Shown: positions 1 to 64,000 of the stretch, piece after piece
Layout of the letters: the number at the start of each line of letters is the position of its first letter
Numbering within the stretch: position 1 is the first letter of the stretch
Source: Candidatus Multivorans sp.
Lineage (GTDB): Bacteria; Acidobacteriota; Thermoanaerobaculia; Multivoradales; Multivoraceae
DNA length: 64,000 bases
NCBI GenBank assembly: GCA_965206765.1
Contig: OZ242222.1
Location: 1,191,165-1,255,164, forward strand
Direction: 5' to 3'
The notes under the pieces: generated by a model
The model's input: the letters and a program-made list of their open reading frames with translations, nothing else
Told to the model about the DNA's origin: nothing
The model's database searches: none
Position numbers and translations under genes: made by a program

Positions 1-777
1 ATGAAGGTGACCGTCCTGCCGTGCTTGGCGGCCGTGTTCTTGATGATGTACTTGTAGAGCATCATCGCGTCCGCGGTCTCCACCAGCGGGCCGAAGTGCA
101 GGTCGATCTCGGCCTGACCGCCGGTGCCGACCTCGTGGTGCTGGCACTCGACGTGGAGTCCGACATCTTCGAGGGTCAGCAGCATCTCGCTGCGCAGATC
201 CTGGTGCTTGTCGGTCGGCGGCACTGGGAAGTAGCCCTCCTTGTACCGCGGCTTGTAACCCAGGTTCGGTCCCTCGTCCGCGCCGCTGTTCCAGCGACCT
301 TCGATCGAGTCGACCTCGTAGAACCCGAAGTTCGGGCCGCCGTCGAAGCGCACATCGTCGAAGATGAAGAACTCGGCCTCGGGACCGAAGTAGGCGGTGT
401 CGGCAAGGCCCGTCGACTGGAGATAGGCCTCCGCGGCCTTGGCGACGCCGCGCGGATCGCGCCCGTAGCTCTCACGGGTGATCGGATCGACGATGCTGCA
501 CGTCATGACCAGAGTCTTGTGCTCGAAGTACGGGTCGATGAACGCCGTGCTGGGTTCGGGCACGACCAGCATGTCCGACTCGTTGATCACCTGCCACCCG
601 CGGATGCTCGAACCGTCGAATCCGAGCCCATCCTCGAACGTGCTCTCGTCGACCTCGCTGGCGGGCACCGAGAAGTGCTGCCAAAGACCGGGAAAGTCGG
701 TGAACCTGAGATCGACGATCTGGACGCCTTCGTCCCGGATCCGTCCAATGATCGACTGGGGGCTAGCCTCTGCCATG
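1..777 (-). CDS. glnA: Glutamine synthetase type I, N-terminal part; the gene runs off the window start
   Basis: The reverse-strand translation from the ATG at 777 reads MAEASPQSIIGRIRDEGVQIVDLRFTDFPGLWQHF...GFDGSSIRGW...HHEVGTGGQAEIDL, which matches the GS beta-grasp and catalytic N-terminal motifs. An AGGAGG RBS lies 7 nt upstream. The ORF track missed it because there is no stop within the window. Confidence 0.85.
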
Positions 778-1133
778 AAGTCCTCCTTTGCTTGTCCTTG
801 CCGCGGTGAAGCCGCGCCGAACCGATGTAGTCGAGCCGCCGACCCGACTGATTTCTGCATGCACGAAAGCGCTTTGGCCGCCTGTCTATCAGCGAGTCCA
901 TCAACTGGCAACCCACGGCGCCGACGCTGTGTGTCCTCCGCTAGCAACGTCCGTGCCCGGACGGCTTCTTGGGACGTAGAACAGGCCACACGCCCCGAAC
1001 TACCGCACCGATACGCCAGGAAGCACCCACCGCGATTGGCTTCCCGCTTCTCACGCTGATCGCGCGCGAGTAGACACAACAACTCTGTCGCAGCACTCGC
1101 CCCGGATCCGACGATTCTGTAGCGGGACGCGAG

Positions 1134-2444
1134 CTAGCCCGGTTCCAGCCGCCCGAGCACCGCTGTGTCCTCGCGCCATCCCGGGTGGGCCCTGACCTGC
1201 AACTCCAGGTGTACCCGCCGCTTCAGGAAGTCCTCCAGGTCCCGGCGGGCCGCGGTGCCGATTTCCTTGATCCGTTGGCCGCCGCGACCGATCACGATGC
1301 CCTTGTGGCTGTCCCGGTCGACCAGGATGTGCGCGAGCAGGTCCGTCCGCTTGTCGCCGTCCTCCCAGCCTTCGATGACCACGGCGGTCGTGAAAGGCAG
1401 TTCGTCCCGCGTCTGCTCGAGCACCTTCTCTCGAATCAGCTCCGCCACCAGGAAGCGTTCCGTGTGCACGGTCAGAATCTCCGGATCGTGCTGCGGCTCG
1501 CCCGCCGGAAGGCGCTGCCAGAGGATCTCCAGGACCTGTTCCACGCCGTCCCCGGTAAGCGCCGAGATGGGCACGATCTCCTCGAACACGCCGGGGCCGG
1601 CATACCGCTCGATCTCGGGCAACAGCCGGTGCTTCTTGACCTGGTCGATCTTGTTCAGCAGGCACAGCATCGGACGTTCCGGTCCGGCTGCCGCCGCGGC
1701 GCCGACGAGATCGAGGGCGTAGGCCTCGCCCTTGCCGAACGGAACCGCCACGTCGCGGATCAGGCATACGACGTCGGCCTCGTTGAGTGCCGCGGAGGCG
1801 GCGTGGACCATGCTGCGGTTCAACCGGTGCAGGGGCCGGTGCAGGCCGGGCGTGTCGTGGAACACCAGTTGGCCGCGTTCCGTGGTCAGGATGCCGATCA
1901 ATCGGTGGCGGGTGGTCTGCGGCTTGTCCGAGACGATCGCCAGCTTCTCGCCCAGCATCCGGTTCATCAGCGTCGACTTGCCCGCGTTCGGACGGCCCAC
2001 GAACGCCACCGTTCCGGTCTTGTACGGCCCCACGAAGTGCCCCCGCAGCCGCTGCTCCAGGGCCTCCATCTCGCCGTCGTCCGTCTCGTGGTCATAGCCC
2101 AGGCAATGCAGGATTCCGTGCAGTGCAAGCATCTGGAGCTCTCGCTCGAGGGCGGTGCGGCCGCGCGCCAGGGCCGTCTCCACCGAGATCACGACATCGC
2201 CCAGGTGCCGCCCCTCCGGGGTCGTCTCGCCGGGAAACGAGAGCACGTCGGTCGACGCATCGACCGTCCGGTAGCGGCGGTTCAACTCGCGGATCTCGTC
2301 GTCGCCTGTGAGGCGCAGGGTCAGCGTGGCCGGGGCCGGCGCAAGTTCCGCGACCACATCGTGAGCGACGCGGCGGAGACCGGGCAACAGGGCCTGGCAC
2401 CTGGCCTCCACGGTGGCCGCAACCTGCAGATCGATGGTCGCCAC
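1134..2444 (-). CDS. ybeY-era: Fused YbeY endoribonuclease (N-terminal ~135 aa, HGILHCLGYDH zinc motif) and Era GTPase (GRPNAGKSTLMN P-loop, C-terminal KH domain)
   Basis: A single uninterrupted 436-aa ORF. The YbeY H-x3-H-x5-H motif is followed in the same frame by the Era G1 motif, DTPG, NKxD and the KH-domain GxxG segment (VIGRGGQRIKEIG). Confidence 0.85.
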   Translation of the reverse strand: MATIDLQVAATVEARCQALLPGLRRVAHDVVAELAPAPATLTLRLTGDDEIRELNRRYRTVDASTDVLSFPGETTPEGRHLGDVVISVETALARGRTALERELQMLALHGILHCLGYDHETDDGEMEALEQRLRGHFVGPYKTGTVAFVGRPNAGKSTLMNRMLGEKLAIVSDKPQTTRHRLIGILTTERGQLVFHDTPGLHRPLHRLNRSMVHAASAALNEADVVCLIRDVAVPFGKGEAYALDLVGAAAAAGPERPMLCLLNKIDQVKKHRLLPEIERYAGPGVFEEIVPISALTGDGVEQVLEILWQRLPAGEPQHDPEILTVHTERFLVAELIREKVLEQTRDELPFTTAVVIEGWEDGDKRTDLLAHILVDRDSHKGIVIGRGGQRIKEIGTAARRDLEDFLKRRVHLELQVRAHPGWREDTAVLGRLEPG

Positions 2445-2450
2445 GGCGGG

Positions 2451-4868
2451 TCAGTCGGACTGTCCGCTCCCCGCGCCGCCGGGAAGCACCCGTAGCGAAC
2501 CGCGACTCTCGGCCTTGAAGTCGAACCCCGGATACTCCACCCGGTGGTGGTGGATCGTCTTCAGGACGTTCTGCACGGTGTAGCTCAGCCGGCGCAGGTC
2601 GGAGAGGGTCAGGTCGGTCTGATCCAACTGACCATCTTCGACAATGTCGTCCAGCAGGCGCGTGACCAAAGCCTGGATCGACTCCTCGGAGAAGTCCTTG
2701 AGGGTACGGCTCGCGGCCTCGACCGTATCGGCGACCATCAGCACGCCCATCGTCTTGTTCTGGGGCATCGGGCCCATGTACCGGTACTGGTGTTCGTTGA
2801 TGGTCTGGCCCGGCTCCGCCCGCTTCTTCGCCCGGTCGAGGAAGTAGCTGAGGGTGCGAGTACCGTGGTGCTGTTCGATCGCGTCCACGATCGGCTGCGG
2901 CAGACCCTCCTCCCGCGCCAGGCGGACGCCCTCCTTCACGTGATCGATGAGGATCAGCGCCGACATCGACGGAGCGAGCTTGTCGTGCGGGTTGTCTCCC
3001 TCGCGCTGGTTCTCCACGAAGTACTGCGGCCGCAGCACCTTGCCGATGTCGTGGTAGAGGCCTCCGACATACGCCAGCGTCGGGTTCCCGCCCACCGCCT
3101 CGCAGCCCGCCTTGGCGAGATTGGCGACCATCAGCGAGTGCTGGAAGGTGCCGGGCGCCTCGAAGGCAACGCGCTGAAGGAGCGGCTGATTCGTGTCGGA
3201 GAGCTCCATCAGCTTCATGTCCGTGGTCAGGAACAACGCCGCCTCGAACACGGGGATCGCGAAGCCGACCGCGGCCGCGACCAGCAGGCCGCCGAGGAGT
3301 GCGCAGAGCAGTTCGAAGCCCCAGCCGGCGATCGTGGCGCCGTTCTCGTCCAGCAGGGTCAGCACGGTCACCGAAGCCATGTTGACGAGTCCGACCAGCA
3401 GGCCCGCCCTGATCACCGCCGACCGCTGCTTCAGTTGATCGAGCGCGAACACGGCGGCGAGGCTGCCGGTCAGCGCGTAGAGCATCGTGCCGCCCGCCAA
3501 CCCAAGCTGCGAGGTGGTTGCCTCCGACCATCCGAGACGCCCCACCAGCACGGAGAAGACCAGGCCGGCAAGCAACCCGGCGCCACGGCCGTAGAGGACG
3601 GACACCAGCAGCGCGACCGCGGCGAACGGAATCGTGAAGCCGTAGCTCCGCGCTGAACTGAGCGCCTCGATCTCGAAGGAAGCGGCGAGCGCGTCGGCGA
3701 CCACGAAGCCGAAGCGGGTCGCCAGAAGCCCCAGAATCAACAGCAGCACGACGCTACCGAAGGCGCGGGCCTCGACGGTGACCAGCCGCTTGCGCCGGAA
3801 CGCGATCCACAGGAACGCCACCGCCAGCCCCAGCAGCAGCGCCGACGCCAGCGGCGATCGGAGCAGCGTCAGCGTCCCCTCGCTGCCCGTCATCTCCCGC
3901 AACAGACTGATGGCCTCCTGGTCGACCACGGCGCCCTTGCGCACGATGACCTGGCCCGCCCGGATCTGGTTGAACACCGATCCGACCGCTTCCGCGGCCG
4001 CGTTCCGGCGCTCCTGGGTCTCGTTCAGGTTCAGGTAGATGTTCGGGGTCAGGTTGACCATCAGGAAGTCGACGACCGTGTTCCGGTCGGCGCGGGACCA
4101 GCCGCCCCACCGGCCGACCTCCGCTTCCAGGTAGCTCTGCACCTCAACCGGGTACCCGCGGTAGCCGAAGAGGTCGAACTGGACCGACTCCTCGCCGGTC
4201 TGCATGTTGCGCTCCGTCACGCCCTCGAGCCGGTTCTGGAGCAGGGTCTCCTTGTTCTCCACGATCCCGCCCCGAAGCAGGAACCCGACCAGGCGAACGA
4301 GGCGCTCCTCCAGCTCCGCGCCTTCGTCCTGTTCGCCGATGCGGGCAGCAAGCAGGTCCGCGTGGCCTTCGTCGACCCGCAGATCGCTGCCCTCCCTCAG
4401 CCGCAGCAGCCGTTCGGAGGCCACGTCCTCCTCCGGCAGAAGCTCGGCCACCTCGTCGAAGCCCCGCTCGATCTCGAACAGGCGCCCGATCCGGCCCTCG
4501 ACCTCCTCAGCCAGGGCGGCGTCGAAGTCGTACAGCGGCCGGACCTCGGTACGGGCCCGCTGCTTCAGCTCCTCCGAGGTCGCCTCATCGAGGATCAGGA
4601 CGTCGCGGGTCGCGTGATAGTCGCGGTTCGCGATGTCGCCTTCGCTCAGATCCGGACCGAAGAAGAAGCCGGCCGGGGCCATGATCCAGGCGCCGGCCAG
4701 GACCATGAACACGACCCAGACGACGTCGAGCTCCAGCAACCAGTGCCACAGGCCGGCGACGGTCAGCCGTTCGCCGTGGCGCCGGAACATGCTGCGCCGC
4801 AGCCGCTTGCGAGCCTCCCGCCGCCGCCCGGTCCGGCGTCGCCGGGTTGTCTTCGCCGACGGGCTCAC
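2451..4868 (-). CDS. pgpH: 7TM-HD (HDIG-domain) membrane phosphohydrolase, PgpH/YqfF-like cyclic-di-AMP phosphodiesterase
   Basis: 805 aa. It has an N-terminal extracellular region, multiple TM helices and a C-terminal HD domain (LYHDIGKVL ... EQHHGTRTLSYF). It keeps the conserved position between phoH and ybeY. Confidence 0.8.
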   Translation of the reverse strand: MSPSAKTTRRRRTGRRREARKRLRRSMFRRHGERLTVAGLWHWLLELDVVWVVFMVLAGAWIMAPAGFFFGPDLSEGDIANRDYHATRDVLILDEATSEELKQRARTEVRPLYDFDAALAEEVEGRIGRLFEIERGFDEVAELLPEEDVASERLLRLREGSDLRVDEGHADLLAARIGEQDEGAELEERLVRLVGFLLRGGIVENKETLLQNRLEGVTERNMQTGEESVQFDLFGYRGYPVEVQSYLEAEVGRWGGWSRADRNTVVDFLMVNLTPNIYLNLNETQERRNAAAEAVGSVFNQIRAGQVIVRKGAVVDQEAISLLREMTGSEGTLTLLRSPLASALLLGLAVAFLWIAFRRKRLVTVEARAFGSVVLLLILGLLATRFGFVVADALAASFEIEALSSARSYGFTIPFAAVALLVSVLYGRGAGLLAGLVFSVLVGRLGWSEATTSQLGLAGGTMLYALTGSLAAVFALDQLKQRSAVIRAGLLVGLVNMASVTVLTLLDENGATIAGWGFELLCALLGGLLVAAAVGFAIPVFEAALFLTTDMKLMELSDTNQPLLQRVAFEAPGTFQHSLMVANLAKAGCEAVGGNPTLAYVGGLYHDIGKVLRPQYFVENQREGDNPHDKLAPSMSALILIDHVKEGVRLAREEGLPQPIVDAIEQHHGTRTLSYFLDRAKKRAEPGQTINEHQYRYMGPMPQNKTMGVLMVADTVEAASRTLKDFSEESIQALVTRLLDDIVEDGQLDQTDLTLSDLRRLSYTVQNVLKTIHHHRVEYPGFDFKAESRGSLRVLPGGAGSGQSD

Positions 4869-5869
4869 CGAGCCTCCTGCCGCCCCGAGTCGGGACCGAA
4901 ACGAGCCTCCCAGCGGTCATAGGCGCCGACGACCCGCTGTACGAGTTCGTGGCGGACCACGTCGGACCGCCCGAAGCGCACGAATTCAATGCCCTCCTCG
5001 CCGCGAAGCACCTCGAGTGCGTGCTTCAGCCCCGACTGCTGGCCGGGCGGGAGGTCGACCTGCGTGATATCGCCGTTGACCACCGCCTTCGAGTTGAAGC
5101 CGATGCGGGTCAGGAACATCTTCATCTGCTCCGGCGTCGTGTTCTGCGCCTCGTCGAGGATGATGAAGCTGTCGTTGAGCGAGCGACCCCGCATGAAGGC
5201 GAGCGGCGCCACCTCGATCACTTCGCGTTCCATCATCCTCGACACCTGGTCGAAGCCGATGATGTCGTAGAGAGCATCGTAGAGCGGTCGCAGGTAGGGG
5301 TTCACCTTCTCCGCCAGGTCGCCGGGCAGGAACCCGAGCTTCTCGCCCGCTTCGACCGCCGGCCGCGCCAGCACGATACGCCGGACCTTCTCCTGCTTGA
5401 GCGCGGAAGCCGCCACCGCCACCGCCAGGTAGGTCTTGCCCGTGCCCGCCGGCCCGGTCGAGATGACCAGATCATGATCCAGCATAGCGCGCAGGTAGCG
5501 CTTCTGGTTCAGGCTGCGTGGAGCGACGAGGCGACGCGAGGCCAGGATCAACGCTCCGGTCTTGAAGAAATCGACCAGCGATGTGGCCGGTTCCTCGGCC
5601 ACCACGCGCAGCGCGGTCGCCAGGTCGCCACCGCTGAGCCTGCGGCCACTCGCGGCCAGCGTGCCGAGGTCGGTGAGCAGGCGCTCCGCCTGGCTCACCG
5701 CCTTCGCCGCACCCTGGATCTGAACCGCCGATCCACGCACGCCGAGGGTCACCTGGAGCGCCTTCTCGACCCGCCGCAGGTTCTCGTCGTGGGCGCCGCA
5801 GATCGCCTGCACCGACCCTTCGGGCAGGATCAACTGCGCTCTGGCCGGCGCTGGTTCAGCGGTAGTCAA
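4865..5869 (-). CDS. phoH: PhoH-like ATPase (PhoH/YbeZ)
   Basis: Walker A GPAGTGKTYLAVAVA, ILDEAQN and DITQVDLP motifs. The stop overlaps the pgpH start. Confidence 0.9.
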   Translation of the reverse strand: MTTAEPAPARAQLILPEGSVQAICGAHDENLRRVEKALQVTLGVRGSAVQIQGAAKAVSQAERLLTDLGTLAASGRRLSGGDLATALRVVAEEPATSLVDFFKTGALILASRRLVAPRSLNQKRYLRAMLDHDLVISTGPAGTGKTYLAVAVAASALKQEKVRRIVLARPAVEAGEKLGFLPGDLAEKVNPYLRPLYDALYDIIGFDQVSRMMEREVIEVAPLAFMRGRSLNDSFIILDEAQNTTPEQMKMFLTRIGFNSKAVVNGDITQVDLPPGQQSGLKHALEVLRGEEGIEFVRFGRSDVVRHELVQRVVGAYDRWEARFGPDSGRQEAR

Positions 5870-6707
5870 AGAACCCCTTGCCGGTCTTGCGTCCCAGTCG
5901 CCCGGCCTGGACCATCTGCTTGAGCAGTGTCGGCGGGGCGAAGCGGGTCTCCCGGTACTCGTCGAACATGATGTTCGCGACGTAGTACATCGTGTCCAGG
6001 CCGATGAAGTCGCACAGCGTGAACGGTCCCATCGGATAGCCGCAGCCCAGCTTCATCGCGGTGTCGATGTCTTCCAGGCTGCCGATGCCGTTCTCGTAGG
6101 CGCGGATCGCATCCAGCAGATACGGGACCAGCAGCCGATTGACGATGAAACCGGAGTTGTCCTTGCACGCGACCGGCGTCTTGCCGACCCGCTTGGCCAG
6201 ATCCCAGCAGGCGTCGTACGCCTCGTCCGACGTCATCAGGGTGCGGACGACCTCGACCAGCCGCATCGCCGGCACCGGATTGAAGAAGTGGAGCCCCACG
6301 AACCGGTCCGGCCTCGAGGTCGAAGCGGCGAGCTGGGTCAGGGTCAGCGAGGACGTGTTGCTGGCGAAGATCGTGTCCTCCCCGACGATGTCGTCCAGGG
6401 AGACGAACAGCTCGCGCTTCGACTCCAGGTCCTCGACGATCGCCTCGACGATCAGATCGGAACCGGCGAGATCCGCAAGGTCGACCGTGCCGGACAGGTT
6501 CGAGATCGCCCGGTCGTGCTCCCCGGCGTCGATACGCCGCTTCTCCAGACTCTTGGCCAGGGACACGCGCACCGCGCCGAGCCCCGCATCGAGCAGTTCC
6601 CGGTTGATCTCCCTGACCGTGACCGGGATCCCGGCCCGCGAACAGATCTCTGCAATGCCCCGGCCCATGAGACCGCAGCCGACGATGCCAATGCGTTGCA
6701 CTTCCAT
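5856..6707 (-). CDS. hbd: 3-hydroxyacyl-CoA / 3-hydroxybutyryl-CoA dehydrogenase
   Basis: The start is at the internal MEVQRIGIVGCGLMGRGIA Rossmann motif. The HFFNPVP segment and the C-terminal dimerisation region are present. The annotated ORF has a 22-codon upstream extension, which I reject. Confidence 0.8.
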   Translation of the reverse strand: MEVQRIGIVGCGLMGRGIAEICSRAGIPVTVREINRELLDAGLGAVRVSLAKSLEKRRIDAGEHDRAISNLSGTVDLADLAGSDLIVEAIVEDLESKRELFVSLDDIVGEDTIFASNTSSLTLTQLAASTSRPDRFVGLHFFNPVPAMRLVEVVRTLMTSDEAYDACWDLAKRVGKTPVACKDNSGFIVNRLLVPYLLDAIRAYENGIGSLEDIDTAMKLGCGYPMGPFTLCDFIGLDTMYYVANIMFDEYRETRFAPPTLLKQMVQAGRLGRKTGKGFFDYR

Positions 6708-6747
6708 CGAACTCTCTTCTCGCCTCCTCTTGTAGGTCCGCGGCGAA

Positions 6748-7215
6748 TCAGCCGCTCCGGTTCCGAGAGCCACCTGGCCCGGTTTCGGTGCGGGACTCTA
6801 GCAACGGTTCCAGCACCTCGATCCTCCGCTGTCCTGGTTCCCGACCGACCTCCAACCGGACCTCCATCGCCGGCACGGGGTACGGCAGGCGGTCGGCCCA
6901 CTCGACGACCTTGACACCGTCCCCCGCCAACAACTCCTCCAACCCGATCCCCTCGACCTCCTCCGGCTCCAGCCGGTAGAGGTCTACATGGACCAGACGC
7001 GCCGGCCCGCGGTCGTGCTCGTGAATCAGAGTGAAGGTCGGCGACTGGATCTGCCCCGCGTCGAGCCCCAGGCCCTCGGCTATGCCCTGGGTCAGAACCG
7101 TCTTGCCGGAACCCAGGTCGCCGAACAGGAGTGCCATGCCATCGGGCCTCAGCCGTTCGGCGAGTTCGACCCCCAACTTCCGGGTCTCTCCGGCGCTCCC
7201 GGTGCGAACGATCAT
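6748..7215 (-). CDS. tsaE: tRNA threonylcarbamoyladenosine biosynthesis ATPase TsaE (YjeE)
   Basis: 155 aa with P-loop GDLGSGKTVLTQGIAEGLG and the conserved SPTFTLIHEH segment. Confidence 0.85.
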   Translation of the reverse strand: MIVRTGSAGETRKLGVELAERLRPDGMALLFGDLGSGKTVLTQGIAEGLGLDAGQIQSPTFTLIHEHDRGPARLVHVDLYRLEPEEVEGIGLEELLAGDGVKVVEWADRLPYPVPAMEVRLEVGREPGQRRIEVLEPLLESRTETGPGGSRNRSG

Positions 7216-8762
7216 GGCTCCAACAGCGACTTGAACGCCGATCCGAGTTCATCGACCAGGTCGGAGGCGGCCATCGACGTCTCACCCCAGGTTGCGGCGG
7301 CCAGATCGCCCGCCAGACCATGAACGTAAACGCCCATCCTCGCCGCGGAAGGCGGTTCCAATCCCTGGGCCAAGAGCGCCGCGATCACCCCGGTCAGCAC
7401 GTCGCCACTGCCCCCTGTCGCCATACCCGGGTTGCCGGTCGGGTTCACCCAGGTGCCGAGGGCGGGGTCCGAGATCAGCGTCTGGCGGCCCTTGAGGACG
7501 ACCACCGCCCCGGTCTCGCGAGCAGCCCGCCGCGCATACCCCCAGCGGTCGTTCACGACGGCATCGGTCGCGACGCCCAACAGGCGCGCCAGCTCGCCCG
7601 GATGGGGCGTGATCACGAGATGCGTGTCGCGCGCCCGGAGCGCCCTCGCGTCGCCGGCGAATGCGGAAATGCCGTCCGCGTCGAGGACGACCGAGGCCGT
7701 ACTCCGGGCCAGCACCTGCCGGGCAAGAACGCGGGCATCGCCGCTCAGGCCGAGGCCCGGGCCCAGCGCCAACGCGCCCGGCGAGGCGCGCTCGACGATC
7801 GCCTGCAGCAACGGCTCCACCGCGTCCCGCGACCAGCCGCCCCGCTCCGAGGGCAGGCCCAGGGTCATCGACTCGATCGAACCGGCGTCGACCACAAGAG
7901 CGAGGTGCTCCGGCACAGCCGCCGTGACCAGACCGGCGCCGCTCCGGACAGCGGCGCGCGCCGCCAGGACCACGGCCCCGCTGTAGCCGCTCGCTCCGCC
8001 GGCAACGACGACGTGACCGAACGTTCCCTTGTGGCCACCCCGCGGACGCGTTCCGAGGCGGCCCATCAGTTCCTCCCGCCGCGACTGGTAGAGCGCATCG
8101 GGCCCCGGGGGCGGTTCCGTCAGCGGCACACCGAGATCGCCGATCCGGAGCCGGCCGCCAGCGTCGGAGGCCGGCGCCAGCACGTTCGCAACCTTGGGGA
8201 AGCCCAGAGCCACGGTGAGATCGGCGACGACGTGGGGCCCAGGCGGCACGGCCGCGGAGGCATCGAGCCCGGTCGGCAGGTCGACCGAGACGACGGGGAC
8301 TTCTCCCCGGCAGTTGCTCAGCCAGTCGACCCAGCGGGCCACCGGGCCTTCGACGGGCCGATTCAGCCCCGTGCCGAGCAGCGCGTCGACCCAGAGGTCG
8401 ACCTCCCGGCCCACCGCGTCGGACTTGGCGGGCTCGGGAACCGCCGCGGGCGACAGCCCGAGCTGCTCGCAGGAGACGAGCTGCTGCGCCGCTTCGAGGC
8501 TGAGTCTGTCGAGCGGTCCGGCGATGTAGGCCGTCGCTTCGTACCCCCGCGTCGTCAGATCGCGCAGCAGCGCCAGACCGTCGCCGCCGTTGTTGCCCCG
8601 GCCGCAGACGATGGCGACACGGCGCGCGCGCGGATAGCACTCGGCAATGGCGTCGGCGATGGCGCAAGCCGCGTTCTCCATCAAGACCAGCGCCGGCACG
8701 TTCAGGCCGGAGATCGCCGCGGCTTCGACCGACCGCATCTCGTCGCTGGTGACGACTCTCAC
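7212..8762 (-). CDS. nnr: Bifunctional NAD(P)H-hydrate repair enzyme Nnr (N-terminal epimerase YjeF_N plus C-terminal ADP-dependent dehydratase)
   Basis: CGRGNNGGDGL (YjeF_N), then GHKGTFGHVVVAGG ... GNPGMATGGSGDVLTG in the carbohydrate-kinase-like C-domain. I place the start at the GTG at 8762, which forms a GTGA overlap with the upstream gene. The annotated 577-aa ORF carries a 5' read-through. Confidence 0.8.
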   Translation of the reverse strand: MRVVTSDEMRSVEAAAISGLNVPALVLMENAACAIADAIAECYPRARRVAIVCGRGNNGGDGLALLRDLTTRGYEATAYIAGPLDRLSLEAAQQLVSCEQLGLSPAAVPEPAKSDAVGREVDLWVDALLGTGLNRPVEGPVARWVDWLSNCRGEVPVVSVDLPTGLDASAAVPPGPHVVADLTVALGFPKVANVLAPASDAGGRLRIGDLGVPLTEPPPGPDALYQSRREELMGRLGTRPRGGHKGTFGHVVVAGGASGYSGAVVLAARAAVRSGAGLVTAAVPEHLALVVDAGSIESMTLGLPSERGGWSRDAVEPLLQAIVERASPGALALGPGLGLSGDARVLARQVLARSTASVVLDADGISAFAGDARALRARDTHLVITPHPGELARLLGVATDAVVNDRWGYARRAARETGAVVVLKGRQTLISDPALGTWVNPTGNPGMATGGSGDVLTGVIAALLAQGLEPPSAARMGVYVHGLAGDLAAATWGETSMAASDLVDELGSAFKSLLEP

Positions 8763-9529
8763 TGCCGGGACTCCGTTGCTGGCGGACGGCGGGACCAGGA
8801 CGCCACCACGTCGGCGGTTCGCGGGCACAGGGACCGCAACTCGGGCCGGCATTCGAGAGCGGCCCGGAATCGAGCCAGATCGTCCACCGTGTCGAGATCC
8901 TCCTCTTCCGGCAGGAGGGCAACATCCAGGCCCAACTCGCCGCAACGCGACAGCGTCTCGGAAAGCACCGACGGCGTGCTCCAGGCCACTCCGTCGAACA
9001 ACCGACGGTCTACAGCCTCACGCCGCAGGGCGATCAGGTAGTAGCCACCGTCCCGAGCCGGACCCAGGGCCGCATCGCGCCCGGCGGCAAGAAGATCGAA
9101 CGCCATCTCCACCCGCGCCGGATCGAGCTCGGGGTGATCGCTGCCGACCGCCGCCGCGTATCCGGCGCCGGACGCCGCCCATTCCAAACCCCGGTAGAGC
9201 CGCTCGCCCAGGTCGCGACCGCGCTGTCGCCGCCAGGACACGCCGGCAGGCGCCAGGTCGGCTGGCGGATCATCCCCCTTCGACAACGACCACATCAGAA
9301 CCAGATCCCAGCAGCCGGCTTCGAGACGTCGGCTCAGGTCCGCAACCAGGGCGGCGTGCAGCGAAGCGGCCTGACGACCGGTCAGACCGCCTGGAACGAT
9401 CAACCGGGTCTTCACGTCGCCGGGCACCGGGTCCTTGGCGAAGAGCAGCAGCCGGCGCGCCGTCGCGTCGGCGGACCGAACGCCGGGCGCCTCCAGAACC
9501 CTCGCGCAGTCGACGGGGTGCGCCACCAT
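8759..9529 (-). CDS. DUF2064 (TIGR04282) family protein, glycosyltransferase-like nucleotidyltransferase fold
   Basis: LLLFAKDPVPGDVKTRL ... GSDHPEL ... GGYYLIAL ... STPSVL pattern typical of DUF2064. 256 aa. Confidence 0.6.
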   Translation of the reverse strand: MVAHPVDCARVLEAPGVRSADATARRLLLFAKDPVPGDVKTRLIVPGGLTGRQAASLHAALVADLSRRLEAGCWDLVLMWSLSKGDDPPADLAPAGVSWRRQRGRDLGERLYRGLEWAASGAGYAAAVGSDHPELDPARVEMAFDLLAAGRDAALGPARDGGYYLIALRREAVDRRLFDGVAWSTPSVLSETLSRCGELGLDVALLPEEEDLDTVDDLARFRAALECRPELRSLCPRTADVVASWSRRPPATESRQ

Positions 9530-9544
9530 CGCCCGAAAGGGCCC

Positions 9545-9763
9545 TCACCTCTTCCTGAGCCGTCTGAGCGACCACGCGATGGCGATCCCGACGGCGCCCG
9601 CCGCGACAGGCAACACCCAGGCTGTCCCCACGCGGACGCGGCTCAGATCGGTTCCGCCCACATCACCGAGCGCCCTGCGGACCTGCGCCACGGCCTCTCT
9701 CGTGTCGTCACGCCGGCGAACCAGCAAAGCCGCCCGCTGGCGCGCCTCCGACCGGCGGCTCAC
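9545..9763 (-). CDS. Small hypothetical membrane protein, possibly a YqjK-like partner of the upstream holin-X-like protein
   Basis: 72 aa, Arg-rich N-terminus and one hydrophobic segment (WVLPVAAGAVGIAIAWSL). Its start overlaps the stop of the 9760..10224 gene. Confidence 0.4.
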   Translation of the reverse strand: MSRRSEARQRAALLVRRRDDTREAVAQVRRALGDVGGTDLSRVRVGTAWVLPVAAGAVGIAIAWSLRRLRKR

Positions 9764-10224
9764 GATCCACTCCCGGACGACTCGTCGGGATCCCGATCCG
9801 AAGCCGCGTCGCTCCTGCCTGCGGCCTCGTCCAGAAGGCCCTTCCAGAACGCCAGGTGACTGCCGACGCGGCGCTTCACGGTACCCACGGGCGATTCGAG
9901 ACGGCGCGCCCTGACACGGACGATCCAGAGCAGGATCAACGCCAGCGCCAGCAGGCCGACGGCGACCGCCAGCGCGGCCGCCCAGAGCGGCAGCACATTC
10001 GCCAAGCCGGCGCCGGCCGCGAAGAGGAGTGCGCCGAGCGCCCAGAAGACGACGCCGAACACCAGTCCCGCGAGCAGAACGAGGCCAAGAAAACGGCGCC
10101 AGTTCTGCGCCAGGTCGAAGCGCAGTTGATCCACTTCCGCTTCGAGCAGGGCCGAGGCGGAACGCGCCAGAGCACCTCCCAGCCCACTCAGAGTGGTCAA
10201 TGACTCGACGAACTTCGTGGTCAT
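9760..10224 (-). CDS. Phage holin family (Holin-X / YqjE-like, PF07332) membrane protein
   Basis: 154 aa. The MTTKFVESLTTLSGL...LLEAEVDQLRFDLAQ N-terminus followed by two TM helices is characteristic of the holin-X/YqjE family. Confidence 0.55.
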   Translation of the reverse strand: MTTKFVESLTTLSGLGGALARSASALLEAEVDQLRFDLAQNWRRFLGLVLLAGLVFGVVFWALGALLFAAGAGLANVLPLWAAALAVAVGLLALALILLWIVRVRARRLESPVGTVKRRVGSHLAFWKGLLDEAAGRSDAASDRDPDESSGSGS

Positions 10225-10299
10225 AAGCGGCTCAGCCTCCAGGCAGCCCCCGGGTCAGCCTCCGAGCAGCCTACCCGTATCGCCCCGGTCAGACGCTGG

Positions 10300-12084
10300 T
10301 CAGGCGCCGACTCGCAGGGTGCGTGTAATGAAGGAAGTCTGGCCGGCCACCTCGTCCCGCACCCCGATCGTCAGGCGTTGATCGCCCTCCTTCATGATCA
10401 ACGGCAGCGTGTAGGTGTAGAAGCTCTCCCGCGCACGCTCCAGATCCTCGGCCGGGATGGTGAGCTCGAACGGCTCGACCTGGGGCGGCGAGATGTCGCC
10501 GTTCGACGCCAGGGCCTGCACCCAGACCCGCGCTCGCAGGAGGTGCTCTCCGACCGTGCCCACCGGGACCAGGGTCATCTCGCCGATCGGCACCCTCACA
10601 TCGAGGTGGACGGTGTAGAGCCCCTTCTCCTCACGGCGAATCTCGTCGGACTTGACCAGGGTGATGTCCAGGTCGTTCTTCTCGTAGCCGAGCTTGAGCG
10701 CCGCCAGGGTCCCCTCGGTCATCTCCGTATCGATCGACTTGTCGCGGTAGCTCAGGCGATGCCTCACGAACCGGTCCCGCTTCAACCCCAGCCGTCTCTT
10801 CGCCTCGTTCGTCAACTCGACGTTGATCCTGTACCTCCGGCCGGTACCCGCATGACCGGGCTGGAAGCCGAGCGAGTAGTAGCTCGTGAAGTCGAGGGCG
10901 ACGCGGTTCAGGCCATCGCGGAAGTTGTTCGTGTTCACGATGTACTGACCGCCGGTTTCCTCGGCCATGTACATCACCGACGAGTGCATGTTGTCCCGGG
11001 CCACCGAGTCGATGTTGGACGAGAACGCCATGCCCTGCATGGACGCGTCCCGCGAGTTGATGCCCATCGGCCCGGAGGCGTCGACCGTGTAGAAGGAGAC
11101 TTCGTTCGCGTTCGCGGTGTCGACCAGATCCTGAAAGCGCCGGCTCGAGTCGTACTGCAGCGAATCGAGGAAGAAGTTCTGGTTGTAGCTCCCCGAGTCC
11201 ACCGCCCGGCCGCGTTCATCGAGCGCACTGAACATGTCCGCGCCTGCCCGCATCGGCAGACCGTCCGAGATGTACATGAAGGCCTTGCGGCCGGGCAGGC
11301 CGGCCAGCGAGATCACGGTGTCCTTCAGCCCGTCGAGGGTGAACTGCATGTCGTTGAAGATCGTCTGGGCGTAGATCCGGACGCGGCCCTGGACGTACTC
11401 GTAGTGGCGGTCCTCCTCGCCGATGTCGCGGATGATGTCGGCGCGGTCCGAGTCCCACTGCGTCCTGCCGCCGGTGTGCTTCTCGAGTTCATAGAGAGCG
11501 TTCGCAATCATCTGCGGATCGGTGGTGAAGTCCCGCTCGATCTTCACGGAGCGGTTGTAGCTCAACAGCATGACCCGATCCTCTCGCGTCACGTCCTTGC
11601 GCAGGAACTCGCGCACGTACCGGAACACCCGGTTGCGGTTCTGGGGCCGGATGTTCAGATGATCGATGTAGATCACCAGGTTGAGGCGTTCGTCCTCGGG
11701 CACGACACGACCCCGGCGCTCCAGTCCCGGCCGATCCACGAACCGGACTTCGGGTTCGTCCGGCACCAGGCCGGGAACGTCGCTTACCTTGACCCGATCG
11801 TTGATTTCGTAGAAGTTCGTGATCTTGATCGGGTCCTTCTCCTCTTTCAGAACGAAGTCGTTCCGGGTCAGGCCGGTGACTGGGTTGCCGTCCTTGTCGC
11901 GGACGAAGACCTGCACGTTCACGACCTTGATGTGGACGGACTCCTCGAAGGTGGCGCGAGGCGTTTGAGAGCGTCCCTGGCTGGGCCTCTCCTGGGCCGG
12001 AACGGCGACCGCCCCGATCAGCGGCAATCCGGCGATCAAGGCCGCGGCGTACAGAAGCGACACCTGGCGGAATGGTCGGTACAT
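10300..12084 (-). CDS. VWA domain-containing secreted protein (acidobacterial-type VWFA-related family, TIGR03436-like)
   Basis: The start is at MYRPFRQVSLLYAAALIAGLPLIGAVAVPAQE (signal peptide). The VWA region carries a MIDAS-like DxS/T. The 660-aa annotated ORF has a spurious 66-codon extension. Confidence 0.7.
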   Translation of the reverse strand: MYRPFRQVSLLYAAALIAGLPLIGAVAVPAQERPSQGRSQTPRATFEESVHIKVVNVQVFVRDKDGNPVTGLTRNDFVLKEEKDPIKITNFYEINDRVKVSDVPGLVPDEPEVRFVDRPGLERRGRVVPEDERLNLVIYIDHLNIRPQNRNRVFRYVREFLRKDVTREDRVMLLSYNRSVKIERDFTTDPQMIANALYELEKHTGGRTQWDSDRADIIRDIGEEDRHYEYVQGRVRIYAQTIFNDMQFTLDGLKDTVISLAGLPGRKAFMYISDGLPMRAGADMFSALDERGRAVDSGSYNQNFFLDSLQYDSSRRFQDLVDTANANEVSFYTVDASGPMGINSRDASMQGMAFSSNIDSVARDNMHSSVMYMAEETGGQYIVNTNNFRDGLNRVALDFTSYYSLGFQPGHAGTGRRYRINVELTNEAKRRLGLKRDRFVRHRLSYRDKSIDTEMTEGTLAALKLGYEKNDLDITLVKSDEIRREEKGLYTVHLDVRVPIGEMTLVPVGTVGEHLLRARVWVQALASNGDISPPQVEPFELTIPAEDLERARESFYTYTLPLIMKEGDQRLTIGVRDEVAGQTSFITRTLRVGA

Positions 12085-12094
12085 AGACTGCCGA

Positions 12095-12937
12095 TTATAG
12101 GCGACGACCCCGACGCCCCGCCATCGGGTCGAGGGTGCCGTGGCGATTGCTCCGCCCCAAGGGGTACGACCCCCGCAGCGCCCGCTCGACGAAGGCGACT
12201 GCCCGCCGCACTGCCCGCTCGAGCGGCATGTGCCAGCCAAGACCCGCGGCGATGGCCGCCGACAGGGTGCAGCCCGTGCCACGCCGCCAGGGGGTCCGGA
12301 TCCTTGGGTGGACGAAAGCCTCGAACCGATTCCCGTCGAACAGCAGATCGGTCAGTTCGCCGCCGTTGCCGCCGTCAGGCGCCCCCGCCGCGGCCGAATA
12401 GCCGTGGCCTCCGGTGATCAGGACACTCGGCCCCATCCGCTCGATGCGCCGCGCGGCAGCCCGGGCATCGTCCGGGCCCCCGATCGCCATGCCGCTCAGC
12501 CGCTCAGCCTCGAACAGGTTCGGTGTCACGAGCAGCAGTCTCGGCAGCAGTCGCTCCACGACCAGGGGGAGAGCGTCCACCTCCAGGAGCGCGGCGCCCG
12601 ACGTCGACCGGAACACGGGGTCGAACACCGCCGGCGTCGGCGGCAGTGTCTCCAACCAGTCCGCGACCGCCTCGACCGTAGCGGCATCGGCGAGCATCCC
12701 GATCTTGATCGCGTCGATCCCGATCTCGGCAGCCGCCTCCAACTGCCGTACCAGCAGCTCGGTACCCACCGGTTCAACCGCCCGCACCTCGCTCGCGGTC
12801 TGGGCCGTGACCGCGGTGAGTGCGCACAGGCCGTGAACCCCGTATGCCGCAAAGGTCCGCAGATCCGCCGGCACCCCCGAGCAACCCCCGGAGTCGGAGC
12901 CGGCGATGGTCAGGACGCGCGGCGGCGGCGCAGCCAT
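12095..12937 (-). CDS. thiD: Hydroxymethylpyrimidine/phosphomethylpyrimidine kinase
   Basis: 280 aa from the internal ATG at 12937 (MAAPPPRVLTIAGSDSGGCSGVPADL...). Ribokinase-like fold with a GTGCTLSAAIAAGL anion hole. The 541-aa annotated ORF is a read-through. Confidence 0.8.
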   Translation of the reverse strand: MAAPPPRVLTIAGSDSGGCSGVPADLRTFAAYGVHGLCALTAVTAQTASEVRAVEPVGTELLVRQLEAAAEIGIDAIKIGMLADAATVEAVADWLETLPPTPAVFDPVFRSTSGAALLEVDALPLVVERLLPRLLLVTPNLFEAERLSGMAIGGPDDARAAARRIERMGPSVLITGGHGYSAAAGAPDGGNGGELTDLLFDGNRFEAFVHPRIRTPWRRGTGCTLSAAIAAGLGWHMPLERAVRRAVAFVERALRGSYPLGRSNRHGTLDPMAGRRGRRL

Positions 12938-13710
12938 AGCAGAACGACCAGAAGCATGAGAGCGGCCGCGATCAACTGCGCCACCGTGAGCGCTCCGAAG
13001 AAGCGATCGTCCTTGGCGCGCAGGAACTCGACCAGGAAGCGTTCCAGCGACAGCAGACCCACGACCGGCAGGACGACGCCGCCGGCCGGTGTGCCCCGCG
13101 CCAGAAGCGACCGACCTAGCCAGAAGATGAGAAGAGCGGTCAAGGTCTCGTAGAGTTGAGTCGGATGCACCGCGACCAGGGCGTCCGGCGCCACGCCGGC
13201 GGGAAGTTCGACACCGAACTCCCGCTGCAGGGCGCTGGCCACCGTGGGGATCGGTCCCTCGGGGAAGGTCATTCCCCAGGGAAGGTCCGTCGGCGCACCG
13301 TAGTCGTCGCCGACGAGCAGGCACCCGATGCGGCCGATGCCGTAGCCCAGCGCCAGCGCGGGCGCAGCCGCGTCGGCGGTCCGCCACGCCGGCATCCGGC
13401 GACGATGGATCACGAACAGAACCGCCGCCGCCCCGACCAGGAAGCCGCCGTACCAGACCAGACCGGCGCGGCTGTAGAGCAGACGCCAGTCGCCGTAGAG
13501 CAGCGCGTAGTACGCCTTGCCGCCGGCGATGCCCCCGAGGGCGGCAGCCAGCAGAATCGCCGCGGCGTCGTCGGCGGCCCGCGCCGCGCTCGCGCCCACG
13601 CGCCGGAGGCCCCAGCGCAACTGCAGGTTGCCGATGAACAGAGCGGCCACGAGCATCACCCCGAAGGGCGAGACCGACAGCGGGCCGACGCTGAACAACT
13701 CCGAGATCAT
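12910..13710 (-). CDS. lgt: Prolipoprotein diacylglyceryl transferase
   Basis: 266 aa from the ATG at 13710 (MISELFSVGPLSVSPFGVMLVAALFIG). Lgt signature YGIGRIGCLLVGDDYG. It overlaps the thiD start by 28 nt. Confidence 0.85.
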   Translation of the reverse strand: MISELFSVGPLSVSPFGVMLVAALFIGNLQLRWGLRRVGASAARAADDAAAILLAAALGGIAGGKAYYALLYGDWRLLYSRAGLVWYGGFLVGAAAVLFVIHRRRMPAWRTADAAAPALALGYGIGRIGCLLVGDDYGAPTDLPWGMTFPEGPIPTVASALQREFGVELPAGVAPDALVAVHPTQLYETLTALLIFWLGRSLLARGTPAGGVVLPVVGLLSLERFLVEFLRAKDDRFFGALTVAQLIAAALMLLVVLLWLRRRRAS

Positions 13711-13755
13711 GAGTGGGCATCCTACGTCGCCGCCGCTTGAAGGCGCGGCGCTAGC

Positions 13756-14805
13756 ATGAACGGGATGCTGAGCGAGCTGGCCCGAAACCGCTTCGCCGCG
13801 TTCCGCAGCCACATAGACAGCACGGATCCGCGGGGGCGCTGGCTCATCCTCACCCATGACAACCCGGACCCGGACGCCCTGACCGCGGCGACCATTCTGG
13901 CGAAAGTCCTCCGCTCCGGGTTCCAGCGCCGCGTCACCGCCGCCTATCGGGGCATCATCGGCCGGGCCGAAAACCAGGAGATGGTCCGCTCCCTGAAAAT
14001 GCAGTTCAGCCAGGCGCGGCGGCTGAAGCTCGAGAGCTACCGTTACGTAGCGCTGGTCGACTGCCAGCCGGCGACCGGCAACAGCCCCCTGCCTGACGAT
14101 CTGGCGCCCGAAGTCGTCATCGACCACCATCCGCGCCGCCGAAAGACTTCAGCGTCGGCCTTCCACGACCTGCGAAACGACTACGCGGCCTCCGCCACGA
14201 TCGTCGCCGAGTACCTGCTCGCCGCCGGCATTCCGGCCACCCGCCGCGAAGCGACGGCCATCGTCTACGCGATACGCAGCGAGACGCTCGACTTCTCCCG
14301 CGGCGCAGACGAGGCGGATCGGCTGATCCACGAGCACTTCAACGCCCGCGCCCTGCCGCGCCTGCTGGGCCGCATTCAGAACCCGCGGCTGCCCCTCAAC
14401 TACTTCGAGACTCTGCGCGAGGCCCTGGCCAACCTTCGCGGCGTGGACACCCTGATCATGAGCCGGCTCGGCGCCGTCGCCCAGCCCGACATCGTGCCCG
14501 AGATCGCCGATCTGCTGCTGCGCATGGAGGGCCGAACCTGGTCGCTGTGCAGTGGCCTCTACGAGGAGCGGGTCTACTGCTCGATCCGCACCACGAACAC
14601 CCGCGCGGATGCCTCTCGCGTCATGCGCCGGCTGGTCGGGCGCCGCGGCCGCGGCGGCGGCCACGGCATGATCGCCGGCGGCTGGATCCCGGCCGCCCGA
14701 GGCGGGGCCGAGGCGGTGCCGCGCCAGCAGGACCGCCTGGAGGTGCGGCTCGCCACCATTCTGCGCAAGGACCCGGCCCGGATCGCGCCGATCGCAGACG
14801 GTTGA
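13756..14805 (+). CDS. nrnA: DHH/DHHA1 family phosphoesterase (NrnA-like oligoribonuclease / pAp phosphatase)
   Basis: DHH motifs (LTHDNPDPDALTA, VIDHH) and the DHHA1 GGGH motif (RGRGGGHGMIAGG). Confidence 0.75.
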   Translation: MNGMLSELARNRFAAFRSHIDSTDPRGRWLILTHDNPDPDALTAATILAKVLRSGFQRRVTAAYRGIIGRAENQEMVRSLKMQFSQARRLKLESYRYVALVDCQPATGNSPLPDDLAPEVVIDHHPRRRKTSASAFHDLRNDYAASATIVAEYLLAAGIPATRREATAIVYAIRSETLDFSRGADEADRLIHEHFNARALPRLLGRIQNPRLPLNYFETLREALANLRGVDTLIMSRLGAVAQPDIVPEIADLLLRMEGRTWSLCSGLYEERVYCSIRTTNTRADASRVMRRLVGRRGRGGGHGMIAGGWIPAARGGAEAVPRQQDRLEVRLATILRKDPARIAPIADG

Positions 14806-14843
14806 AGCGGCGCCGTCGGGCGGTCCTCAACCGGCGGCCGCCC

Positions 14844-16460
14844 TCACTCCCACTCGATCGTGCCGGGCGGTTTGCTGGTCAGGTCGTAGACCACCCGATT
14901 CACGCCGGCCACCTCGTTCACGATGCGGCCCGCGACCCGCCCCAGGAACTCGTGCGGCAACTGGCTCCAGTCGGCGGTCATGAAGTCCTCGGTCTCGACC
15001 GCCCGCAAGGCGACGACGTTCTCGTAGCTGCGGCCGTCGCCCATCACGCCCACGCTGTGGACCGGCAGCAGCACCGCCAGCGCCTGACTCACGCGGTCGT
15101 AGAGCCCCGCGACGCGCAGTTCCTCGATGAAGATCGCGTCCGCCTCCTGCAGCACCGCCACCCGGTCGGCGGTGACCTCGCCCAGAATCCGGACGCCCAG
15201 GCCCGGACCCGGGAACGGATGCCGGCCCACGAACTCCGAACCGAGGCCGAGTTCGCGGCCGAGGTTGCGCACCTCGTCCTTGAACAGGAAGCGCAGCGGC
15301 TCGATCAACTCGAAGCCCAACCGTTCCGGCAGACCGCCGACATTGTGGTGGCTCTTGATCATCGCCGACGGGCCAAAAGCGGAGACGGACTCGATCACGT
15401 CCGGGTAGAGCGTGCCCTGGACCAGGAAGCGAATCGCGCCCGCGCCTTCGCCGGCCCGCTCCAGCTTCTCGGCCTCGCGCTGAAACACCTCGATGAAGAC
15501 GCGGCCGATCGTCCGGCGTTTCTCCTCCGGATCGGTGACTCCGGCCAGCTCACCCAGAAACTCCCGCGCGGCGTCGACCACGACCAGCCGCAGGTCGAGT
15601 CCCCGGCGCAGGCGCCGCTCCACCTCGCTGCGTTCGTTCTTGCGCAGCAGCCCGTTGTCCACGAACACCGCGGTCAACCGTTCCCCCACGGCGCGCTGCA
15701 CCAGGCTGGCCGCCACCGCCGAGTCGACGCCACCGGAGATCGCACATAGAACACGGTCCGTGGGTCCCACCTGGGCCTCGATCGCGGCTGTCGCCTCGTC
15801 GGCGTAGGACGCCATGCGCCACTCTCCGGCGGCGCCGCAGGCGTCGAACAGGAAGTTGCGCAGCATCCTGGCGCCGCTGTCGGTGTGGGTGACTTCGGGA
15901 TGGAACTGGATACCGAACAGCGCCCGCTCCCGGTCCTGGGCCGCCACCACCGGCACCGTGGAGGTCGACGCCGTCGCTTCAAAGCCCGGCGGCAGTTCCT
16001 CGACCCGGTCGCCGTGGGACATCCACACGTTCTGCTCCGGTCCGAGTCCCGAGAACAGGTCGCCGCCCTTGGCCAGCAGCGTGATGCCGGTGCGACCGTA
16101 CTCCCGCTGGCCCGACGCCGCGACCCGGCCCCCGAGGACCTGAGCCATCCACTGCATGCCGTAGCAGATTCCAAGCACCGGAACGCCGAGCCGGAGCACC
16201 TCCGGGTCGGCCTGCGGCGCGTTCCGCTCGTAGACGCTGTCCGGCCCCCCTGAGAGCACGATGCCGATCGGCCGCCGCGCCCGGATCCGGTCGGCGTCGA
16301 GGTCGAAGGGATGGATCTCGCAGTAGACCCGGAGTTCCCGGATCCGGCGGGCGATCAACTGCGTGTACTGGCCACCGAAGTCGAGCACCAGAACGGTCTC
16401 GTGCTCGCCGGCGGCGGAGGGCTGGACCGGGGACGCCGGTGCGCTCGCCGGTTCAGCCAT
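14844..16460 (-). CDS. guaA: GMP synthase (glutamine-hydrolysing)
   Basis: GATase-1 (LGICYGMQ, HPE), PP-loop SGGVDSAV, and the C-terminal dimerisation domain ending in EWE. The start is at the ATG at 16460 (MAEPAS...), forming an ATGA overlap with the gpsA stop. Confidence 0.9.
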   Translation of the reverse strand: MAEPASAPASPVQPSAAGEHETVLVLDFGGQYTQLIARRIRELRVYCEIHPFDLDADRIRARRPIGIVLSGGPDSVYERNAPQADPEVLRLGVPVLGICYGMQWMAQVLGGRVAASGQREYGRTGITLLAKGGDLFSGLGPEQNVWMSHGDRVEELPPGFEATASTSTVPVVAAQDRERALFGIQFHPEVTHTDSGARMLRNFLFDACGAAGEWRMASYADEATAAIEAQVGPTDRVLCAISGGVDSAVAASLVQRAVGERLTAVFVDNGLLRKNERSEVERRLRRGLDLRLVVVDAAREFLGELAGVTDPEEKRRTIGRVFIEVFQREAEKLERAGEGAGAIRFLVQGTLYPDVIESVSAFGPSAMIKSHHNVGGLPERLGFELIEPLRFLFKDEVRNLGRELGLGSEFVGRHPFPGPGLGVRILGEVTADRVAVLQEADAIFIEELRVAGLYDRVSQALAVLLPVHSVGVMGDGRSYENVVALRAVETEDFMTADWSQLPHEFLGRVAGRIVNEVAGVNRVVYDLTSKPPGTIEWE

Positions 16461-17521
16461 CACAGGGCGGACTCTACCTTCAGTTCTCGCTGCATCAGAT
16501 CCCGAATCGCGTCGGCGGGTTTCTTGCCCCGGTAGAGGATCTCGACCATCTGCTCGGTGATCGGAAGTTCGACCTTCTTCTCGGTCGCCAACTCCAACAG
16601 GGCGAGCGAGTTCCGTACACCTTCGGCAACCCCTGCGCGCTCGGCCTCGATCTCTTCGAGGGTGCGGCCTCGGCCGAGTTCGATCCCCGTGTTCCGGTTG
16701 CGCGACAGGCCGCCGGTACACGTCAGCACGAGATCGCCGAGACCGCCGAGGCCGGCGAAGGTGGCCGGACGGCCGCCGCAGGCCAGACCGAGTCGCATCA
16801 TCTCGTGCAGGCCGCGGGTGATCAGCGCCGCGCGCGTGTTCGATCCGTAGCGCAGGCCGTCCAGAACGCCGGCCGCGATCGCAATCACGTTCTTTGCCGC
16901 CGCGGCGATCTCGACCCCGATCACGTCGGTCGAGGTGTACAGCCGCAGCGATCCGGTTGAGAGCAGCGCCTGCAGCCGCTCGGCCACCGCGTCGGATTCC
17001 GCCGCGACGACGCAGGCGGTCGGCAGCTCGGCGGCGAGTTCGGCCGCGAACGAGGGCCCGCTGATGGTGGCGAACTCAACGTCCGTGCCGGCTGCTGCCG
17101 CCTCTTCCCGGCAGACGTCGCTCATGCACCGGAAACCGCCGCGGTGGTCCGACTCGATGCCCTTGGCGCCGGAAACGAAGGTGACCCGATCCGGCAGCGG
17201 CGCGCCGTCGCCGAGACCTCGCCGCGCCTTGAGAAAGGACCGGACGACCGCCCGAAAGCCGTGGGACGGCACGACGACCAGCACGGTCTCGCAGGCCGCG
17301 GCCTGCCGCAGATCCCAGGTGACCCGAACCTGCGCCGGCAACTCGACACCCGGGAGGTAACGCTCGTTCACCCGCTCCGCCGCCAGAACCGCGCCGAACT
17401 CGGCGGACCGGGCCCAGAGGATGACCGGCAAACCCGCCCGGGCCGCATGCACCGCGAGCGCGGTGCCCCAGGCGCCCGCGCCGAGCACGGCAACTCCATT
17501 GCCTGTGTCCGCGATCGTCAC
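16460..17521 (-). CDS. gpsA: NAD(P)H-dependent glycerol-3-phosphate dehydrogenase
   Basis: VAVLGAGAWGTALA Rossmann motif plus the conserved NVIAIAAGVLDGL and GGLSRNRNTG segments. GTG start at 17521 in a GTGA overlap with the plsY stop. The annotated 677-aa ORF is a read-through. Confidence 0.85.
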   Translation of the reverse strand: MTIADTGNGVAVLGAGAWGTALAVHAARAGLPVILWARSAEFGAVLAAERVNERYLPGVELPAQVRVTWDLRQAAACETVLVVVPSHGFRAVVRSFLKARRGLGDGAPLPDRVTFVSGAKGIESDHRGGFRCMSDVCREEAAAAGTDVEFATISGPSFAAELAAELPTACVVAAESDAVAERLQALLSTGSLRLYTSTDVIGVEIAAAAKNVIAIAAGVLDGLRYGSNTRAALITRGLHEMMRLGLACGGRPATFAGLGGLGDLVLTCTGGLSRNRNTGIELGRGRTLEEIEAERAGVAEGVRNSLALLELATEKKVELPITEQMVEILYRGKKPADAIRDLMQRELKVESAL

Positions 17522-18171
17522 TCGGCAGCCTCGGCCGCCGGCGGCTTCCGACCTAGCCGGGACTCCGTTCCCGCGCGCAGCCGGGCCAGGTTGGCCCGGT
17601 GCTTGAAAATCACCAGGACGGCGATCGCGGACACACCGGCCAGCAGTGCCGGACCGTAGTCCAGCCCGTCCGCATCCCGAAACGCGCCACCCCACCAGCG
17701 CGCAGAGACCAGCACCGGCAGAGAAGCCGCCGCCGAGATCGAGCCCAGGGAAACGTAGCGCTTCCAGGCCACCAGCAGGACGAACACGGCCAGCGCGCCG
17801 AGCCCGGCCCAGGGCACGAGCACCGCCAGCACGCCGGCGGCCGTGGCTACGCCCTTGCCGCCGCGAAAGACGAGGAACAGGGGAAACACATGCCCCGCGA
17901 CCGCCGCCGCCGCGGCAGCCGCGAGCCACCAGCTCCCGACCTCCAGCATGCGCGCGACAACCACCGCCGCCGCGCCCTTGGCCACATCGAGCAGCAGGGC
18001 GAGCAGGGCCGCCCACTTGCCCGACGCGCGCAGCACGTTCGTCGCGCCGGCGCTTCGGCTGCCGATCGTGCGCACGTCGAACCCCCGGTGGATCCGCACG
18101 ATCAGGTAGCTGAACGGCACGGACCCCAGGAGGTACGCCGCCAGGACGGCGACAGCACCGGTCGCGGTCAC
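17518..18171 (-). CDS. plsY: Glycerol-3-phosphate acyltransferase PlsY
   Basis: 217 aa, multi-TM, with PlsY motifs (GSRSAGATN, FRGGKGVATAAG). Confidence 0.85.
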   Translation of the reverse strand: MTATGAVAVLAAYLLGSVPFSYLIVRIHRGFDVRTIGSRSAGATNVLRASGKWAALLALLLDVAKGAAAVVVARMLEVGSWWLAAAAAAAVAGHVFPLFLVFRGGKGVATAAGVLAVLVPWAGLGALAVFVLLVAWKRYVSLGSISAAASLPVLVSARWWGGAFRDADGLDYGPALLAGVSAIAVLVIFKHRANLARLRAGTESRLGRKPPAAEAAE

Positions 18172-19490
18172 GATGCACCCTCCCCGCGCGGCGCCGCCCA
18201 GGGCAGCAGGTCTCGCCCGGTCTCGCGCGGCGCCAGCATCCGCCGCAGCAGCTCGAGCGCGAACTGGGTCGAGAGCTGCCGCACACGCGCCCGGTCGCCC
18301 GGGAATCGCGCCTCGAAGTGCGAAGCGGCGCCTGCCGGGCCGGCGACCGCGATGTGGACCGTTCCCACCGGCCGCGCCTCGCTGCCGCCGCCGGGGCCCG
18401 CGACGCCCGTGATCCCGATCCCGTAGTCACTGCCGCAACGCTCCCGGGCGCCCTTGGCCATCGCCAGCGCCGTCGGTCCCGATACAGCGCCATCTTCCAC
18501 CAGCGTCTGGCGAGGCACTTCGAGCAGGCGCATCTTCAGTTTGTTCGAGTAGGCGAGGAGGCCGCCCACGAAGTACGCGCTGCTGCCCGCGGTGGCGGTG
18601 AGCCGCTGGCCAAGCAGACCGCCGGTACAGGATTCGGCGACCGCGACGGTCTCGCCGCGCGCCGCCAGCAGCTCGCCGACCGCGGCCTCGAACTCGATGC
18701 CGTCCTCTACCTGGCCGACGTAGAACACCGCCTCGCCCAGGGCGTCCCGCACCTCCTCCTCCATCGCCAGCAGCCGCGGCGCGCGGCCACTGGTCGGGCC
18801 GTCCGCGCGCAGACGCAGCCGGATCTCTCCCGGTCGCGCCAGCACCGACACCATTTCGTCACCGAATCGCTCGTAGACCCGCACGATCCGCTCCTCGACC
18901 ACCGACTCCGGCAGGCAGGCGACGCGCACCTCGATCTGATCGAACCCCGCGCCGTCCTCGGCCCGCGCCGCCAGCCACGGATCAAGGGCGTCGGCGACCA
19001 GGGCCTTCAGTTCCCGCGGCACGCCGGGGAACAGGAAGTACGTCGTGCCCCGGGGCGCGGGCGCCGGATCCTCGATCCGCAGCCCGGGCGCCACGCCGGC
19101 GCGGTTCGGCAGCATTTCGGCGCCATCGACCCGCTCGGCCTGCTTGCGGTTGACCCGGGGGATCTTGCGGCCGAGCTTGCGGAACCCGCGCTCGATCTCC
19201 TCCCAGACACGTTCGTCGACGGCGACACCGCGTCCCAGCAGCCGCGCCACACCCTCCCGGGTGAGGTCGTCCCGGGTCGGGCCCAGCCCGCCGGTCACCA
19301 GCAGCACGTCCGCCCGCTCCCGGAGCGCATCCAGCGTCTCCGCGATCGAGGCGACGTCGTCACCGACCACCGCCTTCGAGACCAGCTCCACCCCCCGCCG
19401 CCTCAGCACCTCCGTCAGCACCAGCGAGTTCGTATCGAGCCGGTCCGTACCGAGCAACTCGGCGCCAACCGCGAGAATCGAAGCCTTCAC
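18168..19490 (-). CDS. cinA: CinA family protein (MoCF-biosynthesis-like N-domain plus C-terminal nicotinamide-nucleotide amidohydrolase PncC)
   Basis: LLVTGGLGPTRDDLT (MoCF domain) and ESCTGGLL ... GIGITGVAGPGG (CinA_C). Probable GTG start at 19490 (VKASILAVGAELL). The 853-aa annotated ORF is a read-through. Confidence 0.8.
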   Translation of the reverse strand: MKASILAVGAELLGTDRLDTNSLVLTEVLRRRGVELVSKAVVGDDVASIAETLDALRERADVLLVTGGLGPTRDDLTREGVARLLGRGVAVDERVWEEIERGFRKLGRKIPRVNRKQAERVDGAEMLPNRAGVAPGLRIEDPAPAPRGTTYFLFPGVPRELKALVADALDPWLAARAEDGAGFDQIEVRVACLPESVVEERIVRVYERFGDEMVSVLARPGEIRLRLRADGPTSGRAPRLLAMEEEVRDALGEAVFYVGQVEDGIEFEAAVGELLAARGETVAVAESCTGGLLGQRLTATAGSSAYFVGGLLAYSNKLKMRLLEVPRQTLVEDGAVSGPTALAMAKGARERCGSDYGIGITGVAGPGGGSEARPVGTVHIAVAGPAGAASHFEARFPGDRARVRQLSTQFALELLRRMLAPRETGRDLLPWAAPRGEGAS

Positions 19491-19528
19491 CGGCCGCAGT
19501 GTAACGAGGCTGCGGTCCTTCCGACGAT

Positions 19529-20794
19529 CTACTCCGCCACCGGAGGCGGCGCCTCGGCCTCTTCGCCGATGACGAGCGCAGCCGCGACCTCGCGCTGCAG
19601 CCGCTCCGGATCCCGGCGCACGTAGAGCCGGGCGAGTTCCTGGCCGCGTTCGACCTTCTGGCCGAGGCGGACGTCGTACCGGAGCGCGACGGCGTGGTCG
19701 ATCCTGTTCGGGTCGCGGTCCGGGCGGCAGGCGTCCGCGAAGGCGTTGCCGATCCGCCGGCAGTCGACGGCCGCGAGGAAGCCCGACTCGGAGGCGGTGA
19801 CGACGGCCTCGATCGGCGCCAGCTCCAGAGAGTCGGTCCAGCCTGATGCGGCGCCCTGGGCGTCGGCCCAGTCGATCAGCTTCTGGCGGGCGGCGCCCGA
19901 CGCGATCACGGCCTCGATCTCCTTTGGAAGAATCTCCTTGCCGACCAGACGGGCAGCCTTCCGGCAGATCGCTGCGACCACTTCGAACTGTCGCGGGTCG
20001 CCGTCCCCGCCCAGGCAATCCAGGGCCTCGCGTACTTCGGCCGCGTGGCCGACCCACCGGCCAAGAGGCTGACTCATGTCGCTCAAGACATAGTCCGCCG
20101 GCGTGCCGCAGGCGGCGCTGATCGAGACCAGGCCGGACGCCAGTGTGCGGGTGTCGTCCGAATCGGGAAAAAAGCCGCCGTTGCCGGTCTTGACGTCGAA
20201 CACGATCCCGGACGCGCCCAGGGCGAGCTTCTTCGACAGGATGCTGCCGACGACGAGCGGGATCGAACTCACCGTCGAGGTCCGGTCCCTCAGGCCGTAC
20301 AGACGCCTGTCGGCCGGTGCGATGCCGGCGGTGGCGATGCCGATCGCCATGCCGAAGCGCTCGAGCAGACCGAGGGTCCTGCTCCGGTCCAGCTCCAACT
20401 GCACACCGGGGATGCTCTCCAGCTTGTCCGCGGTGCCGCCGCTGTGGCCCAGGGAGCGGCCAGTGAGCTTGGCGGCCGGCACGCCGCACGAGGCGAGCAC
20501 CGGCAGAACGATCAGGCTGACCGTATCGCCCACTCCGCCGGTCGAGTGCTTGTCCACGAGCGGACCGAAGTCCGCGGCCAGCGCCCATCGGTCGCCGGAC
20601 TCGAGCATCGCCAGGGTCAACTCCCGCGTCTCGTCGGAATCGAGACCCCGCATCGCGGCGGCCATCAGGAAGGCGGCAAGGTGTACGTCCGTCCAGCTCC
20701 CATCGGCCGCTCCCGCGACCACCGACCACACCTCGTCACGGGTCAGCGTCCGCCCTTGACGCATCCGGTTCAGAATGCCGTAGGGCGTGACCAT
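19529..20794 (-). CDS. pdp: Thymidine / pyrimidine-nucleoside phosphorylase
   Basis: Start at the ATG at 20794 (MVTPYGILNRMRQGRTLTRDEVW). DKHSTGGVGD phosphate-binding motif and the C-terminal PYNP domain. Confidence 0.85.
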   Translation of the reverse strand: MVTPYGILNRMRQGRTLTRDEVWSVVAGAADGSWTDVHLAAFLMAAAMRGLDSDETRELTLAMLESGDRWALAADFGPLVDKHSTGGVGDTVSLIVLPVLASCGVPAAKLTGRSLGHSGGTADKLESIPGVQLELDRSRTLGLLERFGMAIGIATAGIAPADRRLYGLRDRTSTVSSIPLVVGSILSKKLALGASGIVFDVKTGNGGFFPDSDDTRTLASGLVSISAACGTPADYVLSDMSQPLGRWVGHAAEVREALDCLGGDGDPRQFEVVAAICRKAARLVGKEILPKEIEAVIASGAARQKLIDWADAQGAASGWTDSLELAPIEAVVTASESGFLAAVDCRRIGNAFADACRPDRDPNRIDHAVALRYDVRLGQKVERGQELARLYVRRDPERLQREVAAALVIGEEAEAPPPVAE

Positions 20795-20813
20795 GCGGAC
20801 GGTGTTCTGGCCG

Positions 20814-21653
20814 CTAGCCGCCGAAACTGAATGGACTCGGGGTGACGGGTTCGGGCCCGAGCTGTTGCCGGGCCCTGATCGCGTAGCCGCTGTCCGGGTA
20901 CTCGTCGACGAGGCGCTGGAAGGTCTCCCGAGCGCCCTCCTCGTCGCCGAGTTGCTCCAGGGTCGCGGCGAGCTCGAACAGTAGTGCATCCTTCGGCAGC
21001 GCGGACGTCTCGGTCGCCACCGCGCCGCGGAGTTCAGCCGCAAGCTGCTCTCCCCGGCCCTCGGCGCGGTCGAGGCTGTACAGGTTCAACTGCAGGCTCA
21101 CGGCCAGCGCATGGTCGCCGCCGTTCGTCTCGAGATACTCCTTCCACAGCTCACGCGCCGTCGCGGTATCGCCCTCGGCGGCGGCAATCTGGCCCAGGTA
21201 GACCGAGGCCAGCCGACCCGAGGCCGTGGAACCGTAGCTATCCTGGACCGCTTCGAGCGCCACTCGCGCCTCCCCCCGCCTTTCCGCCTCGGAGGCGAAA
21301 CTCAGGCCCCCGTCTTCCGCGTCTTCTTCCACGACGGAGGTTTCCGGCGCCCCGGCGTCGTCCTCGCCCGGAGCGCTGTCCGGCGGCGTGCCGAACAGAT
21401 CGTCGATGGCGTCCGTCTCCGGTGCATCGATTGGCGCCCGGTAGACCTTGAGCGCTTCACTGAGCTGGAAGCTCGCCTCCGCTTCCCGGCGGTCCTGGTA
21501 GCTGAGGAACAGGACGACGCCGATCACGACGGCGATCACCGCCGCGACCCCGATCAGGATTTGCCGGACGTGATCGGCGAACCAGGAGGAGGCCGAAACC
21601 ACCGCCTCGCGCACCTCGTCCCGCTGGATTTCTTCTCGTGTCAAACGGCTCAT
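20814..21653 (-). CDS. Hypothetical membrane-anchored protein with a TPR-like C-terminal domain (YfgM-like)
   Basis: N-terminal TM ([19 protein letters not shown]) followed by an acidic linker and an A/L/E-rich helical repeat region. No catalytic motifs. Confidence 0.5.
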
Positions 21654-21803
21654 TCGAGACCTCCCAAAACGGCGCAAACCCTACCACCGTTGCCAGGACC
21701 GAACGCGCCCGCACTCAAGCTATGGCAGACTCGGCCTGAGGTCCACGGCCCCACGCGGAAACCGCCAACCGGCGACGCCGCTCAACCACCTGGAGCACCC
21801 AAG

Positions 21804-21989
21804 ATGCCGACCCTGGGATTTGGCGAACTGCTGATCGTTCTCGCGATCGTCATCCTGGTCTTCGGGGCCAGCCGTATTCCCAAGCTGGCCGGAGGTCTGG
21901 GCGCCGGCATCCGGAACTTCAAGCGCGGCCTGAACGAGCCCGGCGAAGACGAGGACGAGGACAAGCCGAAGCGCGAGATCGAGGAGTAG
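21804..21989 (+). CDS. tatA: Sec-independent protein translocase TatA/E
   Basis: 61 aa, [33 protein letters not shown], canonical TatA TM plus amphipathic helix. GGAG RBS. Confidence 0.9.
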
Positions 21990-22020
21990 CTACGGAGCGA
22001 CGGGTGCGCCTGGAGGGTGG

Positions 22021-22094
22021 TGCGCCTGGGAGGACTCGAACCTCCGACCTCTGGATTAGGAATCCAGCGCTCTATCCTGCTGAGCTACAGGCGC
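22021..22094 (-). tRNA. tRNA-Arg (anticodon CCT)
   Basis: Manual cloverleaf: the GCGCCUG acceptor stem pairs with CAGGCGC, the D-arm is GCUC/GAGC, the anticodon stem CUGGA/UCCAG carries loop UUCCUAA (CCU), and the T-arm is GGAGG-UUCGAGU-CCUCC. CCA is not encoded. Confidence 0.9.
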
Positions 22095-22134
22095 TGACCC
22101 GTGGGGCCGGCCCGGCGGCCGGCCGCCAAGGATC

Positions 22135-22668
22135 TCAGTAACGGACCAGCGATTCAACCACGTCGTAGCCTTCGAGGCGTCGCCGGCCTTCGAGGTACGT
22201 CAGTTCGACGACGAATCCGATGGCCTCGACCCGGGCCCCGACCGACTCGACCAGGTCGGCGGCCGCCCTCGCAGTGCCGCCGGTGGCAAGCAGATCGTCA
22301 ACCACGGCCACCCGGTCACCGCGGGCGAGACCGTCGACATGCATCTCCAGCGTGTCGCTGCCGTACTCGAGTTCGTAGGTGCGGGAGGCCGTCTCGGCCG
22401 GCAGCTTTCCGGGTTTCCGCACCGGGACGAAGCCGGCGTTCAGTCGATCCGCCACCAGCGGCGCGAAGATGAACCCCCGCGCTTCGATCCCGACCACCTG
22501 ATCGATCCGACGGTCCGCAAACCGTTCGGCGAGCCGGTCGGCTGCCTCTCGCAGCGCCGCCGGCTCCTTGAGCAGCGTCGTGATGTCCTTGAACAGGATG
22601 CCGGGCTTCGGGAAGTCGGGTACCTCGCGAATCCAGTTCTTCAGTCGGTTCGCGTCGTCCGATTCCAT
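22135..22668 (-). CDS. apt: Adenine phosphoribosyltransferase
   Basis: 177 aa, PRPP-binding motif [14 protein letters not shown]. Confidence 0.9.
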
Positions 22669-22677
22669 CGCCGCCTC

Positions 22678-23304
22678 CTACTCGACCTTGGTCTTCCAGC
22701 CGTGCCGGCCGATCAGGGGCACGAAGCGGACCGGTTCGCCGACCTCGCGCGTGACCATGCCGTTCTGGTGCTTCTGGTAGTCGATCAGCCGCTGCTCGTG
22801 CTGATCCCCCTCGGGAATCACCAGACGGCCACCCGGCGCCAGTTGATCGAGAAGCGCGTCCGGAACCCGGGGCGCCGCCGCGGCAACGAGAATGCGGTCG
22901 AAGGGCGCGGCGCTGCTCCAGCCGACCGTGCCGTCGAAGACCTGGATCTTGACGTTGGGCAGTTTGAGCGCCTGGATTCGGCCGATCGCCTCCCGGGCCA
23001 ACTGCCCCACCCTCTCGATGCTGTAGACGCGGCGCGCGAGCGTCGCCAGGACCGCCGTCTGGTAGCCCGATCCCGTGCCGACCTCGAGCACCGAGTCCTC
23101 GTCCCTCACGTCCAGCGCTTCGGTCATGCGCGCGACGATGTAGGGCTGGGAGATCGTCTGATCGCAACCGATCGGCAATGCCCGGTCGCTGTACGCGTCG
23201 TTCACCAGGTGCTCCGGCACGAACAGGTGGCGCGGAACGCGTTCGAGGGCCGCGAGCACCCGCTCGTCCCGCAGGCCGTACTGCTCGACCAGCTTCGTGA
23301 CCAT
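22678..23304 (-). CDS. pcm: Protein-L-isoaspartate O-methyltransferase
   Basis: 208 aa from the ATG at 23304. SAM-binding motif VLEVGTGSGYQTAVLA and the DAY/ISQP segments. Confidence 0.85.
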   Translation of the reverse strand: MVTKLVEQYGLRDERVLAALERVPRHLFVPEHLVNDAYSDRALPIGCDQTISQPYIVARMTEALDVRDEDSVLEVGTGSGYQTAVLATLARRVYSIERVGQLAREAIGRIQALKLPNVKIQVFDGTVGWSSAAPFDRILVAAAAPRVPDALLDQLAPGGRLVIPEGDQHEQRLIDYQKHQNGMVTREVGEPVRFVPLIGRHGWKTKVE

Positions 23305-23354
23305 GCGCCGGCGGGGAAAGCGGTAGGCGCCGCCCAGCCTGGCGCCAGCCGAAT

Positions 23355-24131
23355 TCAAAGGAGCGCTCCAACGAGGCCCGGCAACACACCGTCGCCCTCG
23401 GCGACCGCCCGGCGATCGGTCAGGTCGGCGCTGAGCGGCGTGATCGAGATGTAGCCGTCGCGAACCGCCGCTGCGTCCGTGTCGTGGAGGCGTTCCGGCT
23501 CCGGCTTCCCCACCAGCCAGTACATCGATCCACCGCGCGGATCGTCCTGCTGCACCACCGAGTTGCGATACGGACGCCGGCCAAGCCTCGCGACCTTGAC
23601 GCCGCGCGGCGGATCGAACGGGAAGTTCACGTTGAGGAGCATCCGGTCGGGAATCTCCTGCTCGAGCAAGGAGACGATCGCGCGCGCGGCCAGCGCCGCG
23701 GCCCGTTCCATGTCGGCGGGTTGGTCCTTGCGGTACTCCTGCGAGAAAGCTATCGCCGGTATGCCAAGCAGCCTGCCCTCGAGCGCGGCGCCGACCGTGC
23801 CGCTGTGCGTCACGTCGTCGCCCAGGTTGACCCCGTAGTTGACGCCCGAGACGAGCAGATCGGGGGGCCGGTCCAGCAGCGCGTGGACGCCCACGTTGAC
23901 GCAGTCGGACGGTGTGCCGTCGACCGAGAACCAACCCTCCCGCACCGGCCTGACGCGCAGCGGCCGGAACAGCGTCAGGGCCTGTCCGCATCCGCTCTGC
24001 TCGTGGAGCGGCGCCACCACCTGGTACTCGATCGGCCCCAAGGGCGTCACGGCTTCATCCAGCGCCGCCGCCAGACAGACCAGGCCCCTAGCACCCACGC
24101 CGTCGTCGTTCGTCAGCAGCAGTCGCGTCAC
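23355..24131 (-). CDS. surE: 5'/3'-nucleotidase SurE
   Basis: GTG start at 24131 (VTRLLLTNDDGVGARGL), with a GTGA overlap with the mtnP stop. Conserved NDDG and GTV motifs. Confidence 0.85.
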   Translation of the reverse strand: MTRLLLTNDDGVGARGLVCLAAALDEAVTPLGPIEYQVVAPLHEQSGCGQALTLFRPLRVRPVREGWFSVDGTPSDCVNVGVHALLDRPPDLLVSGVNYGVNLGDDVTHSGTVGAALEGRLLGIPAIAFSQEYRKDQPADMERAAALAARAIVSLLEQEIPDRMLLNVNFPFDPPRGVKVARLGRRPYRNSVVQQDDPRGGSMYWLVGKPEPERLHDTDAAAVRDGYISITPLSADLTDRRAVAEGDGVLPGLVGALL

Positions 24132-25048
24132 TTCGGGCCTCCGCTCTTCGCCGCTGAACTGTCGTCGCCGCGGCCCAGGCGGCGGCCGAGGATCGGGGCC
24201 AGGTCGCGCAGCACGGACGCCGGGATGACCGACGGATCGGTGATCAGGGCGTGCTCCAGTGCATTGGCGCAGGGACACGATCCCTCCGGCCGATCCTCCG
24301 GCAGCGCCCCGACGATCCGCGCCACCGCGGCCTGGGCGGTGCGCGCGTTCTGTTGCAGCACTGCGAGGACGGCAGAGACGGTGACGTCCTCTTCTTCCTC
24401 GTGCCAGCAGTCGTAGTCCGTGATCAGGGCGAGCGTCGAGTAACAGATCTCCGCCTCCCGCGCCAGCTTCGCCTCCTGCAGGTTGGTCATGCCGATCACG
24501 TCCGCGCCCCAGCCACGGTGCATGAACGATTCGGCGCGGGTCGAGAACTGGGGTCCCTCCATGCACACGTACGTGCCGCCGCGGTGGACCACGGCGCCGG
24601 CCGCAGCCGACTGGTCGGCGCAGACCTCCATCAGCACCGGACAAATCGGGTCGGCGAAGGCGACATGGGCAGCCAGACCGTTGCCGAAGAACGTGTCGGG
24701 CCGATGCCGCGTGCGATCGATGAACTGGTCCGGCACCACGATGTGGGTCGGCTGGTAGCGCCGCCGGAGCGAGCCGACGGCCGACAGCGAGATCAACCTT
24801 TCCGTGCCTAGCGTCTTGAAGGCATAGATGTTGGCCCGGAAGTTCAACTCGCTGGGCAGGATGCGGTGGCCGCGGCCGTGACGGGCCAGGAAGGCGACGC
24901 GCCGACCGCTCAGCTCCCCCAGCACGAAGGCATCGGAAGGACTGCCGAACGGCGTCTCGATCGCCCGTTCCTCGTGAACCTCGAGTTCCTCCATGCCGTA
25001 GAGGCCGGAGCCGCCGATGATCCCGACCCTATGGGCGCCCGCGCTCAT
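24128..25048 (-). CDS. mtnP: S-methyl-5'-thioadenosine phosphorylase
   Basis: Start at the ATG at 25048 (MSAGAHRVGIIGGSGLY). PNP/MTAP fold with GMT and ICYSTLALITDYD motifs. Confidence 0.8.
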   Translation of the reverse strand: MSAGAHRVGIIGGSGLYGMEELEVHEERAIETPFGSPSDAFVLGELSGRRVAFLARHGRGHRILPSELNFRANIYAFKTLGTERLISLSAVGSLRRRYQPTHIVVPDQFIDRTRHRPDTFFGNGLAAHVAFADPICPVLMEVCADQSAAAGAVVHRGGTYVCMEGPQFSTRAESFMHRGWGADVIGMTNLQEAKLAREAEICYSTLALITDYDCWHEEEEDVTVSAVLAVLQQNARTAQAAVARIVGALPEDRPEGSCPCANALEHALITDPSVIPASVLRDLAPILGRRLGRGDDSSAAKSGGPK

Positions 25049-26028
25049 GTTTCGCTTCCGGCGATCGTCGAGTTCACCCGTAGCGCCGTCTTGAGCGCCC
25101 GCCGTCCGGCCTCGCCGTCGACGAGTGCGGACCGCCCGCCGGCGCACCGGTCGAGAAACGCCTCCAGTTCCCCGCGCAGCGGTTCGCCCTGCTCCACCTC
25201 GAGATCGGCCGGCACGATGCGCCCGGCCGGTCCGCCGGCTGAGGCGGAGGACGCCGTGGCCGGCGCCGCAACGTCAGCGCCCCGCACTCTCCGGAATCCC
25301 CGCACCGTCTGCTCCTGGTAGTCCAACGAGTAGTACCGATCCTCGAAGAAGACGCGCAATTGCCGCACCCGCTCCGCGGACACCCGCGACGCGGTCAGGT
25401 TCGCGACACAGCCCGACTCGAGTTCGATCCGGGCGTCGGCGATGTCGACCCGGTCCGACAGGACATCGATCCCGACCGCCCGTACTTCGCGCACCGGACT
25501 CGGATCGAGGGCGTGGAGGATCTGCAGGTCGTGAATCATCAGGTCCAGCACCACGTCCACATCCAGGCTGCGAGGGCTGAAGGGCGACATCCGTTCGACT
25601 TCGACGAAGCGGGGCCCACGACCCGTTGCCAACAGTGCCTGAACGGCAGGATTGTAGAACTCGACGTGGCCCGCCGCCAGAACCACGCCGCGCGCCGCCG
25701 CGGTCGCTACCAGTGCGTCCGCCTGGGCGAGGTCGACCGCGATCGGCTTCTCCACCAGGACGTGAACGCCGGCCTCGATCAGACGGCCCGCCACCTCGAG
25801 GTGGTCGACCGTCGGCACAGCGACCACGGCGACGTCGACGGCCTCCGCCAGCTCGCCGAGTCCAGCCGCCACCGCGGCGCCGTGCTCCTCGGCCGCGCTC
25901 TCGGCCCTTGCCGGATCCGCGTCGACCACGAACACCGACCCCGGACCCGACAGGTCGGTCAGCAGGCGCACATGATGCCGGCCCATCACGCCGGCGCCGA
26001 CCACCCCGGCGCGGAGTCCGCTCCCCAT
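25045..26028 (-). CDS. Gfo/Idh/MocA family NAD(P)-dependent oxidoreductase, candidate UDP-GlcNAc 3-dehydrogenase (GnnA-like)
   Basis: N-terminal Rossmann motif GVVGAGVMGRHH and the EKP motif (VLVEKPIA). It sits directly downstream of lpxA in the same orientation. Confidence 0.55.
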   Translation of the reverse strand: MGSGLRAGVVGAGVMGRHHVRLLTDLSGPGSVFVVDADPARAESAAEEHGAAVAAGLGELAEAVDVAVVAVPTVDHLEVAGRLIEAGVHVLVEKPIAVDLAQADALVATAAARGVVLAAGHVEFYNPAVQALLATGRGPRFVEVERMSPFSPRSLDVDVVLDLMIHDLQILHALDPSPVREVRAVGIDVLSDRVDIADARIELESGCVANLTASRVSAERVRQLRVFFEDRYYSLDYQEQTVRGFRRVRGADVAAPATASSASAGGPAGRIVPADLEVEQGEPLRGELEAFLDRCAGGRSALVDGEAGRRALKTALRVNSTIAGSET

Positions 26029-26038
26029 CGGCGCGCCC

Positions 26039-26851
26039 TCAGGCGCCCGCGCCTCGCGAGCCGCGGCGCGCCGAGCGGATGAAGCCTCTGGCGGAACCGC
26101 GAATGAACGCGATCAGCGCGTCCACGTCGGCGTGTCCGGCATGCTCGGTGTCCAGTTCCTCCAGAGCCTGGGTCTTGTTCCGTCGCGAGCGCGTGAGGAC
26201 CCGCACCGCGCGCTCGATCGCCCGGATGTCCTCGGCCGACTTCCCCTTGCGCTCAAGGCCGATGCGGTTGACGCCCATGCACGCCGGCTTGATCCCGACG
26301 CTGATGCAGAACGGCAGCGCGTCCATGGTGATGACCGAGTAGCCGCCGATGTAGGCGTGCCTGCCCACGCGACAGAACTGGTGGACGGCCGAGAAGGCGC
26401 CGATCGTCGCGTCGTCCTCGACCACCACGTGGCCTGCCAGAGTGGCGGCATTGGTAAACACCGTGCGGCTGCCGACCCGGCTGTCGTGGCCGACGTGGCT
26501 CTGGGTCATGAACAGGTTGTCATCGGCGATCCGGGTTTCGCCGCCGCCGAACTTCGTTCCCCGGTTGATCGTGCAGAACTCCCGGAACTGGTTCCGGTCA
26601 CCGATCACCAGCCGGCTGCTTTCCCCCTTGTACTTGAGGTCCTGCGGGTCGAAGCCGATCGCCGCATGGGGAAAGACCCTGTTCGCCCGGCCGAGAACCG
26701 TCTCGCCGTAGATCGTCGCGTGGGCGCCGACCTTCGTGCCGTCGCCGACCTGGACGGCGGCGCCGATCACGGCGTAGGGACCTACGACTACGTCCTCGCC
26801 CAACTCGGCCCCGCGGTCGACGATCGCCGTCGGATGGAGTTCGGCCGTCAT
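26039..26851 (-). CDS. lpxA: Acyl-ACP--UDP-N-acetylglucosamine O-acyltransferase
   Basis: 270 aa, left-handed beta-helix hexapeptide repeats, and the conserved HQF and MGVN segments. Confidence 0.9.
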   Translation of the reverse strand: MTAELHPTAIVDRGAELGEDVVVGPYAVIGAAVQVGDGTKVGAHATIYGETVLGRANRVFPHAAIGFDPQDLKYKGESSRLVIGDRNQFREFCTINRGTKFGGGETRIADDNLFMTQSHVGHDSRVGSRTVFTNAATLAGHVVVEDDATIGAFSAVHQFCRVGRHAYIGGYSVITMDALPFCISVGIKPACMGVNRIGLERKGKSAEDIRAIERAVRVLTRSRRNKTQALEELDTEHAGHADVDALIAFIRGSARGFIRSARRGSRGAGA

Positions 26852-26885
26852 CGTCCGTGCCGTCGCATCAGCAACCGCCAGTGTC

Positions 26886-27356
26886 TCAGACCGCGGCCAT
26901 GGTTGACGTGCAGATCGCCTCCACCGCCAGCTCGCCGTCGACGGTCGCCACGCCCCGGAAACGCGAATGGAAGGTCCGCAGGCGCAAGGACTCCACCTCC
27001 ATCCGCAGTTGATCGCCGGGGACCACCGGCCTGCGAAAGCGAGCCTTCTCGATGCCGGAGAAGAAGAGCACCTTCCGATCCCGGTCTTCGATCTCGTGCA
27101 GCAGCAGCAGCGCCGCCGTCTGCGCCATCGCCTCGATCACCAGGACGCCGGGCATGATCGGGTTGCCCGGGAAGTGACCGTCGAAGAAGGGCTCGTTCCG
27201 CGTCACGTTCTTGACCGCCACCACGCGCTCGCCCGGCACGATCTCCAGCACGCGGTCGACCAGCAGCAACGGGTAGCGGTGCGGCAGCACGCTCGCGATC
27301 CAACGCGAGTCGAACGGGCCCAGGGGCGCCCCGCTCCCGGTCTGCTCTTCGCTCAC
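26886..27356 (-). CDS. fabZ: 3-hydroxyacyl-ACP dehydratase FabZ
   Basis: 156 aa, hot-dog fold motifs [25 protein letters not shown]. Confidence 0.9.
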
Positions 27357-28480
27357 GTTTCGTCTCCCCCGCCCGTCTCAAGGTCCACTGCCGGCAAAGG
27401 CCCAGCGGCCGACGTCGAGCCGGCCGCCCTGTCGATCTCCGCCGCCTCCAACTCCTGGACGCGGCGCTCGAGACCGCGCAGCGCGGCGCGCATCGCCGGC
27501 AGCCGGGACTGTAGCGCGTTCCGGCGACGCCAGGCGGCGATCGGCATCGCGGGGATTCCTGCAACCCGCTGCCCCGGCGGCACCTCCTGGAACACAGCGG
27601 ACTTCGCCGCGACCTGTACCCCGTCGCCGATCTCGAAATGACCCGCGACTCCCGCCTGACCCGCGAGCAGAACCCGGTCGCCGATGCGGCTGCTGCCCGA
27701 GACCCCCGCCTGTCCGCAGAGGATGCATCCCTCGCCGATCTGCGCGTTGTGACCGACCTGCACCAGGTTGTCGATCTTCGTGCCGCGGCCAACGCGGGTG
27801 GTGTCGAACGTGGCCCGATCGACGGCCGAGTTGGCGCCGATCTCGACGTCATCCTCGATGACGACGACGCCGACCTGGGGCAACTTGATCTGGGACGCCG
27901 CCGCCTCTCCTTCGGCGAAACCGAAGCCGTCCGCTCCGAGCACCACGCCCGAGTGCACGATCACCCGATCGCCGATCCGGCCGCCGTCGTAGACCACGAC
28001 GTGGGGGTGAAGCACCGTACCCGCGCCGATCCGGCAGCCGCGGCCGACTACGCTGTGGGCGCCGACGATGGCGTTTGGGGCAACCGTCGAGCCGGCGCCG
28101 ACGACGGCGAAGGCGTCGATCCGGGCGGCGGCATCGACACGGGCAGTCGCATCGACGCACGCCGTCTCGTGAATGCCCGGCTCGACTTCGGGCGCCGGGA
28201 AGAGCGCCGTCGTCAGTTCGGCCAGAGCGCGGTAGGCGCCGTCGCAGAACAACAGATCGACGCACAGACCGCTCAGCGTGTCGGGCGAGATGTCCTTCGG
28301 CACCAGGAGCGCGCCGGCCTCCGAAGACCGCGCCCGATCCCGGTACCTGGGGTTCGTCAGGAAGGAGAGATCCCGTTCGCCGGCGGCCTCCAGCGTGGCG
28401 ACGCCGTCGATGGGCCGATCCGGATCGCCCACAAGCTCGGCGCCGACCATCGCGGCGAGATCGGCCAGACGCTGGGTCAC
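27353..28480 (-). CDS. lpxD: UDP-3-O-acylglucosamine N-acyltransferase
   Basis: [17 protein letters not shown] aligns with the LpxD N-terminus, followed by hexapeptide repeats. The start is probably the GTG near 28480; the annotated 421-aa ORF is over-extended. Confidence 0.8.
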
Positions 28481-28569
28481 GAAGCGAGAGTACCGAATCC
28501 CGGTGGACTCCGGTCGGCTCAACGATACGATGCCGGCACTCCCTTCGACGATTCTTGGAGGTTCCTTCG

Positions 28570-29967
28570 ATGGCTGCACCGACCACGTCCCGACCACGTC
28601 GCGAACTCTCGCCCTCACCGATCCGCCGAGCAGCGAGCGCGGTAGCGATCCTCACCTGCGCCGCGCTCTGCGCCACCTCACCGGCCTGGGCTTCCGACGA
28701 CTGGCCCCAGTTCCGGGGTCCCGGGATGAACCCCGCGGTCGAGGACAATCCGAACCTGCCGGATCGCTGGAGCCAGACGGAGAACGTCGAATGGGTGACC
28801 GAGGTCCCGGGTCTCGGCTGGTCGAGTCCGATCGTCTGGGGCAACCGGGTATTCCTCACCGCGGCGGTCGCCGAGGGCGACTTCGAACGTCCGCAGGCCG
28901 GGCTCTACGCCGCGCGCGGGCGGAGCGAACCGCCCCAGGCAGCCCACGACTGGCGGGTCTACTGCCTGGATCTTGCGACCGGCGAGGTTCTCTGGCGCCG
29001 CTCCGTCAGGACGGGGATCCCCGAGTTCCCGCGTCACCAGAAACAGACCTACGCCTCTGAAACCCCCACCACCGACGGCGAGCGCGTCTACGTCCGCTTC
29101 GGCGACCTCGGTGTCTACGCGTTCACGATGGATGGGGCCTCGGTCTGGAGCTTCGACACCCCCCACCGGGAGACGATGTGGGACTACGGCGCCGCGTCCT
29201 CGCCGGTGGTGCACGACGACCTGGTGATCATCCTCTACGACAACGAGGAGGAGTCCTGGATCGCCGCCCTCGACAAGGTCACCGGCAAGCAGCGCTGGCG
29301 CACCGACCGCGACGAGGTGTCGAGCTGGGCCACGCCCCTGGTGTGGACCAACGAAGTCCGTACCGAGATCGTCACCAACGGCAAGAACCGCATCCGCTCC
29401 TACGGCCTCGACGGCGAGCTGCTGTGGGAGATGAACGGTCGCATGTCGTGGGCAGCGATCGCGACACCCTTCGCCGCGCACGACATGGTCTACGTGAACT
29501 CCGGCTACTTCCAGGACCAGCGGCGGCCCGTGTTCGCGATCCGCCCGGGCGCCCTGGGTGACATCACCCTCGAAGAAGACGCCACCGAGAGCGAGTTCGT
29601 CGCCTGGCACCAGCCGAAGGCCGGCAACTACAACACCTCGCCCCTGGTCTACAAGGGCATCTACTACAGCCTGCTGGACCGCGGCTTCTTCGAGGCCTAC
29701 GACGCGCTGACGGGCGAACCGGTGTACGGCCGCCAGCGGGTCGCTCCGCGCGGCGGCGCCAGCTTCACCTCATCGCCGTGGGCCTACAACGACCGCGTGT
29801 TCGCGCTGAGCGAGCAGGGCGACACCTACGTGATCCGGGCCGGCGCCGAGTACGAGGTTCTGCACCTCAACAGCCTCGACGAGATGGCGATGGCATCGCC
29901 CGCGGTCGCGGGCGACCGGCTGCTGATCCGCACCCGGTCGAAGCTCTACAGCATCCGGAACGAATAG
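28570..29967 (+). CDS. Secreted PQQ-like beta-propeller repeat protein (BamB-like fold)
   Basis: ATG at 28570 with a GGAGG RBS. Signal peptide ...AILTCAALCATSPAWA and repeated W/G beta-propeller blades. It lies on the opposite strand between skp and lpxD. Confidence 0.7.
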   Translation: MAAPTTSRPRRELSPSPIRRAASAVAILTCAALCATSPAWASDDWPQFRGPGMNPAVEDNPNLPDRWSQTENVEWVTEVPGLGWSSPIVWGNRVFLTAAVAEGDFERPQAGLYAARGRSEPPQAAHDWRVYCLDLATGEVLWRRSVRTGIPEFPRHQKQTYASETPTTDGERVYVRFGDLGVYAFTMDGASVWSFDTPHRETMWDYGAASSPVVHDDLVIILYDNEEESWIAALDKVTGKQRWRTDRDEVSSWATPLVWTNEVRTEIVTNGKNRIRSYGLDGELLWEMNGRMSWAAIATPFAAHDMVYVNSGYFQDQRRPVFAIRPGALGDITLEEDATESEFVAWHQPKAGNYNTSPLVYKGIYYSLLDRGFFEAYDALTGEPVYGRQRVAPRGGASFTSSPWAYNDRVFALSEQGDTYVIRAGAEYEVLHLNSLDEMAMASPAVAGDRLLIRTRSKLYSIRNE

Positions 29968-29974
29968 CCGAAAG

Positions 29975-30526
29975 TTACTCCGCAGGCGTCACCGGATTGG
30001 CGGCGTTGTACCGCTCGATGATCAGGTTCGTAATGTCGGCGGCATCGGCCGAGTACAGCAATCCTCCCTGGAACTTGTTGAAGATCGCCGTGTAGCCGAA
30101 CTCCCGGCCGACCTGGGAGATGATCGGCAGAACGGCCTGCTCGATCTCGCCGAACATCTCGCCCTGGAGCTTCTGCATCTCCCGGTTCGCGTCGTCCTGG
30201 GAACGTTGCAGCCCGATGGTCATGTCCTCGAGCTGCTTCTCCATCTCCGCCAGGCGATCTTCAGCCAGGGTCAGGCGGCCGTCGTTGTACTGCTTCTGAA
30301 GTGCCGCCAACTGTTCCTGCTGACTCTGGAGCCGCGTCTGCATCTGGTCTCTGAGCTTGGTCAGTTCCTGGACCGCCACCTGGCCGCGGCCCGATTCCTG
30401 CAGTAGCCGCTCGACCTCGATCACCGCGATCTTGCTCTGGGCGAGGGCCGGTCCCGAGGTCATGGCCCCCAGGAGGACGGCGCCCGCGACGAGGGCGGCG
30501 CGGGTAACGAGTGTGTTGACTTTCAT
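29975..30526 (-). CDS. skp: OmpH/Skp periplasmic chaperone
   Basis: 183 aa, signal peptide plus Q/E/L-rich coiled-coil. It lies immediately downstream of bamA. Confidence 0.8.
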   Translation of the reverse strand: MKVNTLVTRAALVAGAVLLGAMTSGPALAQSKIAVIEVERLLQESGRGQVAVQELTKLRDQMQTRLQSQQEQLAALQKQYNDGRLTLAEDRLAEMEKQLEDMTIGLQRSQDDANREMQKLQGEMFGEIEQAVLPIISQVGREFGYTAIFNKFQGGLLYSADAADITNLIIERYNAANPVTPAE

Positions 30527-30546
30527 GGGGTGTTCTCCGTGGGACC

Positions 30547-32964
30547 TCAGAAGCTGGTCCCGATACTGAAGTCGAAGCTGTCGAAGCGTTCCCGGTCGAG
30601 ACCGCCAAGGCTGTCGAGGGGATTCAGGTTCGTAGCGTAGATGAACCGGAGCGGCGCTCCAAGAATGGGCACGTTAACCCGAAGTTCGATTCCGGCCGAC
30701 ATTCTCATGTGGTTGAAGTCGACGCTCTGGTCGTCGCCGTAGACGTTCCCCGCGTCGAAGAACGCGACCACCCGGAAGGGGCCGTTGACCAACGTGTGGT
30801 GCTCGAGGTTGATCACGACGCTCTTGTTGCCGCCCTGAGGGAAGCCGTTCGCGTCGAGCAGCGTCCGCCCGGTTTCCGGATCGCGCACCCAGATCGACCG
30901 GAAGGCGAAGCCCCGGAGGCTGTTCTCGCCGCCGAGCAGATAGCGGTCGAGGAAGAACAGTTGGCGGAGGTTGCCCTGGTCGTCCGCGCCGAAGGGCTTG
31001 ATGTAGCCGAGTTGAAGGTTCGCCCGGCCTACCGAACGCCACGCCCCCCGCGTCAACGGCACCGTGATCGCGGCCGTCAGCGAGGGCCGGATGAAGAACG
31101 ACTCGCCGCCGAGCGGGCCGCCGGCGTACTCGAGCGAGGCGATCAGACGTTTGCCCTGGGTCGGCTCGAGCCGGCTGTTGTGGCTGTCGTACTGGTAGGT
31201 CGCGGTGACCGAACTCCGGTTGAACTGGAACGCCTGTTCGATCGTGTCGCTCATGGTGTCTTCCTGCTCCTCCGGATTCTCGAAGAAGTAGAACGTCTGC
31301 GACTGGTAGCTCTCGATGTCCATGTTGCTGTAGGCCAACTGGACGAGCTCCCACCGGCGGAACGACCGTCCGAACGAGATGACGCCGCCCGCCTCCTTGC
31401 TGCGGTACCGCTGGTCGGCCAGCAGATCGAAATCCGTCTCCCGGTTGAACAACTGGACGCCGAAGTTCTGCGGCCGGTCCTTGACCCACGGCATGTAGTA
31501 GGACACGTCGAAGATGTCGCGGTAGCGCCCGGTCTGCATCGATACGCCGACCGTCTCGCCGCGGCCGAGGAAGTTGCGGGTGCGCAGAGCCGACTGGACG
31601 AAGAATCCGTCCAGCTCGCTGTAGCCGCCGCCGAACTGGACCTCGGTCTGACCCGCCTCCGTGCCCTTGACGACCAGATTGACCTTCTGGTTGCCGCTGT
31701 CGTAGTTGACCTCGACGGGATCGTCGTCGTTGACCACGTAGTACTCGAGCTGACTGAGCCGCAGCAGGCTGGTGCGGAGCATCCCCGAGTTGAAGACATC
31801 GCCCTCCTTCAGCAGCATCTGGCGGCGGAGAACCCGGTCCCGGGTGCGCTCGTTGCCCGTGAACTCGAGCCGCCCCACCCTGAACTGGTCGTTCTCCTCG
31901 ATCGTCACCAGCAGGTCCGCCACCAGATCCTCGCGTTCGACAATTTCCATCTTCACGTCCGCGAAGATGTAGCCGCTGTTGCGGTAGAGCTCTCCGATCT
32001 GCTCGACTCCCTCATCGACCACGTCCGAACGCAGCCAACCGTCCTGGGGTTCCTTGAACATCTGACGCAGCAGCCCATCCGGCAACACCTCGGCGCCTTC
32101 GATCTCGATCTGACCCAGCTTCCAGCGCGGCCCCTCCTCGATCGGCACAACCAGGGCAAGCTGCCGCTTGCGGCCCTCGAGCCGCTCCGCGTTCGGCTTG
32201 CGCTCGATCACCTCGAGTTCCGGCTCGCCGACCTCGACATCCTTGTAGCCGAAGCGGCGGTAGAGGCCCTTGACCTTGTCGAGATCCTCCTCGACGGTGG
32301 CCGAGTTGAAGACGTCGCGCTTGCGTATCCGGGTCAGTAGATTCGACTTCTTCGTCTTCTCCATCTGGCGGCGGAGCTTGCCGGTGGAGAACACCTCGTT
32401 GCCGTCGAAGTCGACCCGGCCGATCTTGACCCGGCCGCCCTCGTCGACGGTGATCAGAACGCGCTTCTCACCCAGGCCCGCGTCCTGCACCTCCACGTGG
32501 ATCCCGGCGAAGCGGTAGCCCCGCTCTTCGTAGAGCTTCTTGATCGCCTGCTCGAGACGGGCCACCTCGCCAAGGTCGAGCGGGGAACCCTCGTAGACCG
32601 AGATGCGCTCCCGATCCGTCATGTCGCCGATGTCGCTGCGCTTCAGCTTCTTCAGCCCGTCGTAGTCGAGTGAGGTCAGGAGCGGCCGTTCGGTGATCGT
32701 CACCCGAACGCCAACCCCTTCGCCCTCCGCCTCGGCCTCAACGGAGATGTCGTCGATCAGCTCACGCTCCCAGAGCTCCTTGATCCGGTCGTTCAGACGC
32801 CCCGGATCCCAGGGCTTTCCCGGCTCCAGGTCGAGGTAGTAGCTCAGGCTTTCTTCGCTCAGCGTCTCGACGCCGGTGTACTCGACCGACGCGATCGGGC
32901 GCCCGACAAGGAGTTGAGATGCGGCCGGCGACGCCACCAGGAGCACGGCCAAGAGCGCGCCCAT
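30547..32964 (-). CDS. bamA: Outer membrane protein assembly factor BamA
   Basis: POTRA repeats plus a C-terminal 16-strand barrel ending in the aromatic beta-signal (...SIGTSF). Start at the ATG at 32964 (MGALLAVLLVASPAAS). The exact start is uncertain. Confidence 0.85.
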   Translation of the reverse strand: MGALLAVLLVASPAASQLLVGRPIASVEYTGVETLSEESLSYYLDLEPGKPWDPGRLNDRIKELWERELIDDISVEAEAEGEGVGVRVTITERPLLTSLDYDGLKKLKRSDIGDMTDRERISVYEGSPLDLGEVARLEQAIKKLYEERGYRFAGIHVEVQDAGLGEKRVLITVDEGGRVKIGRVDFDGNEVFSTGKLRRQMEKTKKSNLLTRIRKRDVFNSATVEEDLDKVKGLYRRFGYKDVEVGEPELEVIERKPNAERLEGRKRQLALVVPIEEGPRWKLGQIEIEGAEVLPDGLLRQMFKEPQDGWLRSDVVDEGVEQIGELYRNSGYIFADVKMEIVEREDLVADLLVTIEENDQFRVGRLEFTGNERTRDRVLRRQMLLKEGDVFNSGMLRTSLLRLSQLEYYVVNDDDPVEVNYDSGNQKVNLVVKGTEAGQTEVQFGGGYSELDGFFVQSALRTRNFLGRGETVGVSMQTGRYRDIFDVSYYMPWVKDRPQNFGVQLFNRETDFDLLADQRYRSKEAGGVISFGRSFRRWELVQLAYSNMDIESYQSQTFYFFENPEEQEDTMSDTIEQAFQFNRSSVTATYQYDSHNSRLEPTQGKRLIASLEYAGGPLGGESFFIRPSLTAAITVPLTRGAWRSVGRANLQLGYIKPFGADDQGNLRQLFFLDRYLLGGENSLRGFAFRSIWVRDPETGRTLLDANGFPQGGNKSVVINLEHHTLVNGPFRVVAFFDAGNVYGDDQSVDFNHMRMSAGIELRVNVPILGAPLRFIYATNLNPLDSLGGLDRERFDSFDFSIGTSF

Positions 32965-32992
32965 CCACGCCGGGCCCGAGAAGCGGCTTCGA

Positions 32993-35518
32993 TCAGGATT
33001 CGGCAAGAGCAGGTTCCTCCTCACGGGTTGCCAGGTGTTCACCGGCTGCGGCGACTTGCTCGCCGCCGGCGCCCGGAACCACTTCCAGGACCAGTTCCAT
33101 CTCGGCGAGCGAACCCTCGCCGCCGGGTTTCTGCTTCCGGATCGGCGCCAGATCAAACCCGATCCGATGGATCTCCGCGCCGGTGCGCTGGATCAGCAGG
33201 TCGGACACCGCATCCTGGACGTGGCGCTGGATCGTCCGGCGAAGCGGCCGGGCGCCGGTCGACGGGTCGATTCCCGCCTGCTCGAGCAGCCATTCCCGAA
33301 CTGAGGGACTCACATCGACAGCCAGACCTCGTTCGGCCAGGGTCTCGTTCACGTCCGACAGCAGCAGATCGACGATCGCCCGCAGTTCCTCCCGGCCCAG
33401 CGGATTGAACACGATCGTCTCGTCGATCCGGTTGATGAACTCGGGGCTGAAGGAACGGCGGAGTTCGGCTTCGATCTCCTCGCGTATCCGGGCAAAGTCG
33501 TCGTCCGCGGAGAGGCCCCCGAAGCCCACCCGGCTGCCCTTGAGGGCCAGCTTGCTGCCCAGGTTCGAGGTCAGGAGTACGAGAGAGTGGCGGAAGTCGA
33601 CATGGTTGCCGTAGGCGTCCGTCAGCGTCCCCTCCTCCAGGATCTGCAACAGCAGGCTCGCGATGTCCGGGTGCGCCTTCTCGATCTCGTCGAAGAGGAT
33701 CAGCGAGTACGGCTGGCGCCGCACCCGCTCGGTCAACTGGCCGCCCTCTTCGTAGCCGACGTAGCCCGGCGGGGAGCCGATCAGCTTGGACGCCGAGTAC
33801 TTCTCCATGTACTCGCTCATGTCGAATCGCAGCAGGGCGTTCTGGCTGCCGAACAGGAACTCGGCGAGCCGCCGCGCCACCTCCGTCTTGCCGACGCCGC
33901 TCGGCCCCAGGAAGATGAAGGAACCCACCGGGCGCCGGGGATCGGAGACGCCGAGCCGCGACCTGCGGATGGCGCGGCTGATCGCACGGATCGCCCGATC
34001 CTGCCCCACGATTCGCCGCTGTAGCGCCTCTTCCATGTTCATCAGTCGCTGGGCCTCGTCGCTGCGCAGAGCAGCCACGGGCACGCCGGTCCAGGAGGCG
34101 ATCACCTCCTCTACATCCTGGGCAGTCACAACCTGATCTCCAACGCCAAGGTCATGCAACCGCTCCATGCTCTCCAGATCTTCCCGCAGTTCGATTTCAC
34201 GCTCCCGGTAGCGGACCGCGCAGTCGAAGTCCTTGTCGGAAATCGCCGCCTTCATCTCGGCCACCACCTGCCGGATCTCCGTCTCGATCCGGCGCGTCGG
34301 CCGCGTGTCTCTCACCCGGCGCAGCTTGACCCTGGCGCCGGCCTCGTCGATCACGTCGATCGACTTGTCCGGCTGGTAGCGGTCGGGGATGTAGCGGTTC
34401 GACCCGGCAACCGCAGCCCGCAGGGCGCCGTCATCGTAGGCCACCTTGTGGAAGCCCTGGTAGCGCTCCTTGAGCCCCACCAGGATCTCGTACGTCTCAT
34501 CGGCCGTCGGCGGCGCCACCCGGATCGCCTGGAAGCGCCGTAGCAGCGAACGGTCCTTCTCGATGTAGCGCCGGTACTCCCGCTGGGTGGTGGCGCCGAT
34601 GCAGGCGACGTCGCCTCTCGACAGGGCCGGTTTGAGGATGTTCGCCGCGTCGAGCGACCCCTCGGCCGAGCCCGCCCCGACCAGGGCGTGAATCTCGTCG
34701 ACGAAGACGAGCACGTCCTCGGCCTCCTCCAACTCCTTGAGGATGCCCTTCAGACGCTCCTCGAACTGGCCCCGGTACTTCGTGCCGGCGACGATCAGCG
34801 ACAGGTCGAGGGCGACGATGCGCTTGCTCGCCAGGAAACTCGGCACCCGGCCCATCACGACGCGCTGCGCCAGCCCTTCGACGATCGCCGTCTTGCCGAC
34901 CCCCGGTTCGCCGAGCAGGATGGGGTTGTTCTTCGTTCGCCGGGCGAGGATCTGAACGATCCGCCCGACCTCCTCCTCTCGGCCGATGAGCGGATCGAAA
35001 TGATCCTGCTGAGCCAGCGCGGTCAGGTCGCGGCCGAACTCCTGAAGATAGGGCAGTTCCTGCTTGCCGCGCCGGTTGGCCCGCTCCCGCGCCACCTGGG
35101 CGACCTCTTCGCGCACCGTCGCGATATCGAACCCGTACTGAACCAGGATGCGTTGGGCCAGACAGCCCTCGACCCGGAGCACCCCGATCAGCAGATGCTC
35201 CGAACCGACCGAGGAGTGGACCATGCTCTCGGCCTCGTGCGAGGCGAACGCGAGGATCTTCTTCGACTCCTCCGAGAGCGGCAACTCCGCGGTCGACGAG
35301 ATCCGCTCGACGAACACCCGCTCTCCCTCGATCTCGTGGCGGAGGTCCTCCTGTTTGACCCCGAGCCGCTGGAGCAGCTCGGTGATCGAGTCCTCGCCCT
35401 CCCGCAGGATGCCGAGCAGGATGTGCTCCGACTCGATGACCCGGCTGCCGAGCTTGCTCGCCTCGTAGCGGGCGAAGAACAGCGCTCGGCGCGCCTTTTC
35501 GTTGTATTTCTCGAACAC
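32993..35518 (-). CDS. clpC: ATP-dependent Clp protease ATP-binding subunit ClpC (two AAA+ modules, UVR motif)
   Basis: Double Clp_N repeats, two Walker A motifs ([16 protein letters not shown]) and a UVR linker. Confidence 0.9.
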
Positions 35519-35599
35519 GGAATCACCTGCTCATGGCGCTGCGCGCCCGGCTCTGCCCGCAGTCTATCGACGTGGCCGGTTCGCCGGGCGCTCCAGCAC

Positions 35600-36268
35600 T
35601 CAAACCGGCGTCAACCGCCCCTGGTCCAGTTGCAGGATCCTGCCGCACCGACGGGCCACATCGGGGTTGTGGGTCACCACCACCATGGTGGTTTCGCGCC
35701 GCCGCTGAAGGCCGCTCAGCATCTCCAGCACCTGCGCTCCGCTGGCCGCGTCCAGGTTGCCGGTCGGTTCGTCGGCAAGCAGCACCGGGGGTTCGAGCAT
35801 CAGCGCGCGACAGATTGCCACCCGCTGCCGCTCGCCGCCCGAGAGCTGCTGGGGAAAGTCGGCGGCGCGGTCCCGAAGCCCCACCTGGTCGAGCAGCTCC
35901 AGCCCCTCCGTCTGCAGCGCCGCCGCGGAGCGGCCCGCGATCCGTCCCGGCATGATCACGTTCTCGACCGCCGTGAAGTCGGGCAGCAACTGGTGGAACT
36001 GGAACACAAAGCCGAGGGAGCGGTTGCGGAACCCGGCCAGCGCCGCCGGCCTCGAGGCCGAGAGTTCCACACCGTCGATGCGGACCGTGCCGGCGTCGGC
36101 GGTGTCGAGCGCCCCGAGAATGTTCAGCAGCGTCGACTTCCCCGAGCCCGAAGGGCCGACGATGGCGGCCGTGTCGCCGCGGCCGAGCTCGAGATCGACG
36201 CCGCGCAGCACGTGGCGCCGGATCTCGCCGTCGCGGTAGGCCTTGGCGACTCCGGAAACGGAGATCAC
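35600..36268 (-). CDS. lolD: ABC transporter ATP-binding protein, LolD/MacB family
   Basis: GPSGSGKST, LSGGERQRVAICRAL, LLADEPTGNLD. Confidence 0.8.
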   Translation of the reverse strand: MISVSGVAKAYRDGEIRRHVLRGVDLELGRGDTAAIVGPSGSGKSTLLNILGALDTADAGTVRIDGVELSASRPAALAGFRNRSLGFVFQFHQLLPDFTAVENVIMPGRIAGRSAAALQTEGLELLDQVGLRDRAADFPQQLSGGERQRVAICRALMLEPPVLLADEPTGNLDAASGAQVLEMLSGLQRRRETTMVVVTHNPDVARRCGRILQLDQGRLTPV

Positions 36269-37449
36269 GTCCGGGCGCTCCGCATCGCCTCGACCGGATC
36301 CATGCGGCTCGCCCTGCGCGCGCTCAGGAGCGAAGCCGCGCCCGTGAACACGATCGTGGAAACCACCACGACGAGCACGTCCCTGCCCCGAACCAGGAAC
36401 GGCACATAGTCGACGATGTACACGTCCGACGGCAGCGAAAGGACCCGGAAGCGGTCCAGCAACACGGCCACGCCCGCGCCCACGACGCCGCCAAGACCGG
36501 CGCCGCCCACCGAGAGCAGCGCGCCGAGAGCCAGGAAGAGTCGCTGCAGCCGGGCCGGCGGCGCCCCCATCGCGGCGAGCACGCCGACTTCGGAGCGCTT
36601 GCTCGAGAGCACCAGGGACAGCGCGGCGAGCAGCGCGAAAGCCGCCACCGCCACGATCAGCGCCACCGCCGAGAACACGAGGCTCTTCTCAAGCCGCAGG
36701 ACGAACAGCAACGCCCGATTGGCCTGCCGCCAGGTTGTCACCGTGCCCTCGTCCGCGGGAATCGCCGCGCGCAGGTCGGCGGCCACGCGCTCCGGATCGG
36801 CGGCCGGGGCCAGGGTCAGATCAAGCCGGCGGTCACCGCCCGCGAAGAGGGCCGAGGCCTGCTCGAGTGGCAGCAGCACCGGCAGGTCTTCGTATTTGGC
36901 GCGGCCGGAGTCATAGATCGCAGCCACCGGCAGCGTCCGCATCCGCGGCCGCGCCCCTACCGGCGTCAGTCCGGGCCGGGGCGAGACCACCCGCGCCGTG
37001 CCGCCAACCGCCAGCCCCATCCGCAGAGCAACGGAGACCGGCACGATCAGGCCCGGAACAGCAGCCTCGTCGACCGGAATCCAGGCCGGCGGCGTCTTTT
37101 CGTAGCCCACCACCTCGACCGCCTGCACACCCGTCCTGTCGGCCAGCCAGCCGCGGGCGTACAGCAGTTCCTGCGCCGCTGCAACGTCGTCCACGGCAAT
37201 CACCCGGTCGACGAGCGAGGCGGCCGCGCCATCCGCGCCGCCTCCCAGTTCCACCTGCAGCGCCGGTGTGTGTTGCGCAAGGTCTCGCAGCAGGTGGTTC
37301 TGAAAACCCGAGAGCGCCGCCAAAGCCAGGACCAGCGCCGCCGTCCCCACCGCCAGACCGCCGGCGGTCAGCGAGGACAGCACGCGGATGTGGGCGTCCG
37401 CGCGGGTTGAACGGAAGTACCTCAGCGCGACATGCCAGACAAACCCCAC
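36265..37449 (-). CDS. ABC transporter permease with FtsX-like domain (LolC/E family)
   Basis: 394 aa, an N-terminal TM, a large periplasmic domain, and a C-terminal three-TM FtsX bundle ending in SRMDPVEAMR. Confidence 0.75.
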   Translation of the reverse strand: MGFVWHVALRYFRSTRADAHIRVLSSLTAGGLAVGTAALVLALAALSGFQNHLLRDLAQHTPALQVELGGGADGAAASLVDRVIAVDDVAAAQELLYARGWLADRTGVQAVEVVGYEKTPPAWIPVDEAAVPGLIVPVSVALRMGLAVGGTARVVSPRPGLTPVGARPRMRTLPVAAIYDSGRAKYEDLPVLLPLEQASALFAGGDRRLDLTLAPAADPERVAADLRAAIPADEGTVTTWRQANRALLFVLRLEKSLVFSAVALIVAVAAFALLAALSLVLSSKRSEVGVLAAMGAPPARLQRLFLALGALLSVGGAGLGGVVGAGVAVLLDRFRVLSLPSDVYIVDYVPFLVRGRDVLVVVVSTIVFTGAASLLSARRASRMDPVEAMRSART

Positions 37450-37476
37450 GGCAGCGCGAGGCTATCCGCAGAGGCG

Positions 37477-38025
37477 CTACTCCGCTTCCACCTCCGCCTC
37501 GTCCAGCACGCCGATGTAGGGCAGGTTGCGGTAGCGGTCGTTGTAGTCGAGGCCGTAGCCGACCACGAACACGTCATCGACCTCGAAGCCGCGGTAGTGG
37601 ATCTGGACCGCCGTCTCCCGCTTGCAGGCCTTGTCCAGCAGTACGCAGAGGCGAACCGAACGGGCGCCACGGAAACCCATCAGCGCCATGATCGTGCGCA
37701 TCGTGTAGCCCGTGTCGACGATGTCCTCGATCAGCAGGACATCGCGCCCGGCCAATGAGTGGTCGAGGTCGCGCCGGATCCGCACCTCGCCGTGCGAGGT
37801 CGTCTCACCCCGGTAGCTCGAGGTCTGGAAGAAGTCGACCACCAGCGGCCGCGACAGTCGCTGCACCAGATCGGTGAGGAAGAACACCGAACCCTTGAGC
37901 ACACCCACGCAGAGGAGGTCCCTGCTGTCGGCGTAGTCGCGTTCGATCTCGGCCGCCAGCTCGTCGATCCGACGCTGCAGCGTCTCCGTCGAAATGAGCT
38001 CCCGGGGCATTCCGTTGTCGGTCAT
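37477..38025 (-). CDS. hpt: Hypoxanthine phosphoribosyltransferase
   Basis: 182 aa, PRPP motif VLLIEDIVDTGYTM. Confidence 0.9.
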   Translation of the reverse strand: MTDNGMPRELISTETLQRRIDELAAEIERDYADSRDLLCVGVLKGSVFFLTDLVQRLSRPLVVDFFQTSSYRGETTSHGEVRIRRDLDHSLAGRDVLLIEDIVDTGYTMRTIMALMGFRGARSVRLCVLLDKACKRETAVQIHYRGFEVDDVFVVGYGLDYNDRYRNLPYIGVLDEAEVEAE

Positions 38026-38105
38026 CGATCACCTCGCGCGCCGCCGCCGAACGACAGGCCGGTCGTGTATCGTCTCCCCCCACTCCGCGACGGGGGATCA
38101 AGGGC

Positions 38106-38978
38106 GTGAATCTGCGCAAGAATACAGGGCCAGACACGGGTCTCTCCGCCGAACTCGAAGAGAGCCGGAAACGCTGGCTCGACGCGGGGTGGCCCCGGCC
38201 TGACGCCCTCCTGGTCACCGGCTCCGGCTTGAGCCTCGATCTTGGCGTGCCGGCGGCCGGTCCGTGGCCGTTCGGCGACCTGCTCCCGTTCGATGTCGAG
38301 GCGATCGAGGGCCACGCCACGACCGCCGAAGTGGTCGAAACGCGGGACGGACGGTTCGTGCTCTATTGCCGCGGCCGGCTCCACGCCTACCAGGGCTACA
38401 CGCCGGCGCAGGTCGTGTACATGGTGCGTCTCGCGGCCCTGCTCGGCGCCGGTTCGCTCGTGATCACCAACGCGGCCGGCTCGCTGCGGCGTGATCTGCC
38501 GCCGGGATCGATCGCGGCGATTACCGATCACGTGAACCTGACCGGTCTGAATCCGCTCCGCGGCCGCCTGCCGGCAAGCTGGGGACCCCGGTTTCCGGAC
38601 CTGGCCTGGGCCTACGACCCGGCCCTGCGCCGCCGTTTCGCCGAACTCGGCCGTGACGCGGGAATCGCAGTAGGCGTTGGGGTTTACCTCGGCCTGCTCG
38701 GGCCTTCGTACGAGACGCCGGCCGAGATCCGCGCCTACCAGAACCTTGGCGTCGACCTGGTCGGCATGTCGACGGTCCTGGAAGTGATCGCGGCCCGCCA
38801 CATGGGCCTCCGCGTGCTCGGCTTCTCCCTGGTCACGAACATGGGCGTCGGCCTCGAGGAAGGCCCCGTCGACCACGAGGACGTGTTGCGGATCGGCAGC
38901 AACGCCGGGGCAGCCATCGCACGCCTGACCTCCGACCTGATCGACGATGGCGTTCTCTGGAACGCCAAGTCAGACTGA
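38106..38978 (+). CDS. Purine nucleoside phosphorylase (PNP/MTAP family)
   Basis: GTG start at 38106. Motifs LVTGSGL, GMSTVLEVIAAR. Confidence 0.8.
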   Translation: MNLRKNTGPDTGLSAELEESRKRWLDAGWPRPDALLVTGSGLSLDLGVPAAGPWPFGDLLPFDVEAIEGHATTAEVVETRDGRFVLYCRGRLHAYQGYTPAQVVYMVRLAALLGAGSLVITNAAGSLRRDLPPGSIAAITDHVNLTGLNPLRGRLPASWGPRFPDLAWAYDPALRRRFAELGRDAGIAVGVGVYLGLLGPSYETPAEIRAYQNLGVDLVGMSTVLEVIAARHMGLRVLGFSLVTNMGVGLEEGPVDHEDVLRIGSNAGAAIARLTSDLIDDGVLWNAKSD

Positions 38979-38981
38979 GCC

Positions 38982-40469
<1,488 letters not shown>

Positions 40470-40596
40470 CGTTGGCGCAGGGACATGCGCCTTCTGGCAC
40501 CGAACAGCGCAGAGTCGCCTACCGATCCCTCCGTGAGGCTGCGTCATTCGGTGATTGGCCCAGTTCGCGCCCTCGCACGGCGCTCCTGAAGCGATG

Positions 40597-41439
40597 TTAT
40601 CGCCCGGGCCCGACCCTCATGTCATCAACCCGAGCCACGGGCACAATCTCCACACCGCGCCCCTTGCTATAGAGGAACAGGTACCGCGAGTTACCGCCGA
40701 TAATGCTCCAAGAGTGGTGCGTGTAGGTACGCTCCGCCGTGTGTACCACAAAGGCGCTCCCGGGATTGTCCTTCACCTCGGCAATCCGAAGGTGGGCGCC
40801 ACCAAGGAGGCTTGAGGTAAACCCTATCGTGAACACCGCCAGGAAGATCATCACTCCCGTGCCGTGGAATCGCCTACTCAGGAGTACGACCGGAACATAG
40901 GCGATGCTGATCGCAATCAGGGGCATCCACCTGAGCAGCTGAAAACCTTCGTCACCCGGGGCATAGGAGAGAGCTACAAGCGCAACGAACGCCACTATGG
41001 TCAGCCAAGAGGTGATGGACCCCTGCCAAAAGCGCTCGTGCCGGTACACCGAAACTGCTGGCGAGGCAGTCTGCCATGGCTGCGCACCAAGAAGCCACCC
41101 GAGCATGCCGACGGCGGCATGCCGGAGTTGGTCGATGCTACTCGAGACGTAGTCAGTCACGTGGAAGAAGTCACCCACGTCCACGCCGAAATGTCCATAC
41201 AGGACGTGTACATGTAGGTATCCCGACACCAAGAAGGTCGCTGATAGCCACCAACCCAACAACGACAACTCCTTGGCCGGAAAGAGAGTCCTTCCTGACG
41301 ACGAAGAGGCTAGGGCACTACGCTGTCTCCGGAACTCCTTGACCGCAAGCCTGTAGACTTGCGCCACCCACTCCTCTACTTGGAACCGCGGAGGAATCAG
41401 TGGGCGCGTCTCCGTCTTCGCCCGCGGGACCCTCGTCAC
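40597..41439 (-). CDS. Hypothetical polytopic membrane protein (5 predicted TM helices plus a C-terminal soluble domain of about 60 aa)
   Basis: 280-aa ORF in the low-GC island with no recognisable motifs. Its start may be downstream of 41439, given the overlap with the upstream ORF. Confidence 0.5.
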   Translation of the reverse strand: MTRVPRAKTETRPLIPPRFQVEEWVAQVYRLAVKEFRRQRSALASSSSGRTLFPAKELSLLGWWLSATFLVSGYLHVHVLYGHFGVDVGDFFHVTDYVSSSIDQLRHAAVGMLGWLLGAQPWQTASPAVSVYRHERFWQGSITSWLTIVAFVALVALSYAPGDEGFQLLRWMPLIAISIAYVPVVLLSRRFHGTGVMIFLAVFTIGFTSSLLGGAHLRIAEVKDNPGSAFVVHTAERTYTHHSWSIIGGNSRYLFLYSKGRGVEIVPVARVDDMRVGPGR

Positions 41440-41821
41440 TCCCGACGCGCGACGACACGAAACTTGCCATCAGGAGGTACCAGCGCCGATACCGTCCACA
41501 CTGGTCGTTCGACCGAAGCCACTCCGCCCACTCCGTCTGCCGCGCCCGCCGGGTCAGGCGAGACTCCGTCACCAAGCGACTATCGAAGAGGTCACCTATT
41601 TCCTCACGGATTTCACGATCGAGAACGTCGTCTCTTCTTTCAACACCGAGACCGAAGTGCAATCGCAGTCTCAGAGCCGCCGCGTGCTGCAGCAGTCCGC
41701 GCGCTTGGCGCGCGCGGTCCACCAGCATTCTAGTCCGGAGAGGGTCGAGCCAACGTCGCAGTAGAGCAACCGCCGAAAGTGCGTAGACCAACCTAAGCAT
41801 AGAGTCCTTCCGTAGTGTCAC
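41318..41821 (-). CDS. Hypothetical protein (167 aa), island-encoded
   Basis: ORF with atypical codon usage. It has a hydrophobic N-terminus and a charged helical middle. It overlaps the downstream gene by about 120 nt, so the boundaries are uncertain. Confidence 0.35.
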   Translation of the reverse strand: MTLRKDSMLRLVYALSAVALLRRWLDPLRTRMLVDRARQARGLLQHAAALRLRLHFGLGVERRDDVLDREIREEIGDLFDSRLVTESRLTRRARQTEWAEWLRSNDQCGRYRRWYLLMASFVSSRVGSDEGPAGEDGDAPTDSSAVPSRGVGGASLQACGQGVPETA

Positions 41822-42192
41822 CGTGGGGCATACCTCGCTTCTAGCGGGTTGCCTGCGGCATCTTAGCCGGGCTTGATCGGGACGAGCCCCACCCCGCGGC
41901 TTGCTGGTCCCGGCAAGCAGGGCGCGCGACCGGCCGACTTACAAGCCGTACCTCCCGCGGACCGAAACGGGCGGCGGCTTGGCCTACGCGACGCTCCAGC
42001 GGATCCGCCTCAACGGTAGGGGGCACGACCAGGACAACTGGCGGGGAGCCTGGGGAACTCCGCCAACCTCAGGCAGAGGTCCCTCAGTCGCCGCCGAGTG
42101 TATGCTCGGCCACGGCCCCCGCCTGAGGGAGTCCGCTAAGAGCAACCCACCTTGACCCGGCGTAACAGCGCCAACGACGACCGCGCACCGCC

Positions 42193-43257
42193 ATGATCGC
42201 ATCGGCATCCGCCGCAGAACAACAGCTTCGCCGCTACTTGGCGGCGCCCCGGTACTCACCTCTCTATGTCGCAGGGGACGCCGTAGGTGTCTTGCCCTGC
42301 TTTCCTGCTTCGTCCTTCGACTGCTGCATGACCAGCCCCCCCTATTGGCGGAAGCGGCAGTACTCGGGCGGCGGTATCGGAATGGAGAGCACCTACGAAG
42401 ACTATGTCGACAAACTTCTCGCGGTGTTGGGAGAGGTCCGTCGCGTCCTTAAGCCCACGGGCTCGCTCTGGCTTAACCTGGGAGACTCCTACAAGAACAA
42501 GGGGCTGGCCGGCATTCCATGGCGAGTGGCATTGCGGCTCACGGACGAGCAGAACTGGATCCTCCGCAACAGTGTGGTGTGGAACAAGATCAAGGGCGGG
42601 CCAGACAACACCCGCGACCGTCTCCGAAACGTCCATGAAAACGTGTTTCACTTCGTCAAGGAACCGCGCGGGTACTACTACGACGTCGACTCGATTCGCA
42701 GCACACCGAAGACGACAAAGGTCGTCAATGGCTCCGTAGTCACGGCGACCGGCGTTCGCGGCGTGCGATATCGGAGGCAGATCGAACTCTCCACCGAACT
42801 CAGTGCGTCTGAGAGAAAGTCCGCCTCTCGGGCTCTCGCGGACATGCTCAACGCCGTGCGAGGTGGCACCGTGGCCGACTTCCGCATGATTATTCGTGGC
42901 AACCAGAGGACCACCCACTCGGACTCCGCAAGCGTCTCGGGTCGCGCCAAGGAGCTTCGCGATAAGGGCTTCTACTTCCTGAAGTACCACCCGAACGGCA
43001 GCAAGCCTGCGGACGTCTGGGACATCCTTCCTGAAGACACCCAGAAACGGCGAGCACATTTCGCACCTTACCCAGAGGATCTCTGCAAACTACCGATCCT
43101 CGCGACTTCGCCACCAGACGGCACGGTCCTTGACCCGTTCTGCGGCACAGGAACGACGATGCTAGTCGCACAGCGTCTAGGGAGAAAGTCGGTCGGCATC
43201 GATCTATCGGCCGAGTATCTGGAAATGGCCGAGATGCGAACGGGCTCATTGTTGTGA
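42193..43257 (+). CDS. Site-specific DNA methyltransferase (N4-cytosine/N6-adenine, beta class, PF01555-like)
   Basis: Motif IV TSPPYW precedes motif I DPFCGTGTT. That order is characteristic of beta-class amino-MTases, and an S-P-P-Y tetrapeptide favours N4-cytosine specificity. Confidence 0.85.
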   Translation: MIASASAAEQQLRRYLAAPRYSPLYVAGDAVGVLPCFPASSFDCCMTSPPYWRKRQYSGGGIGMESTYEDYVDKLLAVLGEVRRVLKPTGSLWLNLGDSYKNKGLAGIPWRVALRLTDEQNWILRNSVVWNKIKGGPDNTRDRLRNVHENVFHFVKEPRGYYYDVDSIRSTPKTTKVVNGSVVTATGVRGVRYRRQIELSTELSASERKSASRALADMLNAVRGGTVADFRMIIRGNQRTTHSDSASVSGRAKELRDKGFYFLKYHPNGSKPADVWDILPEDTQKRRAHFAPYPEDLCKLPILATSPPDGTVLDPFCGTGTTMLVAQRLGRKSVGIDLSAEYLEMAEMRTGSLL

Positions 43258-44102
43258 GCCAGGTACTCGAGCTCTTCGGGCACGGTGCGGACGAGGCAAC
43301 CGATTGGTCTCGGGTGGTTGGGGAGCAGCTCTGCCCCTACCTAGGCTCGGCATGCATCAAGACCCGGAAGAGTCAACCCGAAGTGGCCATTGGAACCTGT
43401 TGCGTCAGCTACGGCCGCGAGGAGCGGACTCCGGTGATCTGTCCGAACCGGCTCCTGAGAGGCGGAAAGGTAATCATCGACTGCATGCGCTACTTGCGGT
43501 CCTACGGACCGGGGGACGACCTGCACGTCGTTCCAGAAGTCGGAGTGCCGGGCGGAAGTGCCGACTACTTCTTGGTGTCTGTGAGCGGGGGCTCAGTCGG
43601 GGACTTTGTCGGGATCGAGTTGCAAGCACTTGACACGACGGGAACGGTCTGGCCGGCTCGTCAGCGGTTCCTAGGGCGAGTCGGACTACGCCAACGCGCC
43701 GAAGCAGAAGCAAGCAGTCGCAGATACGGCATGAACTGGAAGATGACCGCGAAGACGACTCTTGTTCAGCTACACCACAAGGTCCGAACTTTCGAGGCCC
43801 TGGGCCGGCAACTCGTACTTGTCTTGCAGGACGAGCTTCTTGGCTACTTGCAGAGGGAGTTCACCTTCGGGCACGTAGGCCATGCTTCCGACAACGACCC
43901 GATGCAGTTCCACGCCTACAACGTGCAACGGGGCCAAGCAGGCAGCGGGTTACATCTCGCAGAACGGCTGAGCACCGACACCAAGGGAGTCCGCCGCTGC
44001 TTGGATCTTCAGACTGAGGCGCGAGTTGACACCGACCATCTGGTCGCGCAGCTGCGCAGAAAGCTAGGTCCCAGCACCCTCTTCCGCCCAAGAGGAACGT
44101 AG
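43254..44102 (+). CDS. Candidate cognate type II restriction endonuclease (Cys-rich N-terminal metal-binding region)
   Basis: GTG start at 43254 overlaps the MTase TGA, forming a GTGA that implies translational coupling. It has 5 Cys in the first 65 aa (CPYL...C...CC...C) and a possible D...E-x-Q/K catalytic core (DFVGIELQ). Confidence 0.5.
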   Translation: MSQVLELFGHGADEATDWSRVVGEQLCPYLGSACIKTRKSQPEVAIGTCCVSYGREERTPVICPNRLLRGGKVIIDCMRYLRSYGPGDDLHVVPEVGVPGGSADYFLVSVSGGSVGDFVGIELQALDTTGTVWPARQRFLGRVGLRQRAEAEASSRRYGMNWKMTAKTTLVQLHHKVRTFEALGRQLVLVLQDELLGYLQREFTFGHVGHASDNDPMQFHAYNVQRGQAGSGLHLAERLSTDTKGVRRCLDLQTEARVDTDHLVAQLRRKLGPSTLFRPRGT

Positions 44103-44109
44103 GCACGCC

Positions 44110-44290
44110 TCCAGCTTTGCCCTAACAGGTTCCTTTAGCCAAGACAGGACGCCGAGGTTGCCCTCGCGAGCCGCGGCGTGTCGCCTCCACCGCAGTTAGG
44201 AAAGCGAACGGCGCGGTAGTACGCGGGAACGTCGGAGCCGGCGGCGTCGATTCGAGCGACTTCCCAGGCCCCCTAGCCCCCCATAGCGGA
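44110..44290 (-). pseudogene. Decayed duplicate of the 3' end (last ~55 codons) of the hypothetical gene at 44962..45969
   Basis: About 75% nucleotide identity to 44975..45140. The translation retains ...YYRA.RF......REGNLGVL.WL.EP... in the same order as the intact C-terminus. Confidence 0.7.
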
Positions 44291-44954
44291 CCGGTGCCGA
44301 AGTTGGCGGCAGGTCTAGTACCTGCCATATCGACTCACGGTCGAGGAAGTCGTCGAACCGACGAACGTGCTCGACCTGGTTTCCAATCCCGATGAAGTTC
44401 CACCCCAACGCGCGACTCGCTGCCCTGTCCCATGACTGGTTTCCGAAGTAGAACCTCCGCTCGGCTGGTTTGTCAGCCATGGCTCTTCGCTCGGCGATCT
44501 GCATGATCTCGATCCGGCGAATGGCGTCTGAAGCGGATGACAAGTGCAACATGTCGGGGTCGAGGCCGATCGCTCGGAGCTTCATCGCCGCCGTCTCAGG
44601 CCAACCGCCGGTCGCAACGGCCACGCGGACTTCCGGGTGCGCAATGAGTCGGTTCACGAAGGCACGGGCGCCGGGGATCTCCGGTAGTCGGCCATCCCGA
44701 TCGCTGAGATAGTCCCGGACCAGGGCGACAAAGGCCTTCTTGACCGAGGCACGGGCAGCGAAGCGGTCGATTTCGACGGCGTGCCGATCGAGGATCTCGT
44801 CCAGGATGCCGCTGTCCGTGGCGTGCTGGTAGCTGGACCAGTCCTCATCGACCCCGATGTCGAGCACGTCTCGAACCGCCTGGGCGTACAAGACTCCGTC
44901 GAACTCGTCCGACTCGACGAGGGTTCCGTCGACGTCGAAGACGATCAGGTGCAT
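44196..44954 (-). CDS. HAD-superfamily hydrolase
   Basis: Start MHLIVFDVDGTL (HAD motif I), motif II S/T, and a K...GD/N region (WNFIGIGNQ). The C-terminal ~30 codons read through into the duplicated fragment. Confidence 0.7.
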   Translation of the reverse strand: MHLIVFDVDGTLVESDEFDGVLYAQAVRDVLDIGVDEDWSSYQHATDSGILDEILDRHAVEIDRFAARASVKKAFVALVRDYLSDRDGRLPEIPGARAFVNRLIAHPEVRVAVATGGWPETAAMKLRAIGLDPDMLHLSSASDAIRRIEIMQIAERRAMADKPAERRFYFGNQSWDRAASRALGWNFIGIGNQVEHVRRFDDFLDRESIWQVLDLPPTSAPVRYGGLGGLGSRSNRRRRLRRSRVLPRRSLS

Positions 44955-44961
44955 GGACTTC

Positions 44962-45969
44962 CTAGCTTCCACGGTTCGTAGCCAGCCACTCCTCCAGGGC
45001 CACTCTGGCCGGTTCCTCCAGCCAGGGCAGGACGCCCAGGTTGCCCTCGCGGGCGGCGGCGTCTATGTCGACTTCGTTGCGGTCGAGAAAGCGGGCGGCG
45101 CGGTAGTACAGGGGGCCCTCGGAGTCGGCGGCGTCGCCGAGTTCGATCAGGTGGCCGGCGAGTTCGCGGGTGCGGCGGAGCCTGGGCGGCAGCGGTGGCG
45201 CGGGCAGGGGTCTGGGCAGGCGAGGCTGGAGACCCGCGGCTTCGGCTGCGCATTGGAACGCCGCGGCGTCGGGCGGCGACTCGCCGCCGTGAAACAGGGC
45301 GTCGAAGGCCTCGGGCCAGGTGGATTGCAGGCGTTCGGCGAGCAGGCGCCGCTCGCGGGCGCCGAGCTGCATCGCGCGCGGTACGACGAGACGGGCGCCG
45401 GCGGCGGCGAGTCGCGCCATCGCCGGCGCCAGGAGGCCCGGCTGGTCGGTCCAGTCGGCAACGAGCGGCCAGACGACGGTCGCGCCGGCCAGCGGACGCG
45501 GTTCGAACGGGAGGCCAGGCTGCCGACGCTCCCTGAACTGGCTTCGCAGCGCGGCAGCGTGGCGGACCAGGGCGTCGAGGAGGTCGACTGCGACGACGGC
45601 GTTGGGGGGCAGGTCGGCAAGTCTTGGCGCGGCCACCTCGCCAAGGCTCGACCCGCCGACCGGGATGTTCGCTACCACTTGAATCAGGAGCGGCACTCCG
45701 GCACCGGCCGCGGCCTCGACGATGCGGGTACGGAGGGGCTCGTGATCCGCCGGTAGCGGGGGAACGTAGACGACATCGGTCACCGAGTGCACCCCTTCGG
45801 CGGCCTCGGCGCCGGCCGGCAAGGGTCCGGCCGTCGACGGCGGCAGGCCGCCGGTGGCGAGATCGCACCAGAGGTCGTCGCTGCCGGCCGCGGGCCAACG
45901 GGGAAAGCTGTGACGGATCCAGAGGTTCGCCGGTTCGGCGACGTGTTCGCGGAGGTTGAGAGCGCTCAC
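44962..45969 (-). CDS. Hypothetical protein (335 aa) with no recognised family
   Basis: Clean high-GC3 ORF, Pro/Ala/Leu-rich, with no catalytic signature that I can assign. Its 3' end is the source of the duplication at 44110..44290. Confidence 0.55.
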   Translation of the reverse strand: MSALNLREHVAEPANLWIRHSFPRWPAAGSDDLWCDLATGGLPPSTAGPLPAGAEAAEGVHSVTDVVYVPPLPADHEPLRTRIVEAAAGAGVPLLIQVVANIPVGGSSLGEVAAPRLADLPPNAVVAVDLLDALVRHAAALRSQFRERRQPGLPFEPRPLAGATVVWPLVADWTDQPGLLAPAMARLAAAGARLVVPRAMQLGARERRLLAERLQSTWPEAFDALFHGGESPPDAAAFQCAAEAAGLQPRLPRPLPAPPLPPRLRRTRELAGHLIELGDAADSEGPLYYRAARFLDRNEVDIDAAAREGNLGVLPWLEEPARVALEEWLATNRGS

Positions 45970-45974
45970 GCCCT

Positions 45975-46150
45975 GACGCTCCCGAACCAGATGCGGGCGG
46001 GACGCCCGCGTTCCCAGGGCAGAGAGGTCATGGGGCGACGTTCCCGAACCAGATGCGGGCGAGACGCCCGCGTTCCCAGGGCAGAGAGGTCACGGGGCGA
46101 CGTTCCCGACGCGGATGCGGGCAAGATGCCCGCGTTCCCAGGACGGACGG
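45975..46150. repeat. Tandem array of about three 62-bp units, each carrying a GC-rich hairpin (GCGGGC[G/A]-NGA-[C/T]GCCCGC) plus the conserved flank GTTCCCAGG
   Basis: The period is 62 bp (CGAACCAGATGCGGGC at 45983 and again at 46045). The third unit has diverged and abuts the ribE stop. Confidence 0.85.
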
Positions 46151-46151
46151 C

Positions 46152-46892
46152 TCAACGCCGGGCCGACTCGAGGGCGGCTGCGACGGCCGCCTCGACGGAC
46201 TTCTGCACGTACCGGGCGAGAACGTCGCCCTCGACGTTGACCCGGTCTCCAGGCTTCAGGTCCGAGAGGGTCGTGACCTCGAGCGTGTGCGGAATCAGGG
46301 CGACGTCGAAGGTCTCTTCGTCGAGCGCCGCGATCGTCAGGCTGACGCCGTCGATGGTCACGCTGCCCTTGAGAACGAGGCTGTTCTCGAGCTCGGCGGG
46401 GACTTCGAACGTGATGACCCGGTTGTCTCCGAGTTCCTCGACTTTCGCCACCCGGGTCGTCGTGTCGACGTGTCCCTGGACCCAGTGGCCGCCAAGCGGA
46501 TCGCCGGCCGAGAGCGGCGGCTCCAGGTTCACCTCATCGCCGTCCTGAAGCGTGCCCAGCGTCGTTCGGCTGAGGGTTTCAGGAGACAGATCGAAGGCGG
46601 ACCACGCCGGGATGGCGTCTTCCGCGCCTTTGCCCGCAACTCCGTTCGCGCCGCCCTGCTCCACCACGGTAAGGCAAACGCCGGAGACCGAGAGGCTGGC
46701 GCCCAAATCCAGCCGCGACGCAAGCCTCTCGGAGTGCCCGATCACCACGCGGGAACCCGTGGGGCGCGTCCTCGCGCCACACGCGACCCAGTCCGAGCGC
46801 CCGTCTTCGGGCGGTCGGATGGCACCGTGGCGCCCCAGGGCCTTTGGGGCCTCGACTACCCGGCCAAACTCCGTGACAATTCCGGTAAACAT
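46152..46892 (-). CDS. ribE: Riboflavin synthase alpha subunit
   Basis: MFTGIV start and a duplicated lumazine-binding barrel. Confidence 0.8.
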   Translation of the reverse strand: MFTGIVTEFGRVVEAPKALGRHGAIRPPEDGRSDWVACGARTRPTGSRVVIGHSERLASRLDLGASLSVSGVCLTVVEQGGANGVAGKGAEDAIPAWSAFDLSPETLSRTTLGTLQDGDEVNLEPPLSAGDPLGGHWVQGHVDTTTRVAKVEELGDNRVITFEVPAELENSLVLKGSVTIDGVSLTIAALDEETFDVALIPHTLEVTTLSDLKPGDRVNVEGDVLARYVQKSVEAAVAAALESARR

Positions 46893-48043
46893 CCTTGCCG
46901 GTACCCTACAAGAATCACGTCCGGGCTACGCCTCTGAACCCGCAGCCGATCGAGGCGCCAGGCGTCAGCCAGCTTCTCGGCGCCCGCGCCGCCGAGCGGC
47001 CCCGGGGCCAGAGTACCGCCGATCAGGAGGGGCGCGCAGCACACCGCGGCCCGATCCCAGACACCCGAGGACGCAAACGCCTCCAGCACCCCGGCGCCGC
47101 CCTCGACCAGCACGTTCGACACGCCGCGCCCGGCCAGGTCCGCCAGCACCGCGGGCGGCGCCACGGCCTCGATCACGACGACATCGGCGCCCGCATCACG
47201 TAGACGGTCTCGCCGCCGGGCCCATTCCACCGCGCCCTCGTCCGCGCCCTCGTCCGCGCCGCCCTCCGGCGCCGCCGTGTAGACGACAACCGGCCCCTCG
47301 ACCTCGAACATCCGCGCCCCCGGGGATAGCCGCAACCGCCGATCGAGCACCACCCGCACGATCGGTCCCTCGGCCCGGCCCAGCCGCCGGTTCAGACGCG
47401 GATCGTCGGCCAGCGCGGTGCCGCTGCCTACCGCGATCGCCTGGTGCTCCTCGCGCAGTTCGAGCGCCCAACGGCGGCCGCGCGGCGACGAGATCCACTG
47501 GCTGTCGCCGGTCGCCGTCGCGATCCGGCCGTCCAGGCTCATCGCCCACTTCAGCGTCACGGCGGGCCGCTGATGGAGGACGCGGGTCAGGAAGGGCACG
47601 TTCATCTCGACCGCCTGCTCGGCCAGAAGCCCGCTCTCGACCAGGAGGCCCGCGGCCCGCAGCCGTTCGCCACCCCCGCCGATCACCTCGGGGTTCGGAT
47701 CGCGGTGGGCGAAGACCACGCGCTCAACCCCGGATTCCAGGATCCGTCCCGCGCAGGGCGGCGTCCGACCGCGATGGTTGCAGGGCTCGAGCGTGACGTA
47801 GATCGTGCCGCCGCGGGCGCGTTCGCCGGCAGCGTCGAGCGCCATCGCCTCAGCGTGCTCGCCGCCGGCCCGGCGGTGCCAGCCGGCGCCGACGATCTCG
47901 CCGCTCTTCGTGACCACCGCCCCCACCATTGGGTTCGGCGCCGTGGTCAGGCGGCCCCGCCGCGCCAGCGCCAGCGCTCGTCCCATCGCCCGCCGATCGG
48001 CGTCGTCGAACCGCCCGCCCGCCTCAGCGCCCACGGCGCTCAC
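46856..48043 (-). CDS. ribD: Bifunctional riboflavin biosynthesis deaminase/reductase RibD
   Basis: Deaminase motif HAEAMAL ... PCNHRGRTPPC, plus the reductase domain. GTG start at 48043 in a GTGA overlap with the ftsY stop. The annotated 479-aa ORF carries a 5' read-through. Confidence 0.8.
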   Translation of the reverse strand: MSAVGAEAGGRFDDADRRAMGRALALARRGRLTTAPNPMVGAVVTKSGEIVGAGWHRRAGGEHAEAMALDAAGERARGGTIYVTLEPCNHRGRTPPCAGRILESGVERVVFAHRDPNPEVIGGGGERLRAAGLLVESGLLAEQAVEMNVPFLTRVLHQRPAVTLKWAMSLDGRIATATGDSQWISSPRGRRWALELREEHQAIAVGSGTALADDPRLNRRLGRAEGPIVRVVLDRRLRLSPGARMFEVEGPVVVYTAAPEGGADEGADEGAVEWARRRDRLRDAGADVVVIEAVAPPAVLADLAGRGVSNVLVEGGAGVLEAFASSGVWDRAAVCCAPLLIGGTLAPGPLGGAGAEKLADAWRLDRLRVQRRSPDVILVGYRQGCLPELSRSLAG

Positions 48044-49032
48044 CCGAACAGAGCGGCCGCAAAGGACCGCGGCTTGTAGTCGACGATGTCCTCCACCCCC
48101 TCGCCCACACCCAGGTAGGCGACCGGCAGGCGCAGATCGCGGGCGATCGCCACCGCCATGCCGCCTTTGGCCGTACCGTCGAGCTTGGCCAGGAACACGG
48201 CGTCGATCGGGACCGTCGCCCCGAACTCGCGCGCCTGCACCAGCGCGTTGTGACCGTTGCCGGCATCGACAACCAGGAGGGTGAAGAGGTTCCACTCGTC
48301 GCCGGCAGCGCGCCGCGTGACACGGTGAACCTTCGACAACTCGTCCATCAGTTCACCGCGAGTGTGGAGGCGGCCCGCCGTATCGACGATCAGGTGATCG
48401 ATGCCGCGGGCGCCGGCTGCCTGGACGGCGTCGAAGACGAGCGCCGCCGGGTCGCCGCCCGACCGGCGGCGGACGACCTCGATCCCCAGCCGCTCGCCCC
48501 AGACCTCGAGCTGCTCCGCGGCCGCGGCACGAAAGGTGTCGCCCGCCGCGAAGAGGACCTTCTCGCCCCGGGCCAGGGACGCCCGCGCCAACTTGGCGGC
48601 GGAGGTCGTCTTGCCCGAACCGTTGACGCCGACCATCAGGGTGATGCGCGGGGTCGCCGGCAGCGCGGCGGGCGGAGCGTCGAGCAGCAGCACCGCCACT
48701 TCGTCGACGAGCAGTTGCCGCAAGGCGAACTCGTCGCCGGCGGCGATCGGCCCCGAATCTCCCGCCTGACGCAACCGCTCCACGAGCTCGAGCGAGGTCT
48801 CGACCCCCAGGTCGGCCTCGATCAGCGTCTCCTCGAGCCGTTCCAGCACATCCTCATCGATCCGCGCCGCGCCTCCAAGCGCGGTGCTGATCCGGCCGAC
48901 CAGTCCCGTCCGGGTACGGCCGAGGCCGCGTCGCAGCCGGTTCCACAGGCCGCCCCTTCCGGATTCCAGCGATTCGCGCGCTTCGCCTTCCGCCGCCGGC
49001 GCGGCCGTGCCGCCGCCGATTCCCGCGCTCAC
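48040..49032 (-). CDS. ftsY: Signal recognition particle receptor FtsY
   Basis: NG domain with GVNGSGKTTS, DTAGR, and the GxGEG-like motif. Confidence 0.9.
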   Translation of the reverse strand: MSAGIGGGTAAPAAEGEARESLESGRGGLWNRLRRGLGRTRTGLVGRISTALGGAARIDEDVLERLEETLIEADLGVETSLELVERLRQAGDSGPIAAGDEFALRQLLVDEVAVLLLDAPPAALPATPRITLMVGVNGSGKTTSAAKLARASLARGEKVLFAAGDTFRAAAAEQLEVWGERLGIEVVRRRSGGDPAALVFDAVQAAGARGIDHLIVDTAGRLHTRGELMDELSKVHRVTRRAAGDEWNLFTLLVVDAGNGHNALVQAREFGATVPIDAVFLAKLDGTAKGGMAVAIARDLRLPVAYLGVGEGVEDIVDYKPRSFAAALFG

Positions 49033-50237
49033 TGCCCGGCCCCGGACAACGAGGCGCGGGAGTCGTCGAGAAACGCCTGGAGCTCACTCCGCACCAACGC
49101 CGGATCGAGATCCGCGACGATCTCGCCACGACCCGGTTCGGCCGGCAGGATCCAGACCAGACCGCTCTCGCGCGCCTTCTTGTCGCGGCCCATCGCGTTG
49201 ACGAGCCGGTCCACGTCCAGCCGCACGCCACACTGCTGCTCCACCGTGCCGAGCCTCGGTGGCCCGAGCCGGTCGATCATGCGCCCCAGGCGCGACGCGA
49301 ACTCCGGGTCCAGCCCGCGCCGAAGCGCCAGGCGCAGGGCGAACCTCATGCCGTGGCCCACCGCGTCGCCGTGACGCAGGCCCCGGTAGCCGAACTCCGA
49401 TTCGATCGCGTGGCCCAGGGTGTGGCCGAAGTTGAGCAACCGCCGGCGGTCCCCTTCTTCGAGGTCGGCTTCGACGACTCCCAGCTTGGCCTGGATCGAA
49501 GCCGCGACCACCCGCGTCAGCGACTCCGGGTCGCCCGCGAGCAGCCGCTCGAGGGACTCCTCCACCTGCGCCAGCAGATCGAGATCGAGCAGCGCCGCCA
49601 TCTTGACGACCTCGAACAAGCCGGCCCGCAACTCGCCGGCCGGCAGTGTGCGCAGGCAGTCGATGTCGGCGAGCACGAAGCGGGGATGGTGGAAGGCGCC
49701 GACCGTGTTCTTGCCGCCTGGGAGGTCGACCCCGGTCTTGCCGCCGACCGAGGCGTCGACCTGAGCCAGAAGAGTCGTCGGGATCTGGATGTAGTCGATG
49801 CCGCGCAGGAAGCAGCCGGCGGCGAAGCCTCCAAGGTCGCCCACCGCGCCTCCGCCGAGCGTCACCAGGCGACTGTCGCGCTTGCCGCCCCGCTCGAGCA
49901 TCTGCCGCCAGACGGAGGCGGCGCACTCGACCGTCTTCGCCGCCTCGCCGTCGGGCACGTAGATCGTCTCGATCCGGGTCGCGCCCGCGGTCTCCAGCAA
50001 CTGCCGAACCGAGGCGCCGCAGTGGCGGTCCGGCGCCTCGCTCGTGACCATGAAGACGACGCAGCCCCGGCACCAGTCGGCAACGTCGGCGAGAGCACCC
50101 GCGCCGCCCGCAGCCAGCAGACCAGGGCCGACGAGGATCTCGCTCACCCCGCGGGGGTGGGCGAGAGTCAGACGGCGCGGAGCGTCCAAGCCGACCTCCG
50201 CGCTACCCGCCCTGGGCTGAGCCCCGCGGGCGGACAC
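49029..50237 (-). CDS. aroB: 3-dehydroquinate synthase
   Basis: GGGAVGDLGGF and the metal-binding HGH. Confidence 0.8.
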   Translation of the reverse strand: MSARGAQPRAGSAEVGLDAPRRLTLAHPRGVSEILVGPGLLAAGGAGALADVADWCRGCVVFMVTSEAPDRHCGASVRQLLETAGATRIETIYVPDGEAAKTVECAASVWRQMLERGGKRDSRLVTLGGGAVGDLGGFAAGCFLRGIDYIQIPTTLLAQVDASVGGKTGVDLPGGKNTVGAFHHPRFVLADIDCLRTLPAGELRAGLFEVVKMAALLDLDLLAQVEESLERLLAGDPESLTRVVAASIQAKLGVVEADLEEGDRRRLLNFGHTLGHAIESEFGYRGLRHGDAVGHGMRFALRLALRRGLDPEFASRLGRMIDRLGPPRLGTVEQQCGVRLDVDRLVNAMGRDKKARESGLVWILPAEPGRGEIVADLDPALVRSELQAFLDDSRASLSGAGQ

Positions 50238-52023
50238 GCAATCCCAGGTCGAGCAACTGCTCCTGGTCGACGGTCGATGGCGCTTCGGTCATCAGGCAGA
50301 CCGCCGACGCCGTCTTCGGGAAGGCAATCACGTCGCGCAGCGAGTTGGCGCCGGCCATCAGCATGACGATCCGGTCGACTCCGAGGGCCACGCCACCGTG
50401 CGGCGGCGCGCCGTAGCGCAGGGCCTCGAACAGGAAGCCGAAGCGCCGCTCCGCCTCTTCAGAGTCGATTCCAAGCAGGGCGAGCACCCGCTTCTGCAGT
50501 GCCTGGTCGTGGATCCGGATCGAGCCGCCACCGACCTCGTTGCCATTGAGCACCACGTCATAGGCGCGCGATCGCACCGACCCCGGGTCGCTCTCCAAGC
50601 GGTCGAGGTCGGACATGCGCGGCGAGGTGAACGGATGGTGGGTCGCGTTCCAGCGCCCATCGTCGCCGTTCCATTCGACCAGGGGGAAGTCGTGTACCCA
50701 CAGGAACTCGTGCGCGTCCTCGCGCATGTGTCCGAAGCGCCGGCCCACCTCGACCCGCAGCGCGCCGAGCGCCGCCGCCGCGGTCGGCGCGGGCGCCGCG
50801 ACCAGGAGTCCCATGCCGCCCTCCTCGACGCCGAGACGGTCGGCGAGGCTCTCGACCTGCGCCGGCGTCAGGGCGTTCTTGACCAGGAACGAGGGCACGC
50901 CGTTCTCGCGCTTGACCCAGAGCACTCCCTGGGCGCCCTGGCGACGGCCGATGTCGGCGTACTCGTCGACCTGGCGCCGGCTCGATCCGGCGGCGCCCGG
51001 TATGTGGACGCCCCGCACCACGCCGCCCGCGCCGATCGCCGCCCGGAAGGCGCGGAACTCCGTCTCTCGCAGGCGGTCCGTCACGTCCGTGATCTCGAGT
51101 CCGACCCGCAGGTCGGGACGATCCGAGCCGTAGCGCGCCACCGCGTCGTCGTAGGAGAGCCGCGGGTAGGAGGCCGGCGGCTCGATCCCGGCGAGCGGGA
51201 ACACCCGCGAGAACAGCCCTTCGACCAGGCGGAACACGTCCTCCTCCTCGATGAAGGACATCTCGACATCGATCTGTGTGAACTCCGGCTGCCGGTCGGC
51301 GCGCAGATCCTCATCGCGGAAGCAGCGCGCGAACTGCACGTAGCGCTCGAGGCCGCTCACCATCAGGATCTGCTTGAACAACTGCGGTGACTGGGGCAGG
51401 GCGTAGAATCTGCCGTGGTTCAGGCGGCTCGGCACGAGGTAGTCGCGGGCGCCCTCCGGGGTCGAGCGGGTGAGCATCGGCGTTTCGACGTTGATGAAGC
51501 CCTGCTCGCGGAAGTAGTTCAGGCTCTCGATCGTGAAGTCGGAGCGCAGCCTCAGGTTGCGCTGCAACCCCTCCCGGCGCAAATCGAGGAACCGGTACTT
51601 GAGACGGGTTTCCTCGCTCGCGTCCGCCGCACCCTCGATCGCGAACGGCATCGGCTCGGAACGAGCCAGGATCCGCCCCTGCCGGACCTGCACCTCGATT
51701 TCGCCGGTGGCCATCTTCGGGTTGACCTTGTCCGGGTCGCGGCGCACGACCTCGCCCTCGACCTCGACGACGTACTCGAGCCGCGCGGGTTGCAAGGCCT
51801 CGGCCGTCTCAGGCGTGCTCTCGGGGTGGACGACGGCCTGCACGACGCCGCTCCGGTCGCGCACGTCGAGGAAGATCACGCCGCCGTGATCGCGCCGGCG
51901 ATGGACCCACCCCTGGACCTTCGCCTGCTCGCCGACCTGCTCGGTGGTCAGGGTTCCTGCCTTGGTTCTGTTCACGTGCTTGTCCGTTGGTTCTGTCTGC
52001 CTGCTTTCGCCCCGGCTCTCCAT
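50203..52023 (-). CDS. aspS: Aspartate--tRNA ligase
   Basis: OB-fold N-domain (GWVHRRRDHGGVIFLDVRDRSG) and class II motifs (FRDEDLRADRQPEF, GGVALGVDRIVMLM). The start is probably the internal M at 52023. Confidence 0.85.
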   Translation of the reverse strand: MESRGESRQTEPTDKHVNRTKAGTLTTEQVGEQAKVQGWVHRRRDHGGVIFLDVRDRSGVVQAVVHPESTPETAEALQPARLEYVVEVEGEVVRRDPDKVNPKMATGEIEVQVRQGRILARSEPMPFAIEGAADASEETRLKYRFLDLRREGLQRNLRLRSDFTIESLNYFREQGFINVETPMLTRSTPEGARDYLVPSRLNHGRFYALPQSPQLFKQILMVSGLERYVQFARCFRDEDLRADRQPEFTQIDVEMSFIEEEDVFRLVEGLFSRVFPLAGIEPPASYPRLSYDDAVARYGSDRPDLRVGLEITDVTDRLRETEFRAFRAAIGAGGVVRGVHIPGAAGSSRRQVDEYADIGRRQGAQGVLWVKRENGVPSFLVKNALTPAQVESLADRLGVEEGGMGLLVAAPAPTAAAALGALRVEVGRRFGHMREDAHEFLWVHDFPLVEWNGDDGRWNATHHPFTSPRMSDLDRLESDPGSVRSRAYDVVLNGNEVGGGSIRIHDQALQKRVLALLGIDSEEAERRFGFLFEALRYGAPPHGGVALGVDRIVMLMAGANSLRDVIAFPKTASAVCLMTEAPSTVDQEQLLDLGLRVRPRGSAQGG

Positions 52024-52064
52024 CAATCGGCTGCCGGCCCGCGAAGCCCCCGATCCTCGCACAA

Positions 52065-53369
52065 CTAGGGCTGCTCGTCAGGACGTACCTTCGCTGCAAC
52101 CGCAGCCGCGAAACCATCCCGCGGAATCGTCTCCTGGGTGCTGTCGTAGAAATCCCTCAACACGACCTCTCCGTTCTTCTCTTCGTCCTCGCCAAAGAGC
52201 ACGACCCACCGACAGTCGTGGCGGGACGCCTGTTTCAGCCGAGCCTTGAGAGGCCGCAGAGAATCGAATTCACAGATCGCAGGGATACCGGCGGCGCGCA
52301 ACTCCTGCGCCAACACCATGCCGTGCCGACGGTACGAGCCGCCGATCGGAATCACGCACACGGGTCTCCGGCGAAGGTCCTCGGCGTTCAGGCGCGCAAA
52401 GGCTCCGGGGATCTTCAGTACGAGGTCGACCAGCCGATCCTGACCGATCGCGAAACCGATTCCGGGCACACTCGGACCGCCAAGTTCGGCGATCAAACCA
52501 TCGTAGCGACCGCCGCCCAGGATCGCGTTCTGCGCGCCCAAGCCCGCAGATGTGATCTCGAACACAGTCCGGGTGTAGTAGTCGAGGCCGCGCACGAGCT
52601 TGTCCTCTACCCGGTGGGCGACACCGGCCTGGACCAGTTGCTCGCGCACCTCCTGGAAGTGGTCGTGAGCCCGACCGCCCAAGTCATCGGACAACCGCGG
52701 GGCGTTCTCGAGCAACTCTCGCTCCTTGGGCGCCTTCGTGTCCAGGATGCGGAGGGGATTCGTCTCCAGCCGTCGCCGGCTGTCCCCGCCCAGTTCGTCA
52801 CGGTACGGTTCGAGGAACTCCCGCAGGCGCTGGGAGTACCGCTGTCTGCATTCCACATCGCCGACCGAGTTGAGGCCCACCTCCAGGTCCTCGAACCCGA
52901 GTTCCTCCAGGAAGCGCACCAGCATGACGAGAAGCTCGACGTCGCTGTAGGGACCCGGATCGCCGATCAGCTCGGCGCCAATCTGGTGGAACTGACGGTA
53001 GCGGCCTTCCTGGGGGCGCTCGTAGCGAAAGTACGGCCCCATGTAGAAGACCTTGACTGGCTGCGGCCCCGACGCCCAGTTGTTCTGCAGGTAGGCGCGC
53101 GCCACCGGCGCCGTGCCTTCCGGGCGGAGCGTCAGGCTACGCCCCTTCTTGTCGTCGAAGGTGTACATCTGCTTGCCGACGATCTCGCTGCCCTCGCCCA
53201 CGCCGCGCACAAACAGCTCCGTCTCCTCCACGATCGGTGTGCGCACCTCGTCGTAGCCGTAGAGGGAGAACACCTCTCGCGCCTTCTCCTCCACAAACGC
53301 AAAGGCAGGGGCCTTGTTGACCAGGTCGTGCATTCCCTTGACGGTCTGGAATCGTCGCTTCGCAGCCAT
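52065..53369 (-). CDS. hisS: Histidine--tRNA ligase
   Basis: Start MAAKRRFQTVKGMHD, class II motifs and an anticodon-binding C-domain. Confidence 0.85.
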   Translation of the reverse strand: MAAKRRFQTVKGMHDLVNKAPAFAFVEEKAREVFSLYGYDEVRTPIVEETELFVRGVGEGSEIVGKQMYTFDDKKGRSLTLRPEGTAPVARAYLQNNWASGPQPVKVFYMGPYFRYERPQEGRYRQFHQIGAELIGDPGPYSDVELLVMLVRFLEELGFEDLEVGLNSVGDVECRQRYSQRLREFLEPYRDELGGDSRRRLETNPLRILDTKAPKERELLENAPRLSDDLGGRAHDHFQEVREQLVQAGVAHRVEDKLVRGLDYYTRTVFEITSAGLGAQNAILGGGRYDGLIAELGGPSVPGIGFAIGQDRLVDLVLKIPGAFARLNAEDLRRRPVCVIPIGGSYRRHGMVLAQELRAAGIPAICEFDSLRPLKARLKQASRHDCRWVVLFGEDEEKNGEVVLRDFYDSTQETIPRDGFAAAVAAKVRPDEQP

Positions 53370-53437
53370 AGGGGCTGATCGTATCCATCCCCCGCTGCAT
53401 AGGGGCACTGGTAGCGAGCTTCAACCGCGAAACAAGC

Positions 53438-53490
53438 CAGCGCTTCGGACCGGATGCGGGCAGGATGCCCGCGTTCCCAGGATCGGAGCG
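53438..53490. repeat. Dispersed single copy of the 45975..46150 repeat unit (GGATGCGGGCAGGATGCCCGCGTTCCCAGGA)
   Basis: About 85% identical to the third unit of the tandem array, with the same hairpin and GTTCCCAGG flank. It is intergenic, between hisS and the Uma2 gene. Confidence 0.8.
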
Positions 53491-53515
53491 ACAGCTCAGT
53501 CCGCGGCGCAGGCCC

Positions 53516-54112
53516 TCATCTGTCCGAGAACTTCCGGTCGACCGCGGCCCAGAGTTCGTCCATGTTCAACTCGATCTCCGGCACAGCGGCCGACTGGTAG
53601 CTGGAGCCCTCCGGCGCACGCTCGGCAAAGCCCTCGCCGTCGTGAACCAGGAACGCGATCCGGCGCTGCCGCGGATCGACAATCCAGTACTCACCTACAC
53701 CGGCCGCGGCATAGAGGTCGAGCTTGTGGACCCGGTCGCGTGACGCCGTCGAAGGCGACAGCACCTCGACCAGGAGATCCGGCGCGCCTTCCATCCAGTC
53801 CTGAACAATCTCGCTCCGCTCCGGGGAGACGTAGATCACGTCGGGCTGGACCACCGAATGATCCGCCAGGTGGACATCCATCGGCGCCACGATCGCAGCG
53901 CCGCCGGTGCGATCCGCCGCGTCGAGGAAGAGCCGGAACAGATAGCCGACGATGAACTGGTGGAGGAAGATTGGGCTGGGACTCAGGTAGAACCTCCCGC
54001 GGATCAACTCGCAGCGGGGTTCATCGGGGAGGGCCATGTAGTCGCGGCGGCGGTACGGCCCCAAACTGTGCGGCAGCGTCCGCGGCGGCCGGTCGAGCAG
54101 CGTCACGGTCAT
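53516..54112 (-). CDS. Uma2 family (DUF820) PD-(D/E)XK endonuclease
   Basis: 198 aa with motifs PDV.YV ... EVLSPST ... YW.VD typical of Uma2/DUF820. Confidence 0.7.
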   Translation of the reverse strand: MTVTLLDRPPRTLPHSLGPYRRRDYMALPDEPRCELIRGRFYLSPSPIFLHQFIVGYLFRLFLDAADRTGGAAIVAPMDVHLADHSVVQPDVIYVSPERSEIVQDWMEGAPDLLVEVLSPSTASRDRVHKLDLYAAAGVGEYWIVDPRQRRIAFLVHDGEGFAERAPEGSSYQSAAVPEIELNMDELWAAVDRKFSDR

Positions 54113-54201
54113 GCGGAGGAGTATACGGAGCCAACGGTCCCCGGCGTCTAGTCAGGCGCACAGGTAGCCAGGTGGTAGCGTCCCGCCGAGGACGGATACC
54201 G

Positions 54202-55332
54202 GTGCAGATCGAACTCTCGGAACGCCAGCGCGCGACCGTCGCTGCCGCGGCGACGATCGCCGCGGCAGCCGTCATCCTGGCCGCCGTGGCGTTGCTGTTC
54301 TGGGCCATCGGCACCTTCTTCGCCGCCTTTTCGAGCGTCTTCCTGCCGCTGGCGGTCGCGGCCGTGCTGGCGTTCGTGCTCCGGCCGTACTACGAACTGC
54401 TCAACGAACGGCTACGGTTCCCGAAGATCCTGGCGGTGGCCGCGGTGCTGCTGTCCCTGCTCATCCCCGTCGTCGGCTTCGCCTGGTTCTTCGGCGCCAT
54501 GGCGGCGTCACAGATCGACGAACTCTTCGAAGCGCTACCGGCCGCGTGGGACCGCATCGTCGACTGGACGGCCGCGATCTCGCCTGTGGTGACCGAGTTC
54601 CTGGAAACGAATTCGGTCGCAATCCAGGTGCGGGAGGCGTTCGAGGGCGGAGAGTCGAACCTGCTCTCGAGCCTCGGCAGCGTCGGCGATACGGCAGTGG
54701 AGGTACTCCAGAGCATCGCCGCCGCCCTCGCCTCGCTCTTCGCCTGGGCGGTGCTGCCGGTGTATCTCTGCTTCTTCCTCATGGTCGAACCCGACCGGTT
54801 CCGCAAGCTCGACCACCTGTTTCCGTTCCTCAAGGCCAAGACGCGGGCCGACGTGATCTACCTGATCCAGGAGTTCATCGACATCCTGGTCGCCTTCTTC
54901 CGCGGCCAGCTCGTCATCGCCTTCCTCCAGGGCGCGCTGTTCGCCATCGGCTTCTCCATCGCCGGGCTGCGCTACGGCCTGGTCCTGGGCCTGATGCTGG
55001 GCTTCCTCAACATCATTCCGTACCTGGGCAGCATCGTCGGTCTGGCCGTGGCGCTGCCGATCGCCTACTGGCAGGAAGGCGGCGGCCTCCAGCTCGTGAT
55101 CTGGGTGGTGGTCGTCTTCACGCTCGTCCAGCTCATCGAGGCCTACGTGCTGACCCCGCGGATCATGGGCGACCGCACGGGGCTGCACCCGATGGCGATC
55201 ATCGTCGCCGTCTTCTTCTGGGGCTCGGCCCTCAACGGCATCGCCGGCATGATCCTGGCGATTCCGTTGACCGCCTTCCTGGTCGTGTTCTGGCGGTTGG
55301 CAAGGGAGCGCTACATCGGCGAGGTCTTGTAG
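54202..55332 (+). CDS. AI-2E family transporter (UPF0118 / PerM-TqsA-like permease)
   Basis: About 8 TM helices. The C-terminal ...GMILAIPLTAFLVVFWRL is typical of the family. GTG start near 54202. Confidence 0.7.
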   Translation: MQIELSERQRATVAAAATIAAAAVILAAVALLFWAIGTFFAAFSSVFLPLAVAAVLAFVLRPYYELLNERLRFPKILAVAAVLLSLLIPVVGFAWFFGAMAASQIDELFEALPAAWDRIVDWTAAISPVVTEFLETNSVAIQVREAFEGGESNLLSSLGSVGDTAVEVLQSIAAALASLFAWAVLPVYLCFFLMVEPDRFRKLDHLFPFLKAKTRADVIYLIQEFIDILVAFFRGQLVIAFLQGALFAIGFSIAGLRYGLVLGLMLGFLNIIPYLGSIVGLAVALPIAYWQEGGGLQLVIWVVVVFTLVQLIEAYVLTPRIMGDRTGLHPMAIIVAVFFWGSALNGIAGMILAIPLTAFLVVFWRLARERYIGEVL

Positions 55333-55469
55333 GCCCCGGCCCGCAAGGACGGAGCCAAGGCCCGACCACCGCCGAGATCTCCCAGCAACCGCCAAGGACC
55401 CCCACGGCTTGGCGCCGTCGCCAGCTTGCTGCAGTGTAACGAGACGTTACATGGTAACCTGCCGAAACC

Positions 55470-56198
55470 ATGTTGCCGGGACACCACAAGGGCGCGGCTC
55501 TACTCTCGATCAAGCTCACCGCGCGGCTGGCAGGAGTAACGGTGCCGGCAGTGAGGGCAGCCATCCGCCGCGAACGGCTCAAGGCGGTGACGCTGGCCGA
55601 GGCAGAGAGCACCGCTGTGCGATTCGTCGATCTACGCGAAGCCGCTCGTTACTACGGGTGGCCTCCGGCGCTGGTCAACCGCCTGGAGGACGAGTGGAGA
55701 ACAGGCGTTCCGGACGGAGAAGCCGTATACAAACTCGACCACGATGCCGACGCGCCCGACAGCGAGACGCACAGCCTTGACGCCGTCGCCGCTCAACCCA
55801 CTACCAACGAGCCGCACAACACCCACACAGAGACGGTACCGACAAGGGCTACCGACTCGGCCACTCAGGCCGAAGATGTCACCCGCGCGCCGGATCTGGC
55901 GCCCGAGCCGACATCGGCCGGCCATGCGTGGGAGCGCGCGGTGACAGAGTCGGCCAGCGCCAGCCAGAAACCGGGCGATCCTCCCCCAGGCTTCAGGCTC
56001 GTTCTGCCTCGAAAGACCGCGAAGCTCCAAGCGAGGGAGGTGTACGACCTGGTAGTCGACGGCGAGGTCGTCGGGACGATCGCGGACAAGGGCTTTGCGA
56101 GCTACGTCAGGGAGAAGTGCTTCCGGGGCGAGGTCTTCGTGAACGGCAAGGGGGGCGTCAAGTGGCGCCCGCGCGTCCCCCTCAAGAGAAACGTGTAG
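55470..56198 (+). CDS. Hypothetical protein with an N-terminal helix-turn-helix-like segment and a Thr/Pro-rich linker
   Basis: LSIKLTARLAGVTVPAVRAAIRRERLKAV resembles an HTH. The C-terminal ~70-aa basic domain has no family I can name. Confidence 0.45.
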   Translation: MLPGHHKGAALLSIKLTARLAGVTVPAVRAAIRRERLKAVTLAEAESTAVRFVDLREAARYYGWPPALVNRLEDEWRTGVPDGEAVYKLDHDADAPDSETHSLDAVAAQPTTNEPHNTHTETVPTRATDSATQAEDVTRAPDLAPEPTSAGHAWERAVTESASASQKPGDPPPGFRLVLPRKTAKLQAREVYDLVVDGEVVGTIADKGFASYVREKCFRGEVFVNGKGGVKWRPRVPLKRNV

Positions 56199-56237
56199 CG
56201 CCATTTTCTCCTCCTGGAAAGGAGAGATAGAGCCTCT

Positions 56238-57608
56238 ATGACCCCGGACGTGGACCGCTTCCGACGCGCCTTCGACGCACAGCTTGCCGATGGGCTGCAA
56301 GACGCCGGCCCGCCATTCACGAGGCGCCGCCTCTTCGGCCAGATACAGATGCCGGGCAAAGTCACGACCGTGATCGGCATGCGACGCGCCGGCAAGACCA
56401 CGTTCCTCCAGCAGTTGAGAGCCGAGAGCATTGCGCGGGGCACCGCACCCTGGCAACTACCGTTCCTCAGGCTCGAAGAGGAGCGGTTCGCGGGACTGGA
56501 CGCCCTGTCCCTCGGAGCCTTGATCGACGAGTACCCAAGCCGCTATCTGACCGGCGCGGAGGCCGCACCCGAAGCTTGGTTCCTCGACGAGATTCAGGTC
56601 GTGCCCGGCTGGGAGCGGCTCGTGAGGCGCCTGCTCGACTCCCGGCACGCCGACTTGTACATCTCAGGATCCTCAGCCGGTCTTCTCTCCCGAGAAATTG
56701 CCACGGAGTTGCGCGGTCGCGGATGGAAAGTCCTGATCCACCCCTTCAGCTTTGAGGAAGCTCTTCGGCATGGCGGCATGACACCACCGCCCGACCCGCC
56801 GGCCGTCGCGGAGGCGGAAGCGACCCGACTGGAGTCGACCCTCCGCGAGTGGCTGCGCACCGGTGGCTTCCCGGAAGCTCAGGGACTGCCGACGGCGCCC
56901 CGACTCCAACTCCTCCGGGACTATGTGGACGTGGCCATCCTGAGGGATGTCGTCGATCGCTATGCGGTCCGCAACGTCACGGGCCTGCGCTGGCTTGCTC
57001 GCCACCTGCTGGCCAACGCCGGGTCTCCCTTCAGCGTCGAGAAATTCCACGCCAGGTTGAAGTCCCAGGCGATCGCCATAGCAAGGGACACCGTGCACGA
57101 GTACCTCTCCTATCTGGAGGACTGTTTCCTGGTGAGGACGGTATGGATCGAGGCGGATTCCGAGCGCCAACGCATGGTGAACCCACGCAAGGCGTATCCG
57201 GTCGATTCCGGGTTGATTCCCGCGTTCGACCGTACCGGGCGAGCCAACCTGGGGCACGCGCTGGAGACGGCGGTCCTCGTCGAGCTGGAGCGGCGGGGGT
57301 GCGAGGTGACCTATGTGCGTACGCCGGAGGGCTACGAAGTGGACTTCCTGGCTCGGTCGCCCAGCGGCGAGAAGGACCTGATCCAGGTATGCGCCGACGC
57401 CTCCGACGACGACGCCGCGACCCGGGAACTCCGAGCGCTGGCCGCCGCCCAAGACCGCTTTCCCAGTGCTCGCAAACGGCTGTTGACCCTGACGCGGTCG
57501 GGCCTTCCGTCCGAAGTACCCTCTGGGGTTGAAGCCCAACCGGCGCATGAGTGGCTACTCGGCGACTCGCCAAGCTTTGGGGAACCGCCCCCACGGGGTT
57601 GGCTGTAG
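56238..57608 (+). CDS. AAA-superfamily ATPase with a C-terminal DUF4143 (predicted PD-(D/E)xK-like) domain, COG1373-type
   Basis: Walker A GMRRAGKTT and Walker B WFLDEIQ, plus the C-terminal EVDFL...GEKDLIQV region. Confidence 0.7.
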   Translation: MTPDVDRFRRAFDAQLADGLQDAGPPFTRRRLFGQIQMPGKVTTVIGMRRAGKTTFLQQLRAESIARGTAPWQLPFLRLEEERFAGLDALSLGALIDEYPSRYLTGAEAAPEAWFLDEIQVVPGWERLVRRLLDSRHADLYISGSSAGLLSREIATELRGRGWKVLIHPFSFEEALRHGGMTPPPDPPAVAEAEATRLESTLREWLRTGGFPEAQGLPTAPRLQLLRDYVDVAILRDVVDRYAVRNVTGLRWLARHLLANAGSPFSVEKFHARLKSQAIAIARDTVHEYLSYLEDCFLVRTVWIEADSERQRMVNPRKAYPVDSGLIPAFDRTGRANLGHALETAVLVELERRGCEVTYVRTPEGYEVDFLARSPSGEKDLIQVCADASDDDAATRELRALAAAQDRFPSARKRLLTLTRSGLPSEVPSGVEAQPAHEWLLGDSPSFGEPPPRGWL

Positions 57609-57628
57609 TCGCCGAGCGCGACCATCGA

Positions 57629-60600
57629 CTACAGCAACACCAGGCGCCCCGACGCCGGCGCGCCCGTCAGTTGCTCCAGCGCATAGCAGTACCAGCGCAC
57701 CTGGCGACGGTACGCATCGCCCCGCGGAACGGCCTCGGCGCCGGCCTCGCCACCACCAACCGGCGCGTCGAGATCGGCCAGATCCGTCTTCCAGTCGACG
57801 ACGATCCACCGGTTGTCCTCATCCAGGTAGGCGAGATCGATCGTTCCCTCGACGATTCCGCGGCCGTCCTTGCCGTCTTCGCTGCCTACTTCCGAGACGG
57901 GTAGAGGCAAGACGAACGGGGTCTCGCGCAGCACCCGCGGCGAGTCCCGAGCGGCGTGCGCGGCCGGACTCGCGAGGGCGGCCGACACCGCCGCAACCGC
58001 GGCTTCGATCTCCGCCGTATCGGCCGCCAGCAGCGAACCGTGCAACCCGGCCAACTCCCGGATCCGGTCCGGCTCGCCGGCAAGAGGGGTATCCCGCAGA
58101 ACGGTGTGCACCAGACTGCCGAACCGGACGCCGCCCGGGCGGTCTCGGCGACGCTCTCGTTCCTCGACCACGACCTCGGCCGCCGGCCCGGGCGGCTCGA
58201 AGTCGAGTCCGGTGACCGCTTCAGGCCGGACCGAGGGCCGACCGCCTCGCTCCAGCAGGGCCTGGTTGCGGCTTCGCCACCGTTCGAATCGCTCGCGACT
58301 CGCATCGGCGGCGGCGCCACCACCCTCGACCAGGAGATCCTCGCCCAGCAGGCCGTAGGTGGCCGGGGGCTCCTGGTTCAGAAGGTCCGCATCCCACCAG
58401 ACCACGTCGTAGTCCGGGGCGTCGTCGGCCGGGCCGTCCGTTCCGGCCGCCTTCGGGAACCGGTACCGGCCGGGTCTCACGGACTGCTCCGGCCTGCGGT
58501 CGTAGTTCGAGGGACGCACCGCCACCGACCTGTCGCCGAACTCGGGGCAGCCTTCGGCGGGCGCCGAGCCGCGCCAGGCATCCGATCCGGGGTACACGGC
58601 GTCGTTGAGGCATTCGATCCAGCCCGAACGCTTCACGTCGCCGACCGCGGGCACCACGAGCAGGTCGCGAGCTCGCGTGGCGGCCACGTACGCGACCCGG
58701 ACGCCCTCCGCTTCCTCCCTCTTGTCCTCGACCTCCGAGGCGTCGAGCAGTTCCTGCGGCGAGAGTCCGAGCAGCTTCATCGCGCAAAGCTCGTCCTCGC
58801 TGCGTACGGTCCGTTCGGCGCCGCGCGACAGCTTCGCGGTCATGTCCGCAAGGATGACGACCGGGAACTCCAGTCCCTTCGCGGTATGAACCGTCATCAC
58901 GCGGACTCCCTCGGCGTCCTCCTCGACCACCGGGGCCTGGGCGCCACCGATCCGTTCCGCCTCCTCGTCCAACTGCTCGACGAACCCACGGAACGAACGA
59001 CCGCCCGCTACCTCATAGCGGCGGGCCAGATCGCACACGCGCTGGGCGTTGCCCAGCACCTGGTTGCCGGCCGGCCGCAGCGCCATCGCAGCCTGGGCGC
59101 GCGGCTTGGCCAGGATTTCCTGGACCGTCTGCACGATTGGCCGGTAGTTCCGCCGACGGTGGAGCGTGCCGAGGAAGTCGAGGACATCGACCAGGGAGGC
59201 GAACTCCTCCGGCGGCTCGACGCACTCCCGCGCCCTGCGCGGCGAGTAGAGGGGATGCCAGTTCCCGTAGCGCGTCTTGAAGCGCAGCAACAGGTCGTCG
59301 TCGAAGGCGAACAGGGATCCACGGAGCGTCGCGTAGACGGAGAGGCGATCGTCGGGCCACTCCACGGCCGTCAGCGCCGACCGCAAGGCCTCGACCTCCT
59401 CCCGGTCGTGGAAGGAGCGAGCGCCGATCAGCAGGTGCGGAATGCCCAGCGCCTCCAGGCCGCGGACGTAGTCCCGGGCGGTGTCCTGGTTCCAGCTCAG
59501 GAAGCGCCGGAAGAGCAGGCAGATGTGCCGCGGCTGCACCGGCGTTCGCATGAAGCGACCGGGATTGTCCGGATCGGGCACCTCGACTTTCCAGCCGCTG
59601 TCCTGGATCAACCAGCGCACGAATTCGACGGTCGCGGACGGCTGGCACGCCTCGATGTCTCGCTGGGTCACGTTGCGGTAACCGTAGGGCTTCGGCGGCG
59701 GCAGCGCGACGACCTGGGGTTGGCCGGGGATCGCCTGCCGGTGCTCGCCCAGGGGGATGTAGTCGGCGCTGCCGGCGGTCCGGTCGCCGGTCATGCACGG
59801 CGCGAAGGCCGCATTGACCAGCCGCTGGATCGGCGCCACGGACCGGAAGCTGGTCGTGAGCTGCAGCGCCTGGACCCCGCGCTCAGCGAGCCTCTTCTTC
59901 ACGATCTGGTACAGCACGACATCGGCCCGGCGGAAACGGTAGATCGACTGCTTCGGATCGCCGACCAGGAACAGTTTGCCGGAAGCCGGCGTCACCTGCG
60001 TCCAGTCGTCCTCGTCCGGATCGTCGGCCGACAGCAGCAGCAGGATCTCGGCCTGCAGCGGATCCGTGTCCTGAAACTCGTCGATGAACAGGTGCCGGTA
60101 GCGCGCCTGCAGGTGGCGCCGCACCTCCCGGTCGCGGCGAAGCAGGTCGCGGGCCTTCATCAGCAGGTCGTGGAAATCGAGCTTCCCCAGCAGTCGCTTG
60201 GCGTGCTCGTAACGTTCGACGGCGCCCGATAGCTCGTCCTTCAGCAATGCGGCCAAGTCGGCATTCGCGGTCTGCTCGAACCGGCGCAGACGCTCCGAGA
60301 GCCGGCGCCAGAGCTCGAAGACCTGTTCCCGGGCGACGCCCTCAGCAAAGCCGCCCCGACCCTTGCGCGGACTCCTGAACCCGCTCAGGTCGCGCAGCAG
60401 CCTGACGAGCCTTGCTTCCAACTGGTCCTGGAACGCCTCCCGGCCGTCTGCCCGATCCCCTCGATGCGGACCGGGACCCGCCACACTCAGTTGCCGGGTG
60501 CGAACGATCCAGTTCGAGAGCTCGACCACCGGCGCCAGGTTTCGACGCAGCACGTCGCCCTGCCGGCCACAAAGAACCAGTTCTCCGAGCCGCTCGACCC

Positions 60601-61273
60601 CGTCGCAGAGCTCCTCCAACTCCGCCTCCCGATCGAACTCGGGGCGCCGCCAGGGCGTCGCAAAGTCGCGCCAGTCGACTAATCTCCACGCCGCTTCGCG
60701 CAACCGATCGAGTGCCGACTGCTGCGGCGACCATGGCCCGACCGTCAGGCGGGCCAGTTCGCGCCTCAGGCCCGGCGGCATCGTCTCGAGCTGCTCTTCG
60801 ATCCAGCGTCCGAAGGTGCGGGCGAACAGGCGCGGCGCTTCGTCTTCCGCCAGCTCTCCAAACCCCGGATCGACCCCGGCCTCGACCGGACGCTCGCGCA
60901 GGATGTCGGCGCAGAGAGAGTGGATCGTGCCGATGGCCGCCTGTTCGAGGCGGGAGATGGCGGTTTCGAGGTTCGCCGTCCTCTTGCCGGCCTCTCCGCC
61001 GTCGCGCAACTCGATCAGACGGGCGTCGAGCGCCTGGCGCAGGCGGAGCTTGAGTTCGCCGGCGGCCTTGCGGGTGAAGGTCACCGCCGCCAAGGCGTCG
61101 ACCGAGCCGCGGCCCTCCTCCAGGATCGCCACCAGGCGCTCCACCAACACCGTCGTCTTGCCGGTACCGGCAGCCGCCTCGACCAACTGGCTCTCGTCCA
61201 GCGCCTCGCGGATGCGGCGGCGGGCGGCTTCGTCGGCCGGCGGCGGGGCCTGGGCGCGCGGACTGGCAGCCAT
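57629..61273 (-). CDS. addA: ATP-dependent helicase/nuclease subunit A (UvrD-family SF1 helicase plus C-terminal RecB-type nuclease)
   Basis: Walker A AAAGTGKTT and UvrD motifs (LFIDEFQDTDPLQ, VGDPKQSIYRFRRAD, MTVHTAKGLEFPVV). The C-terminal nuclease motif is DLAYLDED..VVDWKTD. ATG at 61273 in an ATGA overlap with the addB stop. The 1396-aa annotated ORF is a read-through. Confidence 0.85.
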   Translation of the reverse strand: MAASPRAQAPPPADEAARRRIREALDESQLVEAAAGTGKTTVLVERLVAILEEGRGSVDALAAVTFTRKAAGELKLRLRQALDARLIELRDGGEAGKRTANLETAISRLEQAAIGTIHSLCADILRERPVEAGVDPGFGELAEDEAPRLFARTFGRWIEEQLETMPPGLRRELARLTVGPWSPQQSALDRLREAAWRLVDWRDFATPWRRPEFDREAELEELCDGVERLGELVLCGRQGDVLRRNLAPVVELSNWIVRTRQLSVAGPGPHRGDRADGREAFQDQLEARLVRLLRDLSGFRSPRKGRGGFAEGVAREQVFELWRRLSERLRRFEQTANADLAALLKDELSGAVERYEHAKRLLGKLDFHDLLMKARDLLRRDREVRRHLQARYRHLFIDEFQDTDPLQAEILLLLSADDPDEDDWTQVTPASGKLFLVGDPKQSIYRFRRADVVLYQIVKKRLAERGVQALQLTTSFRSVAPIQRLVNAAFAPCMTGDRTAGSADYIPLGEHRQAIPGQPQVVALPPPKPYGYRNVTQRDIEACQPSATVEFVRWLIQDSGWKVEVPDPDNPGRFMRTPVQPRHICLLFRRFLSWNQDTARDYVRGLEALGIPHLLIGARSFHDREEVEALRSALTAVEWPDDRLSVYATLRGSLFAFDDDLLLRFKTRYGNWHPLYSPRRARECVEPPEEFASLVDVLDFLGTLHRRRNYRPIVQTVQEILAKPRAQAAMALRPAGNQVLGNAQRVCDLARRYEVAGGRSFRGFVEQLDEEAERIGGAQAPVVEEDAEGVRVMTVHTAKGLEFPVVILADMTAKLSRGAERTVRSEDELCAMKLLGLSPQELLDASEVEDKREEAEGVRVAYVAATRARDLLVVPAVGDVKRSGWIECLNDAVYPGSDAWRGSAPAEGCPEFGDRSVAVRPSNYDRRPEQSVRPGRYRFPKAAGTDGPADDAPDYDVVWWDADLLNQEPPATYGLLGEDLLVEGGGAAADASRERFERWRSRNQALLERGGRPSVRPEAVTGLDFEPPGPAAEVVVEERERRRDRPGGVRFGSLVHTVLRDTPLAGEPDRIRELAGLHGSLLAADTAEIEAAVAAVSAALASPAAHAARDSPRVLRETPFVLPLPVSEVGSEDGKDGRGIVEGTIDLAYLDEDNRWIVVDWKTDLADLDAPVGGGEAGAEAVPRGDAYRRQVRWYCYALEQLTGAPASGRLVLL

Positions 61274-64000
61274 CACCGCTCGCTCCGAATCGCCTGCAGG
61301 TCGTGCAGCCGCGTCCCGTCCTTGCGCTGGACCCGCAACTCTTCGTAGGGGCCGCACACCCGCCGGTAGTCGCAGTACCGGCATTCGTCCCTCGCCGGCG
61401 CCGCGGGCAGGAAGCCGTCCTCCAGCGCTCCGTCGACCGTCTTCAGCAGCCGACGGGCGGCGCCGCGGCTCCGCTCGTCGAGCGGCACGGCCACCGTGCT
61501 GTAGCCGCCCCGCTGGGTGCAGTAGAAGAGCCGCCCCGAAACCACCTCCCGCTCGAGCACGTCCTCCGCGGCCAGACTGTAGAGGACCGGCTGCAGCACC
61601 TTGCCGCCGCCGATCACCAGGCCGGCGCCGGCATGAACGGCGCGACCGGTCTTGTGGTCGGTCACTCGCAGCCGACCGTCCGCGTCCTCCTCCACGAGGT
61701 CGATCGAGCCACGCAGCCGCGCCCCGTCGAGCACCTCCGCCGGCGCCCGCTTGCTGCGCGGATCCCGGTCCGCGGACCGCCTGAGACCGAAGGAGAGTTC
61801 GGCGTGGACCGGCTTCCACTGGCCGCCCTCGTCCGCCACCTGCCGCAACCAGCCGCGCAGGTCGGCCCGCAAGCCCTCGAACTCCGCCCTCCAGACGCGC
61901 TCGATCGGCGGCGCGAGTTCCTCCCGGTAGTCACGCTCGCTCTGAACGAGCACCTCATCCAGCAACTCGAAGACCGTCTCCAGGCGGCTCAGCACCACCG
62001 GCAACAGGTCCGCCGCCTCCAGGGCGCCAAACAGGCGGAACTGGATCTCGTGGAAGATGCTGCCCCGGGTCATCGGGTTCATCTGCTCGAGCTGGACGAG
62101 TTCCTTGCGCGGCCTGAGGTACAGCACCGCCTGCAGGAAGAACCGGTAGGGGCAGGCGGCGAAGTTCTGGAGGGCGGTCGGCGAGTAGGAGCGCACGCCG
62201 ATCCGCTGGGCAGCGAGCGACTCCCTGGCCTCCGGGCTCGCGTCCACGAGACCGTCGACCGGGAACCAGGGTCGCCGCCAGCGCCGGCCACGCGCCTGCA
62301 GGGCGCGTTTCAGGTGCGGGTTCGACTCCAGGAGAAAGCGCGCCCGCCCTCTGCGCTCCGCGACCGGGGCGCCGGGACCCAGGAGCGGTTGCAGCAGGGC
62401 GAGATCGAACTCGGCCTCGTCGACCGCGTCCTCGGCTTCGGCGGGCGCCGGCCAGCCGACCACCGCGGCGCCGGCGGCCGCGGCGCGCCGGCCGAGCGCG
62501 TCGAGGTCCGGCAGGCTGCCTTCGGCGCCCCGCAGCACGTCGAGCGCGTAAAGCGACGGCACCCGTGCCCGCCCCTGCACCAGGTCGACCCGCGGATACG
62601 AAACGACCAGCCAGCGACTCGCGGCGCCGATGGCGAGGCGAAGCAGCAGTTGCTCCCGCCGGGTGCGGCCCAGATCCTCGGTGAGCCGGTAGCCCGCTTG
62701 CCGCAGGGTCCGGCGACCTTCGTCGAGCAGCAGCGGATCCTCCTTCGCCCGCCGTGGGAACACCCCCTCGGCCAGGCCCGGCACGAACACGACGTCGAAG
62801 CTCCGTCCCGCCGCCTCCTCGACGCCACCGACGAAGACCCGGCCGAACCGCCGTTTCGGCGGCCGGCTGCGGCTGAATCCCAAGCGCTCGCCCAGGATCC
62901 GCTCCACCTCGGGCAAGCCGACCTCGTCGACCTGCGCCAGGGGTCGGAGCTCGGCAAGCACCTCGAGCACGGTCTCCGGCCGCCGCAACGCCATCGTCGC
63001 CAACTCCTGCAGACGCTCGAGCCACCATCCCCAGTCCGCGCGCTCGGGCAGGGCGTCGAGGAACTCGATCAGGGGCAGCGCGAACGTCTGGAGCGTTTCC
63101 AGGCGCCCGATCTGCCGCTCCAGATAGCCCCTGTGGCCTTCGTCCTCGTCCCCGGCCTCGCGCAGTTGCAGCCGGAACTCCGCGCCGAGACCCGCCAGCC
63201 GCTTCTTCCAGCGTTCGGCCCCGCCGACCACGGCGGCATCGACCAGCAGGCGCTCCCACTGGGAAGGGACGCGGAGCGCGCCGGCCGGCGCCGCCTCTTC
63301 CTGGGTTTCGCGAGCCTCCGCTGCGCTGTCGGTCACAGAGTGCGGGCCAGACGCCCGCCGAGACAACTCCGGCGACTTGAGGACGAGTTGTTCGCCCGCC
63401 GGCTCGACCCAGGGCGCCTCGCGCTGCGGGGGTCCGCCGCCCTTGGCCGGTTCGGGAGTCTGGCCGAGCGACAGGTACTCGGCGAAGCGGCTCGCCGAGA
63501 GTCTCTCCCCCACGCACGCCAGCAGGGCCAGGAAGGCGCGGCCGGCCGGATTCGGGCGCAACGCGCCCCGGGTGACGTAGGCGGGGATGCCGGCGCGGCT
63601 GAGCGCGTCCTCCACCAGGGGCAGGTAGGCGGCCGGCTGGCGAAGCAGGATCGCCATGCGATCGAAGTTGAGGCCCCCGGCCGCGGCACGGTGGATGCGC
63701 CGGGCGATCTCGACGCACTCCTGGCCCTCGCCGGCCGCCGAGAACAGGTCGACCGAAGAGCCGGCCGGCACATCTGCGGCACTGCGTGGAAGCGCGGCCA
63801 TCCTGCCCGCACCTGGGGGCGCGGGCGTCTCGCCCGCATCCGTCGTTCCGCCAAGCGGCGAGGACGCGTCCACACCGGTCTCAAAGACGAAGCGCTGGAC
63901 CCGATCCAGCCGCCGACCGCCCGAAGTCCCGGCGACGACCGCTTCCTCCCGGTCGAGATCGATCACCGCCCCTTCGCCGAGCAGCGAGCCCAGCCACTCC
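61273..64000 (-). CDS. addB: Helicase/nuclease subunit B-like protein (AddB/RecB-family nuclease domain with Fe-S cysteines); the N-terminus lies beyond the window end
   Basis: The first Cys (NFAACPYRF) and the nuclease motif (DLVEEDADGRLRVTDHKTG) are followed by a C-terminal CRYCDYRRVCGPYE triad. This is the AddB Fe-S cluster arrangement. Confidence 0.75.
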   Translation of the reverse strand, partial: EWLGSLLGEGAVIDLDREEAVVAGTSGGRRLDRVQRFVFETGVDASSPLGGTTDAGETPAPPGAGRMAALPRSAADVPAGSSVDLFSAAGEGQECVEIARRIHRAAAGGLNFDRMAILLRQPAAYLPLVEDALSRAGIPAYVTRGALRPNPAGRAFLALLACVGERLSASRFAEYLSLGQTPEPAKGGGPPQREAPWVEPAGEQLVLKSPELSRRASGPHSVTDSAAEARETQEEAAPAGALRVPSQWERLLVDAAVVGGAERWKKRLAGLGAEFRLQLREAGDEDEGHRGYLERQIGRLETLQTFALPLIEFLDALPERADWGWWLERLQELATMALRRPETVLEVLAELRPLAQVDEVGLPEVERILGERLGFSRSRPPKRRFGRVFVGGVEEAAGRSFDVVFVPGLAEGVFPRRAKEDPLLLDEGRRTLRQAGYRLTEDLGRTRREQLLLRLAIGAASRWLVVSYPRVDLVQGRARVPSLYALDVLRGAEGSLPDLDALGRRAAAAGAAVVGWPAPAEAEDAVDEAEFDLALLQPLLGPGAPVAERRGRARFLLESNPHLKRALQARGRRWRRPWFPVDGLVDASPEARESLAAQRIGVRSYSPTALQNFAACPYRFFLQAVLYLRPRKELVQLEQMNPMTRGSIFHEIQFRLFGALEAADLLPVVLSRLETVFELLDEVLVQSERDYREELAPPIERVWRAEFEGLRADLRGWLRQVADEGGQWKPVHAELSFGLRRSADRDPRSKRAPAEVLDGARLRGSIDLVEEDADGRLRVTDHKTGRAVHAGAGLVIGGGKVLQPVLYSLAAEDVLEREVVSGRLFYCTQRGGYSTVAVPLDERSRGAARRLLKTVDGALEDGFLPAAPARDECRYCDYRRVCGPYEELRVQRKDGTRLHDLQAIRSER

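Follow-up and report, generated by a model that had tools for sequence, protein, structure and literature searches.

A repetitive extragenic palindrome family in Candidatus Multivorans, flanking RAYT transposase genes in relatives and arrayed in tandem behind ribE

The hairpins repeated between ribE and the next gene in the window (the whole 64-kb stretch of Candidatus Multivorans DNA analysed here) belong to a family of repetitive extragenic palindromes (REPs). The elements are short palindromes, present in many copies and mainly extragenic, and in relatives inverted copies bracket a RAYT gene. The family is probably dispersed or maintained by a host RAYT, and the array next to ribE is likewise best taken as a local duplication. 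Enterobacteria and Pseudomonas have well-described REP/RAYT systems; most of the studied families have a GT[AG]G foot, and the copying mechanism is still argued. The class is known, and this family was not found described: in a literature search for its sequence strings the four longer strings were absent and the two 10-mers appeared only in unrelated papers.

Repeat copies in the window

The repeat copies and the genes adjoining them are as follows.

45975..46142, minus strand: tandem array, 2.7 units of 62 bp (TRF and sequence)
45990..46018, plus strand: REP core copy 1, GATGCGGGCGGGACGCCCGCGTTCCCAGG, closing pair G-C, loop GGA, 59.2 bits
46052..46080, plus strand: REP core copy 2, GATGCGGGCGAGACGCCCGCGTTCCCAGG, closing pair G-C, loop AGA, 57.9 bits
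46114..46142, plus strand: REP core copy 3, GATGCGGGCAAGATGCCCGCGTTCCCAGG, closing pair A-T, 60.1 bits
53453..53481, plus strand: dispersed REP copy, closing pair A-T, loop GGA, 65.5 bits
63812..63840, minus strand: fifth REP copy, tag GCGCCCCCAGG, two mismatches to the pattern
63787..63811, minus strand: degenerate half copy after the fifth REP (sequence)
44962..45969, minus strand: conserved 335-aa gene, function unknown, without Pfam domain
46152..46892, minus strand: ribE
52065..53408, minus strand: hisS
53516..54112, minus strand: Uma2-family gene
61273..>64000, minus strand: AddB-like PD-(D/E)XK nuclease gene, continuing beyond the window end

The 29-mer GATGCGGGC[R][R]GA[Y]GCCCGCGTTCCCAGG is found exactly on the plus strand at 45990, 46052, 46114 and 53453. 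The common form of the copies is GATGCGGGC[R][R]GA[Y]GCCCGCG(TT/CC)CCCAGG, with G-C or A-T as the loop-closing pair, and the pattern is matched 5 times in the window against 0.00 expected from 100 dinucleotide-preserving shuffles. A covariance model run over the window gives just five copies above 50 bits (range 50-66) and a next match at 14.7 bits, so that decayed copies are absent from the window. The fifth copy had been overlooked in an earlier reading made from the sequence only.

TRF reports a period of 62 with 2.7 copies, 92% matches and a score of 280 over 45975..46142. The period claimed by the sequence-only reading is thus correct, but the last of its three head-to-tail units is partial. 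Each unit consists of one REP core and a 33-nt spacer, and the array lies between the ribE stop (46152) and the GTG start (45969) of the 335-aa gene. It is assigned to the strand with the CCTGGGAAC-hairpin form, which for the flanking genes is the sense strand; the genes adjoining the repeats all lie on the minus strand, and their sense strand reads CCTGGGAAC-hairpin-ATC. The hairpins of the units read GCGGGCG-GGA-CGCCCGC, GCGGGCG-AGA-CGCCCGC and GCGGGCA-AGA-TGCCCGC, and the hairpin at 53456 is GCGGGCA-GGA-TGCCCGC. The first of these forms, formerly ascribed to the units in general, holds for unit 1 and not for unit 2, which has the loop AGA, while the change of the closing pair from G-C to A-T in unit 3 and in the distant copy is real in the sequence at 46114 and 53453. 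The flank GTTCCCAGG, once described as invariant, is not strictly so, as the tag of the fifth copy shows.

The dispersed copy lies between the stop of the Uma2-family gene (53516) and the start of hisS, and its flanks (...CGGATGCGGGC...CCCAGGATCGGAGC) match the family flanks in other genomes. The window has its copies singly or in direct tandem, never as inverted doublets. The hisS...ribE operon postulated earlier finds no support: the two genes are ~5 kb apart and nothing links them as one operon.

Spread, placement and turnover of the family

A pattern search across genomes bore out the expectation of a dispersed family. One genome per species was scanned with GATGCGG-N9-CCGCGTTCCCAGG, leaving the inner stem and the loop free, and more than 105 stretches were among the matches listed. 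Most of these lie in complete Candidatus Multivorans chromosomes or MAGs, related soil acidobacterial genomes (Acidobacteriota, Thermoanaerobaculia), the chromosomes having at least 16-17 copies each among the matches listed. The other matches listed come from MAGs with the labels Gammaproteobacteria, Binatia, Planctomycetota, Terriglobia, Armatimonadia, Anaerolineales and Opitutales. Model R1 found ~60 further copies in the fetched loci (781 kb), which corresponds to ~77 per Mb when the copy that brought each locus in is left out, in line with 78 per Mb in the window. Extrapolation from this density suggests a few hundred copies per genome. Conservation is sharp, with ~33 nt almost invariant and the flanks at background. 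Judged by the AddB-like protein, the closest relatives are an ENA contig (97% amino-acid identity) and Candidatus Multivorans OZ242167 (95%). Rfam at the gathering threshold returned nothing but a tRNA in the window, and permissive Rfam scans of the array and of the long composite element returned nothing near threshold.

In Candidatus Multivorans the REP occurs mainly as singlets or direct repeats. In the MAGs labelled Gammaproteobacteria or Binatia it takes the form of inverted doublets ~4-35 nt apart, in a REPIN-like arrangement (L031 337..443, L069, L071 6750..6855, L085 4557..4639 and L092 4964..5046).

By crude GC3-based gene calls, 102 of 115 copies lie between genes, as do four of the five in the window. 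The intergenic copies are biased to gene ends, 46 being in co-directional gaps, 12 in convergent and only 3 in divergent ones, and most copies neighbour ordinary metabolic genes. Orientation is biased as well: in co-directional gaps the plus form is antisense to the flanking genes 31 times and sense 15 times (p=0.026; locus-level Fisher p=5e-5). A replication-strand bias, as expected of single-stranded DNA transposition, was considered and rejected, as orientation shows no association with local GC skew (25/24 vs 14/12, p=1).

Copy number is polymorphic among relatives, and one clean empty site was found. L096 carries at 2139..2203 a 65-nt insert, consisting of the core and small flanking hairpins, between a stop codon and the region upstream of a tRNA gene; L002 (~3862), collinear apart from this, is without it. 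At this single clean empty site no target-site duplication of the REP is evident and no target-site signature is definable; two further candidate sites are too diverged to read.

Pairing and folding of the stem

The hairpin has a 7-bp G+C-rich stem, a 3-nt loop and a conserved single-stranded tag on one side, which is GTTCCCAGG on the plus strand of the window and, on the opposite strand, CCTGGGAAC preceding the hairpin on its 5′ side. Among 117 aligned copies, many of them paralogues sharing descent, the closing pair is G-C in 65, A-U in 48, C-G in 2, G-U in 1 and other or unpaired in 1, and 0 of 500 shuffles reached their covariation score. In a set of 193 loosely ascertained copies the closing pair is G-C, A-T, C-G or T-A with 7 non-Watson-Crick exceptions, and 24 of 1351 stem cells are non-Watson-Crick. 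The covariation, from which selection on the stem had been argued for the window, therefore holds family-wide. Each closing pair, G-C or A-T, is commonly found with either A or G as the first loop base, so that the pattern does not simply reflect two clonal lineages. In sister subfamilies the hairpin survives two-sided changes at other stem positions, the stems being GCCGGCG..CGCCGGC (tag GCACCCAG), GCGGACA..TGTCCGC and GCGGCCA..TGGCCGC.

Intermediates of the exchange are found too, for instance the G.T closing pair of the copy at the ribE site of L107. G.T and A.C intermediates number 3 and 3 at the closing pair and 6 and 6 overall. Folded as single-stranded DNA, either strand gives a hairpin of -9.8 to -10.6 kcal/mol (z -2.2 to -3.4), but the whole intergenic region folds no better than shuffles (z -0.98 and -1.92). 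A strand asymmetry had been hinted at by constant U.G/G.U pairs extending the plus-strand stem, and was dropped since G.T equals A.C and the strands fold alike. Equal frequency and equal folding give no evidence on which strand matters. Compensatory changes in a palindrome can also come in one step by intra-hairpin templated repair; as this mimics compensatory change, covariation alone does not prove selection. The pattern in the aligned copies thus points to selection, or templated repair, for pairing, with no strand preference evident.

RAYT genes beside the hairpin in relatives

A motif scan of six-frame translations revealed no RAYT gene within the 64-kb window. Unbiased clustering of 561 neighbouring ORFs around the family copies gave no recurrent mobility gene, and ten of the larger ORF clusters, one member of each being read by eye, have an ordinary metabolic or housekeeping look. 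The motif scan applied to the fetched loci identified one candidate.

L020 2169..2813, minus strand: RAYT gene, 214 aa, with HVHVL (HUH) and YIEGNP motifs (motif scan)

This protein scores 33.7 bits against Pfam Y1_Tnp (cut-off 23) and 79.8 bits against NCBIfam REP_Tyr_transpos (REP-associated tyrosine transposase), 0.2 bit under the cut-off of 80, and its sole PDB match is 4ER8, the E. coli TnpA-REP. The gene is bracketed by minus-orientation hairpins at ~2075..2165 and plus-orientation hairpins at ~2858..3050. Its homologues number in the thousands, and many are named "REP element-mobilizing transposase RayT" by their sources.

Four homologues, 77, 62, 60 and 55% identical, have inverted hairpins on both sides (five fetched loci, L109-L113), the 55% one coming from a Planctomycetota MAG. 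The hairpin around these four is GCGGGC-N5-GCCCGC plus GCG/GCT-TCCCAG, and some of the flanks are 52-78-nt tandem arrays, with eight copies in L109 and four in L110. A fifth homologue (L117, 53%) is on a lower-GC contig that carries the label Oscillospiraceae; GCGGGCTGGAAGCCCGC follows directly downstream of the RAYT gene, and since the contig breaks off shortly upstream of it, one flank is visible. RAYT genes in relatives are thus flanked by this hairpin. A RAYT gene bracketed by inverted REPs is known as a REPtron (PMC6006769, PMC2817692).

The array next to ribE

At the orthologous site 3′ of ribE, L107 has one REP copy, L106 has two, 64 nt apart, and the window has three; the one copy of L108 contains a second element within its tag. 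The variation from one to three copies among close relatives argues against a fixed regulatory architecture. In the window and the orthologs the first REP begins 9 nt past the ribE stop. The sequence-only reading had placed the array in the promoter region of the downstream gene; in L107 only ~70 nt separate the ribE stop from the next gene start, which suggests an intercistronic position instead.

Read along the gene strand, the window units have TGGTTCGGGAACGTCGCCCCATGACCTCTCTGC as their 33-nt spacer; the native sequence past the last copy, which contains the Shine-Dalgarno GGAG and the GTG with which the 335-aa gene starts, is TGGTTCGGGAGCGTCAGGGCGTGAGCGCTCTCA. Aligned by eye, ~26 of 33 positions agree. 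By this alignment the spacer is a diverged duplicate of the downstream gene's leader, Shine-Dalgarno and start included, which makes the array look like a local segmental duplication and not like three insertions: one resident REP with the adjacent 33-nt leader would have been duplicated head-to-tail, probably with a GGGAAC microhomology of tag and leader as the seed. GGGAAC/GGGAGC is present in both tag and leader, which also explains a 30-nt sub-period in the TRF output.

Direct tandem REP arrays adjoin RAYT genes as well, at L109 1036..1455 (~52 nt x 8), L110 2209..2494 (78 nt x 4) and L020 (2075..2165 and 2858..3050). Tandem arraying is therefore a trait of the family and not a peculiarity of the window.

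In the leader duplicates the Shine-Dalgarno-like GGGAGC is changed to GGGAAC. The duplicate in array unit 2 retains an ATG (46031..46029, minus strand; region 45966..46031), which opens a 21-codon ORF, MTSLPWERGRPARIWFGSVRA, whose TGA overlaps the GTG start of the 335-aa gene (GTGA). This could be an upstream ORF or mere duplication debris.

In-frame copies and element B

The fifth REP and its half copy (63787..63840) lie in frame inside the AddB-like gene and encode DAGETPAPPGAGRMA, the REP being translated as DAGETPAPP and the half copy (18 nt) as GAGRMA. AddB-like homologues are ~1074 aa long, the closest being 97% identical, and the site is therefore truly internal to the gene. The REP insert is missing from homologues of 79-81% identity, and the half copy is missing from the 97% one. 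Both fall in a hypervariable loop (63700..63920, minus strand) between RVQRFVFETG and SVDLFSAAGEG. In the homologues P0247 and P0252 a second, related repeat, element B, lies within the REP without breaking the frame (AFHPRARGRTRGVVRGWRGT). In the window, element B is found in ribE.

46756..46824, minus strand: element B, a 69-nt two-hairpin repeat in frame in ribE, adding 23 aa, GAIRPPEDGRSDWVACGARTRPT

The layout of element B is TGCCATCC...hairpin...TTCGC...hairpin...CCACGGG. It is absent from an otherwise 95% identical RibE homologue, and the empty ribE site in L106/L107 reads GCCAC|GGTTCCCGCG; two 76% identical RibE homologues (P0007, P0008) have a similar insert at the same position. The DNA examined holds 27 copies, nearly all at ...TG|CCATCC...CCACNCGG|GTTC... 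without target duplication, a few deviating at the right junction. Element B is often nested in the REP tag as GCCCGCGTG|B|GTTCCCAGG (L067 4540..4680, L012 2710..2850, L047 2935..3080, L068 7010..7155, L020 2890..2975, L108 3760..3850 and L114 ~880..960). The junctions point to site-specific insertion 5′ of TTCC, that is, 3′ of GGAAC on the other strand.

RibE has a second length-variable region (~46560..46610, codons ~87-100; alignment columns 88-135), which reads AGKGAEDAIP in the window, is absent in 211-aa homologues and is up to ~45 aa longer in P0033, P0022 and P0008.

Comparison with known systems

The family resembles the E. coli REP/BIME elements and their TnpA-REP (4ER8; PMC3479197, PMC6006769, PMC2817692) in its short G+C-rich imperfect palindrome with a one-sided foot, in its high copy number, in its mostly extragenic position near gene ends with regularly spaced clusters, and in the Y1/HUH gene with a class-2 Y---NP motif and inverted repeats around it. 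The foot differs: it is CYGGGARC (8-9 nt) here and not the E. coli-type GT[AG]G. GTAG or GTGG stands at the hairpin foot on neither strand, the flank being CCTGGGAAC, or CTGGGAGC near the more distant RAYTs. In the alignment to 4ER8, the WQ and EH of E. coli TnpA-REP, positions linked to GTAG recognition (PMC6006769), correspond to WM and DR in the L020 RAYT. Subclass 2.6 and class 3 are also without the GT[AG]G consensus (PMC6006769), and the present family therefore departs from the canonical type and not from the REP class. Clusters here are direct tandem arrays, whereas E. coli BIMEs alternate, and unlike in the E. coli case the same hairpin stands beside RAYTs only 53-77% identical, in MAGs of several phyla.

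Pseudomonas fluorescens REPINs are likewise non-autonomous repeats tied to a RAYT, and the Gammaproteobacteria and Binatia doublets resemble them; the inverted doublet is thought to be the mobile unit in Pseudomonas (PMC3116915, PMC3337134), whereas the window and most Candidatus Multivorans loci have singlets or direct repeats. Element B resembles the MITEs of IS200/IS605 (PATEs) and IS608-type targeting (PMC6006769) in its two subterminal hairpins and a fixed short site without duplication, but unlike PATEs it has the foot of the REP itself as its target. None of the copies was seen to have a TnpA-IS200 or TnpB gene nearby.

Rickettsia palindromic elements (RPEs) are translated in-frame inserts that are longer and Rickettsia-specific. 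The copies in the AddB-like nuclease and ribE are similar in being in frame and translated as extra loops; they differ in that the inserts are the 29-nt REP (with flanks) and the 69-nt two-hairpin element. In-frame REP insertions have been noted before (PMC6006769).

Dispersal by RAYT and alternative explanations

In analogy to E. coli TnpA-REP, the host would have a single-copy RAYT (HUH/Y1) that binds the folded single-stranded hairpin with its foot and cleaves and rejoins DNA at the hairpin, whereby copies would be dispersed or maintained. Recognition would need a paired stem and leave the base at the closing position free, letting G-C, A-T, C-G and T-A all persist, while the remaining stem and the tag would be constrained in sequence. 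We infer that the source genome has a cognate RAYT of its own, which by the same analogy would mobilise the copies. The strand bound by RAYT would more likely be the CYGGGARC-hairpin strand, with the tag 5′, because GTAG sits 5′ in canonical REPs.

A primary role of the hairpins as cis-acting RNA in the ribD-ribE transcript, whether as 3′-end or intercistronic stabilisers, attenuators or factor-independent terminators, with selection for RNA structure and repetition as reuse of a module, seems unlikely to us. It would suit the placement of the copies, which are mostly transcribed and near gene 3′ ends and avoid divergent (promoter) regions (3 divergent against 12 convergent), their orientation bias of ~2:1 (31 vs 15) relative to flanking genes, and the constant 9-nt distance of the first REP from the ribE stop. 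For E. coli REPs, effects on mRNA turnover, on the termination of transcription and on translation have been reported (PMC6006769, PMC3479197), and a secondary RNA-level effect of that kind may exist here. The structured RNA or terminator contemplated in the sequence-only reading finds no support: 45800..46300 has 0 terminator-like sites on either strand, there is no T-run pattern that would give a U-tract terminator, Rfam gives no match, and the intergenic region folds like its shuffles. Nor is there an RNA-type asymmetry, both strands folding alike with G.T equal to A.C. A third of the copies are in the opposite orientation, some are in frame within coding sequence, close relatives have one to three copies at the same site, and an RNA function leaves the inverted arrays around RAYT genes unexplained. 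The same inverted arrays bear on a still less probable explanation, in which the repeats are MITEs of another transposon class (IS200/IS605 TnpA or another IS) or DNA sites bound by a host protein, for example gyrase, IHF or a nucleoid protein, and the RAYTs are mere neighbours. Inverted copies bracket the RAYT at all four homologue loci where both flanks are visible, as in a REPtron (PMC6006769), and no other transposase family recurs in 105 loci. The foot lacks GT[AG]G, most copies are beside ordinary metabolic genes, and element B occupies one fixed position (...TG|B|GTTC...) with no duplication of the target, in an IS200/IS605-like manner, all of which would fit such an origin; the REP itself has neither terminal inverted repeats nor the target-site duplication of cut-and-paste transposition.

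The 62-nt period equals a 29-nt repeat plus a 33-nt spacer, which is typical of type I-E CRISPR, and the array might for this reason be taken for a degenerate CRISPR-like mini-array. We regard this as extremely improbable, in agreement with the sequence-only reading. The spacers are near-identical (92% alike) and homologous to the native flank, most members of the family are solitary, with hundreds of such copies dispersed in genomes, and the best Rfam CRISPR family, CRISPR-DR20, scores 14.4 bits against a gathering threshold of 42. Cas genes were not noticed among ten neighbouring ORFs read by eye. That reading's description of a small REP/MITE-like family fits the dispersed, high-copy hairpins found inverted around RAYT in relatives, and dispersal or maintenance by a host RAYT is the explanation we prefer.

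A broader proposition is that the RAYT clade and the hairpin GCGGGC-N-GGA-N′-GCCCGC (CYGGGARC foot) have remained associated across MAGs of at least 7 higher-taxon labels, with a hitch-hiking element B that homes precisely to the REP foot, and with both elements exonised in frame in housekeeping proteins. We put this forward tentatively and think it somewhat doubtful as a whole. If true, it would provide an unusually clean natural record of RAYT-type cut and join sites and a REP type with a long non-GTAG guide. The family itself comes from uncultured Acidobacteriota, has relatives in several phyla and carries a different, longer foot; its stem is near-invariant save for the covarying closing pair, direct arrays stand beside the transposase, and filled and empty sites can be compared. 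For annotation, such hairpins are repeat elements and not regulatory RNAs or CRISPR, and inserts of the REP or element B make length-variable loops in otherwise conserved proteins.

Sister modules and longer palindromes

Sister modules with other hairpins and a similar tag were also seen, often stacked right behind a copy of the main REP: GGATGCCGGCGGGGRCGCCGGC+GCACCCAG and GCGGAAGCCAGCAGGCTTCCGC+GTTCCCAGG (L036 ~3380, L040 ~3280, L054 ~3860 and L103 ~5710; L037 7768, L070 2882 and L086 1719). Around some copies a longer palindrome, GCGCGGCAGAAC ...REP... GTTCTGCCGCGC, is present (L006 400..500, L067 2040..2140, L102 390..490 and L103 2290..2390), with perfect 19-bp arms in L006, which suggests a larger composite repeat.

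Follow-up and report, generated by a model that had tools for sequence, protein, structure and literature searches.

Does the interval between hisS and addAB of this Candidatus Multivorans chromosome carry a small defence module, and which of its genes would belong to such a module? An earlier note on this DNA had described a contiguous cluster of three genes here, encoding a Uma2 endonuclease, a 242-aa protein (X242 in this text) and an AAA/DUF4143 ATPase, and had proposed that the last two form a stand-alone pair of regulator and effector.

Gene content of the interval

The window, that is the whole 64-kb stretch of DNA that was analysed, contains the three genes as ORFs with exactly the boundaries that had been assigned to them. 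The location was also correct, the interval being bordered by hisS and, at its other end, by an AddA-like helicase-nuclease. The three genes do not form one contiguous cluster, since an AI-2E family transporter gene, which had gone unmentioned, lies between Uma2 and X242. The features are the following.

53516..54112, minus strand: Uma2-family PD-(D/E)XK nuclease gene, 198 aa (PF05685, PADLOC PDC-S03 and PHROG matches)
54202..55332, plus strand: AI-2E family transporter gene, 376 aa, GTG start (PF01594)
55435..55451, no strand assigned: palindrome TGTAACG-AGA-CGTTACA, candidate operator (unique in the window, recurs in relatives)
55470..56198, plus strand: X242 gene, 242-aa orphan protein (ORF; predicted winged HTH)
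56238..57608, plus strand: AAA_14 + DUF4143 ATPase gene, 456 aa, PADLOC PDC-S01 type (Pfam, PADLOC)

The transporter matches PF01594 at 200 bits (6e-59), and its start was set by reference to gene calls of 376-377 aa in relatives. In all Multivorans-type loci the gene is syntenic, at 82-94% identity. As a conserved resident gene it parts Uma2 from the X242/ATPase module.

The Uma2 nuclease

The assignment of the first gene as a PD-(D/E)XK Uma2 endonuclease is borne out by a PF05685 match of 105.7 bits against a cut-off of 27 (2.4e-30), covering residues 24-183 and profile positions 3-170 of 172. The protein also matches the PADLOC PDC-S03 model PDLC04832 at 1.3e-33 and phrog_16228 at 6e-35. 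Direct reading of the translation gives the string QPDVIYV...APDLLVEVLSPSTASRDRVHKLDLY. With a full-length Pfam match and a readable PD...EVLS...D..K string typical of the family, the window protein is like other members of Uma2/DUF820 (PF05685; PDC-S03) and nothing in it is unusual. Its sole notable property is presence/absence variation among close relatives, seen as a clean polymorphism of ~790 bp between the sister genomes L001/L020 and L003/L014. Uma2 is a stand-alone single-gene cassette, gained or lost among close relatives. Membership in the module was considered and rejected, because a conserved gene separates Uma2 from X242 and the ATPase and Uma2 varies independently of them.

The X242 protein

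The 242-aa protein had been described as having an HTH-like N-terminus and a basic C-terminal domain, and the predictions agree on both counts. Residues 8-90 are predicted to form an Xis/MerR-like winged HTH, residues 91-148 an acidic disordered linker and residues 149-238 a basic alpha+beta domain; the pI of the C-part is 9.8-10.3. The AF2 model has a pLDDT of about 80 over the winged-helix region. It has a pLDDT of 71, a moderate confidence, over the C-domain (~95 residues), where the predicted topology is weakly OB-like.

Foldseek searches with the N-domain gave a phage excisionase, 4j2n, as the best match (probability 1.0, TM-target 0.74), with a marginal E-value of 0.025. BldC matched with TM 0.76-0.81, also at marginal E-values. 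The predicted beta-alpha-alpha-beta-beta fold of residues 10-54 superposes on Pukovnik Xis (4j2n), BldC (6ama) and MtaN (1r8d) with TM 0.7-0.8 on the target. Unlike the excisionases and MerR-like proteins, X242 has in addition a linker of ~55-60 residues and an orphan C-domain of ~95 residues, and there is no recombinase nearby.

X242 matched no family in Pfam, NCBIfam or PHROGs, and none of the Pfam HTH models was reached by the window protein. Within the family, four of 22 members match HTH_17 below threshold (best E 0.019) and three of 22 match AbiEi_4, also below threshold. In PADLOC the sole match of X242 is a weak, sub-threshold one to the small HTH protein mad1. Searches of Pfam, NCBIfam and PDB profiles connected no family member with a housekeeping regulator or with any known family; neither the ATPase nor the X242 family returned anything from the PDB in sequence and profile searches. 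The C-domain has no significant structural neighbours, and no viral structures were found for it by Foldseek. A profile HMM of this domain run against 1.84 billion representatives recovered only family members and four repeat-rich giant proteins. The latter were judged spurious as relatives after inspection of two of the four. The X242 homologues make up about 30 sequence clusters.

The ATPase

The ATPase has an AAA_14 domain (residues 41-176, 94.4 bits, cut-off 27) followed by a DUF4143 domain (residues 236-386, 61 bits, cut-off 28.1). The PADLOC PDC-S01 model PDLC04787 matches nearly the full length of the protein, residues 39-442, at 3.6e-93. Walker A (GMRRAGKTT) and Walker B (FLDEIQ) are intact and invariant across the aligned homologues. 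The window protein shares the domain architecture of PDC-S01 (COG1373), and also its patchy distribution, which looks like horizontal spread. Overall dN/dS is about 0.12, and both the X242 and the ATPase genes are under purifying selection. The gap between the two genes is 39 bp, and AGGAGAG precedes the ATPase ATG.

The description of the C-domain as nuclease-like stood in part. Both domains score above cut-off, but the canonical (D/E)xK is replaced by Q-V-C. In the PD-(D/E)XK-like domain E343 and D369 are conserved, and Q-V-C aligns to E-V-K of a canonical paralogue (L002:17428-18594). The same Q-V-C is found at the nuclease-motif position in 16 of the 16 clade and near-clade sequences inspected. 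In contrast to the canonical E-x-K of PDC-S01, it marks the X242-linked clade and also relatives at 65% identity. The ATPase was for this reason rejected as a canonical nuclease. Because the alignment with the paralogue consists of four sequences only and the K may have migrated, the comparison makes nuclease activity doubtful rather than ruling it out.

The upstream palindrome

A conserved, perfect 17-bp palindrome precedes the start codon of X242 by 19 bp. No other copy occurs in the window, where 0.01 matches are expected by chance. The pattern TGTWACGNNNCGYTACA occurs in 12 of 28 loci, in one copy each, always 18-65 bp upstream of an X242 homologue and in three different genomic contexts. 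The remaining X242-bearing loci have visibly related but degenerate versions, and in L019 the palindrome is deleted and the ATPase is also degraded. From this distribution, the palindrome is a candidate operator of the X242/ATPase module, and it moves with the cassette. A sigma-70 promoter scan found no sites, and an Rfam search gave sub-threshold noise only.

Distribution of the cassette

The stand-alone two-gene module proposed for X242 and the ATPase is supported by their co-occurrence in all contexts examined, which comprise four neighbourhoods with a common upstream palindrome. The loci examined at the Multivorans site were L001, L003, L005-L017, L020, L021 and L029 (about a dozen distinct); those in other contexts were L002/L018/L031, L019/L022 and L027. 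Co-occurrence with COG1373 ATPases, one of the checks that had been suggested, held throughout: behind each of the X242 homologues examined, at a distance of 4-45 bp, comes a clade ATPase or what remains of one. No clade ATPase lacking X242 was found among these loci. The X242-linked ATPases form one clade with at least 70% identity among members, and ATPases at 65-68% identity (L023-L026, L028) are solitary, with no X242. In a neighbour-joining tree without support values the X242-linked ATPases are monophyletic, with the non-Multivorans copies at the base. This tree shows the cassette arising once, with X242 joining one ATPase branch.

In the Ca. Multivorans relatives (Acidobacteriota) the cassette occupies one fixed site between AI-2E and AddA. 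It is also found in three further contexts; two of these belong to MAGs that carry the label Gemmatimonadota, the taxon labels being the names on the MAG records. The window ATPase is 79% identical to a Longimicrobiales copy and 80-82% identical to several Multivorans-type copies. As judged from these identities, the cassette is common to two phyla and appears to have been transferred between them. The Ca. Multivorans loci show that it has since been inherited at the single site beside AddAB, with occasional loss of the ATPase. The adjacency to AddAB, which had been singled out as notable, is missing in the four non-Multivorans contexts and is hence incidental; a functional linkage to AddAB was rejected on the same ground.

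Universal synteny together with an X242 match to a housekeeping regulator had been named as the outcome that would count against a defence module. The first half was largely seen inside the lineage, where each Multivorans-type locus examined keeps AI-2E, X242, ATPase and AddA in synteny; the second was not, as X242 matches no such regulator. The synteny is long-standing across the family, with dS about 1, and housekeeping genes flank it. The suspected variability among strains was found in parts of the interval. Uma2 comes and goes among relatives, the AI-2E/X242 slot differs from one to another, and the X242/ATPase core stays syntenic across the family. Insertions in the interval of relatives include a PDC-S11-like nuclease, DUF1801 and ISL3. 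PDC-S11-like nucleases are inserted in this interval in both L016 and L029, HEC-01A adjoins the cassette in L022, and IS elements lie near it in L016 and L031.

Decay of the ATPase

Three loci have a broken ATPase. In L011 the cause is an in-frame internal deletion, in L016 an ISL3 insertion together with truncation, and in L019 frameshifts and deletions. Having been lost independently three times, the ATPase is therefore dispensable. The X242 reading frame is intact in all three of these loci. That X242 outlasts its partner could equally mean that X242 has an independent function.

Proposed mechanism

The X242/ATPase pair is a two-gene form of the known single-gene candidate PDC-S01. PDC-S01 is defined as a single gene; the X242-clade ATPase differs in being strictly tied to an upstream partner and a conserved palindrome. 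Our preferred reading, held tentatively and at somewhat under an even chance, takes the interval as two unrelated accessory elements (Uma2; the X242/ATPase operon) flanking a resident transporter gene, the two-gene operon consisting of X242 as an autoregulated, antitoxin-like regulator and the PDC-S01-type ATPase as effector. X242 would bind the upstream palindrome (the TGTAACGAGACGTTACA site) through its Xis/MerR-like winged helix and repress the operon. The basic C-domain, on its flexible linker, would contact the ATPase and restrain or direct it. Repressing the operon and restraining or directing the ATPase, X242 would act as a regulator or adaptor, similar to an antitoxin, for an effector of PDC-S01 type. 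The output would be the ATPase, an AAA+ motor that carries a winged helix and a degenerate domain of nuclease fold. Because this domain is degenerate, binding or remodelling of nucleic acid is a more probable activity of the ATPase than canonical cutting. We infer ATPase toxicity, X242 binding to the palindrome and X242-ATPase contact from the features of the locus.

Several of these features recall type II/IV toxin-antitoxin and AbiE-like modules, with which the pair agrees in gene order, short spacing and a palindrome before the operon. As in those modules, the gene upstream of the partner encodes a predicted DNA-binding domain and a second conserved domain, here joined by a disordered linker. 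The upstream X242 also evolves faster (63-66% identity) than the ATPase (80-82%), and the effector can vanish while the upstream gene persists. The pair differs in that X242 has no membership by sequence in these systems and the effector is an AAA+ ATPase, not a nucleotidyltransferase or a classic toxin, with a toxicity that is presumed.

A strictly anti-phage role is rather unlikely, perhaps one chance in several. X242 would sense infection or target foreign DNA and activate the ATPase, Uma2 would be a second system, and the whole would be a mini defence island by AddAB. The PADLOC check that had been suggested does return candidate-defence models for both the ATPase (PDC-S01) and Uma2 (PDC-S03), and surveys place AAA_14/DUF4143 (PDC-S01) proteins among the most frequent candidate defences, reportedly fourth across prokaryotes. 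PDCs, which include PDC-S01, S03 and S11, are described by their source as phage defence candidates, but these three are unvalidated, and one PDC-S01 representative challenged with T4, T5 and T7 in E. coli B gave no protection, falling outside the four protective systems. Nuclease-type candidates gather in the relatives' interval (PDC-S11-like in L016 and L029) or by the cassette (HEC-01A in L022), the window has a type II R-M pair at a distance of about 10 kb, and the cassette is present in two phyla. Yet housekeeping genes directly flank it, it is fixed and syntenic across the family, its other contexts lack the AddAB adjacency, and the ATPase nuclease motif is non-canonical. Long stable synteny between housekeeping genes, which also counts against the preferred reading, is unlike a typical fast-turnover defence locus.

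The same synteny beside AddAB, in every Multivorans-type locus examined, would suit a regulatory pair, domesticated or ordinary, that serves the cell, for example in DNA transactions near AddAB. X242 would then be a transcription factor specific to the lineage, and the ATPase a chromosomal DNA-binding AAA+ protein. The purifying selection that acts on both genes and the intact X242 frames in genomes without a functional ATPase fit as well. We regard this as improbable: the cassette occurs in unrelated contexts of another phylum, with an ATPase identity that matches the values seen inside the lineage, the ATPase was lost three times independently, and no X242 family member matches a housekeeping regulator. 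Least credible is a mobile-element remnant with X242 as an excisionase-like recombination directionality factor and the ATPase as an element-encoded helper, which has very little chance of being right. The best structural match of the X242 N-domain is indeed a phage excisionase, the cassette is in two phyla and IS elements are near it in L016 and L031. But integrases and transposases are missing beside the cassette, both in the window and in most contexts, tRNA genes are absent from the window, no meaningful direct or inverted repeats flank the cassette, X242 is four times the length of an excisionase and has a second conserved domain, and the position is stable across the family.

Significance

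A bolder proposal, which we consider unlikely, is that X242 and the Q-V-C ATPase are an unrecognised two-component abortive-infection/defence system in which an orphan DNA-binding protein gates a non-nucleolytic AAA+ effector. If true, it would give a first mechanistic handle on PDC-S01, among the commonest uncharacterised candidate defence families. The X242-linked clade is in any case a compact, testable entry point to PDC-S01 proteins, because its obligate partner, recognisable operator and natural ATPase knock-outs allow regulator/effector genetics, operator-binding and toxicity-rescue assays. The finding is at the level of annotation and leaves current understanding uncontradicted. It also provides a clean example of a small cassette common to two phyla that then became fixed, in one of these phyla, at a single chromosomal site.

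Base composition

A GC content of about 63-64% had been given for the interval. The measured value for 53516-57608 is 66.2%, at the 19th percentile of 4.1-kb windows, so that the interval is no outlier. Mean GC is 68.4% for the whole window, 71% for the flanks and 64.4% for hisS, and the dip extends over hisS as well. Low GC as the mark of a recent island was rejected on these two grounds. GC3 is 0.79 for X242, 0.79 for the ATPase and 0.81 for hisS, compared with 0.93 for AI-2E, 0.90 for aspS and 0.86 for AddA; the somewhat lower GC3 of X242, the ATPase and hisS is no more than a weak compositional signal.

Gene order and composition of the interval

The gene content of the interval was established from the ORF listing, translation and Pfam matches:

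50203-52062, minus strand: aspS (Pfam)
52065-53408, minus strand: hisS (Pfam)
53516-54112, minus strand: Uma2, 198 aa (PF05685, 105.7 bits)
54202-55332, plus strand: AI-2E transporter, 376 aa (PF01594, 200 bits)
55470-56198, plus strand: X242, an orphan protein of 242 aa (no family)
56238-57608, plus strand: ATPase, 456 aa (AAA_14, 94 bits; DUF4143, 61 bits)
57629 onwards, minus strand: AddA-like UvrD helicase with a PD-(D/E)XK nuclease (domain matches)

In relatives, AddB follows AddA. The ORF listing gives exactly the coordinates that the earlier note had claimed for the Uma2, HTH protein (X242) and ATPase genes. All three genes of its proposed cluster are present, but it left out the AI-2E transporter gene lying between Uma2 and X242. 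The interval has a GC content of 66.2%, compared with a window mean of 68.4% and flanks of ~71%; among windows of the same size this value ranks no lower than the 19th percentile, and the lower GC extends over hisS. GC3 is lower in X242, the ATPase gene and hisS (0.79-0.81) than in AI-2E, aspS and AddA (0.86-0.93), a compositional signal that is weak at most. The maximal AddA ORF (57629-61819, minus strand) has 1396 aa from a GTG start, and the corresponding gene calls in relatives are ~180 codons shorter (1195-1234 aa). Its true start is probably internal, near MAASPRAQ.

Distribution and synteny

Only 30 clusters of X242 homologues were found among 5.8 billion, and a scan of species-representative genomes gave 12 loci. 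Ten of these are in MAGs labelled Ca. Multivorans, Thermoanaerobaculia, Acidobacteria or Vicinamibacteraceae, and the synteny common to them indicates that these variously labelled MAGs form one lineage of Acidobacteriota. The other two are from Gemmatimonadota, one Longimicrobiales and one Ca. Palauibacter. The phylum labels are those of the MAG record titles. Synteny was tested by tblastn of seven window proteins against all loci. The order aspS, hisS, (Uma2), AI-2E, X242, ATPase, AddA is kept in every Multivorans-type locus, that is, wherever the pair lies at the AI-2E to AddA site in relatives of Ca. Multivorans. Thus the X242/ATPase core is syntenic across the family, and conservation of this kind had been named in the earlier note as an outcome that would refute the idea of a defence island.

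The neighbouring parts are variable. Of the distinct genomes, 7 have Uma2 and at least 6 lack it, and sister genomes differ in it (L001 versus L020, L003 versus L014). Alignment showed a clean indel of ~790 bp located between the start of hisS and the region upstream of AI-2E. Uma2 is therefore not a member of the cluster, being separated from it by the AI-2E gene and coming and going between sister genomes. The slot between AI-2E and X242 carries a DUF1801 gene in L005/L021, and one and the same NucS_C-like nuclease gene in L016, L029 and L030, which matches the PADLOC model PDC-S11 at 4e-35 in L016 and 4e-31 in L029. The L016 nuclease has 356 aa, and the slot there also holds a 374-aa protein with a weak wHTH match. 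Locus L016 (7599-12127) thus contains two extra genes between AI-2E and X242, as well as an ISL3-family transposase in the ATPase gene. The variability among strains that had been suspected holds for Uma2 and the insertion slots but not for the core pair.

The X242 protein

In the family alignment, conservation is concentrated in an N-domain (residues 8-90) and a C-domain (146-238), which are joined by a hypervariable linker rich in indels (~91-145). Conserved positions of the C-domain include W154, R156 and the stretches GFRL, DLVVDGEVVGT, GEVFV and WRPRVP. Regional dN/dS, calculated from pairs with dS > 0.5, is 0.05-0.14 for the N-domain, 0.18-0.31 for the C-domain and 0.34-0.97 for the linker. 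These values show that X242 is a real protein with two domains under constraint. AlphaFold2 with the family alignment predicted a beta-alpha-alpha-beta-beta-alpha-alpha N-domain (pLDDT ~80) followed by a disordered linker. The best Foldseek PDB match of the N-domain is the Xis of mycobacteriophage Pukovnik (E 0.025, probability 1.0, TM 0.74, 31% identity over 55 columns), followed by BldC, MtaN/MerR-type and Mu-type winged helices. Sequence models stayed below threshold: of 22 family members, 4 matched HTH_17 (E 0.019 or worse) and 3 matched AbiEi_4, and X242 matched PADLOC mad1 at 8e-5. The homologues in L019/L022 (P0027, 324 aa) have an extra C-terminal extension of ~85 residues that is missing from all Multivorans-type copies.

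The ATPase

The ATPase has intact Walker A (GMRRAGKTT) and Walker B (FLDEIQ) motifs and an overall dN/dS of ~0.12; the Walker A lysine is K53. PMC3424549 lists DUF4143 as one of the PD-(D/E)XK families whose function is unknown. In the alignment E343 and D369 are conserved. Q-V-C replaces the E-V-K of a canonical L002 paralogue, as it does in all 16 clade and near-clade ATPases inspected, which makes canonical nuclease chemistry doubtful. No solved structure related to the ATPase by sequence was found.

The ATPase matches the PADLOC model PDC-S01 at 3.6e-93. PDCs are "145 untested phage defence candidates" obtained via guilt-by-embedding (bioRxiv 10.1101/2024.01.29.577857). According to PMC12988326, PDC-S01 ranks fourth in frequency among defences (candidates) across prokaryotes. 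A PDC-S01 representative challenged with T4, T5 and T7 in E. coli B was outside the four protective systems (bioRxiv 10.1101/2024.09.26.614923). A kinship with modules of defence islands is indicated only through association with PADLOC candidates that are themselves untested. Compared with L001, the closest genome, the 3' tail of the gene (57438-57608, residues 401-456) shows much higher divergence (dS 0.79, dN 0.28) than the rest (dS 0.13-0.20), suggesting recombination with a breakpoint close to where the convergent ATPase and AddA genes end.

A two-gene cassette

In every context examined, the gene of an AAA_14/DUF4143 ATPase of 445-473 aa, or its remnant, lies 4-45 bp behind the X242 homologue. 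This linkage supports the proposed regulator-plus-effector module as a genomic unit. Besides the Multivorans site there are three neighbourhoods: between a peptidase/OMP region and LVIVD-repeat genes (L002/L018/L031), adjoining an SSF transporter and a HEC-01A-type ABC ATPase (L019/L022), and a third in L027. The adjacency to AddAB, which had been considered meaningful, is not so, since the cassette also occurs in these three. In L022, whose context is closely related to the Palauibacter locus L019, the ABC ATPase beside the cassette (6406-8064, minus strand) matches PADLOC HEC-01A at 3e-107, and a 130-aa ORF without a family is also present. HEC-01 was reported among protective candidates in a cold-seep study.

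The ATPase family is huge (6103 matches below 1e-30) and X242 linkage is confined to its top branch. Identity of the X242-linked ATPases is 73-100% to the window protein and at least 70% among themselves, and no ATPase of this clade was found without X242. The examined ATPases at 65-68% identity (P0071 in L023-L026, P0054 in L028) have other, unrelated genes upstream. In an NJ tree without support values the X242-linked ATPases form one clade, with non-Multivorans copies basal and Multivorans-type copies nested inside. The Longimicrobiales copy shares 79% identity with the window ATPase, on par with several same-family copies (80-82%). The simplest history, as read from these sequences, would be that X242 was recruited once to one ATPase branch, that the pair moved between phyla and that it then passed vertically at one Multivoraceae site.

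The start codon of X242 is preceded, at a distance of 19 bp, by a perfect palindrome, TGTAACG-AGA-CGTTACA (55435-55451). This sequence occurs nowhere else in the window, where 0.01 matches are expected by chance. The operator-like TGTAACGAGACGTTACA is a candidate operator site for X242. The degenerate pattern TGTWACGNNNCGYTACA occurs once each in 12 of the 28 loci searched, always 18-65 bp upstream of an X242 homologue and across three different contexts; the remaining X242-bearing loci have related but degenerate palindromes missed by the exact pattern. The palindrome thus moves together with the cassette. From L019 it has been lost through a short deletion, and the ATPase is degraded there too.

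The ATPase has been damaged independently in three genomes, by an in-frame internal deletion of residues ~166-345 (L011), by an ISL3 transposase inserted after ~residue 32 plus truncation (L016), and by deletions and frameshifts (L019). The X242 reading frame is intact in L011, L016 (243 aa) and L019 (324 aa). A regulator/antidote-effector pair would be expected to show this asymmetric decay together with a candidate operator and, in X242, an upstream position, two domains and faster evolution. We prefer this explanation, in which X242 would be the regulator or antidote and the ATPase the effector, and infer each mechanistic step. The cassette is a previously undescribed two-gene form of a candidate family that is known but uncharacterised, and X242 has relatives in ~30 clusters and none beyond them. 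It is nothing surprising in kind, and offers a tractable route into PDC-S01 biology.

Other features of the window

An N6/N4 DNA methyltransferase gene (42193-44102, plus strand; PF01555 1.8e-48, PADLOC MTase_II 1.3e-66) is followed by a start-overlapping 282-aa ORF with a weak match to a type II restriction enzyme model (1.7e-8). The two, probably a type II R-M pair, lie where GC, taken over 4-kb stretches, reaches the minimum of the window (61.8%). hisS (52065-53408) has 73% identity to its counterpart in L001, the closest genome, against 95% for aspS and AddA, and 88-91% identity to those of the more distant L006-L009, L012 and L013, whose AddA is ~70-72% identical. This discordance with the neighbouring genes, together with low GC (64.4%, GC3 0.81), suggests that the hisS allele was replaced through recombination.
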